From Glycera tridactyla (taxonomy: Eukaryota), in assembly GCA_965644265.1 (NCBI GenBank), contig OZ286459.1, forward strand, positions 18,352,001 to 18,416,000: a stretch of DNA of 64,000 bases. The letters run 5' to 3'. A program made the translations under genes and the position numbers. Below are positions 1-64,000 of this stretch, piece by piece (within the stretch, counting starts at the first letter, position 1; each line of letters starts with the position of its first letter). The notes under the pieces were generated by a model. That model saw only the letters and a program-made list of their open reading frames with translations, was not told the origin of the DNA and made no database searches.

Positions 1-77
1 ATTGCTGTCCACATCCTGGCACGTACCAATGCCATCAAACGGTGGCGTGAGTTGATGGGTCCCACAAAAGTCTTCAG
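1..77 (+). CDS. NME6: Nucleoside diphosphate kinase 6, internal coding exon (5' part lies outside window)
   Basis: Translates IAVHILARTNAIKRWRELMGPTKVF(R), matching the NME6 segment (human ...AYILAHKDAIQLWRTLMGPTRVFR); ends at donor AG|GTGAGT, phase 2. Confidence 0.92.
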
Positions 78-255
78 GTGAGTTTATACATGAAACGACT
101 TGGGTAGCAGTGATGCCCTTTTTTTCCACAAATTTGGGTGAAAAATTCAGATTCAGAAATTGCTGAAAACTTGCTGGAAGTCTAAGAACATATACTTCTG
201 AAATTATCTAGAGGGTAGCCAGTGTCTAATTTAGGAATTACGGTATATGTTCCAG

Positions 256-332
256 GTCTATTCATAGTGATCCAGAAACCATACGTGGTCGCTTCGGACT
301 CTCTGACACAAGAAATTGCACTCATGGATCAG
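256..332 (+). CDS. NME6: NME6 penultimate coding exon
   Basis: Acceptor ttccag|, phase 2 matches previous exon; (R)SIHSDPETIRGRFGLSDTRNCTHGS contains the NDK catalytic His motif NxxHGSD; donor G|GTAAGA. Confidence 0.93.
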
Positions 333-1882
333 GTAAGAATCCCTTGGTGTGCCAAAGAGCCACTTTGCTAGAAGTAACTTGGCATGACAGTTCATGAGGA
401 AGAGTTACAATACTCCTACGTAGAGTAAGCACCATTATAACTCTACCACTGGCAGTGGCATGATACATGCAGGAATTTGAAGCTGTTTTGTCTGATTCCA
501 ATACATCAGCTTTGAAAGGCAGGGTTACCTTATTTCCATAACCAGTGTTGCCAACTTGAGCTGACCGAATTTTCGAAAACATACATGGCAATCAAGTTGA
601 CACAAATCCCTACATGGTGAACCACGGAATCTCCCTTCAGAACGTAGCTTGCAGGTTCCACATATGCTGCTGAAGCACTTTTTAAGTGATCACCTGCATT
701 GAGTTGTACAGTTAGTGCTCAGTCTTGGGTAATATTTCCTCCTTGGCTCCCTCTTGGTTATCTGCTTAGACCAGCCCCGGCAAGGAGATGGCAACATATG
801 CGTACAAGACATTCATATGGAAAATACAGTCATATTTTACCTGTCATATTGCCTTACAGGTTTTTTTTTTTTTTTGGGGGGGGGGGGGGGGGTACACAAT
901 AATGATCATTACCAGGCAGAGTCATTCAAACCACCAGACAGTCTTCTAGGTCTTTTCTTTATTACTGATCATAAATGTTGTGACAACACACATGTAAGCG
1001 ATGAATAATTACAATACAGAGAAATCTATTGGCTGGGCTCAGTTCAAACTTCAAAGCATTTCCCCATCCATTGTACACATACAGAACTAATATTCACCAA
1101 AGTGCACTTCCTGAAATTGAGAATGAAGATAGCCGTTTGCACTATACACTTTTATCCTGAAACGTAGTCGTCACCTGAGCAAGTGGGCGCTGTAATTTAC
1201 TGACCCTGAAACCAATTCCACACATTGAAAGCTTCACAACAAGTATTCATGTACAATATTGATAACAGATTTCACGATAAGTAAAATTCATGGGTCAATT
1301 GCACATAATTGGTGCCATTTCCTAGTGTCATTTCACACTGTTATACGCCAGAATCTGGTATTCAAAGCAAAGTATGCTCAATTAAATCTGCTGAATTCTA
1401 AGTGCCATTTTCGACTTGATGTACAATGTAATTTGTGGCACCAAGTCAGACTGTTGAAATGGTGGTCACTTCGGTGAATGTTGCTCCTGTCCACATAAAT
1501 ACTCTGTATCAGATTCAGGGTGAGAAAAGATGGCCTCCCACCTACCTGGGGCAGGTGGATTTCCAAAGTTGGCAGGTGCATCTTAAATCTACCTGCCCGA
1601 TGTACAGGTGAAAAATGATGATAAATGTAATGAACACATAATGGGAACAGGCTAAATTTTGATGGGGCAGGTAGGTTTGAGATGAAACTGGTAGATATTT
1701 TTCGTGTCTACATGCCCTGAAGTTTATGAGAGACACGTTCAACAGTCAAGTACATGAATATGATGGCATTAATACTCAATCCACATTAACACCCGCATAG
1801 GTATATCGATATAGAATAGGATCCACGCAACTCAGTCAAGCTATTCATGAGTCATTTCCATATCTATTAATTCTATTTTCAG

Positions 1883-2034
1883 ATTCAGACGAATCAGCCA
1901 AGAGAGAAATGCAATTTTTCTTCCCAGAATTCGATGTCGACAAGTGGCTTGCCAAGGACGAACATTTTTTCAGAGATGGCGATGTAGTCTATGATGGGGA
2001 TCGACAAGAACATGTAATACAAGGAGATGAATGA
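1883..2034 (+). CDS. NME6: NME6 last coding exon
   Basis: Acceptor ttctattttcag|, phase 1 completes D of HGSD; (D)SDESAKREMQFFFPEFDVDKW...QGDE* resembles the NME6 C-terminus (SAxREIAxFFPDF..W); stop TGA at 2032-2034. Confidence 0.92.
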
Positions 2035-2232
2035 ATGTGGGACGAGATGAGATAACGTTCACAATGGCACATGCGCATGATACAATCGTGGTAACTTTTC
2101 TTGAAAATGGTATCTATATTGTAAACAGTAGAGCAAGCTGTACAGCACTTTGACAGCTGTTACATATCAGTCAATACAATGTACATAAATAAGGTGTAAC
2201 TGGAGAACCGGTGCTACCGCAATAGATCATTA

Positions 2233-2397
2233 TAGTGGAACCTGCGACAAGAGACCACCTCCGGGGGGCCACCGCTTTTTCAGGGAAGCTTTTGTATTTG
2301 ACATGATAGTCAAATATACCTCTGAAGAGAGACCACCTCTTTTGTGAGACCACCGTTTGGTGACATTCAGGGCAGTCTCTCATCGCAGGTTTCACTG
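2233..2397. mobile_element. MITE, CAGT-ended and TA-flanked (Tc1/mariner-pogo type)
   Basis: TIRs tagtggaacctgcga / tcgcaggtttcactg with TA on both sides; internal gagaccacct repeats shared with sibling copies. Confidence 0.75.
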
Positions 2398-2530
2398 TAT
2401 TGAGAAAATGTCTCTGTCCCAGATGTAAGTGCCATATGATTTAGCTAGGGTATTATAGTATGATGTGTATGAAGACATGGATCTTTCATGATATAATCAT
2501 ACCATAGTGAATGGGAATGCTTCAGGTGTA

Positions 2531-2674
2531 CAGTGAAACCTGCGACAAGAGACCGCTTTTCCAGGGCAGCTTTTCAATATGACATAGTCAAATATACCTC
2601 CGATGAGAGTCCACCTCTTTTTAGAGACCACTTTTAGTTACATTTAGAGCAGTCTCTTGTCGTAGGTTTCACTG
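2531..2674. mobile_element. MITE, same family as 2233-2397
   Basis: ta|cagtgaaacctgcgacaagaga ... tctcttgtcgtaggtttcactg|ta. Confidence 0.8.
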
Positions 2675-3028
2675 TATCAGAAGAGTGAAGATGGAAGGAA
2701 TACCACAACAGTACCACTGGCCCTGGGTGGGCTAAATTGCTTTCTATCAAGTGTCATAGCTTCTTAACTTACATTCCACAAATGAAATATTCTAAAGAGC
2801 ATTCCCTTGGATTTCATACAACTGGCATACTTCAATACCATGATATATTATTCTAAATATTCCATGGGCCATATTTAGCAGAAACATAGGACTTGATATT
2901 GCCAGATTGATCACTTCGACGCAAGAAAAAATGCAATTGCTGTGCATGATTGCTACCTCTCTCCATTCAACATGTGATGGTGTTATATAGGTTAAAATAT
3001 TTCACAAGACCAGCTTGTATCAGGGGTA

Positions 3029-3202
3029 GAGTCAAACCTGTCCACAAAAACCATGCTCTATTGCATAAAGTGGCCTTAGTAGAGTGGAGGCCTTTGTAGA
3101 GAGGTCATTTACTGTAGATAATACTCTCGCGGTGACAGCTCAGGGTGGACATTGTAGGCAGGTGGCCTTTGTATAGAGGTGGTCTCTCAAGCAGGTATAT
3201 TA
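3029..3202. mobile_element. MITE, CAGT-type subfamily 2 (degenerate)
   Basis: ta|gagtcaaacctgtc start; internal agaggtcatttactgt / gctcagggtgg / ggtggtctc blocks shared with the 4897, 10522, 16395, 43934, 48300 and 52962 copies. Confidence 0.6.
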
Positions 3203-4216
3203 TATACCCAACTGTTGAACTTCTACTTAAGGTATGCAAGCCATTTTGTTATCGATTACCTCATAATGAATGTCTAGTCACGAATCATTCCATCTATGTT
3301 TTGAATTCTAAAGGCATCAGGTGGTTAAGAGCAATATAGATAGATGTTAAGTATGGTAGAAACTGGTAAGAAATGGTTCTATTGGCAGCTGGTGGCAGTG
3401 GTGTATGGGAGTCTAAAACTAGTCATGATTTGTATGCTGTACAGGGTCTTGCAACTACTGGGTTGCAGTGCACTGATAATGAAAGGCATATTTTGGATCA
3501 GCAACTATCCAAAATTCTGTTAACCAACACATGAACTCTCCACCTTTGGTCAACCCCAGCAGATTTTTTCTCCTACCACCCCTTCCTTTTCATGAAGTAT
3601 CCAAACCAGTCTCTACCAATTCTTTTGTAAAGTAAACTCTACAGAATCTGGCATTCTGCCATCAATTTCTGCCTGGATTGAGATGGAAAGTACCCAAATT
3701 GAATCTGAACAAATGAAGTCACTGTGAATCGATCAATTGTTGTTTATGGTTTGGGAGGGCGTGGTTATCATATACTCGCTACTGACCGATGCAGGGAATA
3801 TCTTACAGGTCTGAACATGCTTCTCTTTGCAGTTTTATTTTGTTTTCAATATTATCCACAAAGCTTGCTTATGAACGGAGTTTGAGAGACAGAGAACAAT
3901 GTCATCCATTTGTATTTGACTTGTATTTCCAAGCCATAGGTTTACACTGGGGATAAGATCAGCTAACAAGCCACAACCCTGAAAAGTGGACCGGAGTCAC
4001 TTTTCACCATGATTTTCTGGGCCAAGAAACACCAATAACTACTGATTAATGGCTACTACAATGCCACACAAATCCTGTGCTCTATCTCCACCAATTCATG
4101 ATTGATTTCTATATTCTAAAATCCAAAATAATCAGCATAAAATGTTCTTTTCTGCTGTAAGCAAATGTGATAAAAAACATGGTAATTTGAGGAACGATCA
4201 CATCCCCGGTTCACAC

Positions 4217-4440
4217 GTTTTGCTTCTTTCTGCCATCTTGCTCACTGATATGCTCACATATATCAAGTGGCTGCCACACATGCTATCATCCTGTGGCAGT
4301 CAAGTGTGAATTCATACAAGCTGATTTAGTTTTGCTTCTTTCTGCCATCTTGCTCACTGATATGCTCACATATATCAAGTGGCTGCCACACATGCTATCA
4401 TCCTGTGGCAGTCAAGTGTGAATTCATACAAACTGATTTA
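4217..4440. repeat. Tandem duplication, 2 x 112 bp
   Basis: gttttgcttctttctgccatcttgctcactg...ctgattta occurs at 4217 and 4329, near identical. Confidence 0.9.
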
Positions 4441-4896
4441 CCTGCGTATCAATATGCCTATCTCTGATGATCCAACTTTTGTATTTTGCATAAATATATG
4501 CATGGTGGCAAATTCACAATTGAGGTGTCAATTGGGACATTTCAAAACACGGAGTTGCATCCAGGATATCTGAATTTGAAAAAAATGGGGCATTTCATGA
4601 CAAAATTCCCCAAAATGTTTGATATCGAAAAGTGCAATCCTCTCATAGATTTGGAGGGCATCTAGGTCCCTGACTGCATTAAGAATGGACCCACCCCGAT
4701 GAAATGCGTGAAATGCCCCCATGCCCCCTCTGGATGCAACCCTAAGAATCCATGCCACAACTTTGCGCTGTGATAAATGAGTTACTGGTGATCCATTATA
4801 CACTGAATGTACCTGGATGATATATTCTTATTCTGCAGTGACATTCATTACTTCAATTTTGCCAAAGTATGGGATGGACTGCACTCAAGCTGTATA

Positions 4897-5040
4897 GAGT
4901 CAAACCTCTCTACAAAGACCACCCTCGGTCACACTGAAAAGTGGTCTTTGTAGAGAGGTTATTTACCGAAGAAAATACTCTTGCCATCACTGATCATGGG
5001 GGCGTTTGTATATAAGTCGTCACTCAGGCAGATTAAACTG
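4897..5040. mobile_element. MITE, CAGT-type subfamily 2
   Basis: ta|gagtcaaacctctctacaaagaccacc ... aaactg|ta. Confidence 0.65.
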
Positions 5041-5799
5041 TAGATATAATTTGGGGGAGGATGGATAAAATATTATTGGTTTACAGGAATGTGGCTTTTG
5101 CTCCATTATAGAGGATCAATATATATCTACTTCTCTTGTGTTTCTTCTTTGTGACTAGGACATCATATTCATTTCACTCTACTCTGCCATTCTGGAGGAC
5201 CAGGTCTCAGTTGCTATGGTTCTCCGAGGAAAATGATTTATTCCACTTTGAACAGGGATGTGATTAGCTAACAACCAAAAACCCTGAAAATCTGACTCGG
5301 GGCACTTCAAAATTTTGTGGACCAAGATACCCCAATAACTGCTAACTAACAGCTACTATAACTCAAAGTAAACTCTATCTCCACTAATTCTGGTCCAATT
5401 TTCATGATCTGAAAGCCAAAATAATCAGGCACATTACATATTATATGCATGTATTGCTGCATTTGCGATGGAAAACACCAAAATTTGCAGAATAGTTTGT
5501 ATGAATAATATGGCGATGGATTGTCTTGAGACGAGTCATTGGTAGGAATCATTGCAGCGATTATCTGCGTCAAACACCTGCATTTATCCAAATTCAAATA
5601 TACTGGGAATATAGCGATCACTATTATGTAATAAATCTAGTAGTAGGTCTCTGACATCTCGAATGTATGATGACATAAGACTGTTTCTCTTGAAAAGTAA
5701 ATGATAACAATCTGATAACCAACAGCTGCATCTTGATAGATGCTGAGATACTTTCACTTTAGAAATCCATATAGAGTGGATCATGGAATTCTCCAGTTT

Positions 5800-6270
5800 G
5801 TCTGTATGACATATACCAACCCAGAGGATATGTATGCCATGTGTTCCTGGACAATGATAGCTACACACAAGATGATGGGGAACCTGAAAGGTGGTCAAGT
5901 GGAAGTAGCTGACAGTTCAGACACATCTCTACCAGTCTCACATGAACATATAAAATATAATGATGGCATATACATGTATATTGATGTAACTGGTTGGAAG
6001 CTGACACTCAAGCCTGATGGCAATGCATTCTGATAATTATCTGAAATCAGATATTTGTCATCGATAGCCCACATTTTCAGATATTTTTATCAAAATGAGA
6101 ATTTCGGGACAAAGACTGATTTCAGATATTTTTCATGATAGCGACTTTCATCAGTGTTTCATTCTGAGCAAAGCCCAGTACTTGAAACATAGGAAAGCAT
6201 CAGGGTTGGAGTATACTCTACCAATGTGTTTTAATTACAAACTGTCAACTTCAAACCAGATCATTCTCCA
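5800..6270 (+). repeat. Unclassified interspersed repeat family F1, copy interrupted by a ~130-bp insert
   Basis: Shares cacaagatgatgggga...gtcaagtggaagtagctga...gtaactgg(t/c)tggaagct..cactcaagcctga...gtcaacttcaaaccag with copies at ~8100, ~38130-38600 (-), ~46030-46150 (-) and ~50175-50610. Confidence 0.8.
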
Positions 6271-7019
6271 GAAGAATCGTATCTGCAAATTTTATGAACA
6301 CAACATATTTTACTTTTATATGCCATACATGAACTACTGGACAGGGTTTACAACACCCAATAACAATATACCCAGAGATTACAATAAACAGCCACATGAC
6401 TGGAATAACGATGACATGTATAGACAATGCAAGCAATGAATATATAGAGAGGATATAAAAAGATGATTGCATAAACGCACAAATCTCCATTCATCTCCTG
6501 AAAATATATGAGCACCAGTGAATGTGACAAATGCAGAAATTGATGATAAAACTCTGTCCAAACCTATCAGTATTTACTGTCGCAACAGGTGCACCAGAGT
6601 ATTTTTATGGTTCGAGTAAACAGCTATATCTTTTGGAACCTGTTTCATCACTCATATTACAGTGGCCTTTTTTCAGATTACAAAAACGCCACAAGTATAA
6701 AAAAAAGATGATGCCTGTACTGCAAAGCTTCACATAACGCGACCTTCACCAAAATGGGAGAAAGTGCAATGTTTCTTTGAAAAAAAAAATCAATTTATTT
6801 GTGTCAGGTCAGGTTTCCAGAAACTGTAAGAAACATCTAATAAAGCACACAGTCCAGAAACTGATTCTGTTGCGTGATGTAGGTGAAATGAGAATTCTGT
6901 GTTTCTTCATCTTTTGGCACACATATAAAATGTTTCTTACTGTCCATTCAACTTGTCTCTTAGGTTTAGTTTGATTGAGGTTCAAACAACTTGTATTAAC
7001 TGAGAGGATTGTGTAAGCT

Positions 7020-7470
7020 GTTAGTCATTTAGATCCCTCATGGTAAAGAAATCAAATTCTTAAAGATAAAAAATTGTTTCAATGCCATGCAGAAAAATCT
7101 TGCAGGAAGGAGAATAGACCTGCATTCATCAGGGCTAAAATTTTGAGAAGTAGTAATTGGAAATGTATTTACTGGCTTCCAAGATTTTGCACTTGATACC
7201 AAAAATTTCAATATTTGAGCCAACGCAGAGCCCTGGTTATGTTTCCTATACGAGGTGGCATGTGGTCACATTGCCATTCCAGCTGGTGACATCTCATGCC
7301 CAGCTGACTCTTGCACACATTCAAACCCCTCCTGGAAATACAAACACCTGAGTGCTAAAACAGAGGAGTATAGGAACTTTTTTCCCCAAGGACAAAGGAA
7401 TGGAATCAACATTATGCAGCCGTTGTGGAAGCCAGCAACACTCAGTCCTTCAAGGAAATCCTGAATCATG
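7020..7470 (+). pseudogene. Degenerate 3' fragment of a CR1/L2-group LINE ORF2
   Basis: Frameshifted remnants ..QRRALVMF.. and HIAIPAGDISCPADSCTHSNPSWKYKHLSAKTEEYRNFFP-RTKEWNQ resemble the LINE ORF2 C-terminal motif (RTR.NH..KF..I.A....YK.SFFPRT..EWN.L). Confidence 0.55.
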
Positions 7471-9419
7471 CCTGACAACATAACCCTTAACTGCAAGCCA
7501 CCCCACATTGGCAGGAAAACCTACATGGGTTTAGTCGATTACAGAACAAATACAGATACATGTACATAGGACACTGACAAGGTATATTCATATCAAGCAG
7601 TTACTACCATTTTTCTGAATTTGTAAATAATTGAGACAATACAGTCGAAAATGTTTCACTGTCCCATCAACATCCNNNNNNNNNNNNNNNNNNNNNNNNN
7701 NNNNNNNNNNNNNNNNNNNNNNNNNNNNNNNNNNNNNNNNNNNNNNNNNNNNNNNNNNNNNNNNNNNNNNNNNNNNNNNNNNNNNNNNNNNNNNNNNNNN
7801 NNNNNNNNNNNNNNTAACATGGAACATCCGATATACTACACTGACAAGGCCATTCAAACTGATGATAAAAAAATAAGCATGATAGATGGAATTACAATTG
7901 ACAGGAAAAACAAAACTACTAAAATATAAAAAAGGAATACCACTTCTATCAAACAGACTTGCCGGACACATGAGCATGTGTCAAGAAAAGTTGGCAAAAT
8001 AATTGCCAGGTATCAACTCTGGTGAGAAGAGGTGCATTTATTTTCTGTTGGCTTTGGGGCGGGGAACAGAAGATGATGGGAAACCAGAAAGCTTTTCCAA
8101 GTGGGAGTAGCTGACATTTCAGTCACCTCTACCAACTTCAATTACACTGATAAACCTTCACTGTCAGATGTCATTTCTAACTATGTAACTGGCTGCAAGC
8201 TGTCAGTCAAGCCTGATATCAATGCTTTCATGCTAAGTGCAGTTTTTGGAACGTGGAATTCAACATTGTGCCCAAACTGGGTCAATGGCTTTTTGAGATT
8301 GGAAGAAGGAGTATGGTAAAGATTGAAAATGTATTATACATCAACAGGGGAAAAGGTGTTTGAAATTGACATCGAAAGTATGACCATGGTCTTTGCTGGG
8401 GGTTTGTTCACGTGATTTGGGATCTCAGTGAGCATGCGCAAAAAATGGTGGCGCACATATTTGAATGCTTGTCACTCTGTCTTTTTGTCTTTGGAAGGGT
8501 TGGAATGAGCAGGTTCATCCGTTTGGTAGAATGAGGTATATGAAACACATCCAGTAAAGGGACTGACGCCCTCCATGCTTTGCCTAAATGAATCGATGAT
8601 AGTCTCAAAATCCAGCAATGGCTCCTACATGAAATTCTTTACATCCGAAAACGCTCTCAGTATATAAGTATAAAAAGAGCCATGAGTTACCATAGGTGGG
8701 AACAGTTATAGCTAGTGTTTCTTTGCTTCAAGGTTGGACATGCACAAACCCCAAAGGTCATGTATACCAATGAGGCAGATGCAATAGCTACTGATGCAAG
8801 ACACAAGTGCAATACAGTGAAACATGTGACGAGAGACCCCCTGACAAAAGATCACCTGCAACAGTATACTGCTTTTACAGGGCAGCTTTTCTATTTGACA
8901 TATCGGTATTCAAATATTAAGTGTTGCCAATCCTCTGGAAATATCCGGAATTCCAGAAATCAATACTTTTGATTGCATTCTCTGGATGTATATCTTGGAC
9001 ACACTTGTGACCTGGACTGGTCTAAATGAAAAAACAACAGGAAGCAAAGCAGGAAATGTAACTGTATCACTCAACACAGGGAGTTTCTTGAACAGGGCTC
9101 TGGAAGCATGTGGAATGTGTGAAAAAAATCATCCATCCACCATCTAAGGATGTGCACTGACGCATGTGTTTTCATGAAATTTTGTGTTGGCAACACTGAA
9201 TGTTACACCTGCAAAAAGAGACCACCTCTTGAAAGCCATTTTTCATGGACATTAGGGGCAGTCTCTCATCGCAGGTCTCAATGTAGTTTATATTGGTTCA
9301 AGATGATTCATTTCAATAATACACATACAAGAAATTATATTATGGCACTTGGAATAATCTGAGGTTGATGAATGCAATTTTCTGTTGGATTCCAAACAAT
9401 CCTATTCCATGATGAGATT

Positions 9420-9568
9420 CGGTGAAACCTGTGACAAGAGACCCCCCAAGAGACCACCTCTGTCAGGGGACCACTTTTTCGAGGCAGCTTTTCTATTTGA
9501 CATAATCAATATACTCCCGACGAGCCTCGAGTCGGCAGTTGCGGCAGTCTCTCATCACAGCTTTCACC
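9420..9568. mobile_element. MITE, same family as 2531-2674
   Basis: cggtgaaacctgtgacaagaga ... tctctcatcacagctttcacc; partial siblings at ~8814-8910 and ~9200-9285. Confidence 0.65.
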
Positions 9569-10440
9569 AAATATCGTCAAAACTGGCCCAGAACAGCGTG
9601 ACAACTCTATGGGTGCCTTACCCTGGCTGCCATACATGATTCCGGAAGCATTAAAACAACCGTTTCACTTCCCACCATCCACCAACTTCTTGGGTTTGAT
9701 GACTGCGGAAATGAAATGCATGCACAAATGTATACACATTCATTTATATAATTATAGTCACATATATAAATCTGATACAGGTCAATATATCACAACAAAC
9801 ATGATGAATGATATTAAAACATGAACAACAGGTACATTATCATGACAGATGCATTAACAATCTACCAGCAACAATATATAAAATAAATAACTCATATAAC
9901 TAGCACATTTTATATGAAACACATCTCATTCAGGATTGACGCATAGAAAAGTTTTCTAAGTAACTGATAAATTGATGAAAATAGGAAGGTAGAAAATGTC
10001 TAGCTCTGGCGCAAACTGTCTTCTAGTAATGTTGCATAAGAATAAGATATGACGTGATGGCTGTCCTTTTGAATGAAATCAGTCTTCCTGGACTACTGAA
10101 AATGCATGCCCATCTGAGACAAATCAGTACAATATATGAAGAACATACATGTCAACTGATACCATGTATTGACATAATTATGTACACTTAGTCACTGATA
10201 TCGACTGGAGTCTCATAAGCTACAGCCATATTCATTGTATACCTGGGTATTATGAGTCTGAAAGCCGTTCAAGGAGTGTACATTTAACTTACACAATTAT
10301 GGCCATGATTGAATCAACCTGCAATCATGTCACATGAATGGTGACTACCTACCAGTATGTGACCAGCACTCAATTTGTTCTGCATGTAGATGTCTTGACA
10401 GTGCTGCTTATGTGCTATATTGAAATGTCCTCCAAGCAAG

Positions 10441-11132
10441 AACTAGAGCTTTGTCACAGAGGTGACTAAAAATACCCCCGCCGCCACTTTGACACAGATT
10501 GTACGCAATATGGCCAAGGGACAGCAAACCTGTCACACCAAAAAGTGAGGTGGATTTCATAGAGGTCATTTACTGTTGAGATTATCACAGTTGCAGCTGT
10601 GGTAGCTCAGGTGGCCTTTATAGGCTGGTGGTCTTTATAGGCTGGTGGTCTCTTGGGCAGGTTTGACTGTGTGTATGTGGGGGGAGGGGGTTGAGGGAGC
10701 AAAGGAATAAATGGGGTCATTTATAGAAGAGCAACAATGTCTATTACGGAGAACGTTACATAACCATGAAAGGAAAGCCAAGGGCAGTGTGAGAGGCCTT
10801 ACCCCATACAAACAATTAATGAGCCTTGTTGATTTCTGGCTGCCTCAAATTCCAAACTTACAGATACAACCAGACACACAAATACAAAAAAATCTTATTT
10901 TTTCTCAAATTACTCTGAAATGAGTGGATCAATCTGCTCGGAAATTGTGTCTTGCACATCTACACTTCATGGTGATGACATATGCCAAGTATCAATCCAA
11001 TAGCTTGAGAAATGTGGGAGTAGTTCACGGGACAAACTTTTGCGGACAGACCAACCGACCGACCGACCAACCACCAACAGAGTGACTCCAGTATACCCCC
11101 TTCCAAACTTTGTTTGGGCGGGGGTATAAAAA
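10441..11132 (+). mobile_element. Non-autonomous Helentron-type element (HINE/pearl-like) with a nested MITE
   Basis: Perfect 11-bp subterminal IR atacccccgcc (10472-10482) / ggcgggggtat (11117-11127); (ACCG)n microsatellite at ~11045-11075; 3' hairpin tataccccc..ccaaac ttt gtttgg..ggggtata followed by an A run. Confidence 0.65.
10522..10669. mobile_element. MITE, CAGT-type subfamily 2, nested in the Helentron-type element
   Basis: cagcaaacctgtc ... ggcaggtttgactg; internal blocks shared with subfamily 2. Confidence 0.6.
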
Positions 11133-14092
11133 ATTCCCTGTCAGCATCACCTTCACAGACCTGTAAACATGACACGAGCTACAGCCGTATGATTGTCAGG
11201 AACTATCTTCCAGTTTATACATTATACATGCCTCTCCTCAGATTCTATTCCAGACAAAAGCATGGGTCTCCATATAGTGAAATTCTATGGAGGTGAAAAA
11301 TACTAGATGTATAAACCATGTGCTTTCAAATTCAAACCAGCTTTGCAATAATGCTGTTTTGATATTTCCAAGTTCAACATCCTCACAAGAGCAGTTTAGT
11401 GAGCCCTGTGCCCACCAAGGAATATCAATATGGGTAGGTGAGACTTAAATACTCCCTCACATGCTAGAAAAGTTGCAATTCACATTCGGATCAGGTGGGT
11501 TATTCACACCAATATCTTGTGCTCAAAATAACCTACTAACAACTGGTTTTCCTTTTGGAACTTTAATGATTCGGGAGGCTGGATCCATTTTCTGTGGAGT
11601 AATTCTGTCAATCTACTCTGCTGATGGGAGAGTGGCTGAAATTTTTTTGTGAAGACCTTTCAGAGGTGGTCATTAGAGGAGACTACTCTTAAAATAAATC
11701 CTAGAATGCATAAATATATTTTTTCCAAATGGGGAGGGAATGCAAGTCAAAAAGGTGGCTGATATTCTGCAAAAGACCATTAGACTGTGTATTAAAGCAG
11801 TAAATGTAAATAACTATTCGGTAAAATATCAAAAACTAGGATCTATAAAAAAAACAATAATACAGCTTTCAATAAAAACAAAAGTCACTTTCAATCATAC
11901 AATAATCACAGAAAAAGTTTTCCATCACTGATAGTCCAAAGTAGAAGAGCCAGTTGAATAAATGGCCAATCAAGGTGAAAACATAAAGACTCTGAAGTAA
12001 TTTTAAACTCTTTTGTGAGCAAACAGAGGGTACAAGTCAGGGGAAAGAAAAAAGACAAAGAATGTGGAAGATGGTCTAGCCTCAATTCAAAAAGCAACCA
12101 CAAAAAAATGCCTGATTTAGCCAAACTAGCTACAAGGAATATTGTTCTAGCGCCAACGCAGGCTTGTGCTCTTGGTCTTTCTTATGGCCACCCTTTTATG
12201 ATAATCTTCCTCTTTAGCTGAGTGTCTTCATGTGTGATTGACAAGAACAGTACGAAGAGAAACTACTGTCCGCTAACATTTGAAACAGGTGATATCATCC
12301 GGTGTGTATACCAAATAAAGATATCCAAAGTTGACCACAATAAAATATCTGCCAGTTTATGGCTCAAGAAGTTTGACTTCTTAGCAAGAAAATATCATTT
12401 CATACATTCCTTATAATGGACAGAATTTAAGCTATCGTGTACCTGGATTTGCTCTGTCAATAATATATACTAAAATACTAATGTTGGAAGAAAAATGGTT
12501 GGATATACTAACCGGTGTTAAAAGTTACATTTTGGTCATACATGAAATAGGAACTTATGGCACCATAGTCCGGACAGTAAGTACTCGTAAGTACGAGTTA
12601 CATCGTAATCTTAAATATATGTTAGAATCATCCATCTCAAATATGAAAAGTTAAAAGCTTCATAGTATGAATTTCTCCAGAAAAATAAGGACGAAGATCG
12701 CTCTTTTCTTTTCTTTTTTCAAGTATGGTCAGTACAAGCTTACCGTTTAATACTCAGTTTTGAAATGTGATGATGCTGCAGCACGCTGAGATCGGTAAAT
12801 GTTGCTGAATGCCTAATCTGATGCATTCTCATTTATCATCCAACCCAAGCTCAGTACATGTTATCTTTTACCACAAATGCAAATGGGAAACATGTCATTG
12901 TATTGCAGATTTTCTGGATTCCTCGACTGCAATTATTCATATGGACATGTCATGCACCCTTGCCAGTTTCTAGCGAAAACGTCCTCAAACGACGGGGCAG
13001 GGGAATTTCCCTATTCTACCGGTGAGGCATCTAGGAGGGGGTGTGGGCCAATTGCAGGCATGCAATCTCTGATGGACAAAGATATTAGCAGGGCCAATTT
13101 CAATGAGTAGCTGTACTAGTAATTGCAATTGAATGATGAGACATCTTGATTTTGTGTAGTAGCATCACTTGTGAATCGCAAGAATTTGGACTAAGAAATA
13201 GTCGCTACTTCGAGATAGTAGCAGTTGTCATCTCTGCAATTGACAGATATTCTTTATCTTTGGCCTCTTGTTAAAATGATGGTGGGCCACATCCCTCATT
13301 TCATCCACATATTTTACTTTTCCCATTAAATTTAGCCTGCCCCTTCAAATTTGGTGTTGGCCCCAATTTGCTAATCTAAAGGGCCAGTTGGTCCCTAATT
13401 TGGAATTTCTAGGGGCATCTCTGTTCTATAGACGGGTGATTTCAGCTGTTTTCTCACTGGAATCAGCTCAATGAGGACTAAATTAGTTGGCAGTTAACTT
13501 TATGCTGTCAGTCAATGTTATCTTTGTCGCAGAAATTATGTGAATGGCTTGATACCAACATGATGGATAGAGTAAAGTATGCCGGTAACAAAACAGAGAG
13601 GATCACAGATGTTCCTAGTTGGCTGGTAGGTGCATTCAATTAATGTCTTCTCGCTCTACCGCAGTAGCTGAAAATCTATACACATTTTGCAATTACTGGG
13701 TTCCCTGGGCATCACCAGTGGTGATGAGATTTCATATTTCACCTCGCTATCATGCAAGACGGACACATGGTCGGTACTTTATTTATACATTTCGCAACCG
13801 TCCCTCTCATCTCTTGCTATTGCACTTCAATTCATTCTGGGTGCATGACTAGAATAATAACTTTTCAGCGATAATATGCGAATGCACCTGTAGCAGCTAT
13901 AGCTATAGCTAAGAAATAAACTTCAGCAACTCAAAGATTAGCATGAACTCCAATACTGAGCAGATCTTCACTTCAAAAGACATCTCTTGCCCCTTCCCTC
14001 AACAAACATGTGAAATGAATGATCTGGAAAAAGAATAGGAGTGATCGATTTGTGAAGTTATAAATATCACTCCAAGGTGATTAGAAGAAATG

Positions 14093-14575
14093 CTACTTGT
14101 TGAAACCACATGATGTCAACCAGAACTGTATGTAGGGGTGACGCTGGGCACGGCGTCTTTTTCTGGGCATTGCAAAATAAAGCTGTTCTGACTGCTCATA
14201 TGTTTTGATGCAATCCTCCGAGTGGTCCTCATCCTGGTACTCGGAAAGTTGAAGGAATTCGATGAGTGATGTTGGAATGGGGAACTGACGAATGGCACTG
14301 ATGATTGATGTTTGTTTACGCACGGAACGAAGATGATTGCGGATGGTGGTACGGGACAGATGCATGAGCGTTGCCGGGCTCGTCATCACGTCTTTGATGG
14401 ACAGGATCACTGCTTCTCCGTAGTCATGATTTCCGTTCTCTAAGAGTCCGTTCAGCAGCTGCTCGTCACTGCGCCGAAAACGGTAACCAGCAGCGAGAAA
14501 ACATGAGATGAGCTGCCGACCTTGTGCATCAATGCAACCTGTATTGTGCTTCAGCATGGAGAGCAAATCATGAAC
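14093..14575 (-). CDS. ASB-family gene, last coding exon (SOCS box)
   Basis: Acceptor ttttggttgtag|GTT, phase 0; encodes ...SPATLMHLSRTTIRNHLRSVRKQTSIISAIRQFPIPTSLIEFLQLSEY..., a SOCS box (BC-box plus Cul-box pattern); stop at 14093-14095. Confidence 0.88.
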   Translation of the reverse strand, partial: VHDLLSMLKHNTGCIDAQGRQLISCFLAAGYRFRRSDEQLLNGLLENGNHDYGEAVILSIKDVMTSPATLMHLSRTTIRNHLRSVRKQTSIISAIRQFPIPTSLIEFLQLSEYQDEDHSEDCIKTYEQSEQLYFAMPRKRRRAQRHPYIQFWLTSCGFNK

Positions 14576-15236
14576 CTACAACCAAAATCACCAGCAAATA
14601 ATTCAATTTCATTAATCCCCATTTTCTATTTATGTGAGACAAGGCATGAATTCCCAAAAGGTTCGCCCGCANNNNNNNNNNNNNNNNNNNNNNNNNNNNN
14701 NNNNNNNNNNNNNNNNNNNNNNNNNNNNNNNNNNNNNNNNNNNNNNNNNNNNNNNNNNNNNNNNNNNNNNNNNNNNNNNNNNNNNNNNNNNNNNNNNNNN
14801 NNGCTTTAGCACCCAAACAATTTTAAGCAATTTCAAGCCATTATTATCTCCTTCTATGGGCCGATTGTCCCTGTGATTTTGTCTCTATTGATCATCAAGG
14901 AATAAAGGGTGTTTCATTGTATTTAAAGACCCATTATATCTCCACTCACTAATCTGTCAGAAAATCTGAAGCTCTGTGTCTGCATGCATGCATACACCAT
15001 AGATGCCAACCTTTGAAAGACGAATAGTAGCACTGTCAATTTTAAGGAATAGAAGAGCCAGTATTTGCAATGGAATGATAGGGAAAATCCTGATTTTGCA
15101 CAGTAGTATCAACCATAAAATGCAATAATTTTGGCAAAAAAGTAGTTGCTACTCCAAAATTGTCATGCTTGGCATCTCCGATACACACACACATACGTTC
15201 TATACACAAAAACAGCCAGTATTATGTGTACTCTAC

Positions 15237-15387
15237 CTGATATTTATTGGGGTTGAATCCATGCCTGAGTAAAAGGATGGCAATGGACAGCCAGCAGTAC
15301 TGGACTGCCAGCATAAGCAGAGTGAAAGGACCATGTCGACCATACAACTTCATCCGATAATCAGTTTCATGCTTTCCGCGAATTTTT
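15237..15387 (-). CDS. ASB-family gene, coding exon 4
   Basis: Acceptor ttttctttttcag|A (phase 2); KIRGKHETDYRMKLYGRHGPFTLLMLAVQYCWLSIAILLLRHGFNPNKYQ (ankyrin-like LLLRHGFNPN); donor CAG|GTAGAG, phase 0. Confidence 0.85.
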
Positions 15388-16007
15388 CTGAAAAAGAAAA
15401 GAAAAATGTGAAAAATATGCATGCATGAATGATATACTACATGTTATGTATGTAGAAGCATGTATACTGGCTCCAATTGATAAGAGTTGAGCAAAAGCCA
15501 TGTATGTGAGGTGAAGTGTTGCTGGTTCAGGGAGCAATACCAATGACTCATATGCAGCCAACCAGATTTATATTTCTTTTTCTTTGAGATAAGGATGTCC
15601 CCGCATTGGCGCTATAAAAATATTTCCTGTAGCAAGTTACTCCTGTCTGGAACTCAATATTGGGCGAGAAATCAAAGTTGTGGCAAACTGAATTCATCTC
15701 ATAATGCTTTTGGCTGAAGGATGAATAATTAGGCTAATACAAAGAAGAGGCCACTTTAGCCAGATTTTTCATGACTGAATGAGCGATATGAGAGGATCTA
15801 GTCCCTGTTTTGATTTCCTCCACTTTGATTTCTTTTAGCCAGTTTGGCTAAAGACATGATAATTCCTAAAACTAGACGTGAGAAGCATTAGCCACTGGCT
15901 ATCAGCTAGCCCCTACATAGTGTTCATTCTTTTAATGGGAGGACACAGATCTAGTAAAGCTCACACATCACAGACAGATTTTAATTCCGAGAGAGTGAGT
16001 GCATTAC

Positions 16008-16143
16008 CTCATGTTTCCCCAACTACGAACATTGAGCCTACAACCAGCTTCAAGCAGCATGTTGGTGATGGCGATATCGCCGTGATAGATGGCGATGACT
16101 AGTGGTGATTCTTGAAATAAGTCCAACTTATTCACATCACAAC
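16008..16143 (-). CDS. ASB-family gene, coding exon 3 (not in the ORF track)
   Basis: Acceptor gattacag|GT (phase 1); GCDVNKLDLFQESPLVIAIYHGDIAITNMLLEAGCRLNVRSWGNM(R) is a clear ankyrin repeat; donor AG|GTAATG, phase 2. Confidence 0.88.
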
Positions 16144-16394
16144 CTGTAATCAACATCATTCAATGAAATGGAGATCAAGGTAGTAAAACCAACAATCAAT
16201 ATCAATCAAATAAATGGAGATCAAGACAAGTGCACCAGTCATGTTGGCCTCGATTTAACAATGCAGTGGTTCTTTTCTAAGGTACCAGTTCAATGTTGTA
16301 CACTGAATTGGAACATGAGTAATTATTACCTTGACAAACATATGCTCCTTGTCAGATATTGTGAGTGCTGAACTGTTTGCCTTATCTGCATATA

Positions 16395-16569
16395 CAGTAG
16401 AACCTGTCTATAAAGACCACCTTCGGTCGCATCAAAACGCGGTCTTTATGGGCAGGTGGTCTTTATAGAGGTCATTCACTGTTGAAAATATTACCACGGT
16501 CGCAGCTCAGGTTGTCTTTATAGAGAGGTGGTCTTCATAGAGAGGTGGTCTTTAGAGCAGGTTCGACTT
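16395..16569. mobile_element. MITE, CAGT-type subfamily 2, in ASB intron
   Basis: ta|cagtagaacctgtctataaagacc ... ggtctttagagcaggttcgactt|ta. Confidence 0.75.
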
Positions 16570-17246
16570 TATAATAATAATCAAAATAATAATAATATTA
16601 ATCATTAATTTCACTTTTAGAGTACATGTACATACTTGCAGTGATGAATATTGTGAGAATTGATTGTGGGAACTGATCAAGATATGTGACTGGTGGTGAC
16701 AGCCCCCGGAGAGCTGCTAAAAACCTTGAAATCCATCCAGATGTCTGAATGGTGAGAAGCCACTGAAAAGTATATGATTCTCCACCAGGTTATCGACTGA
16801 AAATTGCTTTTGCAGATGATGAATTAATGAGGTGATGTTGGAAAATATAGTTGAGTTCTGATGATGCACATGCTATTTTCTTCAATGTCATGGTAATATG
16901 GATAATGAAGTGAACTGAGAGACTGAATGGAATTGTCTTTGCCCCCATCAAGCAGCAACTTTCAGTCGATCATTTGCAGATGAAGAATGTAATCTTTTGT
17001 GTGCCAACCATCCAAGAATAGCAAAAGTCTACTGCTTACTCCAAAATGAGTTTGCACCCATCAAATCATTTCCACAAACAAAAATATGACTTTTCACTCA
17101 TGGACCTCCCTGGAGAAACCCCAAAGAAATCACTTATTATTTCATTTATGTGGGACTGCTGGAATTTGGAAATTCTGTTTGAAAACTTCAGAAAAACATA
17201 TCTCAGTGAGATTACATCCCCACAAACATTTTTTTTGTTCCAATAC

Positions 17247-17386
17247 CTTCTTCAATGAGCAGCTGTATGACATCTTGGCGTCCATGCCAGACTGCGATGT
17301 GAAGTGGTGCCATATCATGATATGCTCCAGCATTGATATCTGCACCAAAATCCAACAGTTCCTGGATGAGCTCCATGTCGCATTTC
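17247..17386 (-). CDS. ASB-family gene, coding exon 2
   Basis: Acceptor tttttctgtatgttcag|G (phase 2); KCDMELIQELLDFGADINAGAYHDMAPLHIAVWHGRQDVIQLLIEE is an ankyrin repeat; donor G|GTATTG, phase 1. Confidence 0.9.
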
Positions 17387-17646
17387 CTGAACATACAGAA
17401 AAAATGCTTCATTGGTGATCCCTCATTAACAACAGGAACACTGTATTGAGAGGTAGACCAAACAAAGCGTCACATCCTTGTGGATTCATCCACAGTTAAA
17501 AGGGTTAATTCAACCAGGAGAGTTCTGATATGTGAAGTTAGGTTAACTGATCAGATCTACATAATTTCAACATTTCAAAAATAGTATGGTAATTTGAGTT
17601 CATCAAGTGTTTGCTCACTGGACTGCTGCGGAAAGATTACTATTTA

Positions 17647-17822
17647 CAGTAAAACCTGTACTAAGTGAAAAGTCACGGGACCAAATTTTCCCTCCACTTA
17701 AGACAGGATTTTGCTTAGCGCAGGACAATTATAGTGAGAAAAAACATCCGGGCAGACCGTGGGGTATGTGCTTACGACAGGATTTTGTCTAGCAAAGGTT
17801 TACACTCGAGCAGGTTTTACTG
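17647..17822. mobile_element. MITE, CAGT-type subfamily 3, in ASB intron
   Basis: ta|cagtaaaacctgtactaagtg ... cactcgagcaggttttactg|ta. Confidence 0.75.
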
Positions 17823-18056
17823 TATTGGAAACATACGCCTCATATGGTGGCACTGCTTTCAACTATTAGCAGAATTTGATTTTAAACTAACAATTTGTCT
17901 CAGCCTAAGGGGGATTGATCTCTCTGGGTGAGCTGTCAATGTCACATTTGTTCGTGAGCATAGTACTGATAGCAATTGAGCTCAGACTTTCTTGTAATTT
18001 GCAGATCAATGATATGCTATACTGAAGTCACTGATACTCGAAACTTAATCACTGAC

Positions 18057-18316
18057 CTGCAGGCTTCATGAAGTGCCATCCACATGAACGCATCTCCGTC
18101 ATGATTATGAATGTAGCAGACTGTATTTGGGTCACCAACACCTCGGAGAAGCACACTCACAACACCCAAATCATTTCTCTTCACAGCAATAAGCATGGGC
18201 GTGAGTCCTTGCTCCAGGTCATTGACGCCACTTTGCCGCAAACGCAGCAGTCGCTGGACCTGGCGGGCATCACCGGCCCGTGCTGCCTCATGTAACGAGC
18301 TTGGTCCGACCCCCAT
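18057..18316 (-). CDS. ASB-family gene, probable first coding exon
   Basis: tccATGG start; MGVGPSSLHEAARAGDARQVQRLL...GLTPMLIAVKRNDLGVVSVLLRGVGDPN...WMALHEAC(R) carries ankyrin repeats; donor AG|GTCAGT, phase 2. The five exons total 1170 nt = 389 aa plus stop. The start codon is uncertain because the frame is open upstream to an acceptor at 18411. Confidence 0.85.
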
Positions 18317-18559
18317 GGAATCATGCTCTATGTGAAACTTGGAAGGGAGGGCTTCATCCCAAATATATGTAGCGAAGATATGCCACAAAGGACATCTTAT
18401 GCTGGTCCATTCTTGGAGGTATAAGGTAAAATGCAGCAGACAGAATTCTTGAAGATGCACACTCAAAACGGACTGTCCATAGCTGATTTTCTTAAGATGG
18501 TGAACATCTGAATAAAATATATATCGATTCAATCATACATATTAACCATACTGAATAAC

Positions 18560-18945
18560 GGTATCAGGACAGGTCCTAACCAAGACCGCTTATACCCTGC
18601 ATATCGCCGGGACCACTCATAACCACGGCAGGACCAACTTTGACTGATAACTTAGAAATTGTCCGAATTTCTGATGATAGATATCTCACGAATCTATACC
18701 TAAAAACTATATTTATTGATCAGTGAGGTATCGTCAAATTTGATTGTTGGAATCAGTATAGAAGCAAACTTATTCAACAATTTGAGATCTGAGCACGGGG
18801 ATCGGGAGACTGCAAGGTGTCAATTAGCCTGCCCGGGAACACTCAATCGCCGTGCAGGTACCTCTGGTACGGGTACGGGGTACAAACGGTCTCACATCCA
18901 GGGTACGAGCGGTCTCGGCTACGACCTGTCCGACATTCCTGAATA
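18560..18945. repeat. Diverged monomer of the 378-bp satellite
   Basis: Contains ggagactgcaaggtgtcaat.agcct and gggtacgagcggtctc.g.tacga.ctgtccgacattc, as in the 22562-23931 units. Confidence 0.7.
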
Positions 18946-19244
18946 ACCATGAGCACTGTGAAACTCCACTGATCCACATATTCATTTGAGCGGACTGACA
19001 TTTCAGAGAGGGCGAGTGGGCAAAAATGCCAAGGTGGTCCGAGGAAGATGGACGTTTCTGGAAAATGATGGCCATTTTACGAAAAATGAATCATACAACA
19101 GTTGCATCCAAATATTGGGCAGGTGAGTTTCCCGTGTTTTTTTGAGGTGAAAAAAGCAACCACTGTGTGACTCAGTGAATCAAAGTAATGAATATTTTGA
19201 ATTTGAATTTGTGAATTTTTCACGCCCTGATTGCAAGTATTTAT

Positions 19245-20041
19245 CAGGTTGGGGCCTGGCCTGTTATTCCAGTACGTACTGGAATCACAGGGCGTACTGG
19301 AATCACAGGATGGTGGGTGTACTGTAATCACAGGGCGTACTGGGATTTCAGTACACCCTGCAGTGATGAGTGAGTTTTGAGTAAATAACCAAGTGTGTTC
19401 AGATTTTTCCTTACTGTTCTCTGGAACTGTGATTTTCATTGCCTGTAAAGTACTGTCATGAAAATACTGTACTTTCTGATTCAGGAAATAACAATATTGT
19501 AGCAATTGTGTGAGTTTGAGCAGAATTGTATACCATTGAAAATAGGCAGATGTGTGTTATTCATGATCTCTGATGTCAAAATCAGCTTGCCATTGGAAAA
19601 CCGCTCGGTGGATTTTTCTCAACTTGCACTCAAATTGAAGAGTGAACTTCTGCCTCCAAAATAAACATGAATTTACAGTGAGCTCATCATAAAAAAATTT
19701 GTCAGGATACAAAAATCTGTCAAGGTTTTATGATTTTTCATCTTTGCCTCCAACTCCCAACTGCATATTTCAGCTCCAAATTACCCGATTTTGATAAAAG
19801 TGGGCTCTTCTTAATCAGTAAATAATCAGTTTTCAAGCCAATATCTGTCAGCAAGTGGGATTTTGGAATAAATAGTGATTTTGAGGGAAAGTGTGGACCT
19901 ATTCATGGTTGACTGATAGCCTAAGCTCAGTGTCCTGGGATCCCAGGACGTACTGTAATCACAGTACACCTGGTGTACTGTGATTTCAGTACGCCCTGTG
20001 ATTCCAGTACGTACTGGGATAACAGGCCAGGCCCTAACCTG
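19245..20041. mobile_element. Non-autonomous TIR element with CAGG termini and 5-bp TSD (hAT5-like, inferred)
   Basis: ~65-bp TIRs caggttggggcctggcctgttattccagtacgtactggaatcacagggcg / its reverse complement ending aacctg; flanks tttat|...|tttat; subterminal cgtactg(g)aatcacag repeats. Confidence 0.75.
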
Positions 20042-20102
20042 TTTATCGTTTATATAGACATCAACTTGCAAAGAGAAAACAATGGCAAAAACAGTATGTG
20101 AA

Positions 20103-21997
20103 CAGGTCGCGGAAAACCTCCGAATTGGCCAACGTTGGCCAAATGAGCGACGTTGGCCAATTGACGGACGGGGAATACCTTGATCACGTGATCGCGCTAA
20201 GAATAGATTTCGTCAAAACGCGAATTTTCGCTAATAACGGCCATACACAGTGATAAATACTTCAACCATTACCAACGAACATCATCTCTTGTTAAAGAGC
20301 GATCGTTTTGATTGACTTTGAGATACAGAATACTGCAAATGGCAGCGTTTTCAGAGAGAATCCACTCCGGGGTGATCGCCGCCAGGTGTCACCAAGAAAA
20401 GTGGCAGGAGCGCCTGATTCTCAATGGCGAAAGTTTGCCGTAAAATCGTAACTTTGCAGTCGTATTTGGAGGGGATAAACATGTCAGAATATTATGAAAT
20501 CTCCACAAGGTGATCTCCCATTCATGGTCTTTATGGTCCCATGTTCGCTTTTGTTCTATGTCATGCGGTTACTGGACTATCCAGCATCAAAGTTGGGAAG
20601 TCGGCGAGTGAAAAACAAGATGGCGGCGATTGTTTACATCCGATATTGCCGACTTTGGGTCGCAATTGAAAAAAAGTAATACTTAGGATTCAAAATGTAA
20701 TACATACAATCGATGGGGAATTTAGTTCTCTTTATACATACGAGAAATCTCGTTGCGGCGGCTTTCTCAATTTTGCGCGCAGAGGAATTACCAGGTCGCG
20801 GACAACCTGCCAATTGGGCTACGTGGCTTAATTGGAGGGCGTTAGTCAATTCACGGACGCCTCTCATTTGACGGACGCTGAATAAAATGCAGATTCTCGC
20901 CATCATATGTGATTTATCGCCGAAAATCCAACACAAACTGATGAAAGGCATAATAACCATCAAACGTGAGAAGTTTTGGAGCTATCGTTCATGTTTCCGA
21001 GCGCTGGTGACGAATTTTCTAAGTGACAACGATCCCGAAACTCAACCTTCCTCCAGCATTTCCTCCACGCGCAAAATTGAGGAAGCCGCCGCAACGAGGT
21101 TTTTCCTATGTGAGAAGAAAACAAAATTCTCCATCGATTGTATGTATTACATTTTGAATCGTATGTATTCATTTTTTTATATCTTGGCCGAAAGTCGGCG
21201 ATATCGGATGTAAACAATCGCCGCCATCTTGTTTTTTCACTCGTCAGCTCCTCAACTTTGAGGCTGGATATTCCAGCAACGGCACAATATAGAACAAAAG
21301 CGAATACGGGATTCTAATAACAAGAGTTGGAAGATTACTCAATCAAAGTTTCCTAATTTTTCAACGTGTATATCCTCTCCAAATACGAGTGCAAAGTTAC
21401 GATTTTACGGCAAACTTTCGCCATTGCGAATCATGCATTCCCGCTCCCCGTGTTGGAGACCTCTGGCGGAGGTTCTTGGCGATGGCCCGGCGATGGATTC
21501 CCCCTCAGAACCCCGCCATTTGCCATTTTTACATCGCAAAAGGTGTGCAAACGATCGTTTTCTGACATGTTATGATGGTTACTGGTGAAAGTTGATGTAT
21601 TTATGGCCATATATCGCAGGCACTCACGATTTTTCGAAATCGTGATGACGTCATTGGGAAACCCCCGTCCGTCAAATTACTAACGCCCTCCAAATAAGCT
21701 ACGTAGCCCATTTCAGACGTTGTCCGCGACCTGATTACTGGAGGAAGGTTGATATTTGGGATTGTTGTCATTCAGAAAAATCGCCGCCAGCGCTCGGAAA
21801 CGTCACTGATATCCATCAAACTTCTCACGTTAGAAGATTATTACATGTCTAATTGTGTGGGATTTTCAATGAAATTTGGTTTTTAATGGCAAGAATCGGT
21901 GCTTTTTCAAGCGTCCGTCAATTGGCAGGCGTTGGTCAATTGGCCAACGCTGCTCAATTGGCCAACGTCGTCCAATTGGAGGGTTTTCCGCGACCTG
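20103..21997. mobile_element. Outer ~948-bp CAGG-ended element (TSD gtgaa) carrying a nested sibling
   Basis: TIR caggtcgcggaaaacc / ggttttccgcgacctg; gtgaa directly repeated at 20098-20102 and 21998-22002; subterminal ttggccaa repeats. Confidence 0.85.
20792..21733. mobile_element. Inner 942-bp sibling element inserted antiparallel (TSD attac)
   Basis: TIR caggtcgcggacaac / gttgtccgcgacctg; attac at 20787-20791 and 21734-21738; the interior is the reverse complement of the outer element. Confidence 0.85.
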
Positions 21998-22561
21998 GTG
22001 AAGATAATGAACATCATCATGACAATCATTGACTCATATCACTGATGCCTGGCTCATGACAGCAGGTTCAAGGCACAATTTTAGCTGGTAAATGACAGAT
22101 GACCCAAGCCAGTTCAAGCAATCGAGTGTTCTTTATCACACGATCACAACGCACGCTATATCCGGCGAGTATATCAATTACGAAATGCACTTAACACTTA
22201 TGAAAACAGCAGTGGAACGGGAAAACAGAAAAAAACGTACAGCAAGCTGAATACGAACAACTCACTTAGCCTGCAGGAATTTTTTACAGCTTTTGTTATG
22301 TATGTGCATAATTTCTGTCACTCCGCGGAAAACAGATCACCGTGGACCGGTGAATTCGTCAAGTAACGCTAGATGGCAGTTTGCACGCATGTTGCTTACG
22401 CCTACACGAACTTCCTATCGTTTGATATCTATTCTGCTGACTGACACTGATGGAGAGTTGGCCTCACAGCAACTTACCAGGAATTATCTTTAGATATGTA
22501 AATATGCCAACAGACTGAAAATTTGCTTCATGCACAAAATGATGGCTAAATCATTGACAGC

Positions 22562-23931
22562 ATTACCAATAAGTAGTTCTAACGATCTGTGAAATTTAGG
22601 CGATTTTCGTTGCTCCTAACATTGTTTAAATGAAGATTTTCAACACATCGGAGCTTCGAGTGAGGGAGTTAGGAGACCGCAAGGTGTCAATCAGCCTCCC
22701 TGTGAACCCATGATCGCCGAGGGTACAAGTGCTTCCACGTACGGGGTATGACCTGTCTGGCTTCCCGGGTACGAGCGGTCTCAGTTACGAGCTGTCCGAC
22801 ATTCACTCAGGACAACTCGTAACCAAGATCGCTCATACCCCGCATAACGCCAGGACGAGTCGTAACCGCGGCGGTTTCCGGAAAACTGTTGGAGATTCTT
22901 GGATGATAATTCCAGGGATTATCACCAGTGATTACCAATAAGTATTTCTAATGATCTGTGATATTTAGGCGATTTTCGTTGCTCCTAACATTGTTTAAAT
23001 GAAGATTTTCAACACATTGGAGCTTCGATTACAGGAGTTAGGAGACTGCAAGGTGGCAATCAGCCTCCCCGTGAACCGTGATCGCCGAGGGTACAAGTGC
23101 TTCCACGTATGTGGTATGACCTGTCTCGCTTCCTGGGTACGAGCGGTCTCAGTTACGAGCTGTCCGACATTCACAGCAGCGGGATCGGGACAACTCGTAA
23201 CCGAGACCGCTTGTACCCTGCATAACGCCGGGACAAGTTGTAACCGTGGCGGTTTCCGGAAAACTGTTGGAGATTCTTGGATGATAATTCCAGGGATTAT
23301 CACCAGTGATTACCAATAAGTATTTCTAATGATCTGTGATATTTAGGCGATTTTCGTTGCTCCTAACATTGTTTAAATGAAGATTTTCAACACATTGGAG
23401 CTTCGATTACGGGAGTTAGGAGACTGCAAGGTGGCAATCAGCCTCCCCGTGAACCGTGATCGCCGAGGGTACAAGTGCTTCCACGTATGTGGTATGACCT
23501 GTCTCGCTTCCTGGGTACGAGCGGTCTCAGTTACGAGCTGTCCGACATTCACAGCAGCGGGATCGGGACAACTCGTAACCGAGACCGCTTGTACCCTGCA
23601 TAACGCCGGGACAAGTTGTAACCGTGGCGGTTTCCGGAAAACTGTTAGTGATTCTTGGATGATAATTCTAGGGATTATTATCAGTGATTACCAATAAGTA
23701 GTTCTAACGATCTGTGAAATTTAGGCGATTTTCGTTGCTCCTAACATTGTCTAAATGAAGCTTTTCAACACATCGCAGCTTCGAGTACAGGAGTTAGGAG
23801 ACCGCAAGGTGTCAATCAGCCTCCCTGTGAACCCGTGATCGCCGAGGGTACAAGTGCTTCCACGTACAGGGTATGACCTGTCTGGCTTCCCGGGTACGAG
23901 CGGTCTCAGTTACGAACTGTCCGATATTCAC
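22562..23931. repeat. Tandem satellite, ~3.6 units of ~378 bp
   Basis: ttaccaataagta.ttctaa.gatctgtga recurs at ~22562, 22931, 23309 and 23687; near-identical 106-aa ORFs are offset by exactly 378 bp. Confidence 0.93.
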
Positions 23932-25575
23932 TATACGAAGTACATTTTTTAGCTGGAACTGGTGTCCTGTAAATTTGAATTTGACACCAAGTGCACATAG
24001 CCAGAGGCAGATACCTCAAGAGCAAACTAATTATGATATCAGTGACCCACTATCTTTTTCCGCACCTCCATCCCCCTCATCCCTGCCATACTGCTCCCTC
24101 AGAATTCCCCATATCATTCTCTAGTAATCCAAATTGGTAAAGTTTGGGAATGTATTTTAACACTTTGGCACCAATTTGATCTGGTAATAAAATACTCTTG
24201 CAACTTGAATAGTCTTTTGAACCAGGTGCCCAGGGTGTGGCCTTTGATACCCACAACAACATGTGCAAACCAAGCGGAAAGAACGACCTACATGCCTGCA
24301 ACGGATTTATGATTAGCCGCAGCATCTGCAAACCGGAGAGGGGAATAGAGTGCACCCTTAAGTGGAATGTGTATATATCATGTCAACGTTTACATACGAA
24401 TGAGCAATGCCACGGAACTCTTTTATTTCATTCTAATTCATTTTACTTTAGGACAAATTCTATGCAATGAAGGAACAATGAAATTTTGGCCTGACAATGA
24501 TTTTACTCGAATCAAAGAGGTGGGTCGGCGTAAACTGGCGGACGTCCATACAAGACAAGACTGATGCCAAGAATGCACTGGCATCTATTCATAGGCTATT
24601 GAATCAGATCTAGTAGTTGGTGGAACTACAATACGCCAACAAAATCGTCAAACTGTGCACGGAGGTGGCAAGTTAGATGCAGTCACTTCGATTCTCATCT
24701 GAGCAACACTGTGACCATCAGACACATGGACAAGATTCACCATTCCATACTGGATCTGCACCATTACATATATCTGTATAATCTGCGCTATTCTTGATGT
24801 ATTCTTGATATATCCACTCCTGTATGTTCTGCTCATTACATTAATCCAGTCACGGAAGTATCTATACTTTTCCCCTAATATAGGATTGTCGTGAGAAATA
24901 ATCTCTGCCGCGCCTAAACTGATGAAATAATCAGCAACCCAACTGTTAGTGTAGGATAATTTGTAATTTCGTGTATTTTTGGTAAGAGTAAAAACTCACT
25001 TGATTTTGAAAGAGGGTGTCATAAGGAATAAGACATTAGTGTGGCATTTTTTCTTGACTTTCTGAGGGTAAGGAATCCAAGACGGCGTCCGAAATGGCTT
25101 GAGCACACACAAATGCGACATCTTTGCAAGTAATGTGTATATGATATAGTTACAGATAGAATATCCAAATGTATCTTTTGAGACACAGACACCAATGGAA
25201 TCATGACATCTAAGTTAGTACTATGATGATCTACATACTCGAGCCCAAATGGCGTCAAATATGGCCACCGCACACGCCAATATCTGCAGTCTACTAGTAT
25301 GCCTTTATAAACATTATTAATTATAAAACTGCATTTTGTTGGCATAGTTATAACCAAGTATCATTTAAAGATATATATTTATCACAAATAATTCCTAATT
25401 ACCAGGTAAAAATATATCCAGATACGATGGGATAATTGAAATACTGTTCAATCTCATTCCAACACAAAGATGCAGAAAAACATACTGGTTAAGTATATGT
25501 CTATCAAGTAGTAGTCTAGGGACATCAATTGAATCAATATTAATGGATGTTACAGACAATAATATCTTGAACCTC

Positions 25576-26040
25576 CTAGTCCCCCTTCATCCCTGATTGG
25601 ATAATTTTGTTGTTGCAACTGCAAACTCGGCATCCACAAAGTTCTGAACACGGCATAGTGTTCTTGCGACAGCTGCACTTTCTTTTACATCCACATTTGA
25701 AGGCGCCCTTTATGAGGTGCAGCACTGCTTCTAGAGATGTTGGATTCAAACAGTGAAGGGATAAGTAGTCACCCGGGCCTGTATCAAATGTCCAACCAAA
25801 TGCAGCTGATCCTGGGAGATATTGATGATTTCCACCGATTTCCTCCCAATCATTGCTATACAGTGTGCCTGACAAATGTGCAGGACCAGTGAACCAGATG
25901 TTGGTGGGGGATTTCCCCATCAGCCGCAAAATTTGATTAGAGAAACTTCTGTTTGGACTTCGGACTGATACAATATACAGATGAAGCGTACCAAATGAGA
26001 GCATGTATGAGTAGGCAGAAACATTGTCATCCTCAAGCAT
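25576..26040 (-). pseudogene. C-terminal remnant of an Academ-type transposase protein (Cys8 / tesmin-like CXC finger)
   Basis: LP..AAFGW...L.LIK...CGCKRKCSCRKNTMPCSELCGC..CSCNN plus, in an adjacent frame, PPPTSGSLVLHICQAHCIAMIGRKS (cf. LPPT..AL..H..RA.YQA.IW). Superfamily assignment is from memory of the motif. Confidence 0.6.
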
Positions 26041-26793
26041 TGTGCGCGCCTGGGGATCACCTAATCACATTCAAAGCACAACTCTTTTTTGTTTTGTCCG
26101 AATTTCCTACATATAAACTCAACACAAAGGCTCCTGGTCTCAGTACAAAGAAAACACAACTCAATCCAATTTTTTTTATATTTCATGTCGTGGGAATTTT
26201 TACAAAATAAATGCCCTATGAGTATCGGTCGATGACTAACGACAACAAACTTCATAATGTGGATACTCATGGGCATTTCCCTAGCAGACAAATTCTCAAA
26301 ATCGACAAGGAAGTCAACTGAATTTCCAAAAATTAAATTTTTTTTAAAAATCCAGGAAATTCCCAAATTATGTCAAAATTGAGATTGAATAAAATAAACG
26401 GAATAAGCGTGGCACATCAATACTAGATGACACTAGATGTGTCTAATAAATGTTTTGTGAGCATATTGAACAATTTATTAAGTTCAATGCAATCAGGAAA
26501 ACGTTGGACAACTAGACGTTGTTATGTTAATATGAATTATTCCAAAAATATTTGGTGGAAGCAACAAGATTTTGCAATTAGTCATTGCTGAAATCTCTGG
26601 ATATGGACTTTAGACAAGTCAGAATTTCTATAACAAACAAAGGTCAAGGTCACATGATTCAAGGTCAAGGTCACACATTTTATCAAATTTATTTAATTTT
26701 TACAAAATTGTTGAACAGCATACAATCCGAATGAGCCTTTCAGTCCCCACCATCATAGAAACCTGAAAGGCCCACCCATAACACATAGGATAA

Positions 26794-27756
26794 TTATTGA
26801 GGATTCAGAATCCAACAATCCGGACGAATATAGCCTAGGAATGCATCCGATTTCCATCTTCCACGTTTTTGTATATCAGATACAGAGCAACCCTGTTTAG
26901 CCCAGTCGGTACACCTTCCTATACGGAAACCGTGAGCTGAATAAGTGACACGATTTGTAGGCCAGTTCAATAATTTCACTAGTTTCTTGATCAAACTATT
27001 GACCGTTTCATACGATATTGGGCGTCCCTCAGAAATGAACAAAGGACCAGATCCTCGTCCCCGGACCTTTAGATATCTTAACATGTATTTGACTGGGCAA
27101 ATGACTGGACTTGCTTCAGATTTCACCAACAGTGAACATGGTGCCTCAGAAAATTTGAATGATCTGAACGTAACTTTGAAAGCAATGAAACCTTCTTTAT
27201 CCTTACACCATTGCAAATCGTTTAGCTGTAAGAAATGTTGAACTTTACCATTGAAAGCGTATTCCGATATTCTCAATGCCAGAGCATAGGCCCATACGAA
27301 CATGGTTTGAAATAGACATTTCTGATGATAAGACCAATCCATTTCTCTAATCGCTTCAATGAGTTGAATAACTTTGCGCTCATCAATTGCAGCCTTAGAA
27401 TCTGGAGTTTTTGTCACTTTGATAACGCTTGAAATTAGTCTTTTGATTAGGTTAGAATTACATATTTCACTTTTCCCTTCAAGAACGAGAAAGAAAGCTA
27501 TTGCTGATAAACGAGAACTAATCGTACTATGTTTATAACCTTTAAGATATAAATGTGTTACAAAATAACCAACTGATTCAGATGATAAGTCTAATAAGTT
27601 AGAAGTACGAAACTTACTAAATTCACTCCAAGCCCTGCAGTATATGGCACGTGTAGACGGGGCTAATCCTTGTAATAGCAACCACCTCATTACTACAGGA
27701 AATTGGCCGGATCCAGTGCGATCGGCATGGTCATTGGGTTGATCGTCAACCCCCAC
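26794..27756 (-). CDS. Tyrosine recombinase of the retroelement (likely ATG at 27690)
   Basis: Catalytic R (ALRISEY), HxxR (SAHGFRIG), W (GRWKS) and Y (FLGYIRP); N-terminal LAPSTR..Y...W..F..F SAM-like core-binding region typical of DIRS YRs; frame open. Confidence 0.93.
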   Translation of the reverse strand: MGVDDQPNDHADRTGSGQFPVVMRWLLLQGLAPSTRAIYCRAWSEFSKFRTSNLLDLSSESVGYFVTHLYLKGYKHSTISSRLSAIAFFLVLEGKSEICNSNLIKRLISSVIKVTKTPDSKAAIDERKVIQLIEAIREMDWSYHQKCLFQTMFVWAYALALRISEYAFNGKVQHFLQLNDLQWCKDKEGFIAFKVTFRSFKFSEAPCSLLVKSEASPVICPVKYMLRYLKVRGRGSGPLFISEGRPISYETVNSLIKKLVKLLNWPTNRVTYSAHGFRIGRCTDWAKQGCSVSDIQKRGRWKSDAFLGYIRPDCWILNPQ

Positions 27757-29378
27757 GATTTCAACTGTTCCTGTGAAACATAATGTCTAGATAAGAAATC
27801 TGCAACAACATTGTCAACACCTGAAATATGAAATGATTTTATACATATATTGTTCAACATGACAAACAAAGCAATCTCTCTCATAATCTTAGCAATGCAC
27901 GGGTCTTTAGATGATCTTTTGTTGAGGACTTCCACAACTGCCATGTTATCGACATAGAAATGTACTAGTGCATTCTTAAGAATGGGGCGGCAAATCTTCA
28001 AAGCTACAAGAATCGGATATATTTCAAGGACAGCTATGTTTCTATTACTCCATGTTTCATTGTAGTCGAAATATACCCAGAACTGACCGCAAACCACGGC
28101 CGCTCCTCTTTTGCATGCGTCTGTGTATATATCAATTGGCTTAGACTGCCCGATGGTCCTTTCATTCAGAAAAGCTATACCATTATACTGTTGGAGAAAT
28201 TTTACCCACATAATCAAATCTTCTTTTAGATTGACAGTGAAATTGATCAGAAAAGCAGGATTTACCAAACCTCTAGTTGTGTCAATCAAACCTCTCAAAA
28301 ATGATCGTCCTACTGGAATCAAAGTTGAAGCCCACATCAATCTGCCAATCAAAGTACGCATCTCTGACAAAGAACATTTTTGTTTTTGCAAAACTTGTTG
28401 TACTTGAGTGAGATATTTCTCCATTTTTTCCTTAGGTAATCGAGCCTGCATATTTACTACGTCAATTTCAACCCCCAGAAAAGACAAAAGCTGTGTCGAT
28501 GTTACAGTCTTTTTGGGACATAACGGTACGCCTATGTCTAAACACATGTTTTGAAATTTCTTCAAATAAATGTCACATTTTTCTTTTGATTCTGCTGTAA
28601 AACAGAAGTCGTCAATCATATGAGCAACGTTAGGTATTTGTAATTTGTTTACACAAATCCAATCTAAAGCAGACGAAAATCTTTCAAAGATTCGACACGA
28701 TGATCTTGCACCCATTGCCAAACATGAACTAACGTAAAACTTTCCTTCGAATCTTAACCCCATGAGATGATATTGTTCCGGTTTAACTGGCACTATACGA
28801 AAGGCTGACTTTATATCTGCCTTTGCCATATATGCTTTTGGACCTAAGGCTATTACGAAATCTAAAACTTTCTGAGCCGAAACATAAGAAACCGTAGCCT
28901 CATAGTCTGGGATGAACCAATTTATAGAATTATCATTGTATGGAGCTGATAAATTGTGAATCATACGAAACACCCCCGGATCTTTTTTAGGTATTACAGC
29001 AATTGGAGATGTTTGAATGTTATCGTATGGAGCTTCATCAAAGGGCCCTATCCTACGACCCAACGCTACTTCGTCTTGAATCAGTTTATTCGTTGCCAAA
29101 GGGAATTGACGAACTGAATCAGAATTCTTCGCTCTGTATCCAGGCGATACTCCTTTGAACCCGATATCAAACCCATGAGTGAATCCATTGACAATATATA
29201 GTTTCTCATTATATTCATAACCATCCAACCAAAAATTAAGCCTCCCCGGCCTTACCGGTGAGTGAACCCTTAGAAGCCTGGGGTCCTTTGTTATTGACTT
29301 GGTTGGAATTTCTGGAACACAAGAAAAGAGGATGACGCCCATTACATGAAGGACACATATGCTTATAACCACAATCAT
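27693..29378 (-). CDS. Reverse transcriptase plus RNase H of the retroelement
   Basis: DIRS-type N-terminus (SPV...L..Y...GF..GFDIG); SPIAVIPKK..FRMIHNLS, AKADIKSAFR, LAMGARSS, HMIDDF, FLGVEID; RNase H residues in YTDAC, LEIYP, VDNMAV and DNVVADFLSR; frame open over 561 codons. Confidence 0.95.
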   Translation of the reverse strand: MIVVISICVLHVMGVILFSCVPEIPTKSITKDPRLLRVHSPVRPGRLNFWLDGYEYNEKLYIVNGFTHGFDIGFKGVSPGYRAKNSDSVRQFPLATNKLIQDEVALGRRIGPFDEAPYDNIQTSPIAVIPKKDPGVFRMIHNLSAPYNDNSINWFIPDYEATVSYVSAQKVLDFVIALGPKAYMAKADIKSAFRIVPVKPEQYHLMGLRFEGKFYVSSCLAMGARSSCRIFERFSSALDWICVNKLQIPNVAHMIDDFCFTAESKEKCDIYLKKFQNMCLDIGVPLCPKKTVTSTQLLSFLGVEIDVVNMQARLPKEKMEKYLTQVQQVLQKQKCSLSEMRTLIGRLMWASTLIPVGRSFLRGLIDTTRGLVNPAFLINFTVNLKEDLIMWVKFLQQYNGIAFLNERTIGQSKPIDIYTDACKRGAAVVCGQFWVYFDYNETWSNRNIAVLEIYPILVALKICRPILKNALVHFYVDNMAVVEVLNKRSSKDPCIAKIMREIALFVMLNNICIKSFHISGVDNVVADFLSRHYVSQEQLKSWGLTINPMTMPIALDPANFL

Positions 29379-30468
29379 TTACCATACAACGTTTGCCAGG
29401 GGTTTGAAAAGCAAAACAAAATCCTCTTGGCGTGCCTTGTTGATTATTATTTGACTTATTGTTGTTGTTGTTGTTGTTGTTGTTGCCAGCATTGGACCCC
29501 GACGGCCCGTTAGGGTACATTCCTGATCTTGTTGCCCTGTTATGAAATTGGACATGCAGAGTGTTCCAGGGGTAAGGATGCTCCATAAATGATCTTTCTA
29601 GTCGAAATTGCTCGTCATAATATTTATAGTCGCCACCTTTTGCTGCTATTTCTTTTATCTCTGAGCTGTAAGTGTAGAGATCAATAATTTCTGATTTGAT
29701 GAGTTCTAAAGGTTTGAAAGGATGCATCGTATATACTGAAGCAAATGTCGTAAAAGCCTTATCCCACTCAGTGATGCTATTAATAAACCTCTTCCTTTTT
29801 TCCGGAACAAATTTTCCTGATTTTCCATCTACTATGTAATTATTGGGCATGATCTTTTCTGGAAAATTTAATTCTGCCAAATTGATAAATTGGTCCAGCC
29901 AAATCTTTACTTTGAGTTCCATATTAACTTTGTAACCAGCTGGAAGGCCTGCAGCTAGTACACACCGCAAGCTTTGTGTTCCTGATACAGACATCGGATT
30001 TCCCACAACTCTATGTTGCATAATATTAACGTCTGGCATAGCTGGATGAAATTGATTGTTTATGAGAGGTGGCTGAGGGGGAGGGTTACCCGCGCTATAT
30101 TGAGAAATAAAAGCTTGTGAAATGTCACCACCAGTTGCATTTCTATTAGCGTTGACTGCTGACATCAAAGTTTGTTGAAAGTCCGGGTATGCCACATGCA
30201 TATTCAAGAAAGATTGATTGGTTGTTCTTGAATTGAAGAAAGATTGATCTTGGTTCTGTTGTGCCGAATTATGAACATTTGAGTTGGATACATTAGAATT
30301 GCGCGTAGCATTGTTATTATTTGAATTGTTCCTACCTGTAGGTGCTTGAGGAGGAGCCTGAGATCGTTTGTTAGTATCCATAAAGTCGACCATGGTCTTT
30401 TTCATATCCGTTATAGCAGTAGACATGGTCTTCATCGTATCCATCATCTGACTCATGACTGTGTTCAA
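29236..30468 (-). CDS. gag, C-terminal part
   Basis: KIWLDQFINLAEL...ITEWDKAFTTFASVY...YDEQFR and terminal Cys/His finger CFAFQ...C....C.YKHMCPSCNGRHPLFLC, typical of DIRS/Ngaro gag; this frame is open upstream to ~30615. Confidence 0.85.
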   Translation of the reverse strand: MNTVMSQMMDTMKTMSTAITDMKKTMVDFMDTNKRSQAPPQAPTGRNNSNNNNATRNSNVSNSNVHNSAQQNQDQSFFNSRTTNQSFLNMHVAYPDFQQTLMSAVNANRNATGGDISQAFISQYSAGNPPPQPPLINNQFHPAMPDVNIMQHRVVGNPMSVSGTQSLRCVLAAGLPAGYKVNMELKVKIWLDQFINLAELNFPEKIMPNNYIVDGKSGKFVPEKRKRFINSITEWDKAFTTFASVYTMHPFKPLELIKSEIIDLYTYSSEIKEIAAKGGDYKYYDEQFRLERSFMEHPYPWNTLHVQFHNRATRSGMYPNGPSGSNAGNNNNNNNNNKSNNNQQGTPRGFCFAFQTPGKRCMVNDCGYKHMCPSCNGRHPLFLCSRNSNQVNNKGPQASKGSLTGKAGEA

Positions 30469-31109
30469 CGCTGGAGAAACTGAATTCCCCGCTTTGTTAG
30501 CAAACGATCCTTGATTATTGGCTCCCGCCTGTGCCGCTGATGCTGCCGCTGTTGATACTGTTGCAGAGGGCTTGGAGCATATGTATCTGGTAAACTCATA
30601 GGAAATGGAACATTGTCATTTGATATTGACACATTTGTTGCTATTGGATTGAATAATGGCTGGCCAATCGAATGGGACAAAGACTGTCTGGCAGATAAAG
30701 CATTAGCTGCATGTTTTTCGAGTTTCGCTAAATTTGACGGTAGACCCGTTTGAAGTAATTGATCTTCGGATAATTGTGAAAAAGGCAAAGTAACAATTGG
30801 TTGAGGCATCTGTGCACAAGGTATTTCATCTTGAGATTGAAATGTCTGAGAAACATCAAAGGAAGACCTGCTAGACGCCGGCCTATAAGCTACTTGCGTC
30901 GCAGGACATGAGCTCTGAGAAGGTGTTAAAATGTTATTATAGTTCCACGTGTCCAAAGAGCTGGATAAGAATTGAGTAGCACTAGGTATGTTGTCAAACA
31001 AATCATGAGATCGATTCATGTTATCATCTTGAATTCCTTCATTTTTCGAAAACTTCCTACTCGTAGGATCCTGAACATCAGGATCCGAAGATTTCCTTTT
31101 CGGAGGCAT
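30465..31109 (-). CDS. Probable gag N-terminal part, frameshifted relative to the C-terminal part
   Basis: atcATG start with MPPKRK; low-complexity S/Q/P-rich sequence; one extra base near 30568-30570 would fuse it to the downstream gag frame (624 aa in total). Confidence 0.6.
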   Translation of the reverse strand: MPPKRKSSDPDVQDPTSRKFSKNEGIQDDNMNRSHDLFDNIPSATQFLSSSLDTWNYNNILTPSQSSCPATQVAYRPASSRSSFDVSQTFQSQDEIPCAQMPQPIVTLPFSQLSEDQLLQTGLPSNLAKLEKHAANALSARQSLSHSIGQPLFNPIATNVSISNDNVPFPMSLPDTYAPSPLQQYQQRQHQRHRREPIIKDRLLTKRGIQFLQR

Positions 31110-31219
31110 GATGACTTTGCTAATATAACAGACAATGATTTGTTAAATATCAATGAACATAATGAAAGTGCACCACCCCCTACTCATATCCCACCACGTG
31201 GCTGCGCATCGTCACTCCG

Positions 31220-32026
31220 CTAATTATAATAGCCACGTGGTGAAATTGAGCAATTTTGGCGAGGAGCTAAACCATGTTGTAAACGATATTCGTCAACGCA
31301 TATTTGCCCTAGGTTTGGTAATAAAGCAATCAAAGCTGCTCTCATCTCATAAAGAAACTTGTAGAAGAATCTGGAGCCCGGAATAGGATGGATACCATCA
31401 TGAGACCAATCACTAACTCGAAGCCTCATACCTTGAGAATTGTATCTGAAACCCTTGATTCTGAAAAATACTGACGAATATGAATCTCCACATAATGATT
31501 GCATCTTGCAATTAAATAATGCTGCTCTGTAAGCAAAATCTTTTGGCCCCACTGACCTGTTCAAGACCGATAAGAAACCTACTGTTTTGACCCCATGCTC
31601 CCTTCGGAAAATTGTTCCTAAATCGAAGAGATATTGTGCAACGTCAGTTGGATTATTACCAGTTCTTGTAAGATCGTTAGAACCCATGTTAAACAAAACC
31701 ACATGTGGAGCGAGAGCTGCTAAAGCTAACATCTTGTCCTCAATGTCTTTGTTATCAACATACTTGAGGAGAAAGTTACATGATCTGAATACAACCTCAC
31801 AATATCTGTTATCTAAATGCATAAGTTCTGCCATAACATTGCCTTCCTTTCTCGTAGCATTATCCACCAAAGGTTGATAACCTTGTTCAATGATTTGCAA
31901 TTTTAAATGGTCCCTGACCCTCCTTGTGAAAGAATGTCCCAAGACCACCACCTTTGGCTTACTTCCCAAGCAAGTGGGTATAGGTACAAAGGGAAGTTTA
32001 GGCGTTGACCTATGACCACGTTGCAT
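31220..32026 (-). CDS. SGNH/GDSL-family hydrolase (esterase-like) ORF of the retroelement
   Basis: Block I VVVLGHSF (Ser nucleophile), block III NMGSNDL and block V HDGIHP (DxxH); intact 268-aa frame. Confidence 0.88.
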   Translation of the reverse strand: MQRGHRSTPKLPFVPIPTCLGSKPKVVVLGHSFTRRVRDHLKLQIIEQGYQPLVDNATRKEGNVMAELMHLDNRYCEVVFRSCNFLLKYVDNKDIEDKMLALAALAPHVVLFNMGSNDLTRTGNNPTDVAQYLFDLGTIFRREHGVKTVGFLSVLNRSVGPKDFAYRAALFNCKMQSLCGDSYSSVFFRIKGFRYNSQGMRLRVSDWSHDGIHPIPGSRFFYKFLYEMRAALIALLPNLGQICVDEYRLQHGLAPRQNCSISPRGYYN

Positions 32027-32113
32027 AATGAAATGAAAGCTTATGCTAACTGATGCAAGTTACTTACTCTCGTAGCGGAGCGACGAATGCGAACGATCTC
32101 TGAAATCGGCTTG

Positions 32114-32137
32114 CTTATATAGGAACTGGTTACGTAA
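32114..32137 (-). promoter_or_regulatory. Putative promoter of the retroelement
   Basis: Minus strand reads ...ttacgtaaccagttccTATATAAGcaagcc...; palindromic TTACGTAA (bZIP-type site) just upstream of the TATA box; the first ATG downstream is the SGNH start at 32026. Confidence 0.55.
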
Positions 32138-32606
32138 TGTAATGTACGCAGGAAACATTCTGCAAATAAAATTCAAAGAGTCAACATCCGAATCATTTTC
32201 ATGGGTAATCATTATCATATGAGCAGCCTGTAATAAATTAAAAATTGATTGTGAAAATTCCTAAGTTACAAAATTCATCAACGAGGCCTTCCGACAATAA
32301 TTTAGTTCCACCTATTGCCACTAGAGATCGGAAGGCCTGTGTCCTTCAATCCTTCACAAAAAATAAAATTGATAGCTCAATTTTCGATTGGTACCGCCAG
32401 CATATCCACCAGACATACCAATATCTGTCAAAGCATGGAACCCAACAGTGGAAAAGTATGTTCTGATCCCATGTTGTCGTATATGCCAGAAACAGTGATG
32501 ATACTATTCATCCTGTCCTTTCACGTTAAATGTTCACGCAATTAGATACCTGCCTAAAGTGCTGGCAATGATCAACCTTTATTCTGTTACTAATAGTATG
32601 TTTGAA

Positions 32607-33298
32607 CGCCTCTCATATTCTGTGATATGATGACCGACCAGATTGCCACCTGCAGTGAAACTTGTCTTAAGAAGCACCTCTCATATTCTGTGATACGGTG
32701 ACCGACCAAATTGCCACCTGCAGTAAAACTTGTCTTAAGAAGCACCTCTCATATTCTGTGATACGATGACCGACCAGATTGCCACCTGCAGTAAAACTTG
32801 TCTTAAGAAGCACATCTCATATTCTGTGATACGATGACCGACCAGATTGCCACCTGCAGTGAAACTTGTCTTAATAAGCACCTCTCATATTCTGTGATAC
32901 GATGACCGACCAGATTGCCACCTGCAGTAAAACTTGTCCCAAGAAGCACATCTCATATTCTGTGATATGATGACTGACCAGATTGCCACCTGCAGTGAAA
33001 CTTGTCTTAATAAGCACCTCTCATATTCTGTGATACGATGACTGACCAGATTGCCACCTGCAGTAAAACTTGTCTTAAGAAGCACCTCTCATATTCTGTG
33101 ATACGATGACTGACCAGATTGCCACCTGCAGTAAAACTTGTCCTAAAAAGCACATCTCATATTCTGTGATACGATGACTGACCAGATTGCCACATGCAGT
33201 AAAACTTGTCCTAAGACGATGTTTGAACGAAGCACCCCTCATATTCTGTGATACGATGACTGACCTGATTGCCACCTGCAGTAGAACTTGTCCTAAGA
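32607..33298. repeat. Minisatellite, 10 units of 68 bp
   Basis: cacctctcatattctgtgatacgatgaccgaccagattgccacctgcagtaaaacttgtcttaagaag at 32607, 32675, 32743 ... 33151, and at 33233 after a 14-bp insertion. Confidence 0.95.
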
Positions 33299-33456
33299 CA
33301 GACTTGTCCATAGCAAAAACTTGCCCTAAGCAACAGGTTTATGTTCATCATGCCAGAATATTTGTCACTATAGTTGATCTGTCCTAAGCCTGGACTTGCC
33401 CCAGGCACACTGATTTTTCTCTTACCCTGGCGTTATGCTCAGGACAAGTTTGACTG
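33279..33456. mobile_element. CAGT-type MITE continuing from the last minisatellite unit
   Basis: cagtagaacttgtcctaag ... ctcaggacaagtttgactg|ta form TIRs. Confidence 0.7.
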
Positions 33457-34158
33457 TAATGTAACTGTCACTTGAAGTATGCTGTTGGAGCTGTCAAGAG
33501 AGTGGGAGTGGTCTAAGATGGGGAGGGGGGAGGGGTCTCACATACCTCGCTAGAAGCCCAATAGAGTTGATGAAGCTATAGGAAGCCCCGAAAGCAGTGA
33601 CATTTATACACTAGGCCTATATCGGACCCTACCCGCATCTGATTATGAACACATACATAGGTGCTGGTATAATAGGGTAATTACTATGAACAGATACTGG
33701 TAGCTAAAGTCAAACTGGTAGTTAAGTTCAATCGTGCTGCCAGCTGGGTACGGTACGTTTTTCGCCCTAGCATCGCGAATTCATATAAGATTGAACTGAC
33801 ACTCACATACAGACATCTCCGAAAACTCCAACGACTGAAGATGTGATCACGGCGAAACCTTCCTGTTTATTTCACCTTAGAATGCCAAATACGTCACTTT
33901 TACGCTACTCAAGTAATTAATGCAGTTTGGGCTGTTCATCAAAATGGTTTCCCTCCTTCCCTCTCTCTATCCTCTCCCCTCTCTTTCCATCCTCTCACCC
34001 TCCCCCCTCTCTCTTTCGCTTACAATACAGCATTGTAGCATCTTGTTGATTTATAGTCTTGGTCACTCGAGAGTCACACACAATTACCCAGTTGGGGGAC
34101 GTGCGAGAGATCCGGTGATGTAGCACGAAGCCTGCAGCAAAAGCCCCCTCTGTTGCGA

Positions 34159-34187
34159 CCAATCAGGAAGCACAGCGTCATATAAAA
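34159..34187 (+). promoter_or_regulatory. CCAAT box and TATA box upstream of the signal-peptide exon
   Basis: gaCCAATcag at 34159-34163 and caTATAAAAt at 34181-34187, ~130 bp before the ATG at 34316. Confidence 0.55.
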
Positions 34188-34315
34188 TGCACCACCTCAC
34201 CCAGGCGAGCGGCGTCCAATATATGCCGATCGCGCCAAACAGCACATCATTCAGGTGTTAGTAGTATACGTGCCCACTGAACTGTACTCAGTGAATGAAC
34301 TTCCCAGTGGCCAGG

Positions 34316-34382
34316 ATGAGGTTTGCACGGATTATCAGCACGTGTTTGGTAGCCCTGGTGGTCAGCCTCCCTGTGAATGAAG
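34316..34382 (+). CDS. Probable exon 1 (signal peptide) of the nAChR-like subunit
   Basis: MRFARIISTCLVALVVSLPVNE + G|GTCAGT; basic N-terminus and hydrophobic core; phase 1 matches the exon at 62295 (G+CG = Ala). The link between the exons is inferred. Confidence 0.6.
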
Positions 34383-37300
34383 GTCAGTACCCAAACAATA
34401 CTTTCCCATTTTCTTCCTTCCTGGCAGTCATGGGTTTGAATAATATTTACTGAGACAGGAGCGCTGTGATTGCATGAAAGTGAGAAAGTTCTATACACCT
34501 AACCCAATTCAGATATCCCTGTCAGTGTCACCCCTGTGATATATCAGAGACGTGAAAAAGCGTTTGACGCTGATCCATTTATTGATTTATCTATTCATTT
34601 ATTCATTCATTCATTTGTTTATTTATCCCTTTAATGTTTATTTATTTATTCATTTATATGAATATATATGATATAATATATAGAAATATCCAGCAAACTA
34701 TTCCGAACCTAGAACATGACTTCAGCAAACAATTTCATCAAGTTCTGCTAGTATATGGACATCTGAATACTTGCACGGTGCATTTCGCAGCTTAAAATCA
34801 ATAAGGATCATGACAGATAAGTTACAGGTATGTCAGGCAAATGATGGGAGCATTAGCCCTGTTTGGCTACCAAAGGATACTGCTCAGCAAGTAGGAACAG
34901 CGATCGAAAGATGTTCACCCTGGGACCTTTGATGTAATTCAAATTACCTGGCTTAAAGAAGCTTCAAAATCTTTTTTAAGGGTGCCTGCCTTACGGGCAT
35001 CCTTCTTCTTACCACTGCCACTCGGGACTGCAGTTTAGATGACAAAAAATGGCACAAATTTTAAAAGTTTTTTCGGCATGCTAATAGATGGTGATAAACT
35101 GCTCTGATTCCCATGTAACTTGTCATGGGTGTTGTAAAGGCATGTCTGCTTTGTATTGTCCACTTGGAAAGCTCTTGATAAGTCTACTTCTCATGAAAAT
35201 GGCTCCTGCTTCTAGGAATTTCCTGCCATTTCATGATTGATGTTGACTCTCTATCAGGTTTGATACTGCTAATGATATGAATACTCTCTACCTTTTATCT
35301 TATTTTATTTCATTTCATTTTGAGCTGATGTTTAATTGAGCATTATGGGTATACGTTGAAGCATTTTAATCATGGGAGGCATTAAAGCCTTTGATTGTAT
35401 GATATAGTGATTAATAAGTCAAATTCACATGTTTAATGATTGGGGTTTTGAGAGTAAGATATCCCCATCCTGGCCATTTCAACACAGTGAGCAGCAGGTG
35501 GACTGGATGAATGTGGCGCCTACTTGAATGGCGGGAAATTCGAATTAAGTTCTCTCACAATTACCAGCAGAGGTAAGGAGATGTGTGTTACCAGGCATCC
35601 TTTTTTCGGCATACATGCCTAGTTTTCCAAGGGAGCGTATCCCTGACACATCTACCCCCATAGTAATGGACAGTACAGTTAATACAATCAAATAGTAATA
35701 TCTTTATGTTACTCATTTTGCTGTACACACTAGTATAGTTGAAATTTGATTTATGTCATTGTTCATGTTACGCTCTGGAATGTTCGAAAAACAACTCTTT
35801 TGCTAACTACCAATTGTATATAGTATTCGTAGGAGACTAATCAAAATTTGTTATCTTATTTCACATGAGATTAGTCTGTTTTTTATGTGACAAGAATAAT
35901 CATCGGATAACCCTACTCATTGCATGACTTCCCTGATAAGCCACGTGGAATTTACGTAGTGAACAACATGTAAACAACAAATCAGCTAATGTAATGGGGA
36001 TGGATAGACCTCACGTGACTGAAAATGTAAATATACATAATATGAAATATGATTAGCCTCGATCAAACTNNNNNNNNNNNNNNNNNNNNNNNNNNNNNNN
36101 NNNNNNNNNNNNNNNNNNNNNNNNNNNNNNNNNNNNNNNNNNNNNNNNNNNNNNNNNNNNNNNNNNNNNNNNNNNNNNNNNNNNNNNNNNNNNNNNNNNN
36201 NNNNNNNNNNNNNNNNNNNNNNNNNNNNNNNNNNNNNNNNNNNNNNNNNNNNNNNNNNNNNNNNNNNNNNNNNNNNNNNNNNNNNNNNNNNNNNNNNNNN
36301 NNNNNNNNNNNNNNNNNNNNNNNNNNNNNNNNNNNNNNNNNNNNNNNNNNNNNNNNNNNNNNNNNNNNNNNNNNNNNNNNNNNNNNNNNNNNNNNNNNNN
36401 NNNNNNNNNTAATGGATTCTAAGTTCGACATAGTCATCCCGAAATGAACAACAGAGTGCAACCTTCATCAAGCAGTAGCTCTCGAGAAAGGAACCAAGCG
36501 GTCACATAAGACATGGTAGTTTCAATACAGGTGAACCACAGATATAAATGCTTCTGCAATAAATATCAAGGTGGTACCACGGATTGGAGCTGGGCGAGTT
36601 AGCATGCTCACCCTGCACTTGTTGCTCAATACCACTTCAGCTACTCATATATGAACTGTATAAGTCAGCTGAGGTACCTCATGTCGCCTTGAAGTCTCTG
36701 AGAATGCCATTATTAAGGACACAAGTGAACTAAGATTCGCTTCGAAACTCTGGATTCACTGGCATCGTCAGTTATTTGTCTTTTTTATGTTGGTTGATTG
36801 TTTGATATTGCTTAGGGGCCATGCTCAACTTGTAGATCGTCGTTATATGTTTTGTTTCTCTTTTCCTTTTCTATTAGGGACCAATCTTAAATCCTAAATA
36901 AAGTATTCAATTGAATTGGATTGAAAAGACCTGTCCTTATCCTGGCTGGATGATGTGCGACCGGCAAGCAACTTGCGTTTTGATTTGAAGAATCTGCTTG
37001 CTAATTCTCTTGTACCACCATCGTCAAATCTTTTCTTTGCGAAACTGAGCACTGTCTGAGGTCTGAGCACTGTCATGAACATTTCATCCATGTGGAATGA
37101 CGTTTGTGACACCCGTATCTAGCCTGATGTGAAAACAATTCTATACCATGTAAATGGAGCAAATGGGCAATTGAAGCAAGTCAATCCAAAGCACCTGGCT
37201 TTTTGAAATGGAGCAATTGCTCATACAAAATAGTTCCCTGTTATTTGCATGATTATGTGCATGGCTGGATTACCAAGTGAGTCATGTATATGTAGTGTTT

Positions 37301-38129
37301 ATAACCTGGTATCCTTATCAGGTTCACCCGACTTCCTCATCTCCCAGGGGAGTATACAACCATCGACACAGTATTAACTGCATGGGCTAAGCACTCGACA
37401 ATCACCATCCCTGCATATATGCCAAGTACCCATTCACACCTAGGTGAAGTAAAGTGGGGGAGTACAGAGGTTCCACACAGATGTACCTCCTTGTGAATGG
37501 ATGTATGGATACGAGAGCTATTAGTGTTCTTTTTTCCACCCACGTAGACCTGTCACAGCCCTCTTGTTATGGAGGCGGAGTTCAGAAAATGCTTGTCAAA
37601 TGAGAGTTTCGAGCCTGAGCAGCCTCATTGAGAACATTGAACATACTTTTATGTGTCGAATGCAGTTGTTTAAGAAAGCCAATTGGGCGAATTTTCCAAT
37701 ATGTGCCATGTAGCTCTTGTGAAGGAGGTCAGAATTCATCGATTGAAATAAACTTCGGTATCAATCATGACCGACATATATATATAATTCATATACACTC
37801 TAAAAATCAGTCATGGTGTTCTTGTCAAGGAGGCCAGAATCCATCGATCGAAATAAAGTTTGACGTCAACCATGATGAACATAATATCTAAAATTCATCC
37901 ACAAACTAGTCACTGTACAAATCTGCCAATGAGTAGGAACTTGTGAACCTCCCAGCCTTGGCATCTAGCTATGATTCCCCTGTCTAAGCAGTCACTTGTC
38001 CAAAATTGCACTATCACCAGATTTCTTTTTCTTGATCTCTTTCCTATCCCTCTAAGCTATTTCTTATTTCTTCAGTGAAATGGTCTCAGGTGTAGGTAGC
38101 TGGTGGTTTGCCTGTAGCAGATATTGTCA

Positions 38130-38600
38130 CTATGCAAAACGCGGGTACCAGGCACACCAGTTCTGGGTCACTAGGGCTGCGACTAGGTTTACTAGGACGT
38201 GTGATGGCATTGTACTGCAAGCATAGGGTAAGCCATGATTGTAAAGCTGGTTTGAAGTTGACAGTTCGTAATTGAAGACATTGTTTGAGTATTCTCCGAA
38301 CCTAATGCTTTTCCTTGTTTCAAGTACTGCGCTTTGCGTAAAAAAAAGCATAGCTATCAGGCTTGAGTGTTAGCTTCCAGCCAGTTACATAGTTAGATAT
38401 GCCATCATCAGGTTCAATATGTCTTTTTTGTAGAGTTAGAGTTGGTAGGGGTGTGTCTGAACCATCAGCTACTTCCACTTGACAACCTTTCAGGGAGTTC
38501 CCCATCATCTTGTGTTCAGGGTTTGTGAGAGTGATGTCTTCAGGGGAGAGACCATCTAGCTTTCATTAACCAGGAACACACGGCATACATAATCCTGTGG
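38130..38600 (-). repeat. Repeat family F1 copy
   Basis: Reverse complement aligns by eye with the 5800-6270 and 50175-50610 copies. Confidence 0.8.
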
Positions 38601-39692
38601 GTTGATACATGCCGTTAAGCCTCAAAAAAACAAAAAAACAAAACAAACCTAAGCAGCCATTTGTACCCTCATTAAAACCAGTTTAAGTGTATCCAGGTAT
38701 ATCCCTACTAATTATTTTTGTCTTCGATCTGGTCATTCTTCCAGGCATTATATGCTTCTCCTTGTACGTACAAAGCATTCCCAGGCGCAGTTCTCAAATG
38801 ATATAACGCATTGTGGCTTGCAAATTGGTATTAAATCCATCGCTTGACATTATTTCAACTATGGCTGTTGACTGTCCTTTTATTTGTTTCAATTTATTGT
38901 CCTTTCATCCACCTTAGGTTGTACCGGACTAAAAACTGAAAATGTCGAAGAAAAGAGGCACTGCTGCCGGGGCCATGCCTACTCTTTGCGAAGGACAGCA
39001 GTGGTTCTTTCACGTGCATATAGGAATATACTCCCACACACACACACGGCCAACCTTTGATATCCCAGTCGGCATGCACTTGGTAATCCATACCATTCCA
39101 CATATCAATGGTGTTGCGTGTTGCATTGAGCCAATTTGTGGTAGAAGATCGCCAGGCGTGTATATAACTTGACAGTCCTTCAAGCTTGAAATCGGATAAC
39201 ACAGGGCATGTTGACTGGGATATCAAAGGCCCGTGTGTATGGGATGTAAGTCTGGCCATTCTAGTAGTTGTAAGCAGTTTTATCACATAATATGTCGGCA
39301 GAAAAGTGGCCTTATCACCACAATGTGATAAAGAAATCCGTATCAGAGGCTCAGGTGGTACGGATTCCGATTCCATCCTAGCTATCTGCGCATGCGTGGT
39401 CACCGCTGGAGCGAGGGTGGAATGACGACAACGCCTGCCTCCCGATAGCGCACGATGCTCTGTTTTAATCGCCATGAAATGACTATTTTACGATTAATAG
39501 GTGAAATCTAGTAGGGAATTGGTATTTTAATTGCATGTTTATAGTTGAAAATGGTCGTCTCATGCGATAAGAACAGAAAGTACGCGCTCGAGAGGTGCTC
39601 TGCCGCCTGCTCCCCGATACCAGCTCTCGTATCACATACGCATATCGTTCTGTTTATGTATAAAGACAACAGGGTAGCTATACCCACGACCA

Positions 39693-40230
39693 GGAACCTG
39701 GGATAGAAGCCCGGCTATTCCAGGTGCATCGAGGTGCTGTGGACACGATTACCCATATATAACTAATGGGACCACTCCCATCTAATTACCGAAAATACAT
39801 AGAATATGCATGCAATTACATGGAACCTTGGATGTAAGCGTGATCATTTCGGTAGTTGTCGGCATATGTAATAGAAGTAAGAAGCATCTGTGCCCACGAC
39901 ACCATATGCTTAAATCTAGGAACCTGGGATGGAAGCCTGGCTATTCCAGGAGCATCGATGTGCTGCGGACACTCTTACTTGAACATAACCAGAGAGCTTA
40001 TTCCTATTAACTATCTCTTATCTCTTCTCGCATATCCAAACAAAAAACCAGGCGTACCTTGAGGAATGTAGCTGCACGGAACCTGGGATGGAAGCCCAGT
40101 TATTCTGATTGCCCAAAACCTATTCATTCTTACCTGTATAGGAGTTGTGCCTGGGAACCTGGGACGGAAGCCTGGCTATTCCATCAGCAGTGATGTGATG
40201 TGGACATACTTCCCAATACATAATCTGAGC
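39693..40230 (+). repeat. Four dispersed copies of a ~30-70-bp hairpin-forming repeat upstream of the LINE ORF2
   Basis: GGAACCTGGGAYRGAAGCCYGGCTATTCCA-like core at 39693, 39919, 40078 and 40154. Confidence 0.75.
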
Positions 40231-40370
40231 CCAACGAATTTATATATGATCAAACTGGGGGACCACCAAAGCTCGAACTACCCCTAAGACAAAAGCTACA
40301 AAAGATATAACTTGAGACAATATGAACACACTATTACAGGCAGCAAGGATGATAGACATCTTCAAGAACC

Positions 40371-42805
40371 ATGACAATGAAATATCATGACGACAATCCC
40401 AGAAGCGACTGCAACAGAAAAGGTGTTTCCCTGCTCCATTTGAATATTAGGAGCATGTATAAGATCCTCGAAGAAGTGGGAAGAATCCTCAAGGAATGCA
40501 AACCAGACATTTTATCTCTAAGTGAGACTTGGCTGAATACTTCCATCTGTGACAGCCAAATAGCAATCAGTGGATATCTTATAGTTTGCCTAGACAGGGA
40601 TTCCACTCTTGGCGAAACCTGTGGAGGGGGACTCTCTTTAAAGAACGGTGTATATAAAGGACGGTGTAGTATATACACATTTAATTGAACTTAGTATAGT
40701 ATCACCTGACCTAGAAACATGCTGGATAAGCATTGATCTCAAAGAAACTCGCCCAATAAATATCGACCACCGGATGGAAAATTAGAGGACGCCCTAGAGC
40801 TTCTTGATGAAGAATGTAATATTGCTACCCTTTCACCAAATACCAAACTTGTAATTTTAGGTGCTCTGAATATTGATTGGAGCAGGAGAACCCCCGAAAA
40901 ACAATGGTATACAGACTGGCTAGGGGAGCATAATTGCAAACAACTGATAGAGGAGCATACAAGAATAACGCAAACGATATGTACGACCATTGACCATTTA
41001 GTGACCAACAATCCCGACATGTATGGTTACCTCACATGGTGTGTTGGGTCATGAGATCATCTTGAGTGTTTGAAAGAAAAAAAGAAAAGTGAGAGATGTG
41101 GGTTGGAAACTACTGAGGATTTACTGCCATGAAGTTTGCCGATGTGGTGGTAAAAGAAGACTGCGGAGAGGTGTTTGAAACCGATGATAGTGAAGTGGGG
41201 TGGAGAGTATTCAAAGAGGGATTCACAAAGGTCATGAACAGTATGTTACCCAGGGTGCAGAGGATGGTCGATGTCAACACTGTCGCATGGAAATCAGGCC
41301 AAATGTTTAGCTACATGGATGAGTAGAATGACTTAAAACGGAGATACGGCCGAGACAAAACTGACGAGAATTGGGAAAACTACAGACTGTCATGAAACAA
41401 AATATCGATACTGAAACAGGAACTGAAATGTAATTACTTTAACGATGCTTTGAGAAAATATAAATATGATTACAAAAAAACTAGGGGCGACGTTACGTAG
41501 ACTACTTCTCAATTCGAAACTGACTAAGGATCTCAATAAGATAAGTTGATAGAGCGAGCGACACATGGCCAGCTATCAAACTATTCAAGTATCAATGGAC
41601 TTTTGTGCGGTGCACAGTCAGGTTTTATAAAAAGGCACTCCACTAGTCTTCTCAGTCTTCTGGAAGGAGTACATAATGATATCAACGAAGGGGGTGCTAC
41701 TGGAGTGGTCCTTCTGGACCTGAAGAAGGCCTTTGATACTGTTGACCACTCAACTCTGTTTTATAAATTAGAGCAATACGGTGTTGACCAGCACAGTATG
41801 AGTCGGTTCTGAAATTGTTTTGAGGACCGCACCCAGAAGATTGGTATCAAGGGTACTTTTTCAAATATTGCAAACATTGGATTTGACGTACCGCAGGGAT
41901 CAATTTTAGGGCCCTTGTTTTTTGTCTTGTTCATCAGTGATCTCCTAAAGTGCAGTTGTAAAGTTTAGAATGTATGCAGATGACACTGCTAACCATTATA
42001 CAGGAAATACGAATGATGATATTGAATTGAAGTTAAGCTTGGGATAATAGAAGCAGAAAGTTGGTTTCATGCCAAAAAGCTCACTATAAATACCACTAAA
42101 ACCAAGTGGATGTTCTTTGGTAGTCAAGCCAATTTGATTAAAATGCAACATATGTCAATGATTATGCATGGCACCTGATTGAAGCACTTGGTTAAAGTTA
42201 AGTATCTTGGGGTCTGGATGGACAGTATGATGAATTTTAATCATCATGTCAACTATCTAGTTGGATTATGTACCAGGAGGTTATCCATCTTCGGCAGAGC
42301 AGGAACCAATATAAGTCAAGACACAGCACAAATGCTGTATAAATCACTTGTTCTGCTACTGCTGTATTACTGTGATGTTGCATATGATGTAATTACTGTT
42401 TGTGATTCTGAGAAACTCCAGTGCATTTAGAATGCAGTATGCAGGATTATTCTCCAGGCTGATCAACATAAAAGTGTGTGTGAGATGCACAAAGAATTAG
42501 AGTTTTGTACATTAAAGTAACGGCATCACGGATATGTATGTGCCATAACCTACCAGGGGACATGTGACCTTTTACCAGGAAATCCAAGCAGTCTATTCAC
42601 TCGCAGAGTTGTGCTCAAGCGTCCCATTACCCGACGCCAACTTAGAAATTTCCTGGAAATCCCACGGTCTAATAGCATCATGTCAGATAGACGACTGTCG
42701 GTCAGGGAGTCCCGAGCCTATAATGGGTTGCTGTCAAATATAAAAGAGTCCGAATCTATAAACATCTTTAAGGAAATAATAAATTCAGAAACATTTCAAA
42801 TGTAA
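40371..42805 (+). pseudogene. Degenerate L2/CR1-group LINE ORF2 (APE endonuclease plus RT)
   Basis: LLHLNIRSM..KPDILSLSETWL..GYL...DR..CGGG; LDLKKAFDTVDHSTL; VPQGSILGPL; MYADDT; KYLGVWMD; many stops, frameshifts and deletions. Confidence 0.9.
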
Positions 42806-43933
42806 AAGTCGCCAGACCTGAGAAAGTCCTGCACGATCGCTGAAATTGAAGGGATTGCGCCCGGCAGCAGTGCCTCTTTTCTTCAGCTTTGTTGAGTCTG
42901 ATGTAACCCCGGATGGCTGACAGGAAGTTATACCCGAACAAACAAATCAGAAGACTTCAGGTGTGAGATCTGGCTTTGTGTGACGTGGACCTGATGGCGA
43001 CTCTGCACCCTACGTTCTGCGTGGTTTCCTATGTGATAAATCGGTATGTGATATCACTTGAAATACTCCCGTACTAGGGAGTATTGTGGGGACTATTTTT
43101 GCTGTTTGCAGCCGACTGGTACCCAAGCCTCTGTTGATATATGAGCCTATGTGGTGCCCGGGTAGTGAGCATGGAAGGTAAACAAACATGGTAGATGCTT
43201 GTTGTCAAGACATATTCCACAAAGTAGGTCACATTCCACAAAGTAGAGCGAAGATGAACAACAATGAAATCGATTCAGAAGGAAGAAAGTAGTTTGAGTG
43301 TGGCATAAATACGAACGATGAGCCAACTCAGATGCATCAGCCGCAACAGCTACTGAAGCCCCAACAGCCAAAACACAAGCCGCTGCTACACAGGAACTTG
43401 CCCTTACAATTACCTAGCCTGAACCTTCCGAGGAGGTCAATGCTTCAGCAGGAGGTGATAAACTTGAAGGATATATTGACATCAAAACGGAGGTCAAACA
43501 GGAACCAAATGAGCATCAATGTTGAGTGATTGCAAGGAAATCATCACATCCATCGCTTCCCCATGTTACCAACGATGATCACTGGTCCAGCGCATTTGTT
43601 CTGCCCCATTCGATTTTAATCTATCATCCATAGCCCAAAAGAGTTGGCATTCGAAAACAGACTGGGGAACATGCGTTTATGTCGAACTATACATGAATTA
43701 GATATCGCTGTGACATAATTATTAATGACAGAGGTGGACTAACTCCCTGATGGGTTGCGCTAATGATCAGCGAAAATACATATAGTCGCTATGGGGGGAT
43801 GCATAATAAACAGGCCATATAATCTGGATGGAATCATTTAGTTCATCGCGTGCGAACAACGAACTCACCCACGCGGCGCTTCAGGACATGATTAACGCGC
43901 GCATGTGCGTTGTTATTCTATCATCCATAATTA

Positions 43934-44078
43934 CAGTCGAACCTACTACAGAGACCACCTCTATACAAAGACCACCTGCCTCTCAAGGTCACCCTGAGCC
44001 ATGATCGTGATTTTCTATAGTAAATGAATACCTGTCAACTAAGTCCATTTTGGTAGTTATAGTAGACAGTTTCCTCTG
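43934..44078. mobile_element. MITE, CAGT-type subfamily 2
   Basis: ta|cagtcgaacctact..gagaccacctct ... ctctg|ta. Confidence 0.6.
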
Positions 44079-45319
44079 TACGTTAAATCCACAGTGAACC
44101 CTTCCGCGTGAGAGAATCTTGGCCGGCCTGCATAGATAGACCAGACTTATTTTGTACCTTCATGATTATTCTATTAGACCTGATAGGCCTGTATGTTCCC
44201 GGCACCAAAAGACTTTTTTGCGACCGGTTTTCTGTCTGATCCTGTTACATAGATATAACCAGCCTTCCCCCACCCACAGGTACAAGAGTGGGTGAGGAGT
44301 ATATGTGTTTCTCCTAGTAGTTGTATATAATGTAGTGTTGAAAAATATGATCCTATTGATGTTATGTATTGCATACACAAATATCATTTCATGTTGTGAT
44401 TTTCCATTTCTATTCTTCATTTACAGAATGAACATGGTACAGGCTTCTTTTTGATTGCTTCTGTGTAATTCTGTATCTGTAATTCTGTATTCCCTTATCA
44501 TCCTTCATGAGTTCAAGTAGATTTCTGTAGGTATGTTCAGTAGAAATTTTGCTATGTAATATTGATTTTATAGTTTCAATATTCATGATTAGGGTCTGTT
44601 ATTGTATTGAATTAGAAACAACTCAATTTGAGTGGACAAAACTGGATATGGGATACATTCATGATTTTGAGGAAAAAAATCATGAAGAGGTAAGATGAAA
44701 TGAAAGGCCCCACCACAGACATGAGAGTGGAAAATAATGAAGATGCCCGTAATATGTTGAGTCTTGTATATATGTCAAATTGACACAGACGAAAATTTGG
44801 TTTGTCATCTTTTAACAAAAAATACCAAGGAATGACCGGAAAGCACCACCAATTTATCGCCCCTGTGTTTTCACGTTTCACTGGAACATGGGCAGAACGA
44901 TCGAATAGGGCATCGCAGACGATTACGGATATAAAAAATGTCATTATTTTTTAATTTATCGTATCGATAGATATTTTTTCTCTATTCCGGAGCTTGCACT
45001 CACTAACCCTGACGTGCATCTACCTATTCAGATAATATCTATAGTGTGTGAATTCGGCAGTGAGGCTTAGAATGCTCTGTAAATTATGGATTTCTGGCAT
45101 GTTTGGGCTGCGCATAGACTACCAGCTTCCAAATCGTATCGAAATGACGCTATGTTTTGCCAAAATCCATAACAATGATCATTGAGGGACCCATTTTATA
45201 GTGAATATTTAAATGTTTACTTCAACTCCGCTATAGTCTGGATTGACAGAAATGATCGCTCAGTGCACGTTACACGAGCATGACAGAAGAATAGAGCGCT
45301 GGAGATTGAGTAATCCAGA

Positions 45320-45770
45320 GGGAAACTCTGTCAAATCCAAATGTGGCGGGCACGTTTCCGACGCTAACTTTGTCAGTTTTCGTCTGATTTGACTTATAAT
45401 GACATGAATAGATTATACAGATCTTCCGGCGATAAAAGAATTTAGTCTCGGGTGGTCTGGATACTTTGTAAGAGGAGAACGCCATCATTTCATTGCATAT
45501 TTTCGTCGAATCCGCCGCCATTATCGGTGATTATTTGTATGCGAAACAGTGGAGATACGGCCGCCGCACTTGCCGCGAAACCAGCCTGAAATTGACATAT
45601 TCTGCGCTCAAAGGTGATCTATATAGTGGGATTTCGCCGTGATCACATTTCTAATCGTCGGAGATGTCAATACTGTTTGTGTGTGAGTCTCATTTCGATC
45701 CGATGTGATCAATCCGATGCTAGGGCGAAAACCGTACCCGCCACGATTATGCTTGACAGACTTTAGGGAA
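45320..45770. mobile_element. Short non-autonomous TIR element (family G)
   Basis: Ends aaactctgtcaaatccaaatgtggcgggcacgttt / aaaccgtacccgccacgattatgcttgacagacttt; interior matches 47400-47760 in reverse orientation. Confidence 0.65.
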
Positions 45771-46412
45771 TGTGGACAGGTGAACAAATTCAATACATGC
45801 CATGCCTTCTGATACAAATGGACCAAGCACGATCCCAGTGACTTATGACTAGACATTCAAATTTGTGAGAAAATGTGATTGTACCAACTGAATATGTATA
45901 ATGTGTGGTGTCAATCTCTGATGGGGGGAGACGTGTCGGAGATACACTCCGAAGGAAATAAAGATTTTTGAAGCCTTTGAAGCCTTTTTGAAGCCTTTGA
46001 AACTCAATGTCTACAACGCAGAGCAGTGCCTGAACTGTCAGCAACTTTCCCTTGACAATCCTCCTGATTCCCATCATCTTGTGTTCAGGATTTATGAGAG
46101 TGATGCCTGCATAGGAGAGAGCATCCAGCTTCCATAGAATTGATACGTACCGTTGAACCCTAATCAATCAATACATCAATCATCGTGGATAAGCCCCGAG
46201 GGAGGCGGGTGATCAGAGTGACTGATGGATCCGTCGCACAATTAAAATGATCCTTTGATCTATTGATTGATCGTAGATCTGCTATACTGATTCTACCATC
46301 CATACATCACGCAATGCGAAGATGCTAGGTGATTGCAGAGGCCCACTATATATCACAATGCACATTCCATCATTTATTCCCCCTTCATGCTGAGACACAC
46401 CTGTATGTCTTA

Positions 46413-47780
46413 CACTAAAGTCTGTCAAGCTTAATCGTGGCGGGTACGTTTTTGTGATCTCTGTTGGAGATCATTATGCCACCACCTCTCTGCTCGAAAT
46501 TCTTTCTAACTTCGGCGATTCTGACTCTGGAGGCTGATATAATCAAACGAATCTGAATCGGATCTGTGTAAAAGGATCGAATGATCTAATCTAACACAAT
46601 TTGAAGATGATTTATCGGTCTGATTAACGACAATTTGAGGAAATGTAGCGATTACGTAATGGGCATTTTGCCATATATTCGTTTTTGTTGCCGATTACCG
46701 AAGCACACAGATATGACGGCTCAGAGATGTATAGCTACGCACAAATAGTAAATGCCTGTCAAATCAAGCTCTTTGGGCACGCCCACTTTGATGTTGACAT
46801 GTGATTCCTGATTTGTGATTGGCTGGTTTTACACACGCTATCTACAACTTCATTCATGAATCGGTGCATTGATCCATGAAACCTGGTAATGAGGTGCGAA
46901 GAAGAAGCACTACTTTACTCCCCTACGAACTATCATATAAACCAAAACACAGATTTTTTGAGATCTATGCATGGAGGTAAGACAAATGGATGTCGAGGAA
47001 TCAAGAGAGAGACAGACAGACAGAGAGAGCTACTCATTATTTGCTTCATTCACGTGACACAATTTGGCGAAAGTAGTCCAGGCTCTGAACGTAATAAACA
47101 TGTCAACATCGAAGTGGGCGTGCCCAAAGACCTTAATTGACACCTGCATTCACTATTTGTGTGTAAAACCAGCCAATCAGAGATCAGCACTCGCATGAAT
47201 GATGGCGATTTGATGAAGTCATCAGTTTGTGATAGAATATTGCCATAAGACAATTCCAAAGGTGGCTCGCTCATGACTAACACCAGGAGAACCCCTACTC
47301 CAAATTCCTGAAAGAGGGCTTCCCCCAATTCTCACCGGAGATCACTCAGCGCAGCTTTGCGCTCTTGTTCAACATAGCATCGCGATCTCGGTACAGATTT
47401 GACTGTTACTTGCAGACAGACATTATTGACATCTCCGACGACTAGAAATGTAATCACGACGAGGTTCTCTTGTTTATTTCGCATTAGGACGCCGAATATG
47501 TCAATGTCACGCTGGTTTCGTGGCATGTGCGGCGGCCGTATCTTCATTATATTTCACATAGGAAGGATCGAACGATTATGCCGGCGGATTCGTCGTAAAA
47601 ATCCAATCAAATGATGGTGTGATCTTCTTCTTATGCATACATAACACCCGAGACTAGGTGTGATAATCGCCGGAGGACCTGTACAATACATTCGTGCCAT
47701 TAAAAGTCATATCAGACGAAGATTAACGAAGTTGAAGTCTGAAACGTACCCGCCATATTTGGATTTGACAGAGTTTACCT
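46413..47780. mobile_element. Longer family G element in the opposite orientation
   Basis: Ends ctaaagtctgtcaagcttaatcgtggcgggtacgttt / aaacgtacccgccatatttggatttgacagagttt. Confidence 0.65.
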
Positions 47781-48299
47781 GCAACTATTTCAACTGTTCA
47801 GACATGCGCCCACCCCCTCTCCTCTCCCACCCTCCCCCAGAGAGCCAAATGGAGGCCCAGTGAACTGATACAATGTTCACTGCGTAACACAGTGGCCCAA
47901 AATAACTGACCTAATTTGTTCACAGGGTAACACCATGGTCAACATTTCAATGAATGTTCACCTTCTGTTGGGGACCCAGAAGGAGAAGTCTTGAATGATC
48001 ACACCCATGTCCATTGCAAGGGCGTCACAATATAGCACAATTGGAGCTGACGTGACGTTAACCCCGACCGACCAACCAACCATCACTCAGAGAGGGGCAA
48101 ATCAAAAGTTTCCTTCAAAAGTTTATGTCAAAATTCATATTGTGGAAAAGAGTGACTCGTAATCAGTTTCAATCAACGTCTTTATCTTTCTACAAACATC
48201 TGAATTATGCTTTCATTGGTACAAAAAATGATCATCATCGCCGTGAAGTGCCTGAGAAAAATTCACCAGTCAAGGGCCAAATGCGATTGATATTGAATG

Positions 48300-48457
48300 A
48301 AGTCGAACCAAAAAAGGTCACCTGTCTACAAAGGCCACGCTGAGCTGCGACCCCGATAGTATTTTCAAGAGCAAATGACCTCTCTATAAAGGCCACCCGC
48401 CTACAAGGGTCACACTCTGATGTGACTGAAGTTGACCTTTATGAACAATTTCGACAG
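48300..48457. mobile_element. MITE, CAGT-type subfamily 2 (degenerate)
   Basis: agtcgaacc ... tcgacag|ta with the shared ctgagctgcga / aatgacctctctata blocks. Confidence 0.55.
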
Positions 48458-49457
48458 TACTGAAATTCGTGTTTTCTGATCTGCTATTAAGTACCCACAC
48501 CACATCATATCACCACTTCACTCATTGGAGTCTCCCTCAATGAGTCCGAAAGACCCAAGTGAATTATCAATTCAATTCAATTCGGAAACTTTTTATTTAT
48601 ACTCGTAACATTTGTACAAAAATCCGCAGTTAGCTCGCCGAGCTTTTTACGGCGGCCACAAGTTAGTGATAATCTTGACTAAAATGAGTTATTGGACATT
48701 AATATACCGATATCAGCACAGGCAAAGCTATACATGACATATTCACAATCACTACGAGTACATACCTAGACAATAGTCAATCAAACAATCTCCCTCAATG
48801 TGACCTGAAGTGCTACACATTGTCAATTTCCATGTCTTATCCGGTTGCTAGAACTGCGAATCTCTTGTAAGATTTCTATCAACATGTATTTTTTGTTTTT
48901 GTTTTGTTTTGTTTTGTAATCGCATTGCGCCATCAGCCTCCATGGCAGGTGAGTGACTAACATTAAAATATCTTCAAGAAGAATTTTACCAAAAGTCCGT
49001 CATGTCCAAACCGGACGGGTGATTTTTGGAGGATTTTCTTGCAAGTTTTCTCAAGCCACCAGTCTCTGACTCAGATCATCGTGAAATTGACCCCATCTGA
49101 GCGCTGTCATGAAAACAATGTTCGTATGAAATGAACTTCGTGGTATCTATATCTATTCTAATGTTTCGGAACAATTCTATCCATAGTAATGAACAATGAA
49201 AGCAATTCAGGCCACTGATCATCTCGTTTTGTCCTCTAATTCCATGATTAAGGCCGTTTGAGTTCCACTGACAGGATCACCAAATGAAATATGCATTAAT
49301 CTACTCAATCACCATGCATCCATGCTTTCGGTCTTATTCCTATTCTTTCATGCCAACAGATCAGCCGATAATATTGGCAGATTCACCGTATAAATGCGAT
49401 GGAATCGGATAGTATGCACGCCTTCGAAGATTCGCTTTGATTTTATTGCTTTTACAT

Positions 49458-49643
49458 GGCGAATCTGGTGACATTATCGGCTGATATCTGTGCAAGAGGC
49501 CATGGGATTATGAGATTCTGGCGAATCTGGTGACATTATCGGCTGATATCTGTGCATGCAGCCATGAGATTATGAGATTCTGGCGAATCTGGTGACATTA
49601 TCGGCTGATATCTGTGCATGCAGCCATGAGATTATGAGATTCT
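49458..49643. repeat. Tandem repeat, 3 x 62 bp
   Basis: ggcgaatctggtgacattatcggctgatatctgtgca....ccatg.gattatgagattct at 49458, 49520 and 49582. Confidence 0.92.
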
Positions 49644-49657
49644 AACTAACACAATTT

Positions 49658-49950
49658 CTCTCTCCCTCTCTCTCCTTCTCTCTCCCTCCCTCTCCCTCCA
49701 TCTCTCCCTCTGCCTCTCTTCCGCTCTCTCCCTCCTCCTCACTCTCTCTTTCTCTCTCTCCATCATACTCCCTCTCTCCGTTCCTCTCTCCCTCTGTCTC
49801 CCTCTCTCACCCCTTTTCTCTCCCTCTCCACCACTCTCCCCCTCCCATCTCCCTCTCCTTCTCCTTCTCCCTCTCCCTTTATCTCCCCCTCCCTCCCTCT
49901 CTCGCCCTCCCTCTTTCCCTCTGTCTCCCTCTCTCACCCCTTTTCTCTCT
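49658..49950. repeat. Degenerate (CT)n polypyrimidine tract next to an assembly gap
   Basis: Almost purely C/T for ~290 bp. Confidence 0.9.
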
Positions 49951-50174
49951 NNNNNNNNNNNNNNNNNNNNNNNNNNNNNNNNNNNNNNNNNNNNNNNNNN
50001 NNNNNNNNNNNNNNNNNNNNNNNNNNNNNNNNNNNNNNNNNNNNNNNNNNNNNNNNNNNNNNNNNNNNNNNNNNNNNNNNNNNNNNNNNNNGAAATGTCG
50101 AAAAGGTCACTTAATGAGCTCCATATCAACCAGAGTTTGCATAACGAGAACATTTGGTCTGGTTGAGGTTCAAT

Positions 50175-50610
50175 GACATATATCAACCCAGAGTATTGTG
50201 CATGTCGTGTGTGCCTATGTAATGAAAGCTATATATCCTGTCTCCTGCATGCATCACTCACACCCTGAACACAAGATGATGGGGAACCTGGAAGGTTGTC
50301 AAGTGGAACAAGCTGGAATTTCAGACACATGCCTACCTATCTGACATGACATGCTGGCCCTGAAGATGGCATTTCTGACTGAAATCTTGAGTCTAACACT
50401 CAAGGCTAACAGCGATGCTTTCCATTTTGAGCAAAGTTCAGTATCTGAAACAAGGAGAAGCATTAGGTTCGAAGAAACTCAACTAATGGGCTCAATTGTG
50501 AATTGTCAACTTCAAACCACCCTTACAATTATGGTTGCCCTACGCTCGCAGTATAATGCCATCCCACTTCCTAAATACCTTTTCGCATAGTGGCAATATC
50601 CGCTACATAT
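50175..50610 (+). repeat. Repeat family F1 copy
   Basis: Aligns by eye with the 5800 and 38130 copies. Confidence 0.75.
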
Positions 50611-51299
50611 ACGACACAAGGAATAAAAACGTGCCTATCACGTTTTAAGTTGACAGACATTACCTCCTGAATTGAGGTTCGGCAAGGCACAGACGTTCTT
50701 TAAAAAAAGGCGAATTGGGCTTTTGAAACTCTACATGGGAATGTGGCTCCAATGCGTCATTGTGAAAATGTGCTTTCTTTTTTGAAGTCAGGAATTTTAA
50801 TCACTTATATTTTCATTGAACAAGAATGAGGCATAATGATACAGTCAAACCTGTCCTAAGTATTCGGCCAAAGAAAGTCAAAAGTGCATGCTTAAAATAG
50901 GTGCATCCTTAGTCAAGGTGAATCAAAGTGTTAATACTTCAGTAGGGTGAGTCATTAAGTGGGTGAAAATTCAGATTCCGATATTTGCTTTTCATTTGTC
51001 TGAATGTTAGTCCAGTCGTGGCTTCGCGGTTCTGGTACCAGTCGACAGACTGTTTCAATCCATAAAGCCTAAAGCAATGAGTTCAATAGCCTATTAGTAG
51101 TAGGTCATAGATGTGCGAGTTCTGGTACCTAGTCATGATGGCGATTCTTTGGTCCTCGATATGTGGAAATGCCATTCTTTGCCACCACTTTGGATGATGG
51201 CATTACCTGAGCATGGAAGCTCTCTAGCACCATCGCCCAAATACAGTTAAAGAACACATCCCATGCCTGTTCACAAATACATCAAATGCTGTTCGAATG

Positions 51300-51610
51300 A
51301 CAGCGTTCACTGTGGACAGATCTGGTGTTAAGTCTGCTGATTTCTGGTGTTGAGTGCATTCGACATTGGTGGGGTGCTCAAGATGACACGGACCTGGTGT
51401 ATGGAGAGCACCGACATAGCTCATGCATTGCTTTAAAACCACAGCTGTATGAGCGACACCTAATTTGTTATTTGAACACACAATTAAATAGTGTATACCT
51501 TCTTACATACTTTCTATCATTCTGGTACACACAGAACTCTATAGGGGTTACTCAAGACATAATCAAGTGTGTACAGGCACAAAGACGTGATCATTGTGCT
51601 GAGGGATACC
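51300..51610 (+). repeat. Interspersed repeat with atctggtgtt motifs (second copy ~55100-55430, fragment ~60450)
   Basis: Shared atggagagca.c..catagctcatgca.tgct..aa.accacagctg and ggggttactcaag blocks. Confidence 0.6.
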
Positions 51611-52961
51611 CGAGAGCCATTTGAGGAAGAGAACAGATGTACCATGTCTTCTTCATACTGCATTCCCATGATGAATATTCCTATTACCTGTCATGCTGGA
51701 TACAGCGTCCGTCTACTTGTTCCTGCTTACCTGGAATTCCTGGATGTGATATCTTTGGCAGACACAAACCTTCTATTGAATTTAGATCACTACCACATCC
51801 ACAGAATATGTATTGAATGATGGTACTAGCCATTGGAAATCCATTCTGGCACCTTCCAAAACACCACAACCACTTATTCATTCATTTTTTCCATCTATCT
51901 ATCTGTTTATTCTTTTTTTTGTCTTTTAATCTATTTTCCCATCTATTCTTTCATTTATTCATTTATCCATTCATTTGTGTTATCTTTCGTCTATTTCTTT
52001 ACTTATAAGCACGAAACTTCACCGCACACCACACTTGTTTACCATTACATTCATGCTGGTGGGCTCGCATGTGCTATCCCGCCACCAGGGCCGGAGTTAT
52101 TTCAGGCACCATTTACTCACATGGGATCTAGTCTCCGATTAAAACCAAGGCCAAACAGTTTTGACACAATTCTAAGTGCGGGCACCTACTTTAGCTGGTC
52201 AAAGGATATTGGTGAGTCTATGACAAAAATGATCTCAAACTTTGGTTACGCACTCCCCGGAGATCTAGCTCCTTGCTATGATGACTTACATTTGAACTTT
52301 TCTCTGGATTGAATTCGTCTCTAATCGAAGCAGATTCCTGGAGGCCCGAAGTGAGATTCGACATGTCACTAGATGGGGGTACTGTTCATGTGGCCTCGTC
52401 TCAATATAATCAAATTTCTACTAGGGATGAGGCAATAAGAAGGCCCAGTGAAGGTTGAATATAGTGGAGAATAATGTGGGTCGTATTCACGGAAGGTTTG
52501 GTGTCGGGCGAATTCTTGACAAGTACGGTCTGCCTCACAGAGCGCCAGTTAGTGCATCAATTGTTTCAGTCTCCGAAATCTATTGGGAAAATATTTGACA
52601 TATACTAATGAGAGGAAAATACTTGTGTGGTTTATGTTAGCATACAAATCCTTCTATGCTATACTTGGGTTACATGATCACAAGCTCTCGAAACATTATT
52701 TTCTATCAGCGTATGTGCCAACTTCATTTGACTTCAATAGGTCAAGCCCTGTCATTGGAAGTATTATTCAGAGCCTAGAAAAGAGGTAATATTGTTCATA
52801 AGCAAGCATGACGCAATGTAGTCTTCAAATTCAAATTCAAATTCAAACATACTTCATTCAAATTCGTATCACCTATATACACATATACAACCGCATTTGG
52901 CCCATGAAACCCTTTCTGGCGACAACGAGTTAGTATTATTGGACACACAAAATTTGCACTA

Positions 52962-53105
52962 CAGTCAAACCTCCTCTGAAGACCACCTCTCTATAGAGGC
53001 CACCCTGAGCTGCAACCGTGGTAGTATTTTCAACAGTAGATGACCTCTCTACAAAGACCACTTTCTGGTGCGGCCGAATGCGGTCTTTATAGAGAGATTC
53101 GACTG
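52962..53105. mobile_element. MITE, CAGT-type subfamily 2
   Basis: ta|cagtcaaacctcctctgaagacc ... ggtctttatagagagattcgactg|ta. Confidence 0.75.
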
Positions 53106-56100
53106 TATTTACACCTCTTCGTCTCCATTTACCGTGATTGAATCTAATCTCTGAACGTCAGCCTAACTTCCAACAATCAAATAGTCCATATATGATAATG
53201 TGCCATTTTTCGGCTCTGGACGCTCACGACGCCCACATTTTTCTCATCCTTAGAATTGTCATAGGGCATCATTATCCTATAATGTAGCGTACCATAGCGC
53301 CATATATAATAAAGTGCTATTTCCTGGCTCTGGACGTTCACGACGTCCGTGAGTTTGCCATCGCAGAAATGTACGGTGCCAATAGTGTCGACCACGGCAT
53401 GGGCGTCGTGAGCGTCCAGAGCCCAAATATAGCACATCAACATAGCTCCACAGTCTCATCATTTGTTCCTGTTTCTCAGCTTTCTATCGCGATATTGCAG
53501 CTTTCACCAGCTGGCTGCCATTCTTCAGCACTAGTTTTCTGTATATCTCGATGAGCGGATGGACAGATGTGTATTATCAATTGTTCGTGTATATATCTAG
53601 GTAGTTCGGGACTACGAATTGTCTTGTCATACAGATTCCTGCAAATTACCTCCAGAATCTTTTTCCACTCAGTGAAAGGCACCAAAGCAACCGCCACCAC
53701 GAGTATAAACATGAGATGAGGGAGATCTGCATCAACTGAACTATCAGTGAGATCACAAACTAGTGGTGTATGGAATATTTTGTCTCATTCACAACCAGGA
53801 ATGTTAGTTAACATTAAAGGAATATGACGTATTTTTCTGGAATGTGAGCTCAGCCGTAATTATGGAGTGATGACCGACAACTCATTCCGGTATCCAGTGT
53901 AGGGAAATTATGTAATTGCCATGCATACTTTCTCGCAGTTTAGGTGCTTTATGGCCCAGACTTCATGGCGTTCACGCACATTGGTGGACCGACTGCTAGC
54001 CATCAATCATCATAGGTGGGGCACTAATGGAATTGGATGACAATACTGATTATAGGCTATGATGACTACAACTACTACAACAGTCGCTGGCACCGCTTGG
54101 CCTGCTGTTGTTCCTGCTGGTGTTGTAGCTGTTGCTGGCNNNNNNNNNNNNNNNNNNNNNNNNNNNNNNNNNNNNNNNNNNNNNNNNNNNNNNNNNNNNN
54201 NNNNNNNNNNNNNNNNNNNNNNNNNNNNNNNNNNNNNNNNNNNNNNNNNNNNNNNNNNNNNNNNNNNNNNNACTTGGGCAACANNNNNNNNNNNNNNNNN
54301 NNNNNNNNNNNNNNNNNNNNNNNNNNNNNNNNNNNNNNNNNNNNNNNNNNNNNNNNNNNNNNNNNNNNNNNNNNNNNNNNNNNNNNNNNNNNNNNNNNNN
54401 NNNNNNNNNNNNNNNNNNNNNNNNNNNNNNNNNTGTACTTTTTTATGTATTGACACAGTTTATATGTAATGCCGAAATAGTAATTCAGAGAATTCCAACA
54501 CACAAGAATATTTCTGGTCTTTCATATTTTCCCTGTCTATAATACCAGTGCATGCCGACCGGGGTATCACAAGTCACAGTGTATGGCAGTCTGTTCCTGT
54601 ATGCACTTAAAACACCGCTGTGTTTCAGCATATCCAGTCTTTCAGTCTTATATAACCCACATGGGCGGAAGGACGTTAAATCAATCAAACAAAAAAAGAA
54701 ACAATATCTGTCTACTACCCGCCCTACTTTTGTATGACTGAAGATGCCTCTTTTTCAACCATTGCTAAATTTGCGATTACGAAATGTGGCATACATTGAG
54801 TTGGAAAGAGCGTTCCCATTTCCACTAGCACTCAAATGTTTGTTTTGGCAGATAAATGTAGATCCGGCCAGCAAGCAATGCTATCTATTGTAACAGCTAC
54901 GGCCCATATGCATTTTACGAGCTAGTACGAACCTTATGCTATCAAAACCCATTGTCAGAACAGACTCCGTCTTATATGAGTAGTTTTTAATACGTTGAAG
55001 TATTGATTATTATCCTGCTTTCAGGATATGTTTGAAGTGCCGGGAAGTCCGAGTTATACATTCTGATGTTCGATGAGTGTCTGCCAGAATTATATAGCAG
55101 TGAGAACCGATCTGGTGTTGAGTCTGTTGATTCCTGGTGTTAAGGGCGCCTAACACATGACACTTTCCTGGAGCATGGAGAGCATCACCATAGCTCATGC
55201 ACTGCTCCAACACCACAGCTGCAAGAACAACACCAGATTCGGTGGTGGGGCACACAAATATATCATTCTATTATACAAAAAGAGTCACTAGTTAAACAGT
55301 GAGGCAAATGCAATCAATAATTAGTCTATGCCTTCTCACATACTCATACACATAGCTCATGATTCCTACTCATCGGTACATGCAGGGGTTACTCAAGTGT
55401 GCACCATCATATAGAGGTGACCTCTGTGCTAGAGAAAACTTATAGCCCCTATCATGCCTTAATACTGGAGCAGAGAACATATCTAGCATATTCACTTCAT
55501 GCTCCAATCTTATGCCAGATATTTATCAAACTTATTATTAGTACATGTTGGATACGGCATCTGTATGCTTTCTCTATGATTAATCAATCAATTTATTCAT
55601 TCATTCATTTGTTTATTCGTTTATTTATCTATTTATTTATTCATTTATTTATCCATTTGTTCACCCACTTATTTCAACATTCATTCATTCATTCATCCAT
55701 TATTCATCATATGCCAAATACTGATTCATTATTCTCACCTATTCCTTTTTGCTATTCATTCATCCCTTTCATCATACATAAAGGATATTTATTGATCTAT
55801 CTATATTGAACAACATGCTTGATTTTCCAACTTCCTGTTCCAGGTGTCCAATTGACACCAACCTGGAAGTGCTAATCACACTTAACCAGGTAATGGCGTT
55901 ACACCAAGAAAAGGTGTTGTGGGATGTCTAGGCACTTCACCCTACACCGGATCCAGTGTTACAACAAACGGATAGCCAGTGTCTCCTTAACACCAGGCAT
56001 GAAGTGTTATCCCCACATCAGGCCTGGAGTAAATCTGGGCACCAGTTACCAACACCGAGTCTAATGTCTGATTTCATTTACATTGAGGACTGGCCTGACT

Positions 56101-57098
56101 CATTTGGCAGTGGGAAGTATAGGTAGGCACATGAGTATGCCTCGCAATGCCTGGTCCCTGCAATTCCATATTTGCTGCGCCAGTAGCTACCAAGAACGCC
56201 ATGGCGCATTTTGGAGAATTTGTTCAATCAGCTTTCTCACCCACCTGTATTTCCCACACATGAGACTATAGGCGATGTTGAATACAATGCTGCTCTCTTC
56301 TTTCACTGACAATTTTGGTCGACTGCGCCTCCAGAAGAAATGGGTTGTGCCATGTGGAGGCATACTACCACTAGTGTTTGCAATCATACATACCTGACAG
56401 CAGCTATTTCCACCCATTTCAAGTATGCACAGGAAAATTGGCAATACATGATTTATCTGTGTTGAACCAATGAAAAAGGATGTATATTGAATAGAATGAA
56501 TCAATTTCCACCTAATGGCCCCAATCATGCAAAAACCAGGGGACTATTTTATATGACTAAGTGAAAAAACCGCATTGTTTAGTAATCAGCTGCAAAAATG
56601 AGATGATCAGTGGATTGAATCATTTTAATTGCCCAGTCGCACAATTTGCCTTATGGGTGGTATTGTTTTGATGATCACTCTGGACATAAATACCAAAATT
56701 ATCGTTCCATATTAATCAAATGTTCATGACTGCGCTCTGAAGGTGGCAGTTTCCAAAGGGTTTTTACGACGATGGCATAAGATAAATTTGCAAGCAGATT
56801 CTCAAAAAGTGCTTCACCCTCCATGCCAAGACATCTGAAACGTGTCCTGATCAAACCCGATGAATATCCGCTGAAAAAGGATAGTGGAGTCCAACAGCCA
56901 AATCCATGTAATTTGATTTCTCTCCCGAAAGCAGGGCATAAGCAAACAGTGACATGAACCAGTAAATCCTGACTAAATCAGGTCTACTCGTACTATGCAG
57001 GACAGATATGTCTGAGTTTTGCGACAGTTGCTAGCGCGTGGGGGTCAAGGGTGAATTAATACCATAACATCTCATGAGTATCACCATAGTTGTCTTAA

Positions 57099-58124
57099 AG
57101 GGCCCGGGACACACTTTGACGATGCTGAGATCTGTTTCGGGACATGTAGGGAGGTCCTGAAGAAGCACCTTCATACATATGCCACTGGTATATATGATCG
57201 TTAAGTGTGAGGAAAGCCCATTTAAAATTCCCGCCGCTTTTCGAGAGGGCTCGCCATCTTGTGACGTCACTTGGGGATCCATGGAGCGGCGAGAAAATGC
57301 ATGGAAAAGATATGAAATGACCATGAAATGGTGTACGAGAAAAATCGTCACGGCTTTGATATTCGGATATCATTCACCATACTCGATATACTTACGTAAA
57401 ACTTCTTGATAAAGATATATATCGCATCGGATTTGCTCTAGGACACGTATTTACGAAACAGGATGAGTTTGAAGACGAAATTCACAACGAAAAATGATTC
57501 CATCGAATGACTAGCCAATGGCAGCGCTGCAGAGGAGGAGAATGCTCACGCGCGCATGTCTCGAAGGTGATCCTACAAGGCAACATGGCCGCTACTATGG
57601 CCGGCGGCGCTGTTGACAGTCATCTTCATGCTGAATTAAACATCAAAATGAAGTATATACCTATCAATCGGTATGCAGGAGGCAACAAACCTGCCAGCTT
57701 TATCACCACACTGAGTCATATAGCGAATATTGGCAGGTAAATCGTGTATTTCTCAGCGCGAAGGTGCGGCAGTCACCTGTCAAACTGACGTTGACACTCG
57801 CACATTTTCGAATGAAAGTTTGCTATTCACCATCCATTTATGATGAAACTACTTAACTTTTCGATAATACAAGATAGCGTGCGTGTTCGTCATATAGATT
57901 TGCATTCATCAGCGAGGTTCAGGGTCATAAATCCCATTATTCGTGACACGGCGATTTTTTTTCGTACACAGTGTCTATGTTGCGAAAATGGCCGGTTTGG
58001 GCTATAAATCGCCAGATTTCTCATTAAATCCTTCATATTTGTCGTGTTTGACACACATCATGTTCGAAGATATTATATCACCTATCGATTTCCGAAAAGC
58101 TCCCCTGAGGGTGTCCCAGACCCT
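57099..58124. mobile_element. Non-autonomous Kolobok-type DNA transposon
   Basis: ttaa|agggcccgggacac ... gtgtcccagaccct|ttaa: TTAA flanks with purine (AG) termini, which fits Kolobok rather than piggyBac (CC termini). Confidence 0.7.
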
Positions 58125-58437
58125 TTAATCTTGCTTCCTTTACTTTGGACATTGTCCATGTTGTGGATGCTTTCTTGTTGATGTCGTTGTTGTTGTTGTT
58201 GTTGTGATATCGAGGCTTGCGGCTTCATGACATGGTTTATGTTTTTGTTTTTGTATGAATTGGATCAAATGTCTCCGTTCTCATTATTGATACAAATCAT
58301 TGCTTTGGCATGGTATGTAATGGAGTCACTTCAAAGCTTCATTAATTACTCCTTTTTTTTTTAACTTCCCAGTGCAATTGTCTATCCCATCTGTCATGCA
58401 TGACAGATCCGTAGAAGTATAGTGTTTTTGTTGGATA

Positions 58438-60172
58438 TTTGAATTTTTTTTTTTTGAATTGAAACACTTTATTCACGAAAAGCTTGGACCGAGGTCGCAT
58501 TACAAGCAATAGTGGTATGAATACATATATACACACAACAAAGATACAAACATTTAGAGGGACACAGGAGACAACAGAGTAGCACGAGAATACTAGTATG
58601 TACAGGTACTGATATTTACAAGTAGCTGGGTTGCTGGTGGGGCCTAGAATAGTCTTCGGTATACGTCAGCTGTGAGTCAATAGGTAGTTGTTGGAAAATA
58701 TTTGTGGTATATGACCTAGTACTTGAATGAGACGGTTGAGGTGATAAACCTGGTGTATATAGAGACCTTGATGCCGATTGATCAGTATCATGGTACACTA
58801 TAGTCGAATATATTGTTGCGTATATTTGTTTGAGATTTTGGAGGTCCTTGCTCTGATTATCCAGTACATGTTGCCTTATTGCCAATACCCATGATTCCCT
58901 TTTTTATGTACAGACAAGTAGTACGAGTATGCACCGAATGGAACTTCATAATAAATAAGTGGTTCAGCAGGTACCAGAGCCTGACTGTCACATGCAACAT
59001 GTGACATGGTGTACTTTAAGGACAAAAATCATGTTTGACCATAGGTTTTGATTGCTTTAAGCTGAACAATAGCTCATATGATTGCAATACATTCAGATAT
59101 GTTACACGCTAAAAAGAGCCTTACATCTCCTCTTCATGATCTCATATGAGTTGCTATTTCTCACATGTAGAGACAGTGAGTTCCACAGTTTTATGCCCCT
59201 AGCTATGACACTTCCGAATGCAAATTGGGTACGTAATCGCGGTACCTGAAGGTCATTATTGACAGTTTGCCTTGTTGTCCGGCATGACACCTCCGATCTA
59301 CATAGAAGACTGGCGGGATGTCGATCATTGAGTGGTTCCTTAATCATTTTGTACATTTCACAGGCTAATTGCCTGTTCCGATATTTGTCCAGAAATGGAA
59401 CCTTCAGGGCAACGTGGCATTCTGTCGCAGAGTAGCACCCCGGGTTGTTCCACACAACCCTTAAAGATCTATTTTGGGCCATTTGAAGGCGATGTGCTGA
59501 GCGAAGATTCATACTACCATAGACATGCCCATTGAAACTCAGAAGTGACTGAATCAATGAATGGAATAGGAATAACGCTCGCTGAGTACTGATATACGGC
59601 CTAATGTGAGCCAAGGCAGATTTACGGATGTTTACCTTTTTGATCAAATAGTTGGCATGTGCTTCAAAAGTAAGATTGCTATCAAGCATGATTCCTAAGT
59701 ATTTGTATGTGTCAACACGCTGAATGGAATGTGAGTCATATTGTAAAGAGGTCATGCTGATTCCCCGGGATTGCGGTCGAGTTCCGAAAATCATGATAGA
59801 AGACTTGTCTAAGTTCAGAGATAATTTCATGTAACTGAACCAATGGCACAACAAACTTAGATCATCTTCTAGTTTCTGGACCAGATCTGCCTCATTTCTA
59901 GCAATAGCACAGATTGCCGTGTCGTCAGCATATAGATATGGGACACAATGTTGGATTACCCTAGGAAGTTCGTTCACATAGATGGCAAAGAGCAGTGGCC
60001 CCAGGATCGAACCCTGGGGCACACCACATGTTACTTCACGATTTGACGAAAGCACATTGTCAAATTTGACACATTGTTGGCGTTTATATAGGTACGACCT
60101 GAACCACCCTATGGTACCATATCTGAAGCCGATTTCTGACAACCTCTCAAGTAGTCGTCCATGGTCGACGGG
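58438..60172 (-). mobile_element. 5'-truncated L2/CR1-group LINE
   Basis: Open frame from VDH (~60169) through GVPQGSILGPLLF, LYADDT and KYLGIMLD to stop at 59102; ~660-bp 3' UTR ending gcgacctcggtc...AATAAAgtgtttcaattcaaaaaaaaaaaattc. Confidence 0.9.
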
Positions 60173-60179
60173 TAGTCTT

Positions 60180-60332
60180 CCGGTGGTGGCGGTGATGTTG
60201 GTGACGACGGTGATAGTGGACAAGTAGTAGTAGTAGTAGTAGTAGTATTGGTAGTTGTAGTGGTTGTTGCTGTTGCTATTGTTCTTGTCGTTAATTGTTG
60301 TTGTTGTTGTTATTGTTGTTCCTGTTGTTGTT
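60180..60332. repeat. Compound (GGT/GTA/GTT)n microsatellite
   Basis: Runs of gtagtagta and gttgttgtt. Confidence 0.85.
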
Positions 60333-62294
60333 ATCGCATGACTATCATGAAGTGATTACTGAGTGTTTTTCCATTTTTCATCACAAATAACGGCTGCTAT
60401 TTCAATAAAATGTGTTTTCATAGTGTAATATTGTACACTCTAAACCAATCTGGTGTTAGGGGACGAGTATCTGGTGTTGATACATGACAGCTGGTTCTTG
60501 ATTGGTTCTGGATCAACGCAACGCCAGCGCCATATGTGTTATATTGTGACCATCATACAATGGGCATGGGTGGAATCATTCAAGACTTCTCCCCCCCCCC
60601 CCTTCTTGGTCCCCAACGGAGGATGAATATTCATGAATTTAACCAAAGACCCTATAACGATAAGACGTGTCACTAAGGCGATTTTGCGTATCTAGGTCAT
60701 GCCTCTCCTCCCCCAGCCGGCCTGTGCAAACTACCCCAGCCTGTACAGACTACCCCGGGTGATGAGTAGCCACCATAGGAACTGGCCATGGGAATGAATG
60801 GTGCTGTACAATAAATTGTAAAGATGGGTACTAAATATCCAACTTCTCTTTTTTTCTGGTCTATCAGAGGTGGAGAATTGTTAGTGACATATTTTGACAT
60901 GACTGCTTGCAAGATGGATTGAGGTGATATGAACATTTCTATGGAGTATTTCCATGCTGCAGTCTGCTAGCCATATGTTCTTCATGGCAGCATCAGCTGA
61001 TCAGTACAGTAGCATCTCTCTCTTCTCTTTTTCTCTATTTCTCACTCATTCACTAACTCACTCACTAACTGTTTCCTTTTTGTCTGACATTCTGTACATT
61101 ATTGCATCCAAATTACACCATACGAGTACAGTGAAACCTGGAATGAGAGACTGTCTTGGATGTCATGGAAAAGAGGTCTCTAAAATAGAAGTGGTCTGTG
61201 CTCACAGGTATATTCAACTAGAAAAGGGATGAGGTGACTCCCCCACCCCACCCCCCCCCCCCACCCCACCCTCCTCCTCCTCCGGGTACCCTATAGGCAG
61301 AAAAACAGTTTAGCAAATAATTTTAGCAAAATGGAAATAATCTTAGCAATTCAGAAAGCACTATGTTGGAATCAGGAGGCATTTCATTGAATAAGTTAAT
61401 CAAAATGGAAAATTATTGACATTCTTATGCCAAATCAATTTCCATGGCATTTCTTCCGTGAAAACAAATGAAATTGATGGAAAATTCTTTCACAATAAAC
61501 CCCCACCATCACCTTTCTGCCANNNNNNNNNNNNNNNNNNNNNNNNNNNNNNNNNNNNNNNNNNNNNNNNNNNNNNNNNNNNNNNNNNNNNNNNNNNNNN
61601 NNNNNNNNNNNNNNNNNNNNNNNNNNNNNNNNNNNNNNNNNNNNNNNNNNNNNNNNNNNNNNNNNNNNNNNNNNNNNTTCCGACTATGTGTGTGACTGTA
61701 TGTGTGTATGTCAAACCCAATATGAAACCCAAAATTGGGCTTGGGCATTTGACACATTTCATGGACCTGTTGCCTGTGCATCATGTCATTGACATGANNN
61801 NNNNNNNNNNNNNNNNNNNNNNNNNNNNNNNNNNNNNNNNNNNNNNNNNNNNNNNNNNNNNNNNNNNNNNNNNNNNNNNNNNNNNNNNNNNNNNNNNNNN
61901 NNNNNNNNNNNNNNNNNNNNNNNNNNGATCAAAACAGAATCCCTCAGTGATGCTGCCACTCCTATATATATTGCTGGTGGGGTATGGCTAGCTGGGGTGT
62001 TTGTACAAGCCCACCGCTTGGTGCGCTGCTGCTGCCGCGCATACTATGGGAGTCAATGGGAGTGAGACGTCTTATCATTATAGCGTCTTTGATTTAACAG
62101 ACACCACATGTGAGACAGCGCTATTTTATGCTGCCATGGACTTGATGATATTATCCGGTTCGCTAAGACCTGAGAGGTCTCCTGACTGAAGTGTTCTGGA
62201 TCAACGTCACGCCAGCGTTATTTGTGCTATATTGTGACGCTCATTCAATGGGCATCACAGACACCACATGTGACATTGCATTACTTGTTTGCAG

Positions 62295-62434
62295 CGTCCG
62301 GAGCGCATTCGATGGCCCTGTATCGAGACCTCTTCGACCCTGCTAACTACAATCCCAAACTCCGCCCAGTGATCAACCATCATGATCCACTTGTCATTCA
62401 TGTCAAGTTCGAGCTTCATCAAATACAGTGGCTG
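62295..62434 (+). CDS. nAChR-like Cys-loop ligand-gated ion channel subunit, exon 2
   Basis: Acceptor cttgtttgcag|; (A)SGAHSMALYRDLFDPANYNPKLRPVINHHDPLVIHVKFELHQIQWL matches the N-terminal L...L...Y....RPV......V...L.QI pattern; donor CTG|GTGAGT. Phase 1 start, phase 0 end and 140-nt length match my recollection of alpha7-type exon 2. Confidence 0.85.
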
Positions 62435-62964
62435 GTGAGTATCACAGAGTCAAAGCTATCAGGAACTGCTTGATCAATGGGCAGAATAATCATCAATCCA
62501 TTTTGGTCCAAATCATATATATCATCGGCGTCTTTAACAGTATACACCAAATCACTTAAGTCGATAGCATATCTTTATAACATAACATAACATAACATAA
62601 CATCTTTATATTAGCGAGTCATAGATCATTTACATGTATAGTTGTTAACGTGTGGGACATTTTTGACTCGGTAGCCTGCTATTGTTATATTCGGCTACTG
62701 AATATGTTAGTGTTACTGTCAGTGTTGTCAATAACATATACTTCCTGTTAAGGCCATCACCTAACAGACCCAATTTTACGGGGGTTTAGGTCTGCTACCT
62801 GGGTGTGGGTGGGTGTTGGTCGATTTTTGTGACTCTGTATGCTTGCCGTGATTGTGTATTGTTATGGGGTTGTGAGAGTGAGTTAGTTGTTAGTAGGTTA
62901 GTGTTTCATTCGGGTGGGAATACATATATATGTGGAGACGTGGCAAAAAGTCTGTTCTGGATGC

Positions 62965-63090
62965 CGATTTTTATTCGTTTATTCACTTATTTACTTATTT
63001 ATTCATTTATTTATTCATATATTCATTCATTTATTCATTTATTTTATTATTATTATTCATTTATTCATTCATTTATTTATCTATATTTAT
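62965..63090. repeat. (ATTT/ATTC)n low-complexity tract (similar tracts at ~34575, ~51870, ~55590)
   Basis: Degenerate ttattcatttatt repeats. Confidence 0.8.
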
Positions 63091-64000
63091 GAGTAACACA
63101 GATCTATCAGGAATTGCTTGATCTATGTGCAAACCATCATAAATTAATCTTGTTCAAAAAGCATTTATATTATCGTATACCCAAATATCACCAAAGTCAA
63201 TAGAAGATGTTTCTTTGCATAAGTAGTACGAGTGTATTTGTATTTGTATTTGGCTGGTGAATAGCACATAGCAGTCTGCGACTCGGTTGATCAATGGGCA
63301 GACCACCATCAATCCATCTTGTTCAAAAAGCATCTATGGCATCGGAGTCTATAACGGTATACCCCATATCACTATAGTCGGTAGCAGATGTATATATATC
63401 AGCAGCACTTGTGCATTTGTATTTGTATTCAATACTCTACCACATTCGGAAGCGATGAAAATAGATGAAAACATGATCGCTCCCTCGATCGTTGCAATCC
63501 ATCTGCAAGCAACTAGCGACTGACAAACTTGTTATCTCTTAGATTAGCATGATAGATATTAAACTTTCACGAGTAAAATTACCACCATAGAATATCCTTA
63601 AGTTGTCATGTTGAAATTTTGCATATATATATTCTGCACGGACGTCTGCACATTGTAATCTGTCCCATTGGTACCGAATGATACACCCTACTAAATGTTA
63701 TTACAAAGTATGTCAAGATAGATATACCTAAGGACAGGGTTTGACAAATATATATATATATATTTGAGTATGGATGCGAAACTCAAATCTAAACTAGCCC
63801 AACTTTGTGTGCGATTGTCGGCATGTATGCTCTGGCCGCAAGCGCTTGTGTCATACGTCACTCTCTCGATTCCAACTGGGATTTTACTTTGTATCTATTT
63901 CTCTTCATACCACCTGATTGGGTTCATTGCGCAATCATCTCGTATACCCTGTTCGATTTATATCATAATAGCGGAAGATCTATTCGATCATCAGTTAGGT

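What the first reader, a model, noticed from the sequence alone, without database searches (positions are those of the whole stretch)
26680..32345. YR retrotransposon with a leading SGNH hydrolase gene and no visible split direct repeats or ITRs
Seen: intact SGNH, RT/RNaseH and YR frames in the order promoter-SGNH-gag-RT/RH-YR-polyA, with no MTase domain. Known: DIRS1-like elements have ITRs and an internal complementary region; PAT and Ngaro elements have split direct repeats; some Ngaro elements carry an SGNH hydrolase ORF, which as I recall lies 3' of YR. Here the hydrolase is first, and comparing both flanks by eye found no long direct or inverted repeat. Inference: this could be a structurally distinct YR-retroelement lineage that replicates without classical repeats, or a young copy whose ends were lost.
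Basis: partly seen in the sequence, partly recalled or inferred. Interest (0 to 1): 0.82.

Follow-up and report, generated by a model that had tools for sequence, protein, structure and literature searches.

The report
Ngaro retrotransposon copy missing its end-repeats
This is one copy of a young jumping-gene family of a known type (Ngaro) whose sister copies do carry the classical repeated ends. This copy lacks the last repeat block, and the esterase gene placed first is a real but modest family-wide variant.

Summary
The ORFs are real and lie on the minus strand in the order SGNH esterase, gag, RT/RNaseH, tyrosine recombinase (YR), with no methyltransferase. The element is longer than reported: window 26086-32389.

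At least 21 full-length siblings (94-99% identical) define a 322-bp A repeat and a 663-bp B repeat. Ten siblings have the canonical split direct repeats A1-internal-B1-A2-(31-nt spacer)-B2. The window copy and ten others stop at B1.

On a tree of the copies, the A-int-B and full forms are interspersed and equally young. The short form therefore arises again and again. The window copy also has a one-base frameshift in gag.

The esterase-first order is genuine:
- Five independent relatives share it, including a hemichordate element; one of them has the same repeats and a spacer.
- The esterase is under purifying selection as strong as RT and YR (dN/dS 0.03-0.09).
- The one held paper that gives a position puts the Ngaro hydrolase after YR.

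Contigs from four runs that are probably RNA show GT-AG splices in the family's transcripts. One joins gag in frame to RT/RNaseH.

This scan already noted the same layout elsewhere in this genome (s1-320738, s1-302896, s1-302889).

The parts
32068..32389 (-). A repeat (322 bp), present here only as A1. It holds a TATA box at 32114-32121 and a 3' splice acceptor (AG at 32161-32160, first exon base 32159).
   Evidence: All 21 siblings start at the same base. A occurs once in the window. The acceptor is used in X1 and X4 contigs and its AG is kept in 21/21 copies.
32062..32067 (-). GTAAGT 5' splice donor placed exactly at the A/internal boundary.
   Evidence: Sequence. GT is kept in 21/21 copies. 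One X3 contig joins the A end to about 30593, and that junction is absent from the genome.
31220..32026 (-). SGNH/GDSL esterase ORF, 268 aa, the first ORF of the element.
   Evidence: PF13472 E 1.7e-5, below the Pfam cut-off, while 4 of 6 aligned members (the window protein and five homologues) match PF13472 at E<=0.01, best 6.9e-12. The profile hits PAF-AH Ib (E 5e-6) and the ORF1p esterase 4c1b. The AF2 model (pLDDT 80.6) matches PAF-AH 1wab by Foldseek (E 4.7e-6, prob 1.00). The GHS, GSND and DGIH blocks are present. dN/dS is 0.03-0.09.
30465..31109 (-). 5' part of gag (214 aa), cut off by a one-base frameshift near 30581.
   Evidence: Siblings have a single 624-649 aa gag ORF. The window copy lacks one base at element position about 1809.
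29236..30468 (-). 3' part of gag (406 aa from the first Met), including the conserved core and a Cys/His-rich C-terminus.
   Evidence: Aligns with gag of relatives L031, L034, L037 and L035.
27693..29378 (-). RT/RNaseH ORF, 561 aa, with no methyltransferase domain.
   Evidence: RVT_1 and RT_RNaseH. Intact in 21/21 copies. Best outside relatives are no more than 51% identical.
26794..27756 (-). Tyrosine recombinase ORF (298 aa from the ATG at 27690).
   Evidence: PF00589 plus SAM-like N-domain. Full-length (298 aa) in 19/21 copies. dN/dS is 0.03-0.09.
26086..26748 (-). B repeat (663 bp), present here only as B1 and ending ...ACAAAAA. ATTAAA lies at 26692-26697 and AATAAA at 26474-26479.
   Evidence: All siblings end at the same base. 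B occurs once in the window.
29312..30335 (-). Intron seen in an X1 contig (GT..AG). Removing it joins gag codon about 258 in frame to the RT/RH ORF at ...EIPTK.
   Evidence: The junction is absent from the genome. The dinucleotides are kept in 21/21 copies.
27771..29255 (-). Second intron seen in the same contig (GT..AG). It is an in-frame removal of nearly all of RT/RH.
27612..27617 (-). GTAAGT donor inside the 5' part of YR. It is spliced to the acceptor in A, and the exon then continues as A end + spacer + B, which is possible only in copies that have A2.
   Evidence: Contigs of X1 and X4. The junction is absent from the genome.

Best explanation
The stretch is one copy of a young, recently active Ngaro-type tyrosine-recombinase retrotransposon family with roughly 30 full-length copies in a 2.04-Gb animal genome.

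The full family structure is A1(322 bp)-[SGNH esterase, gag, RT/RNaseH, YR]-B1(663 bp)-A2-31-nt C-rich spacer-B2. These are classical split direct repeats.

The window copy is the shorter form A-internal-B. It lacks A2-spacer-B2 and has a frameshifted gag. Under the established split-repeat model it cannot rebuild its own ends, so it is a dead-end copy.

How it works:
- Inferred: transcription starts at the TATA promoter near the 3' end of A1.
- Supported by sequenced contigs: the RNA runs through B1 and A2 into B2.
- Inferred from the model, and supported by near-identity of repeats within a copy: the internal B1|A2 junction lets reverse transcription restore the ends that the RNA lacks.
- Inferred: the recombinase inserts the closed form at its B|A junction. 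Observed: there is no target duplication, and insertions favour A-(A/T)-A | T-(G/A) sites.

The esterase-first gene order is a conserved trait of a wider clade, and the esterase is kept by selection. Its role is unknown. By analogy with the esterase of CR1/L2-type non-LTR ORF1 proteins, a lipid- or membrane-linked step is the best guess.

The A-int-B form arises repeatedly. I slightly favour that it is made during replication, by closing the terminally redundant cDNA through its repeats into a one-unit circle, over later deletion between B1 and B2.
For: - At least 21 siblings share identical ends; 10 have A2-spacer-B2 (one of them has two such units) and 11 do not.
- Genome-wide counts at up to 2 mismatches: 26 A|internal junctions, 19 spacers, 15 B|A junctions.
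- A1/A2 differ by 0-4 nt and B1/B2 by 0-5 nt within a copy, while copies differ from one another by 1-10%.
- The two forms are interspersed on the tree: 7 changes against a shuffled mean of 7.3. Terminal branch lengths do not differ (Mann-Whitney p 0.8).
- No target duplication; target bases are biased.
- ORFs and domains. RT is intact in 21/21 copies, YR in 19/21, SGNH in 18/21. dN/dS is 0.03-0.13 for all four genes.
- SGNH fold and catalytic blocks.
- The same gene order occurs in L031, L032, L033/L034, L035 (Glandiceps talaboti), L037, L041 and L042.
- L037 also has A1...B1-A2-41-nt C-rich spacer-B2 at 100% repeat identity.
- Contigs contain a whole A next to the spacer and B, and show GT-AG joints on the sense strand that are absent from the genome.
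Against: - No phylogeny with named Ngaro, DIRS1, PAT or VIPER references could be built.
- The runs are only guessed to be RNA and come from one study. They are assembled contigs, so starts, ends and isoform linkage are not shown.
- The promoter, the RNA ends, the circular intermediate and the esterase activity are all inferred.
- Relatives L032, L035 and L041 show no split repeats in the copy examined.
Confidence: 0.88

Rival explanations
1. The A-int-B form of the window copy arose after insertion. Unequal recombination or replication slippage between the two 663-bp B repeats, which start about 1 kb apart, removed A2, the spacer and one B.
For: - B1 and B2 are long, close together and nearly identical.
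- The forms are scattered on the tree, as expected for independent losses.
- One copy (L020) has an expanded array with three AB units, the reciprocal kind of product.
- Up to four candidate solo A-spacer-B loci exist: spacers with no nearby B|A junction.
Against: - There is no age effect. A-int-B copies are as young as full copies (terminal branches 0.0006-0.007 against 0-0.006, p 0.8).
- Three of the six youngest copies are already A-int-B.
- About half of all copies would each have needed an independent deletion within a very short time.
Confidence: 0.4
2. The basic unit is A-int-B. The A-int-B-A-spacer-B copies are head-to-tail pairs of a full element and a separate 1-kb non-autonomous A-spacer-B element, inserted by the recombinase at the resident element's end.
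For: - The B|A joint between the units is exactly the joint expected for a circle.
I did not check it.
- Arrays with three units exist.
Against: - In five different subfamilies A2/B2 match their own A1/B1 to within 0-5 nt, and the spacer variant follows the subfamily, although the B repeat differs between subfamilies by up to 10%.
- The same A1...B1-A2-spacer-B2 layout with 100% identical repeats occurs in a relative with only 38% RT identity.
- A spliced contig crosses from YR into A2-spacer-B, so the two units are transcribed as one.
Confidence: 0.07
3. One reading: a structurally distinct YR retroelement lineage that replicates without terminal or split repeats.
For: About half of the copies, including very young ones, have no A2-B2.
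Against: - Sibling copies have canonical split direct repeats that are renewed at each cycle.
- A-int-B copies never form a supported clade of their own.
- The distant relative L037 has the same repeats.
Confidence: 0.03

Closest known systems
Ngaro-like YR retrotransposons with a hydrolase ORF (for example Xenopus tropicalis DIRS-53_XT; PMC9210276)
   Same: gag, RT/RNaseH and YR with no methyltransferase. Split direct repeats A1...B1-A2-B2. An extra SGNH hydrolase ORF of unknown role.
   Different: - In the described amphibian elements the hydrolase ORF follows YR and the ORFs overlap. Here it is the first ORF, upstream of gag.
- The repeats are longer here (322 and 663 bp against 236 and 152 bp).
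- A 31-nt C-rich spacer separates A2 from B2.
- About half of the copies lack A2-B2. The same paper found no split repeats in the sister family DIRS-54_XT, so copies or consensus sequences without these repeats are already on record.
Esterase domain of ORF1p of CR1/L2-type non-LTR retrotransposons (PDB 4c1b) and PAF acetylhydrolase Ib catalytic subunits (1wab, 1bwr)
   Same: SGNH fold with a Ser / Asn / Asp-His catalytic set. In the non-LTR elements the esterase also sits in the first ORF (the position is from my own knowledge, not tested here).
   Different: Sequence identity is only 12-17%. Here the esterase is a free-standing ORF in a YR element. The match to 4c1b is weak (E 0.018).
DIRS1-like and PAT-like elements
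   Same: YR-based retrotransposition without target duplication. PAT also has split direct repeats.
   Different: No inverted terminal repeats, no internal complementary region and no methyltransferase domain.
Solo-LTR and tandem-LTR derivatives of LTR retrotransposons
   Same: Direct repeats renewed at each cycle give rise to deleted and expanded derivatives.
   Different: Here the loss removes only the terminal redundancy and keeps all the genes. It may happen during replication rather than afterwards.

Membership tests
Ngaro (YR retrotransposons) | Encodes a tyrosine recombinase instead of a DDE integrase. | tested here: met
   PF00589 E 6.2e-8 plus SAM-like N-domain. The motifs LRISE, HGFRIGR and LGY are visible in the translation.
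Ngaro (YR retrotransposons) | RT/RNaseH without a methyltransferase domain, with gene order gag-RT/RH-YR. | tested here: met
   The only hits are RVT_1 and RT_RNaseH. The ORF ends about 60 aa after RNaseH.
Ngaro (YR retrotransposons) | Split direct repeats A1...B1-A2-B2 (tested at family level). | tested here: met
   10 of 21 siblings have them, with repeats differing by 0-5 nt within a copy. The relative L037 has them too.
Ngaro (YR retrotransposons) | Split direct repeats in this particular copy. | tested here: not met
   A and B each occur once in the window, and no N gap lies next to the element.
Ngaro (YR retrotransposons) | Insertion without target-site duplication. | tested here: met
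   20 copies were examined. The longest match between the two flanks is 0-2 nt in 19 of them and 4 nt in one.
Ngaro (YR retrotransposons) | RT and YR group with named Ngaro references rather than DIRS1, PAT or VIPER. | not testable with these tools
   No named reference sequences were available. The nearest database proteins are unnamed or labelled 'uncharacterized'.
Hydrolase-bearing Ngaro as described (DIRS-53_XT type) | SGNH ORF located after YR. | tested here: not met
   SGNH is the first ORF here and in 7 related loci from 5 independent sources. The described position is taken from PMC9210276.
DIRS1-like | Inverted terminal repeats plus an internal complementary region, and a methyltransferase domain. 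| tested here: not met
   No inverted repeat longer than 28 nt at 75% complementarity. No methyltransferase hit.
SGNH/GDSL hydrolases | Conserved blocks with the catalytic Ser (block I), Asn (block III) and Asp-x-x-His (block V), and the SGNH fold. | tested here: met
   GHS (S32), GSND (N117) and DGIH (H213) are present. The profile matches PAF-AH at E 5e-6. The AF2 model matches by Foldseek with prob 1.00. The single-sequence Pfam score of 25.8 is below the cut-off of 32.9.

The most novel reading that the evidence does not exclude
Ngaro elements of this esterase-first clade may use the host spliceosome as part of their expression and replication plan.
- The A/internal boundary is a splice donor.
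- One in-frame splice fuses the gag N-terminus to RT/RNaseH, replacing a frameshift as the way to make RT.
- An acceptor inside the A repeat can work only in the downstream A2 copy.
- Replication routinely yields two kinds of progeny: competent A-int-B-A-B copies and dead-end A-int-B copies made from one-unit circles.
Probability: 0.3. Interest if true: 0.6.

Novelty: new variant of a known kind. Interest (0 to 1): 0.4.

Why it matters
This result removes a false lead: the family does not replicate without repeats.

It also gives a clean, young family in which the split-repeat replication model for Ngaro elements can be tested. About thirty copies exist, with nearly all genes intact and both full and short forms present.

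It shows that an esterase placed in front of gag is a selected, clade-wide feature. That layout parallels the esterase in the first ORF of some non-LTR elements and points to a shared, still unknown need for this enzyme in retrotransposition.

The spliced contigs, if confirmed, would be first evidence on how such elements express four genes from one transcript.

Tried and rejected
- Word-based homologue search with the esterase alone found nothing. The profile search found only 8 unnamed proteins.
- The 31-nt spacer is absent from the window at up to 3 mismatches, so it is not a spliced remnant of the internal part.
- I tested whether the spacer pairs with the stretch just before B1. The duplex energy is no better than for shuffled spacers (fraction at or below the observed value 0.48-0.74), so the idea was dropped.
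- The primary Ngaro papers (Goodwin & Poulter 2004; Poulter & Butler 2015) are not held. Whether an esterase-first Ngaro is already described there or in Repbase or Dfam therefore stays open.
- The Saccostrea locus L036 is too decayed to show gene order.
- More distant relatives L038-L040 (RT 30-34% identical) have gag-RT(-YR) with no detectable esterase on either side.
- The host species was not identified. The window holds ankyrin and SOCS-box exons, so it is an animal.
Full report
**Observation**

The window holds five minus-strand ORFs between 26.8 and 32.0 kb. Pfam assigns them as follows:
- 32026..31220: GDSL/SGNH hydrolase (PF13472, E 1.7e-5, below the curated cut-off).
- 29378..27693: RT plus RNaseH.
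- 27756..26794: phage-integrase-type tyrosine recombinase with its SAM-like N-domain.

The two ORFs in between (31109..30465 and 30468..29236) have no Pfam match. The second aligns with the gag ORFs of related elements. No methyltransferase domain was detected.

**True extent and repeats**

A search of the window's own genome (2.04 Gb, 207 contigs) with 26000-33500 found at least 21 full-length siblings at 94-99% identity.

In ten siblings the full copy is followed at once by a second copy of its first 322 bp (A), then a 31-nt spacer, then a second copy of its last 663 bp (B). One sibling (L020) has two such extra A-spacer-B units. This is the canonical Ngaro/PAT arrangement A1-internal-B1-A2-B2, as described in PMC9210276 and PMC6681497.

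The window copy and ten others end at B1. In the window, A and B each occur once, the spacer is absent, and no N run lies next to the element.

Pattern counts over the whole genome, at up to 2 mismatches, give 26 A|internal junctions, 19 spacers and 15 B|A junctions, with no hits for the reversed control patterns. The family therefore has roughly 30 full-length copies, and half or somewhat more of them are in the short form.

**Repeats are renewed at each cycle**

Within a copy, A1/A2 differ by 0-4 nt and B1/B2 by 0-5 nt. Three copies show no mismatch at all. Between copies, B differs by up to 10%. The spacer variant (A or G at one position) follows the subfamily. This is what the split-repeat replication model predicts. 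It argues against A-spacer-B being a separate small element that happens to sit next to full copies.

**How the short form arises**

A maximum-likelihood tree of the 5.3-kb internal part interleaves the two forms. It needs 7 changes of label, against a shuffled mean of 7.3, and starred branches force at least 6. Terminal branches are equally short for both forms: means 0.0034 and 0.0032, Mann-Whitney p 0.8. No supported clade consists of short copies only.

The short form is therefore produced again and again and does not propagate as such. Two routes fit:
- Deletion between B1 and B2 after insertion.
- Formation during replication. The expected RNA is terminally redundant (tail of A1 ... A2, and B1 ... 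head of B2). Closing the cDNA through the A repeats would give a one-unit circle A-internal-B.

The lack of any age effect and the presence of very young short copies make me lean slightly to the second route. This is not shown.

**Ends and target**

All copies begin (A/T)A-TCGAAAATTG and end ...ACAAAAA. At the internal B1|A2 joint the two repeats overlap by AA. No target duplication is present.

The base before the element is A in 17 of 20 copies. The first base after it is T in 12 of 20, and the second is G or A in 19 of 20. This fits recombinase crossover at a short stretch shared by the B|A joint and the target. That reading is an inference.

**State of the window copy**

In most siblings gag is one ORF of 624-649 aa. 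The window copy has a one-base frameshift near 30581 that splits it. With A2-spacer-B2 also missing, this copy is best seen as a defective, dead-end member.

Across the 21 copies, RT/RH is intact in 21, YR in 19 and SGNH in 18.

**The esterase**

Between subfamilies, dN/dS is 0.03-0.09 for SGNH, 0.10-0.13 for gag, 0.06-0.12 for RT/RH and 0.03-0.09 for YR. The esterase is therefore as constrained as the core enzymes.

An alignment with five homologues from related elements shows the GHS, GSND and D-x-x-H blocks. Its profile matches PAF acetylhydrolase Ib subunits (E 5e-6) and, weakly, the ORF1p esterase of a non-LTR element (4c1b, E 0.018). An AlphaFold model (pLDDT 80.6) matches PAF-AH and many GDSL esterases with Foldseek probability 1.00.

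**Gene order in relatives**

The RT ORF has relatives at no more than 51% identity. Loci around them show esterase, gag, RT/RH and YR in that same order in:
- L031.
- L032, L041 and L042 (one sample).
- L033/L034.
- L037.
- L035, from the hemichordate Glandiceps talaboti.

L037 (38% RT identity) also has A1...B1-A2-41-nt C-rich spacer-B2 with 100% identical repeats. More distant relatives (30-34% identity; L038-L040) show no esterase.

The only held paper that states a position places the Ngaro hydrolase after YR, in amphibians (PMC9210276). No held paper describes it in front of gag. The primary Ngaro papers, Repbase and Dfam were out of reach.

Earlier notes of this scan reported the same layout elsewhere in this genome. 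I treat them as leads only.

**Transcripts**

Four runs from one study hold parts of the family. Their kind is only guessed to be RNA, and they are kept as contigs.

Laid on 26390-32389, one X1 contig of 2594 nt does the following:
- It runs unspliced from 32041 to 30336.
- It skips 30335..29312 and 29255..27771, both GT..AG on the element's sense strand.
- It joins 27618 (followed by GTAAGT) to 32159, which is preceded by a pyrimidine tract and CAG inside A.
- It continues as A end, spacer and B.

The last joint also appears in X4. A contig in X3 joins the A end (donor GTAAGT at the A/internal boundary) to about 30593, which is preceded by AG.

None of the three tested exon-exon junctions exists in the genome at up to 3 mismatches. 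All eight splice dinucleotides are kept in 21/21 copies.

Reading the sequence:
- The first splice joins gag codon about 258 in frame to the RT/RH ORF at ...EIPTK. This suggests that RT could be made as a gag-N/RT fusion from a spliced RNA.
- The splice into A followed by the spacer is possible only in copies that have A2. It shows that transcripts read through B1 into A2-spacer-B2, as the replication model needs.

These are assembled contigs from one study. They show that the joints exist. They do not show their abundance, the linkage between them, or where transcripts start and end.

**Verdict**

This is a Ngaro-type element by every structural feature that could be tested. Phylogenetic placement against named references was not possible.

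The alternative, a copy without its terminal block, holds. The esterase-first order is a real, conserved and selected variant, apparently undescribed in the literature I could read.

Interest is moderate. It rests on three things: the gene-order variant, the two recurrent copy forms, and the first sequence evidence for splicing in such an element.

Noticed in passing
window 32473-33288: Tandem array of a 68-bp unit (about 12 units) starting 84 bp upstream of the element's 5' end. Siblings have unrelated flanks, so it is not part of the element.
   Followed up: partly
window 23000-24000: Three tandem units of a 378-bp repeat, 91-100% identical.
   Followed up: no
window 14093-19505, minus strand: ORFs with a SOCS box (14093-14566) and ankyrin repeats (18017-18532). 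They look like exons of an ASB-type host gene, which shows the genome is an animal's.
   Followed up: partly
window 59102-60223, minus strand: Another reverse-transcriptase fragment (RVT_1, E 1.7e-17) from a different retroelement.
   Followed up: no
L020 (G000:C32:47372650-47381923): A sibling with three A/B units: A-int-B-A-spacer-B-A-spacer-B. This is an expanded array of the terminal block.
   Followed up: partly
L037:10353-10393: In a relative with only 38% RT identity, A2 and B2 are separated by a 41-nt C-rich spacer that resembles the 31-nt C-rich spacer of the window's family in composition. Its role is unknown. Pairing with the stretch before B1 was tested in the window's family and is no better than chance.
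   Followed up: partly
L033:1-86 and 6829-6914: The two ends of this metagenome contig repeat each other. It represents a circular or tandem 6.8-kb unit of a related esterase-first element.
   Followed up: no
window 30456-30510 (X1 contig): A low-depth contig replaces 53 nt here with 9 other letters. Some family members apparently carry a small replacement at the point where the window's gag frames meet.
   Followed up: no
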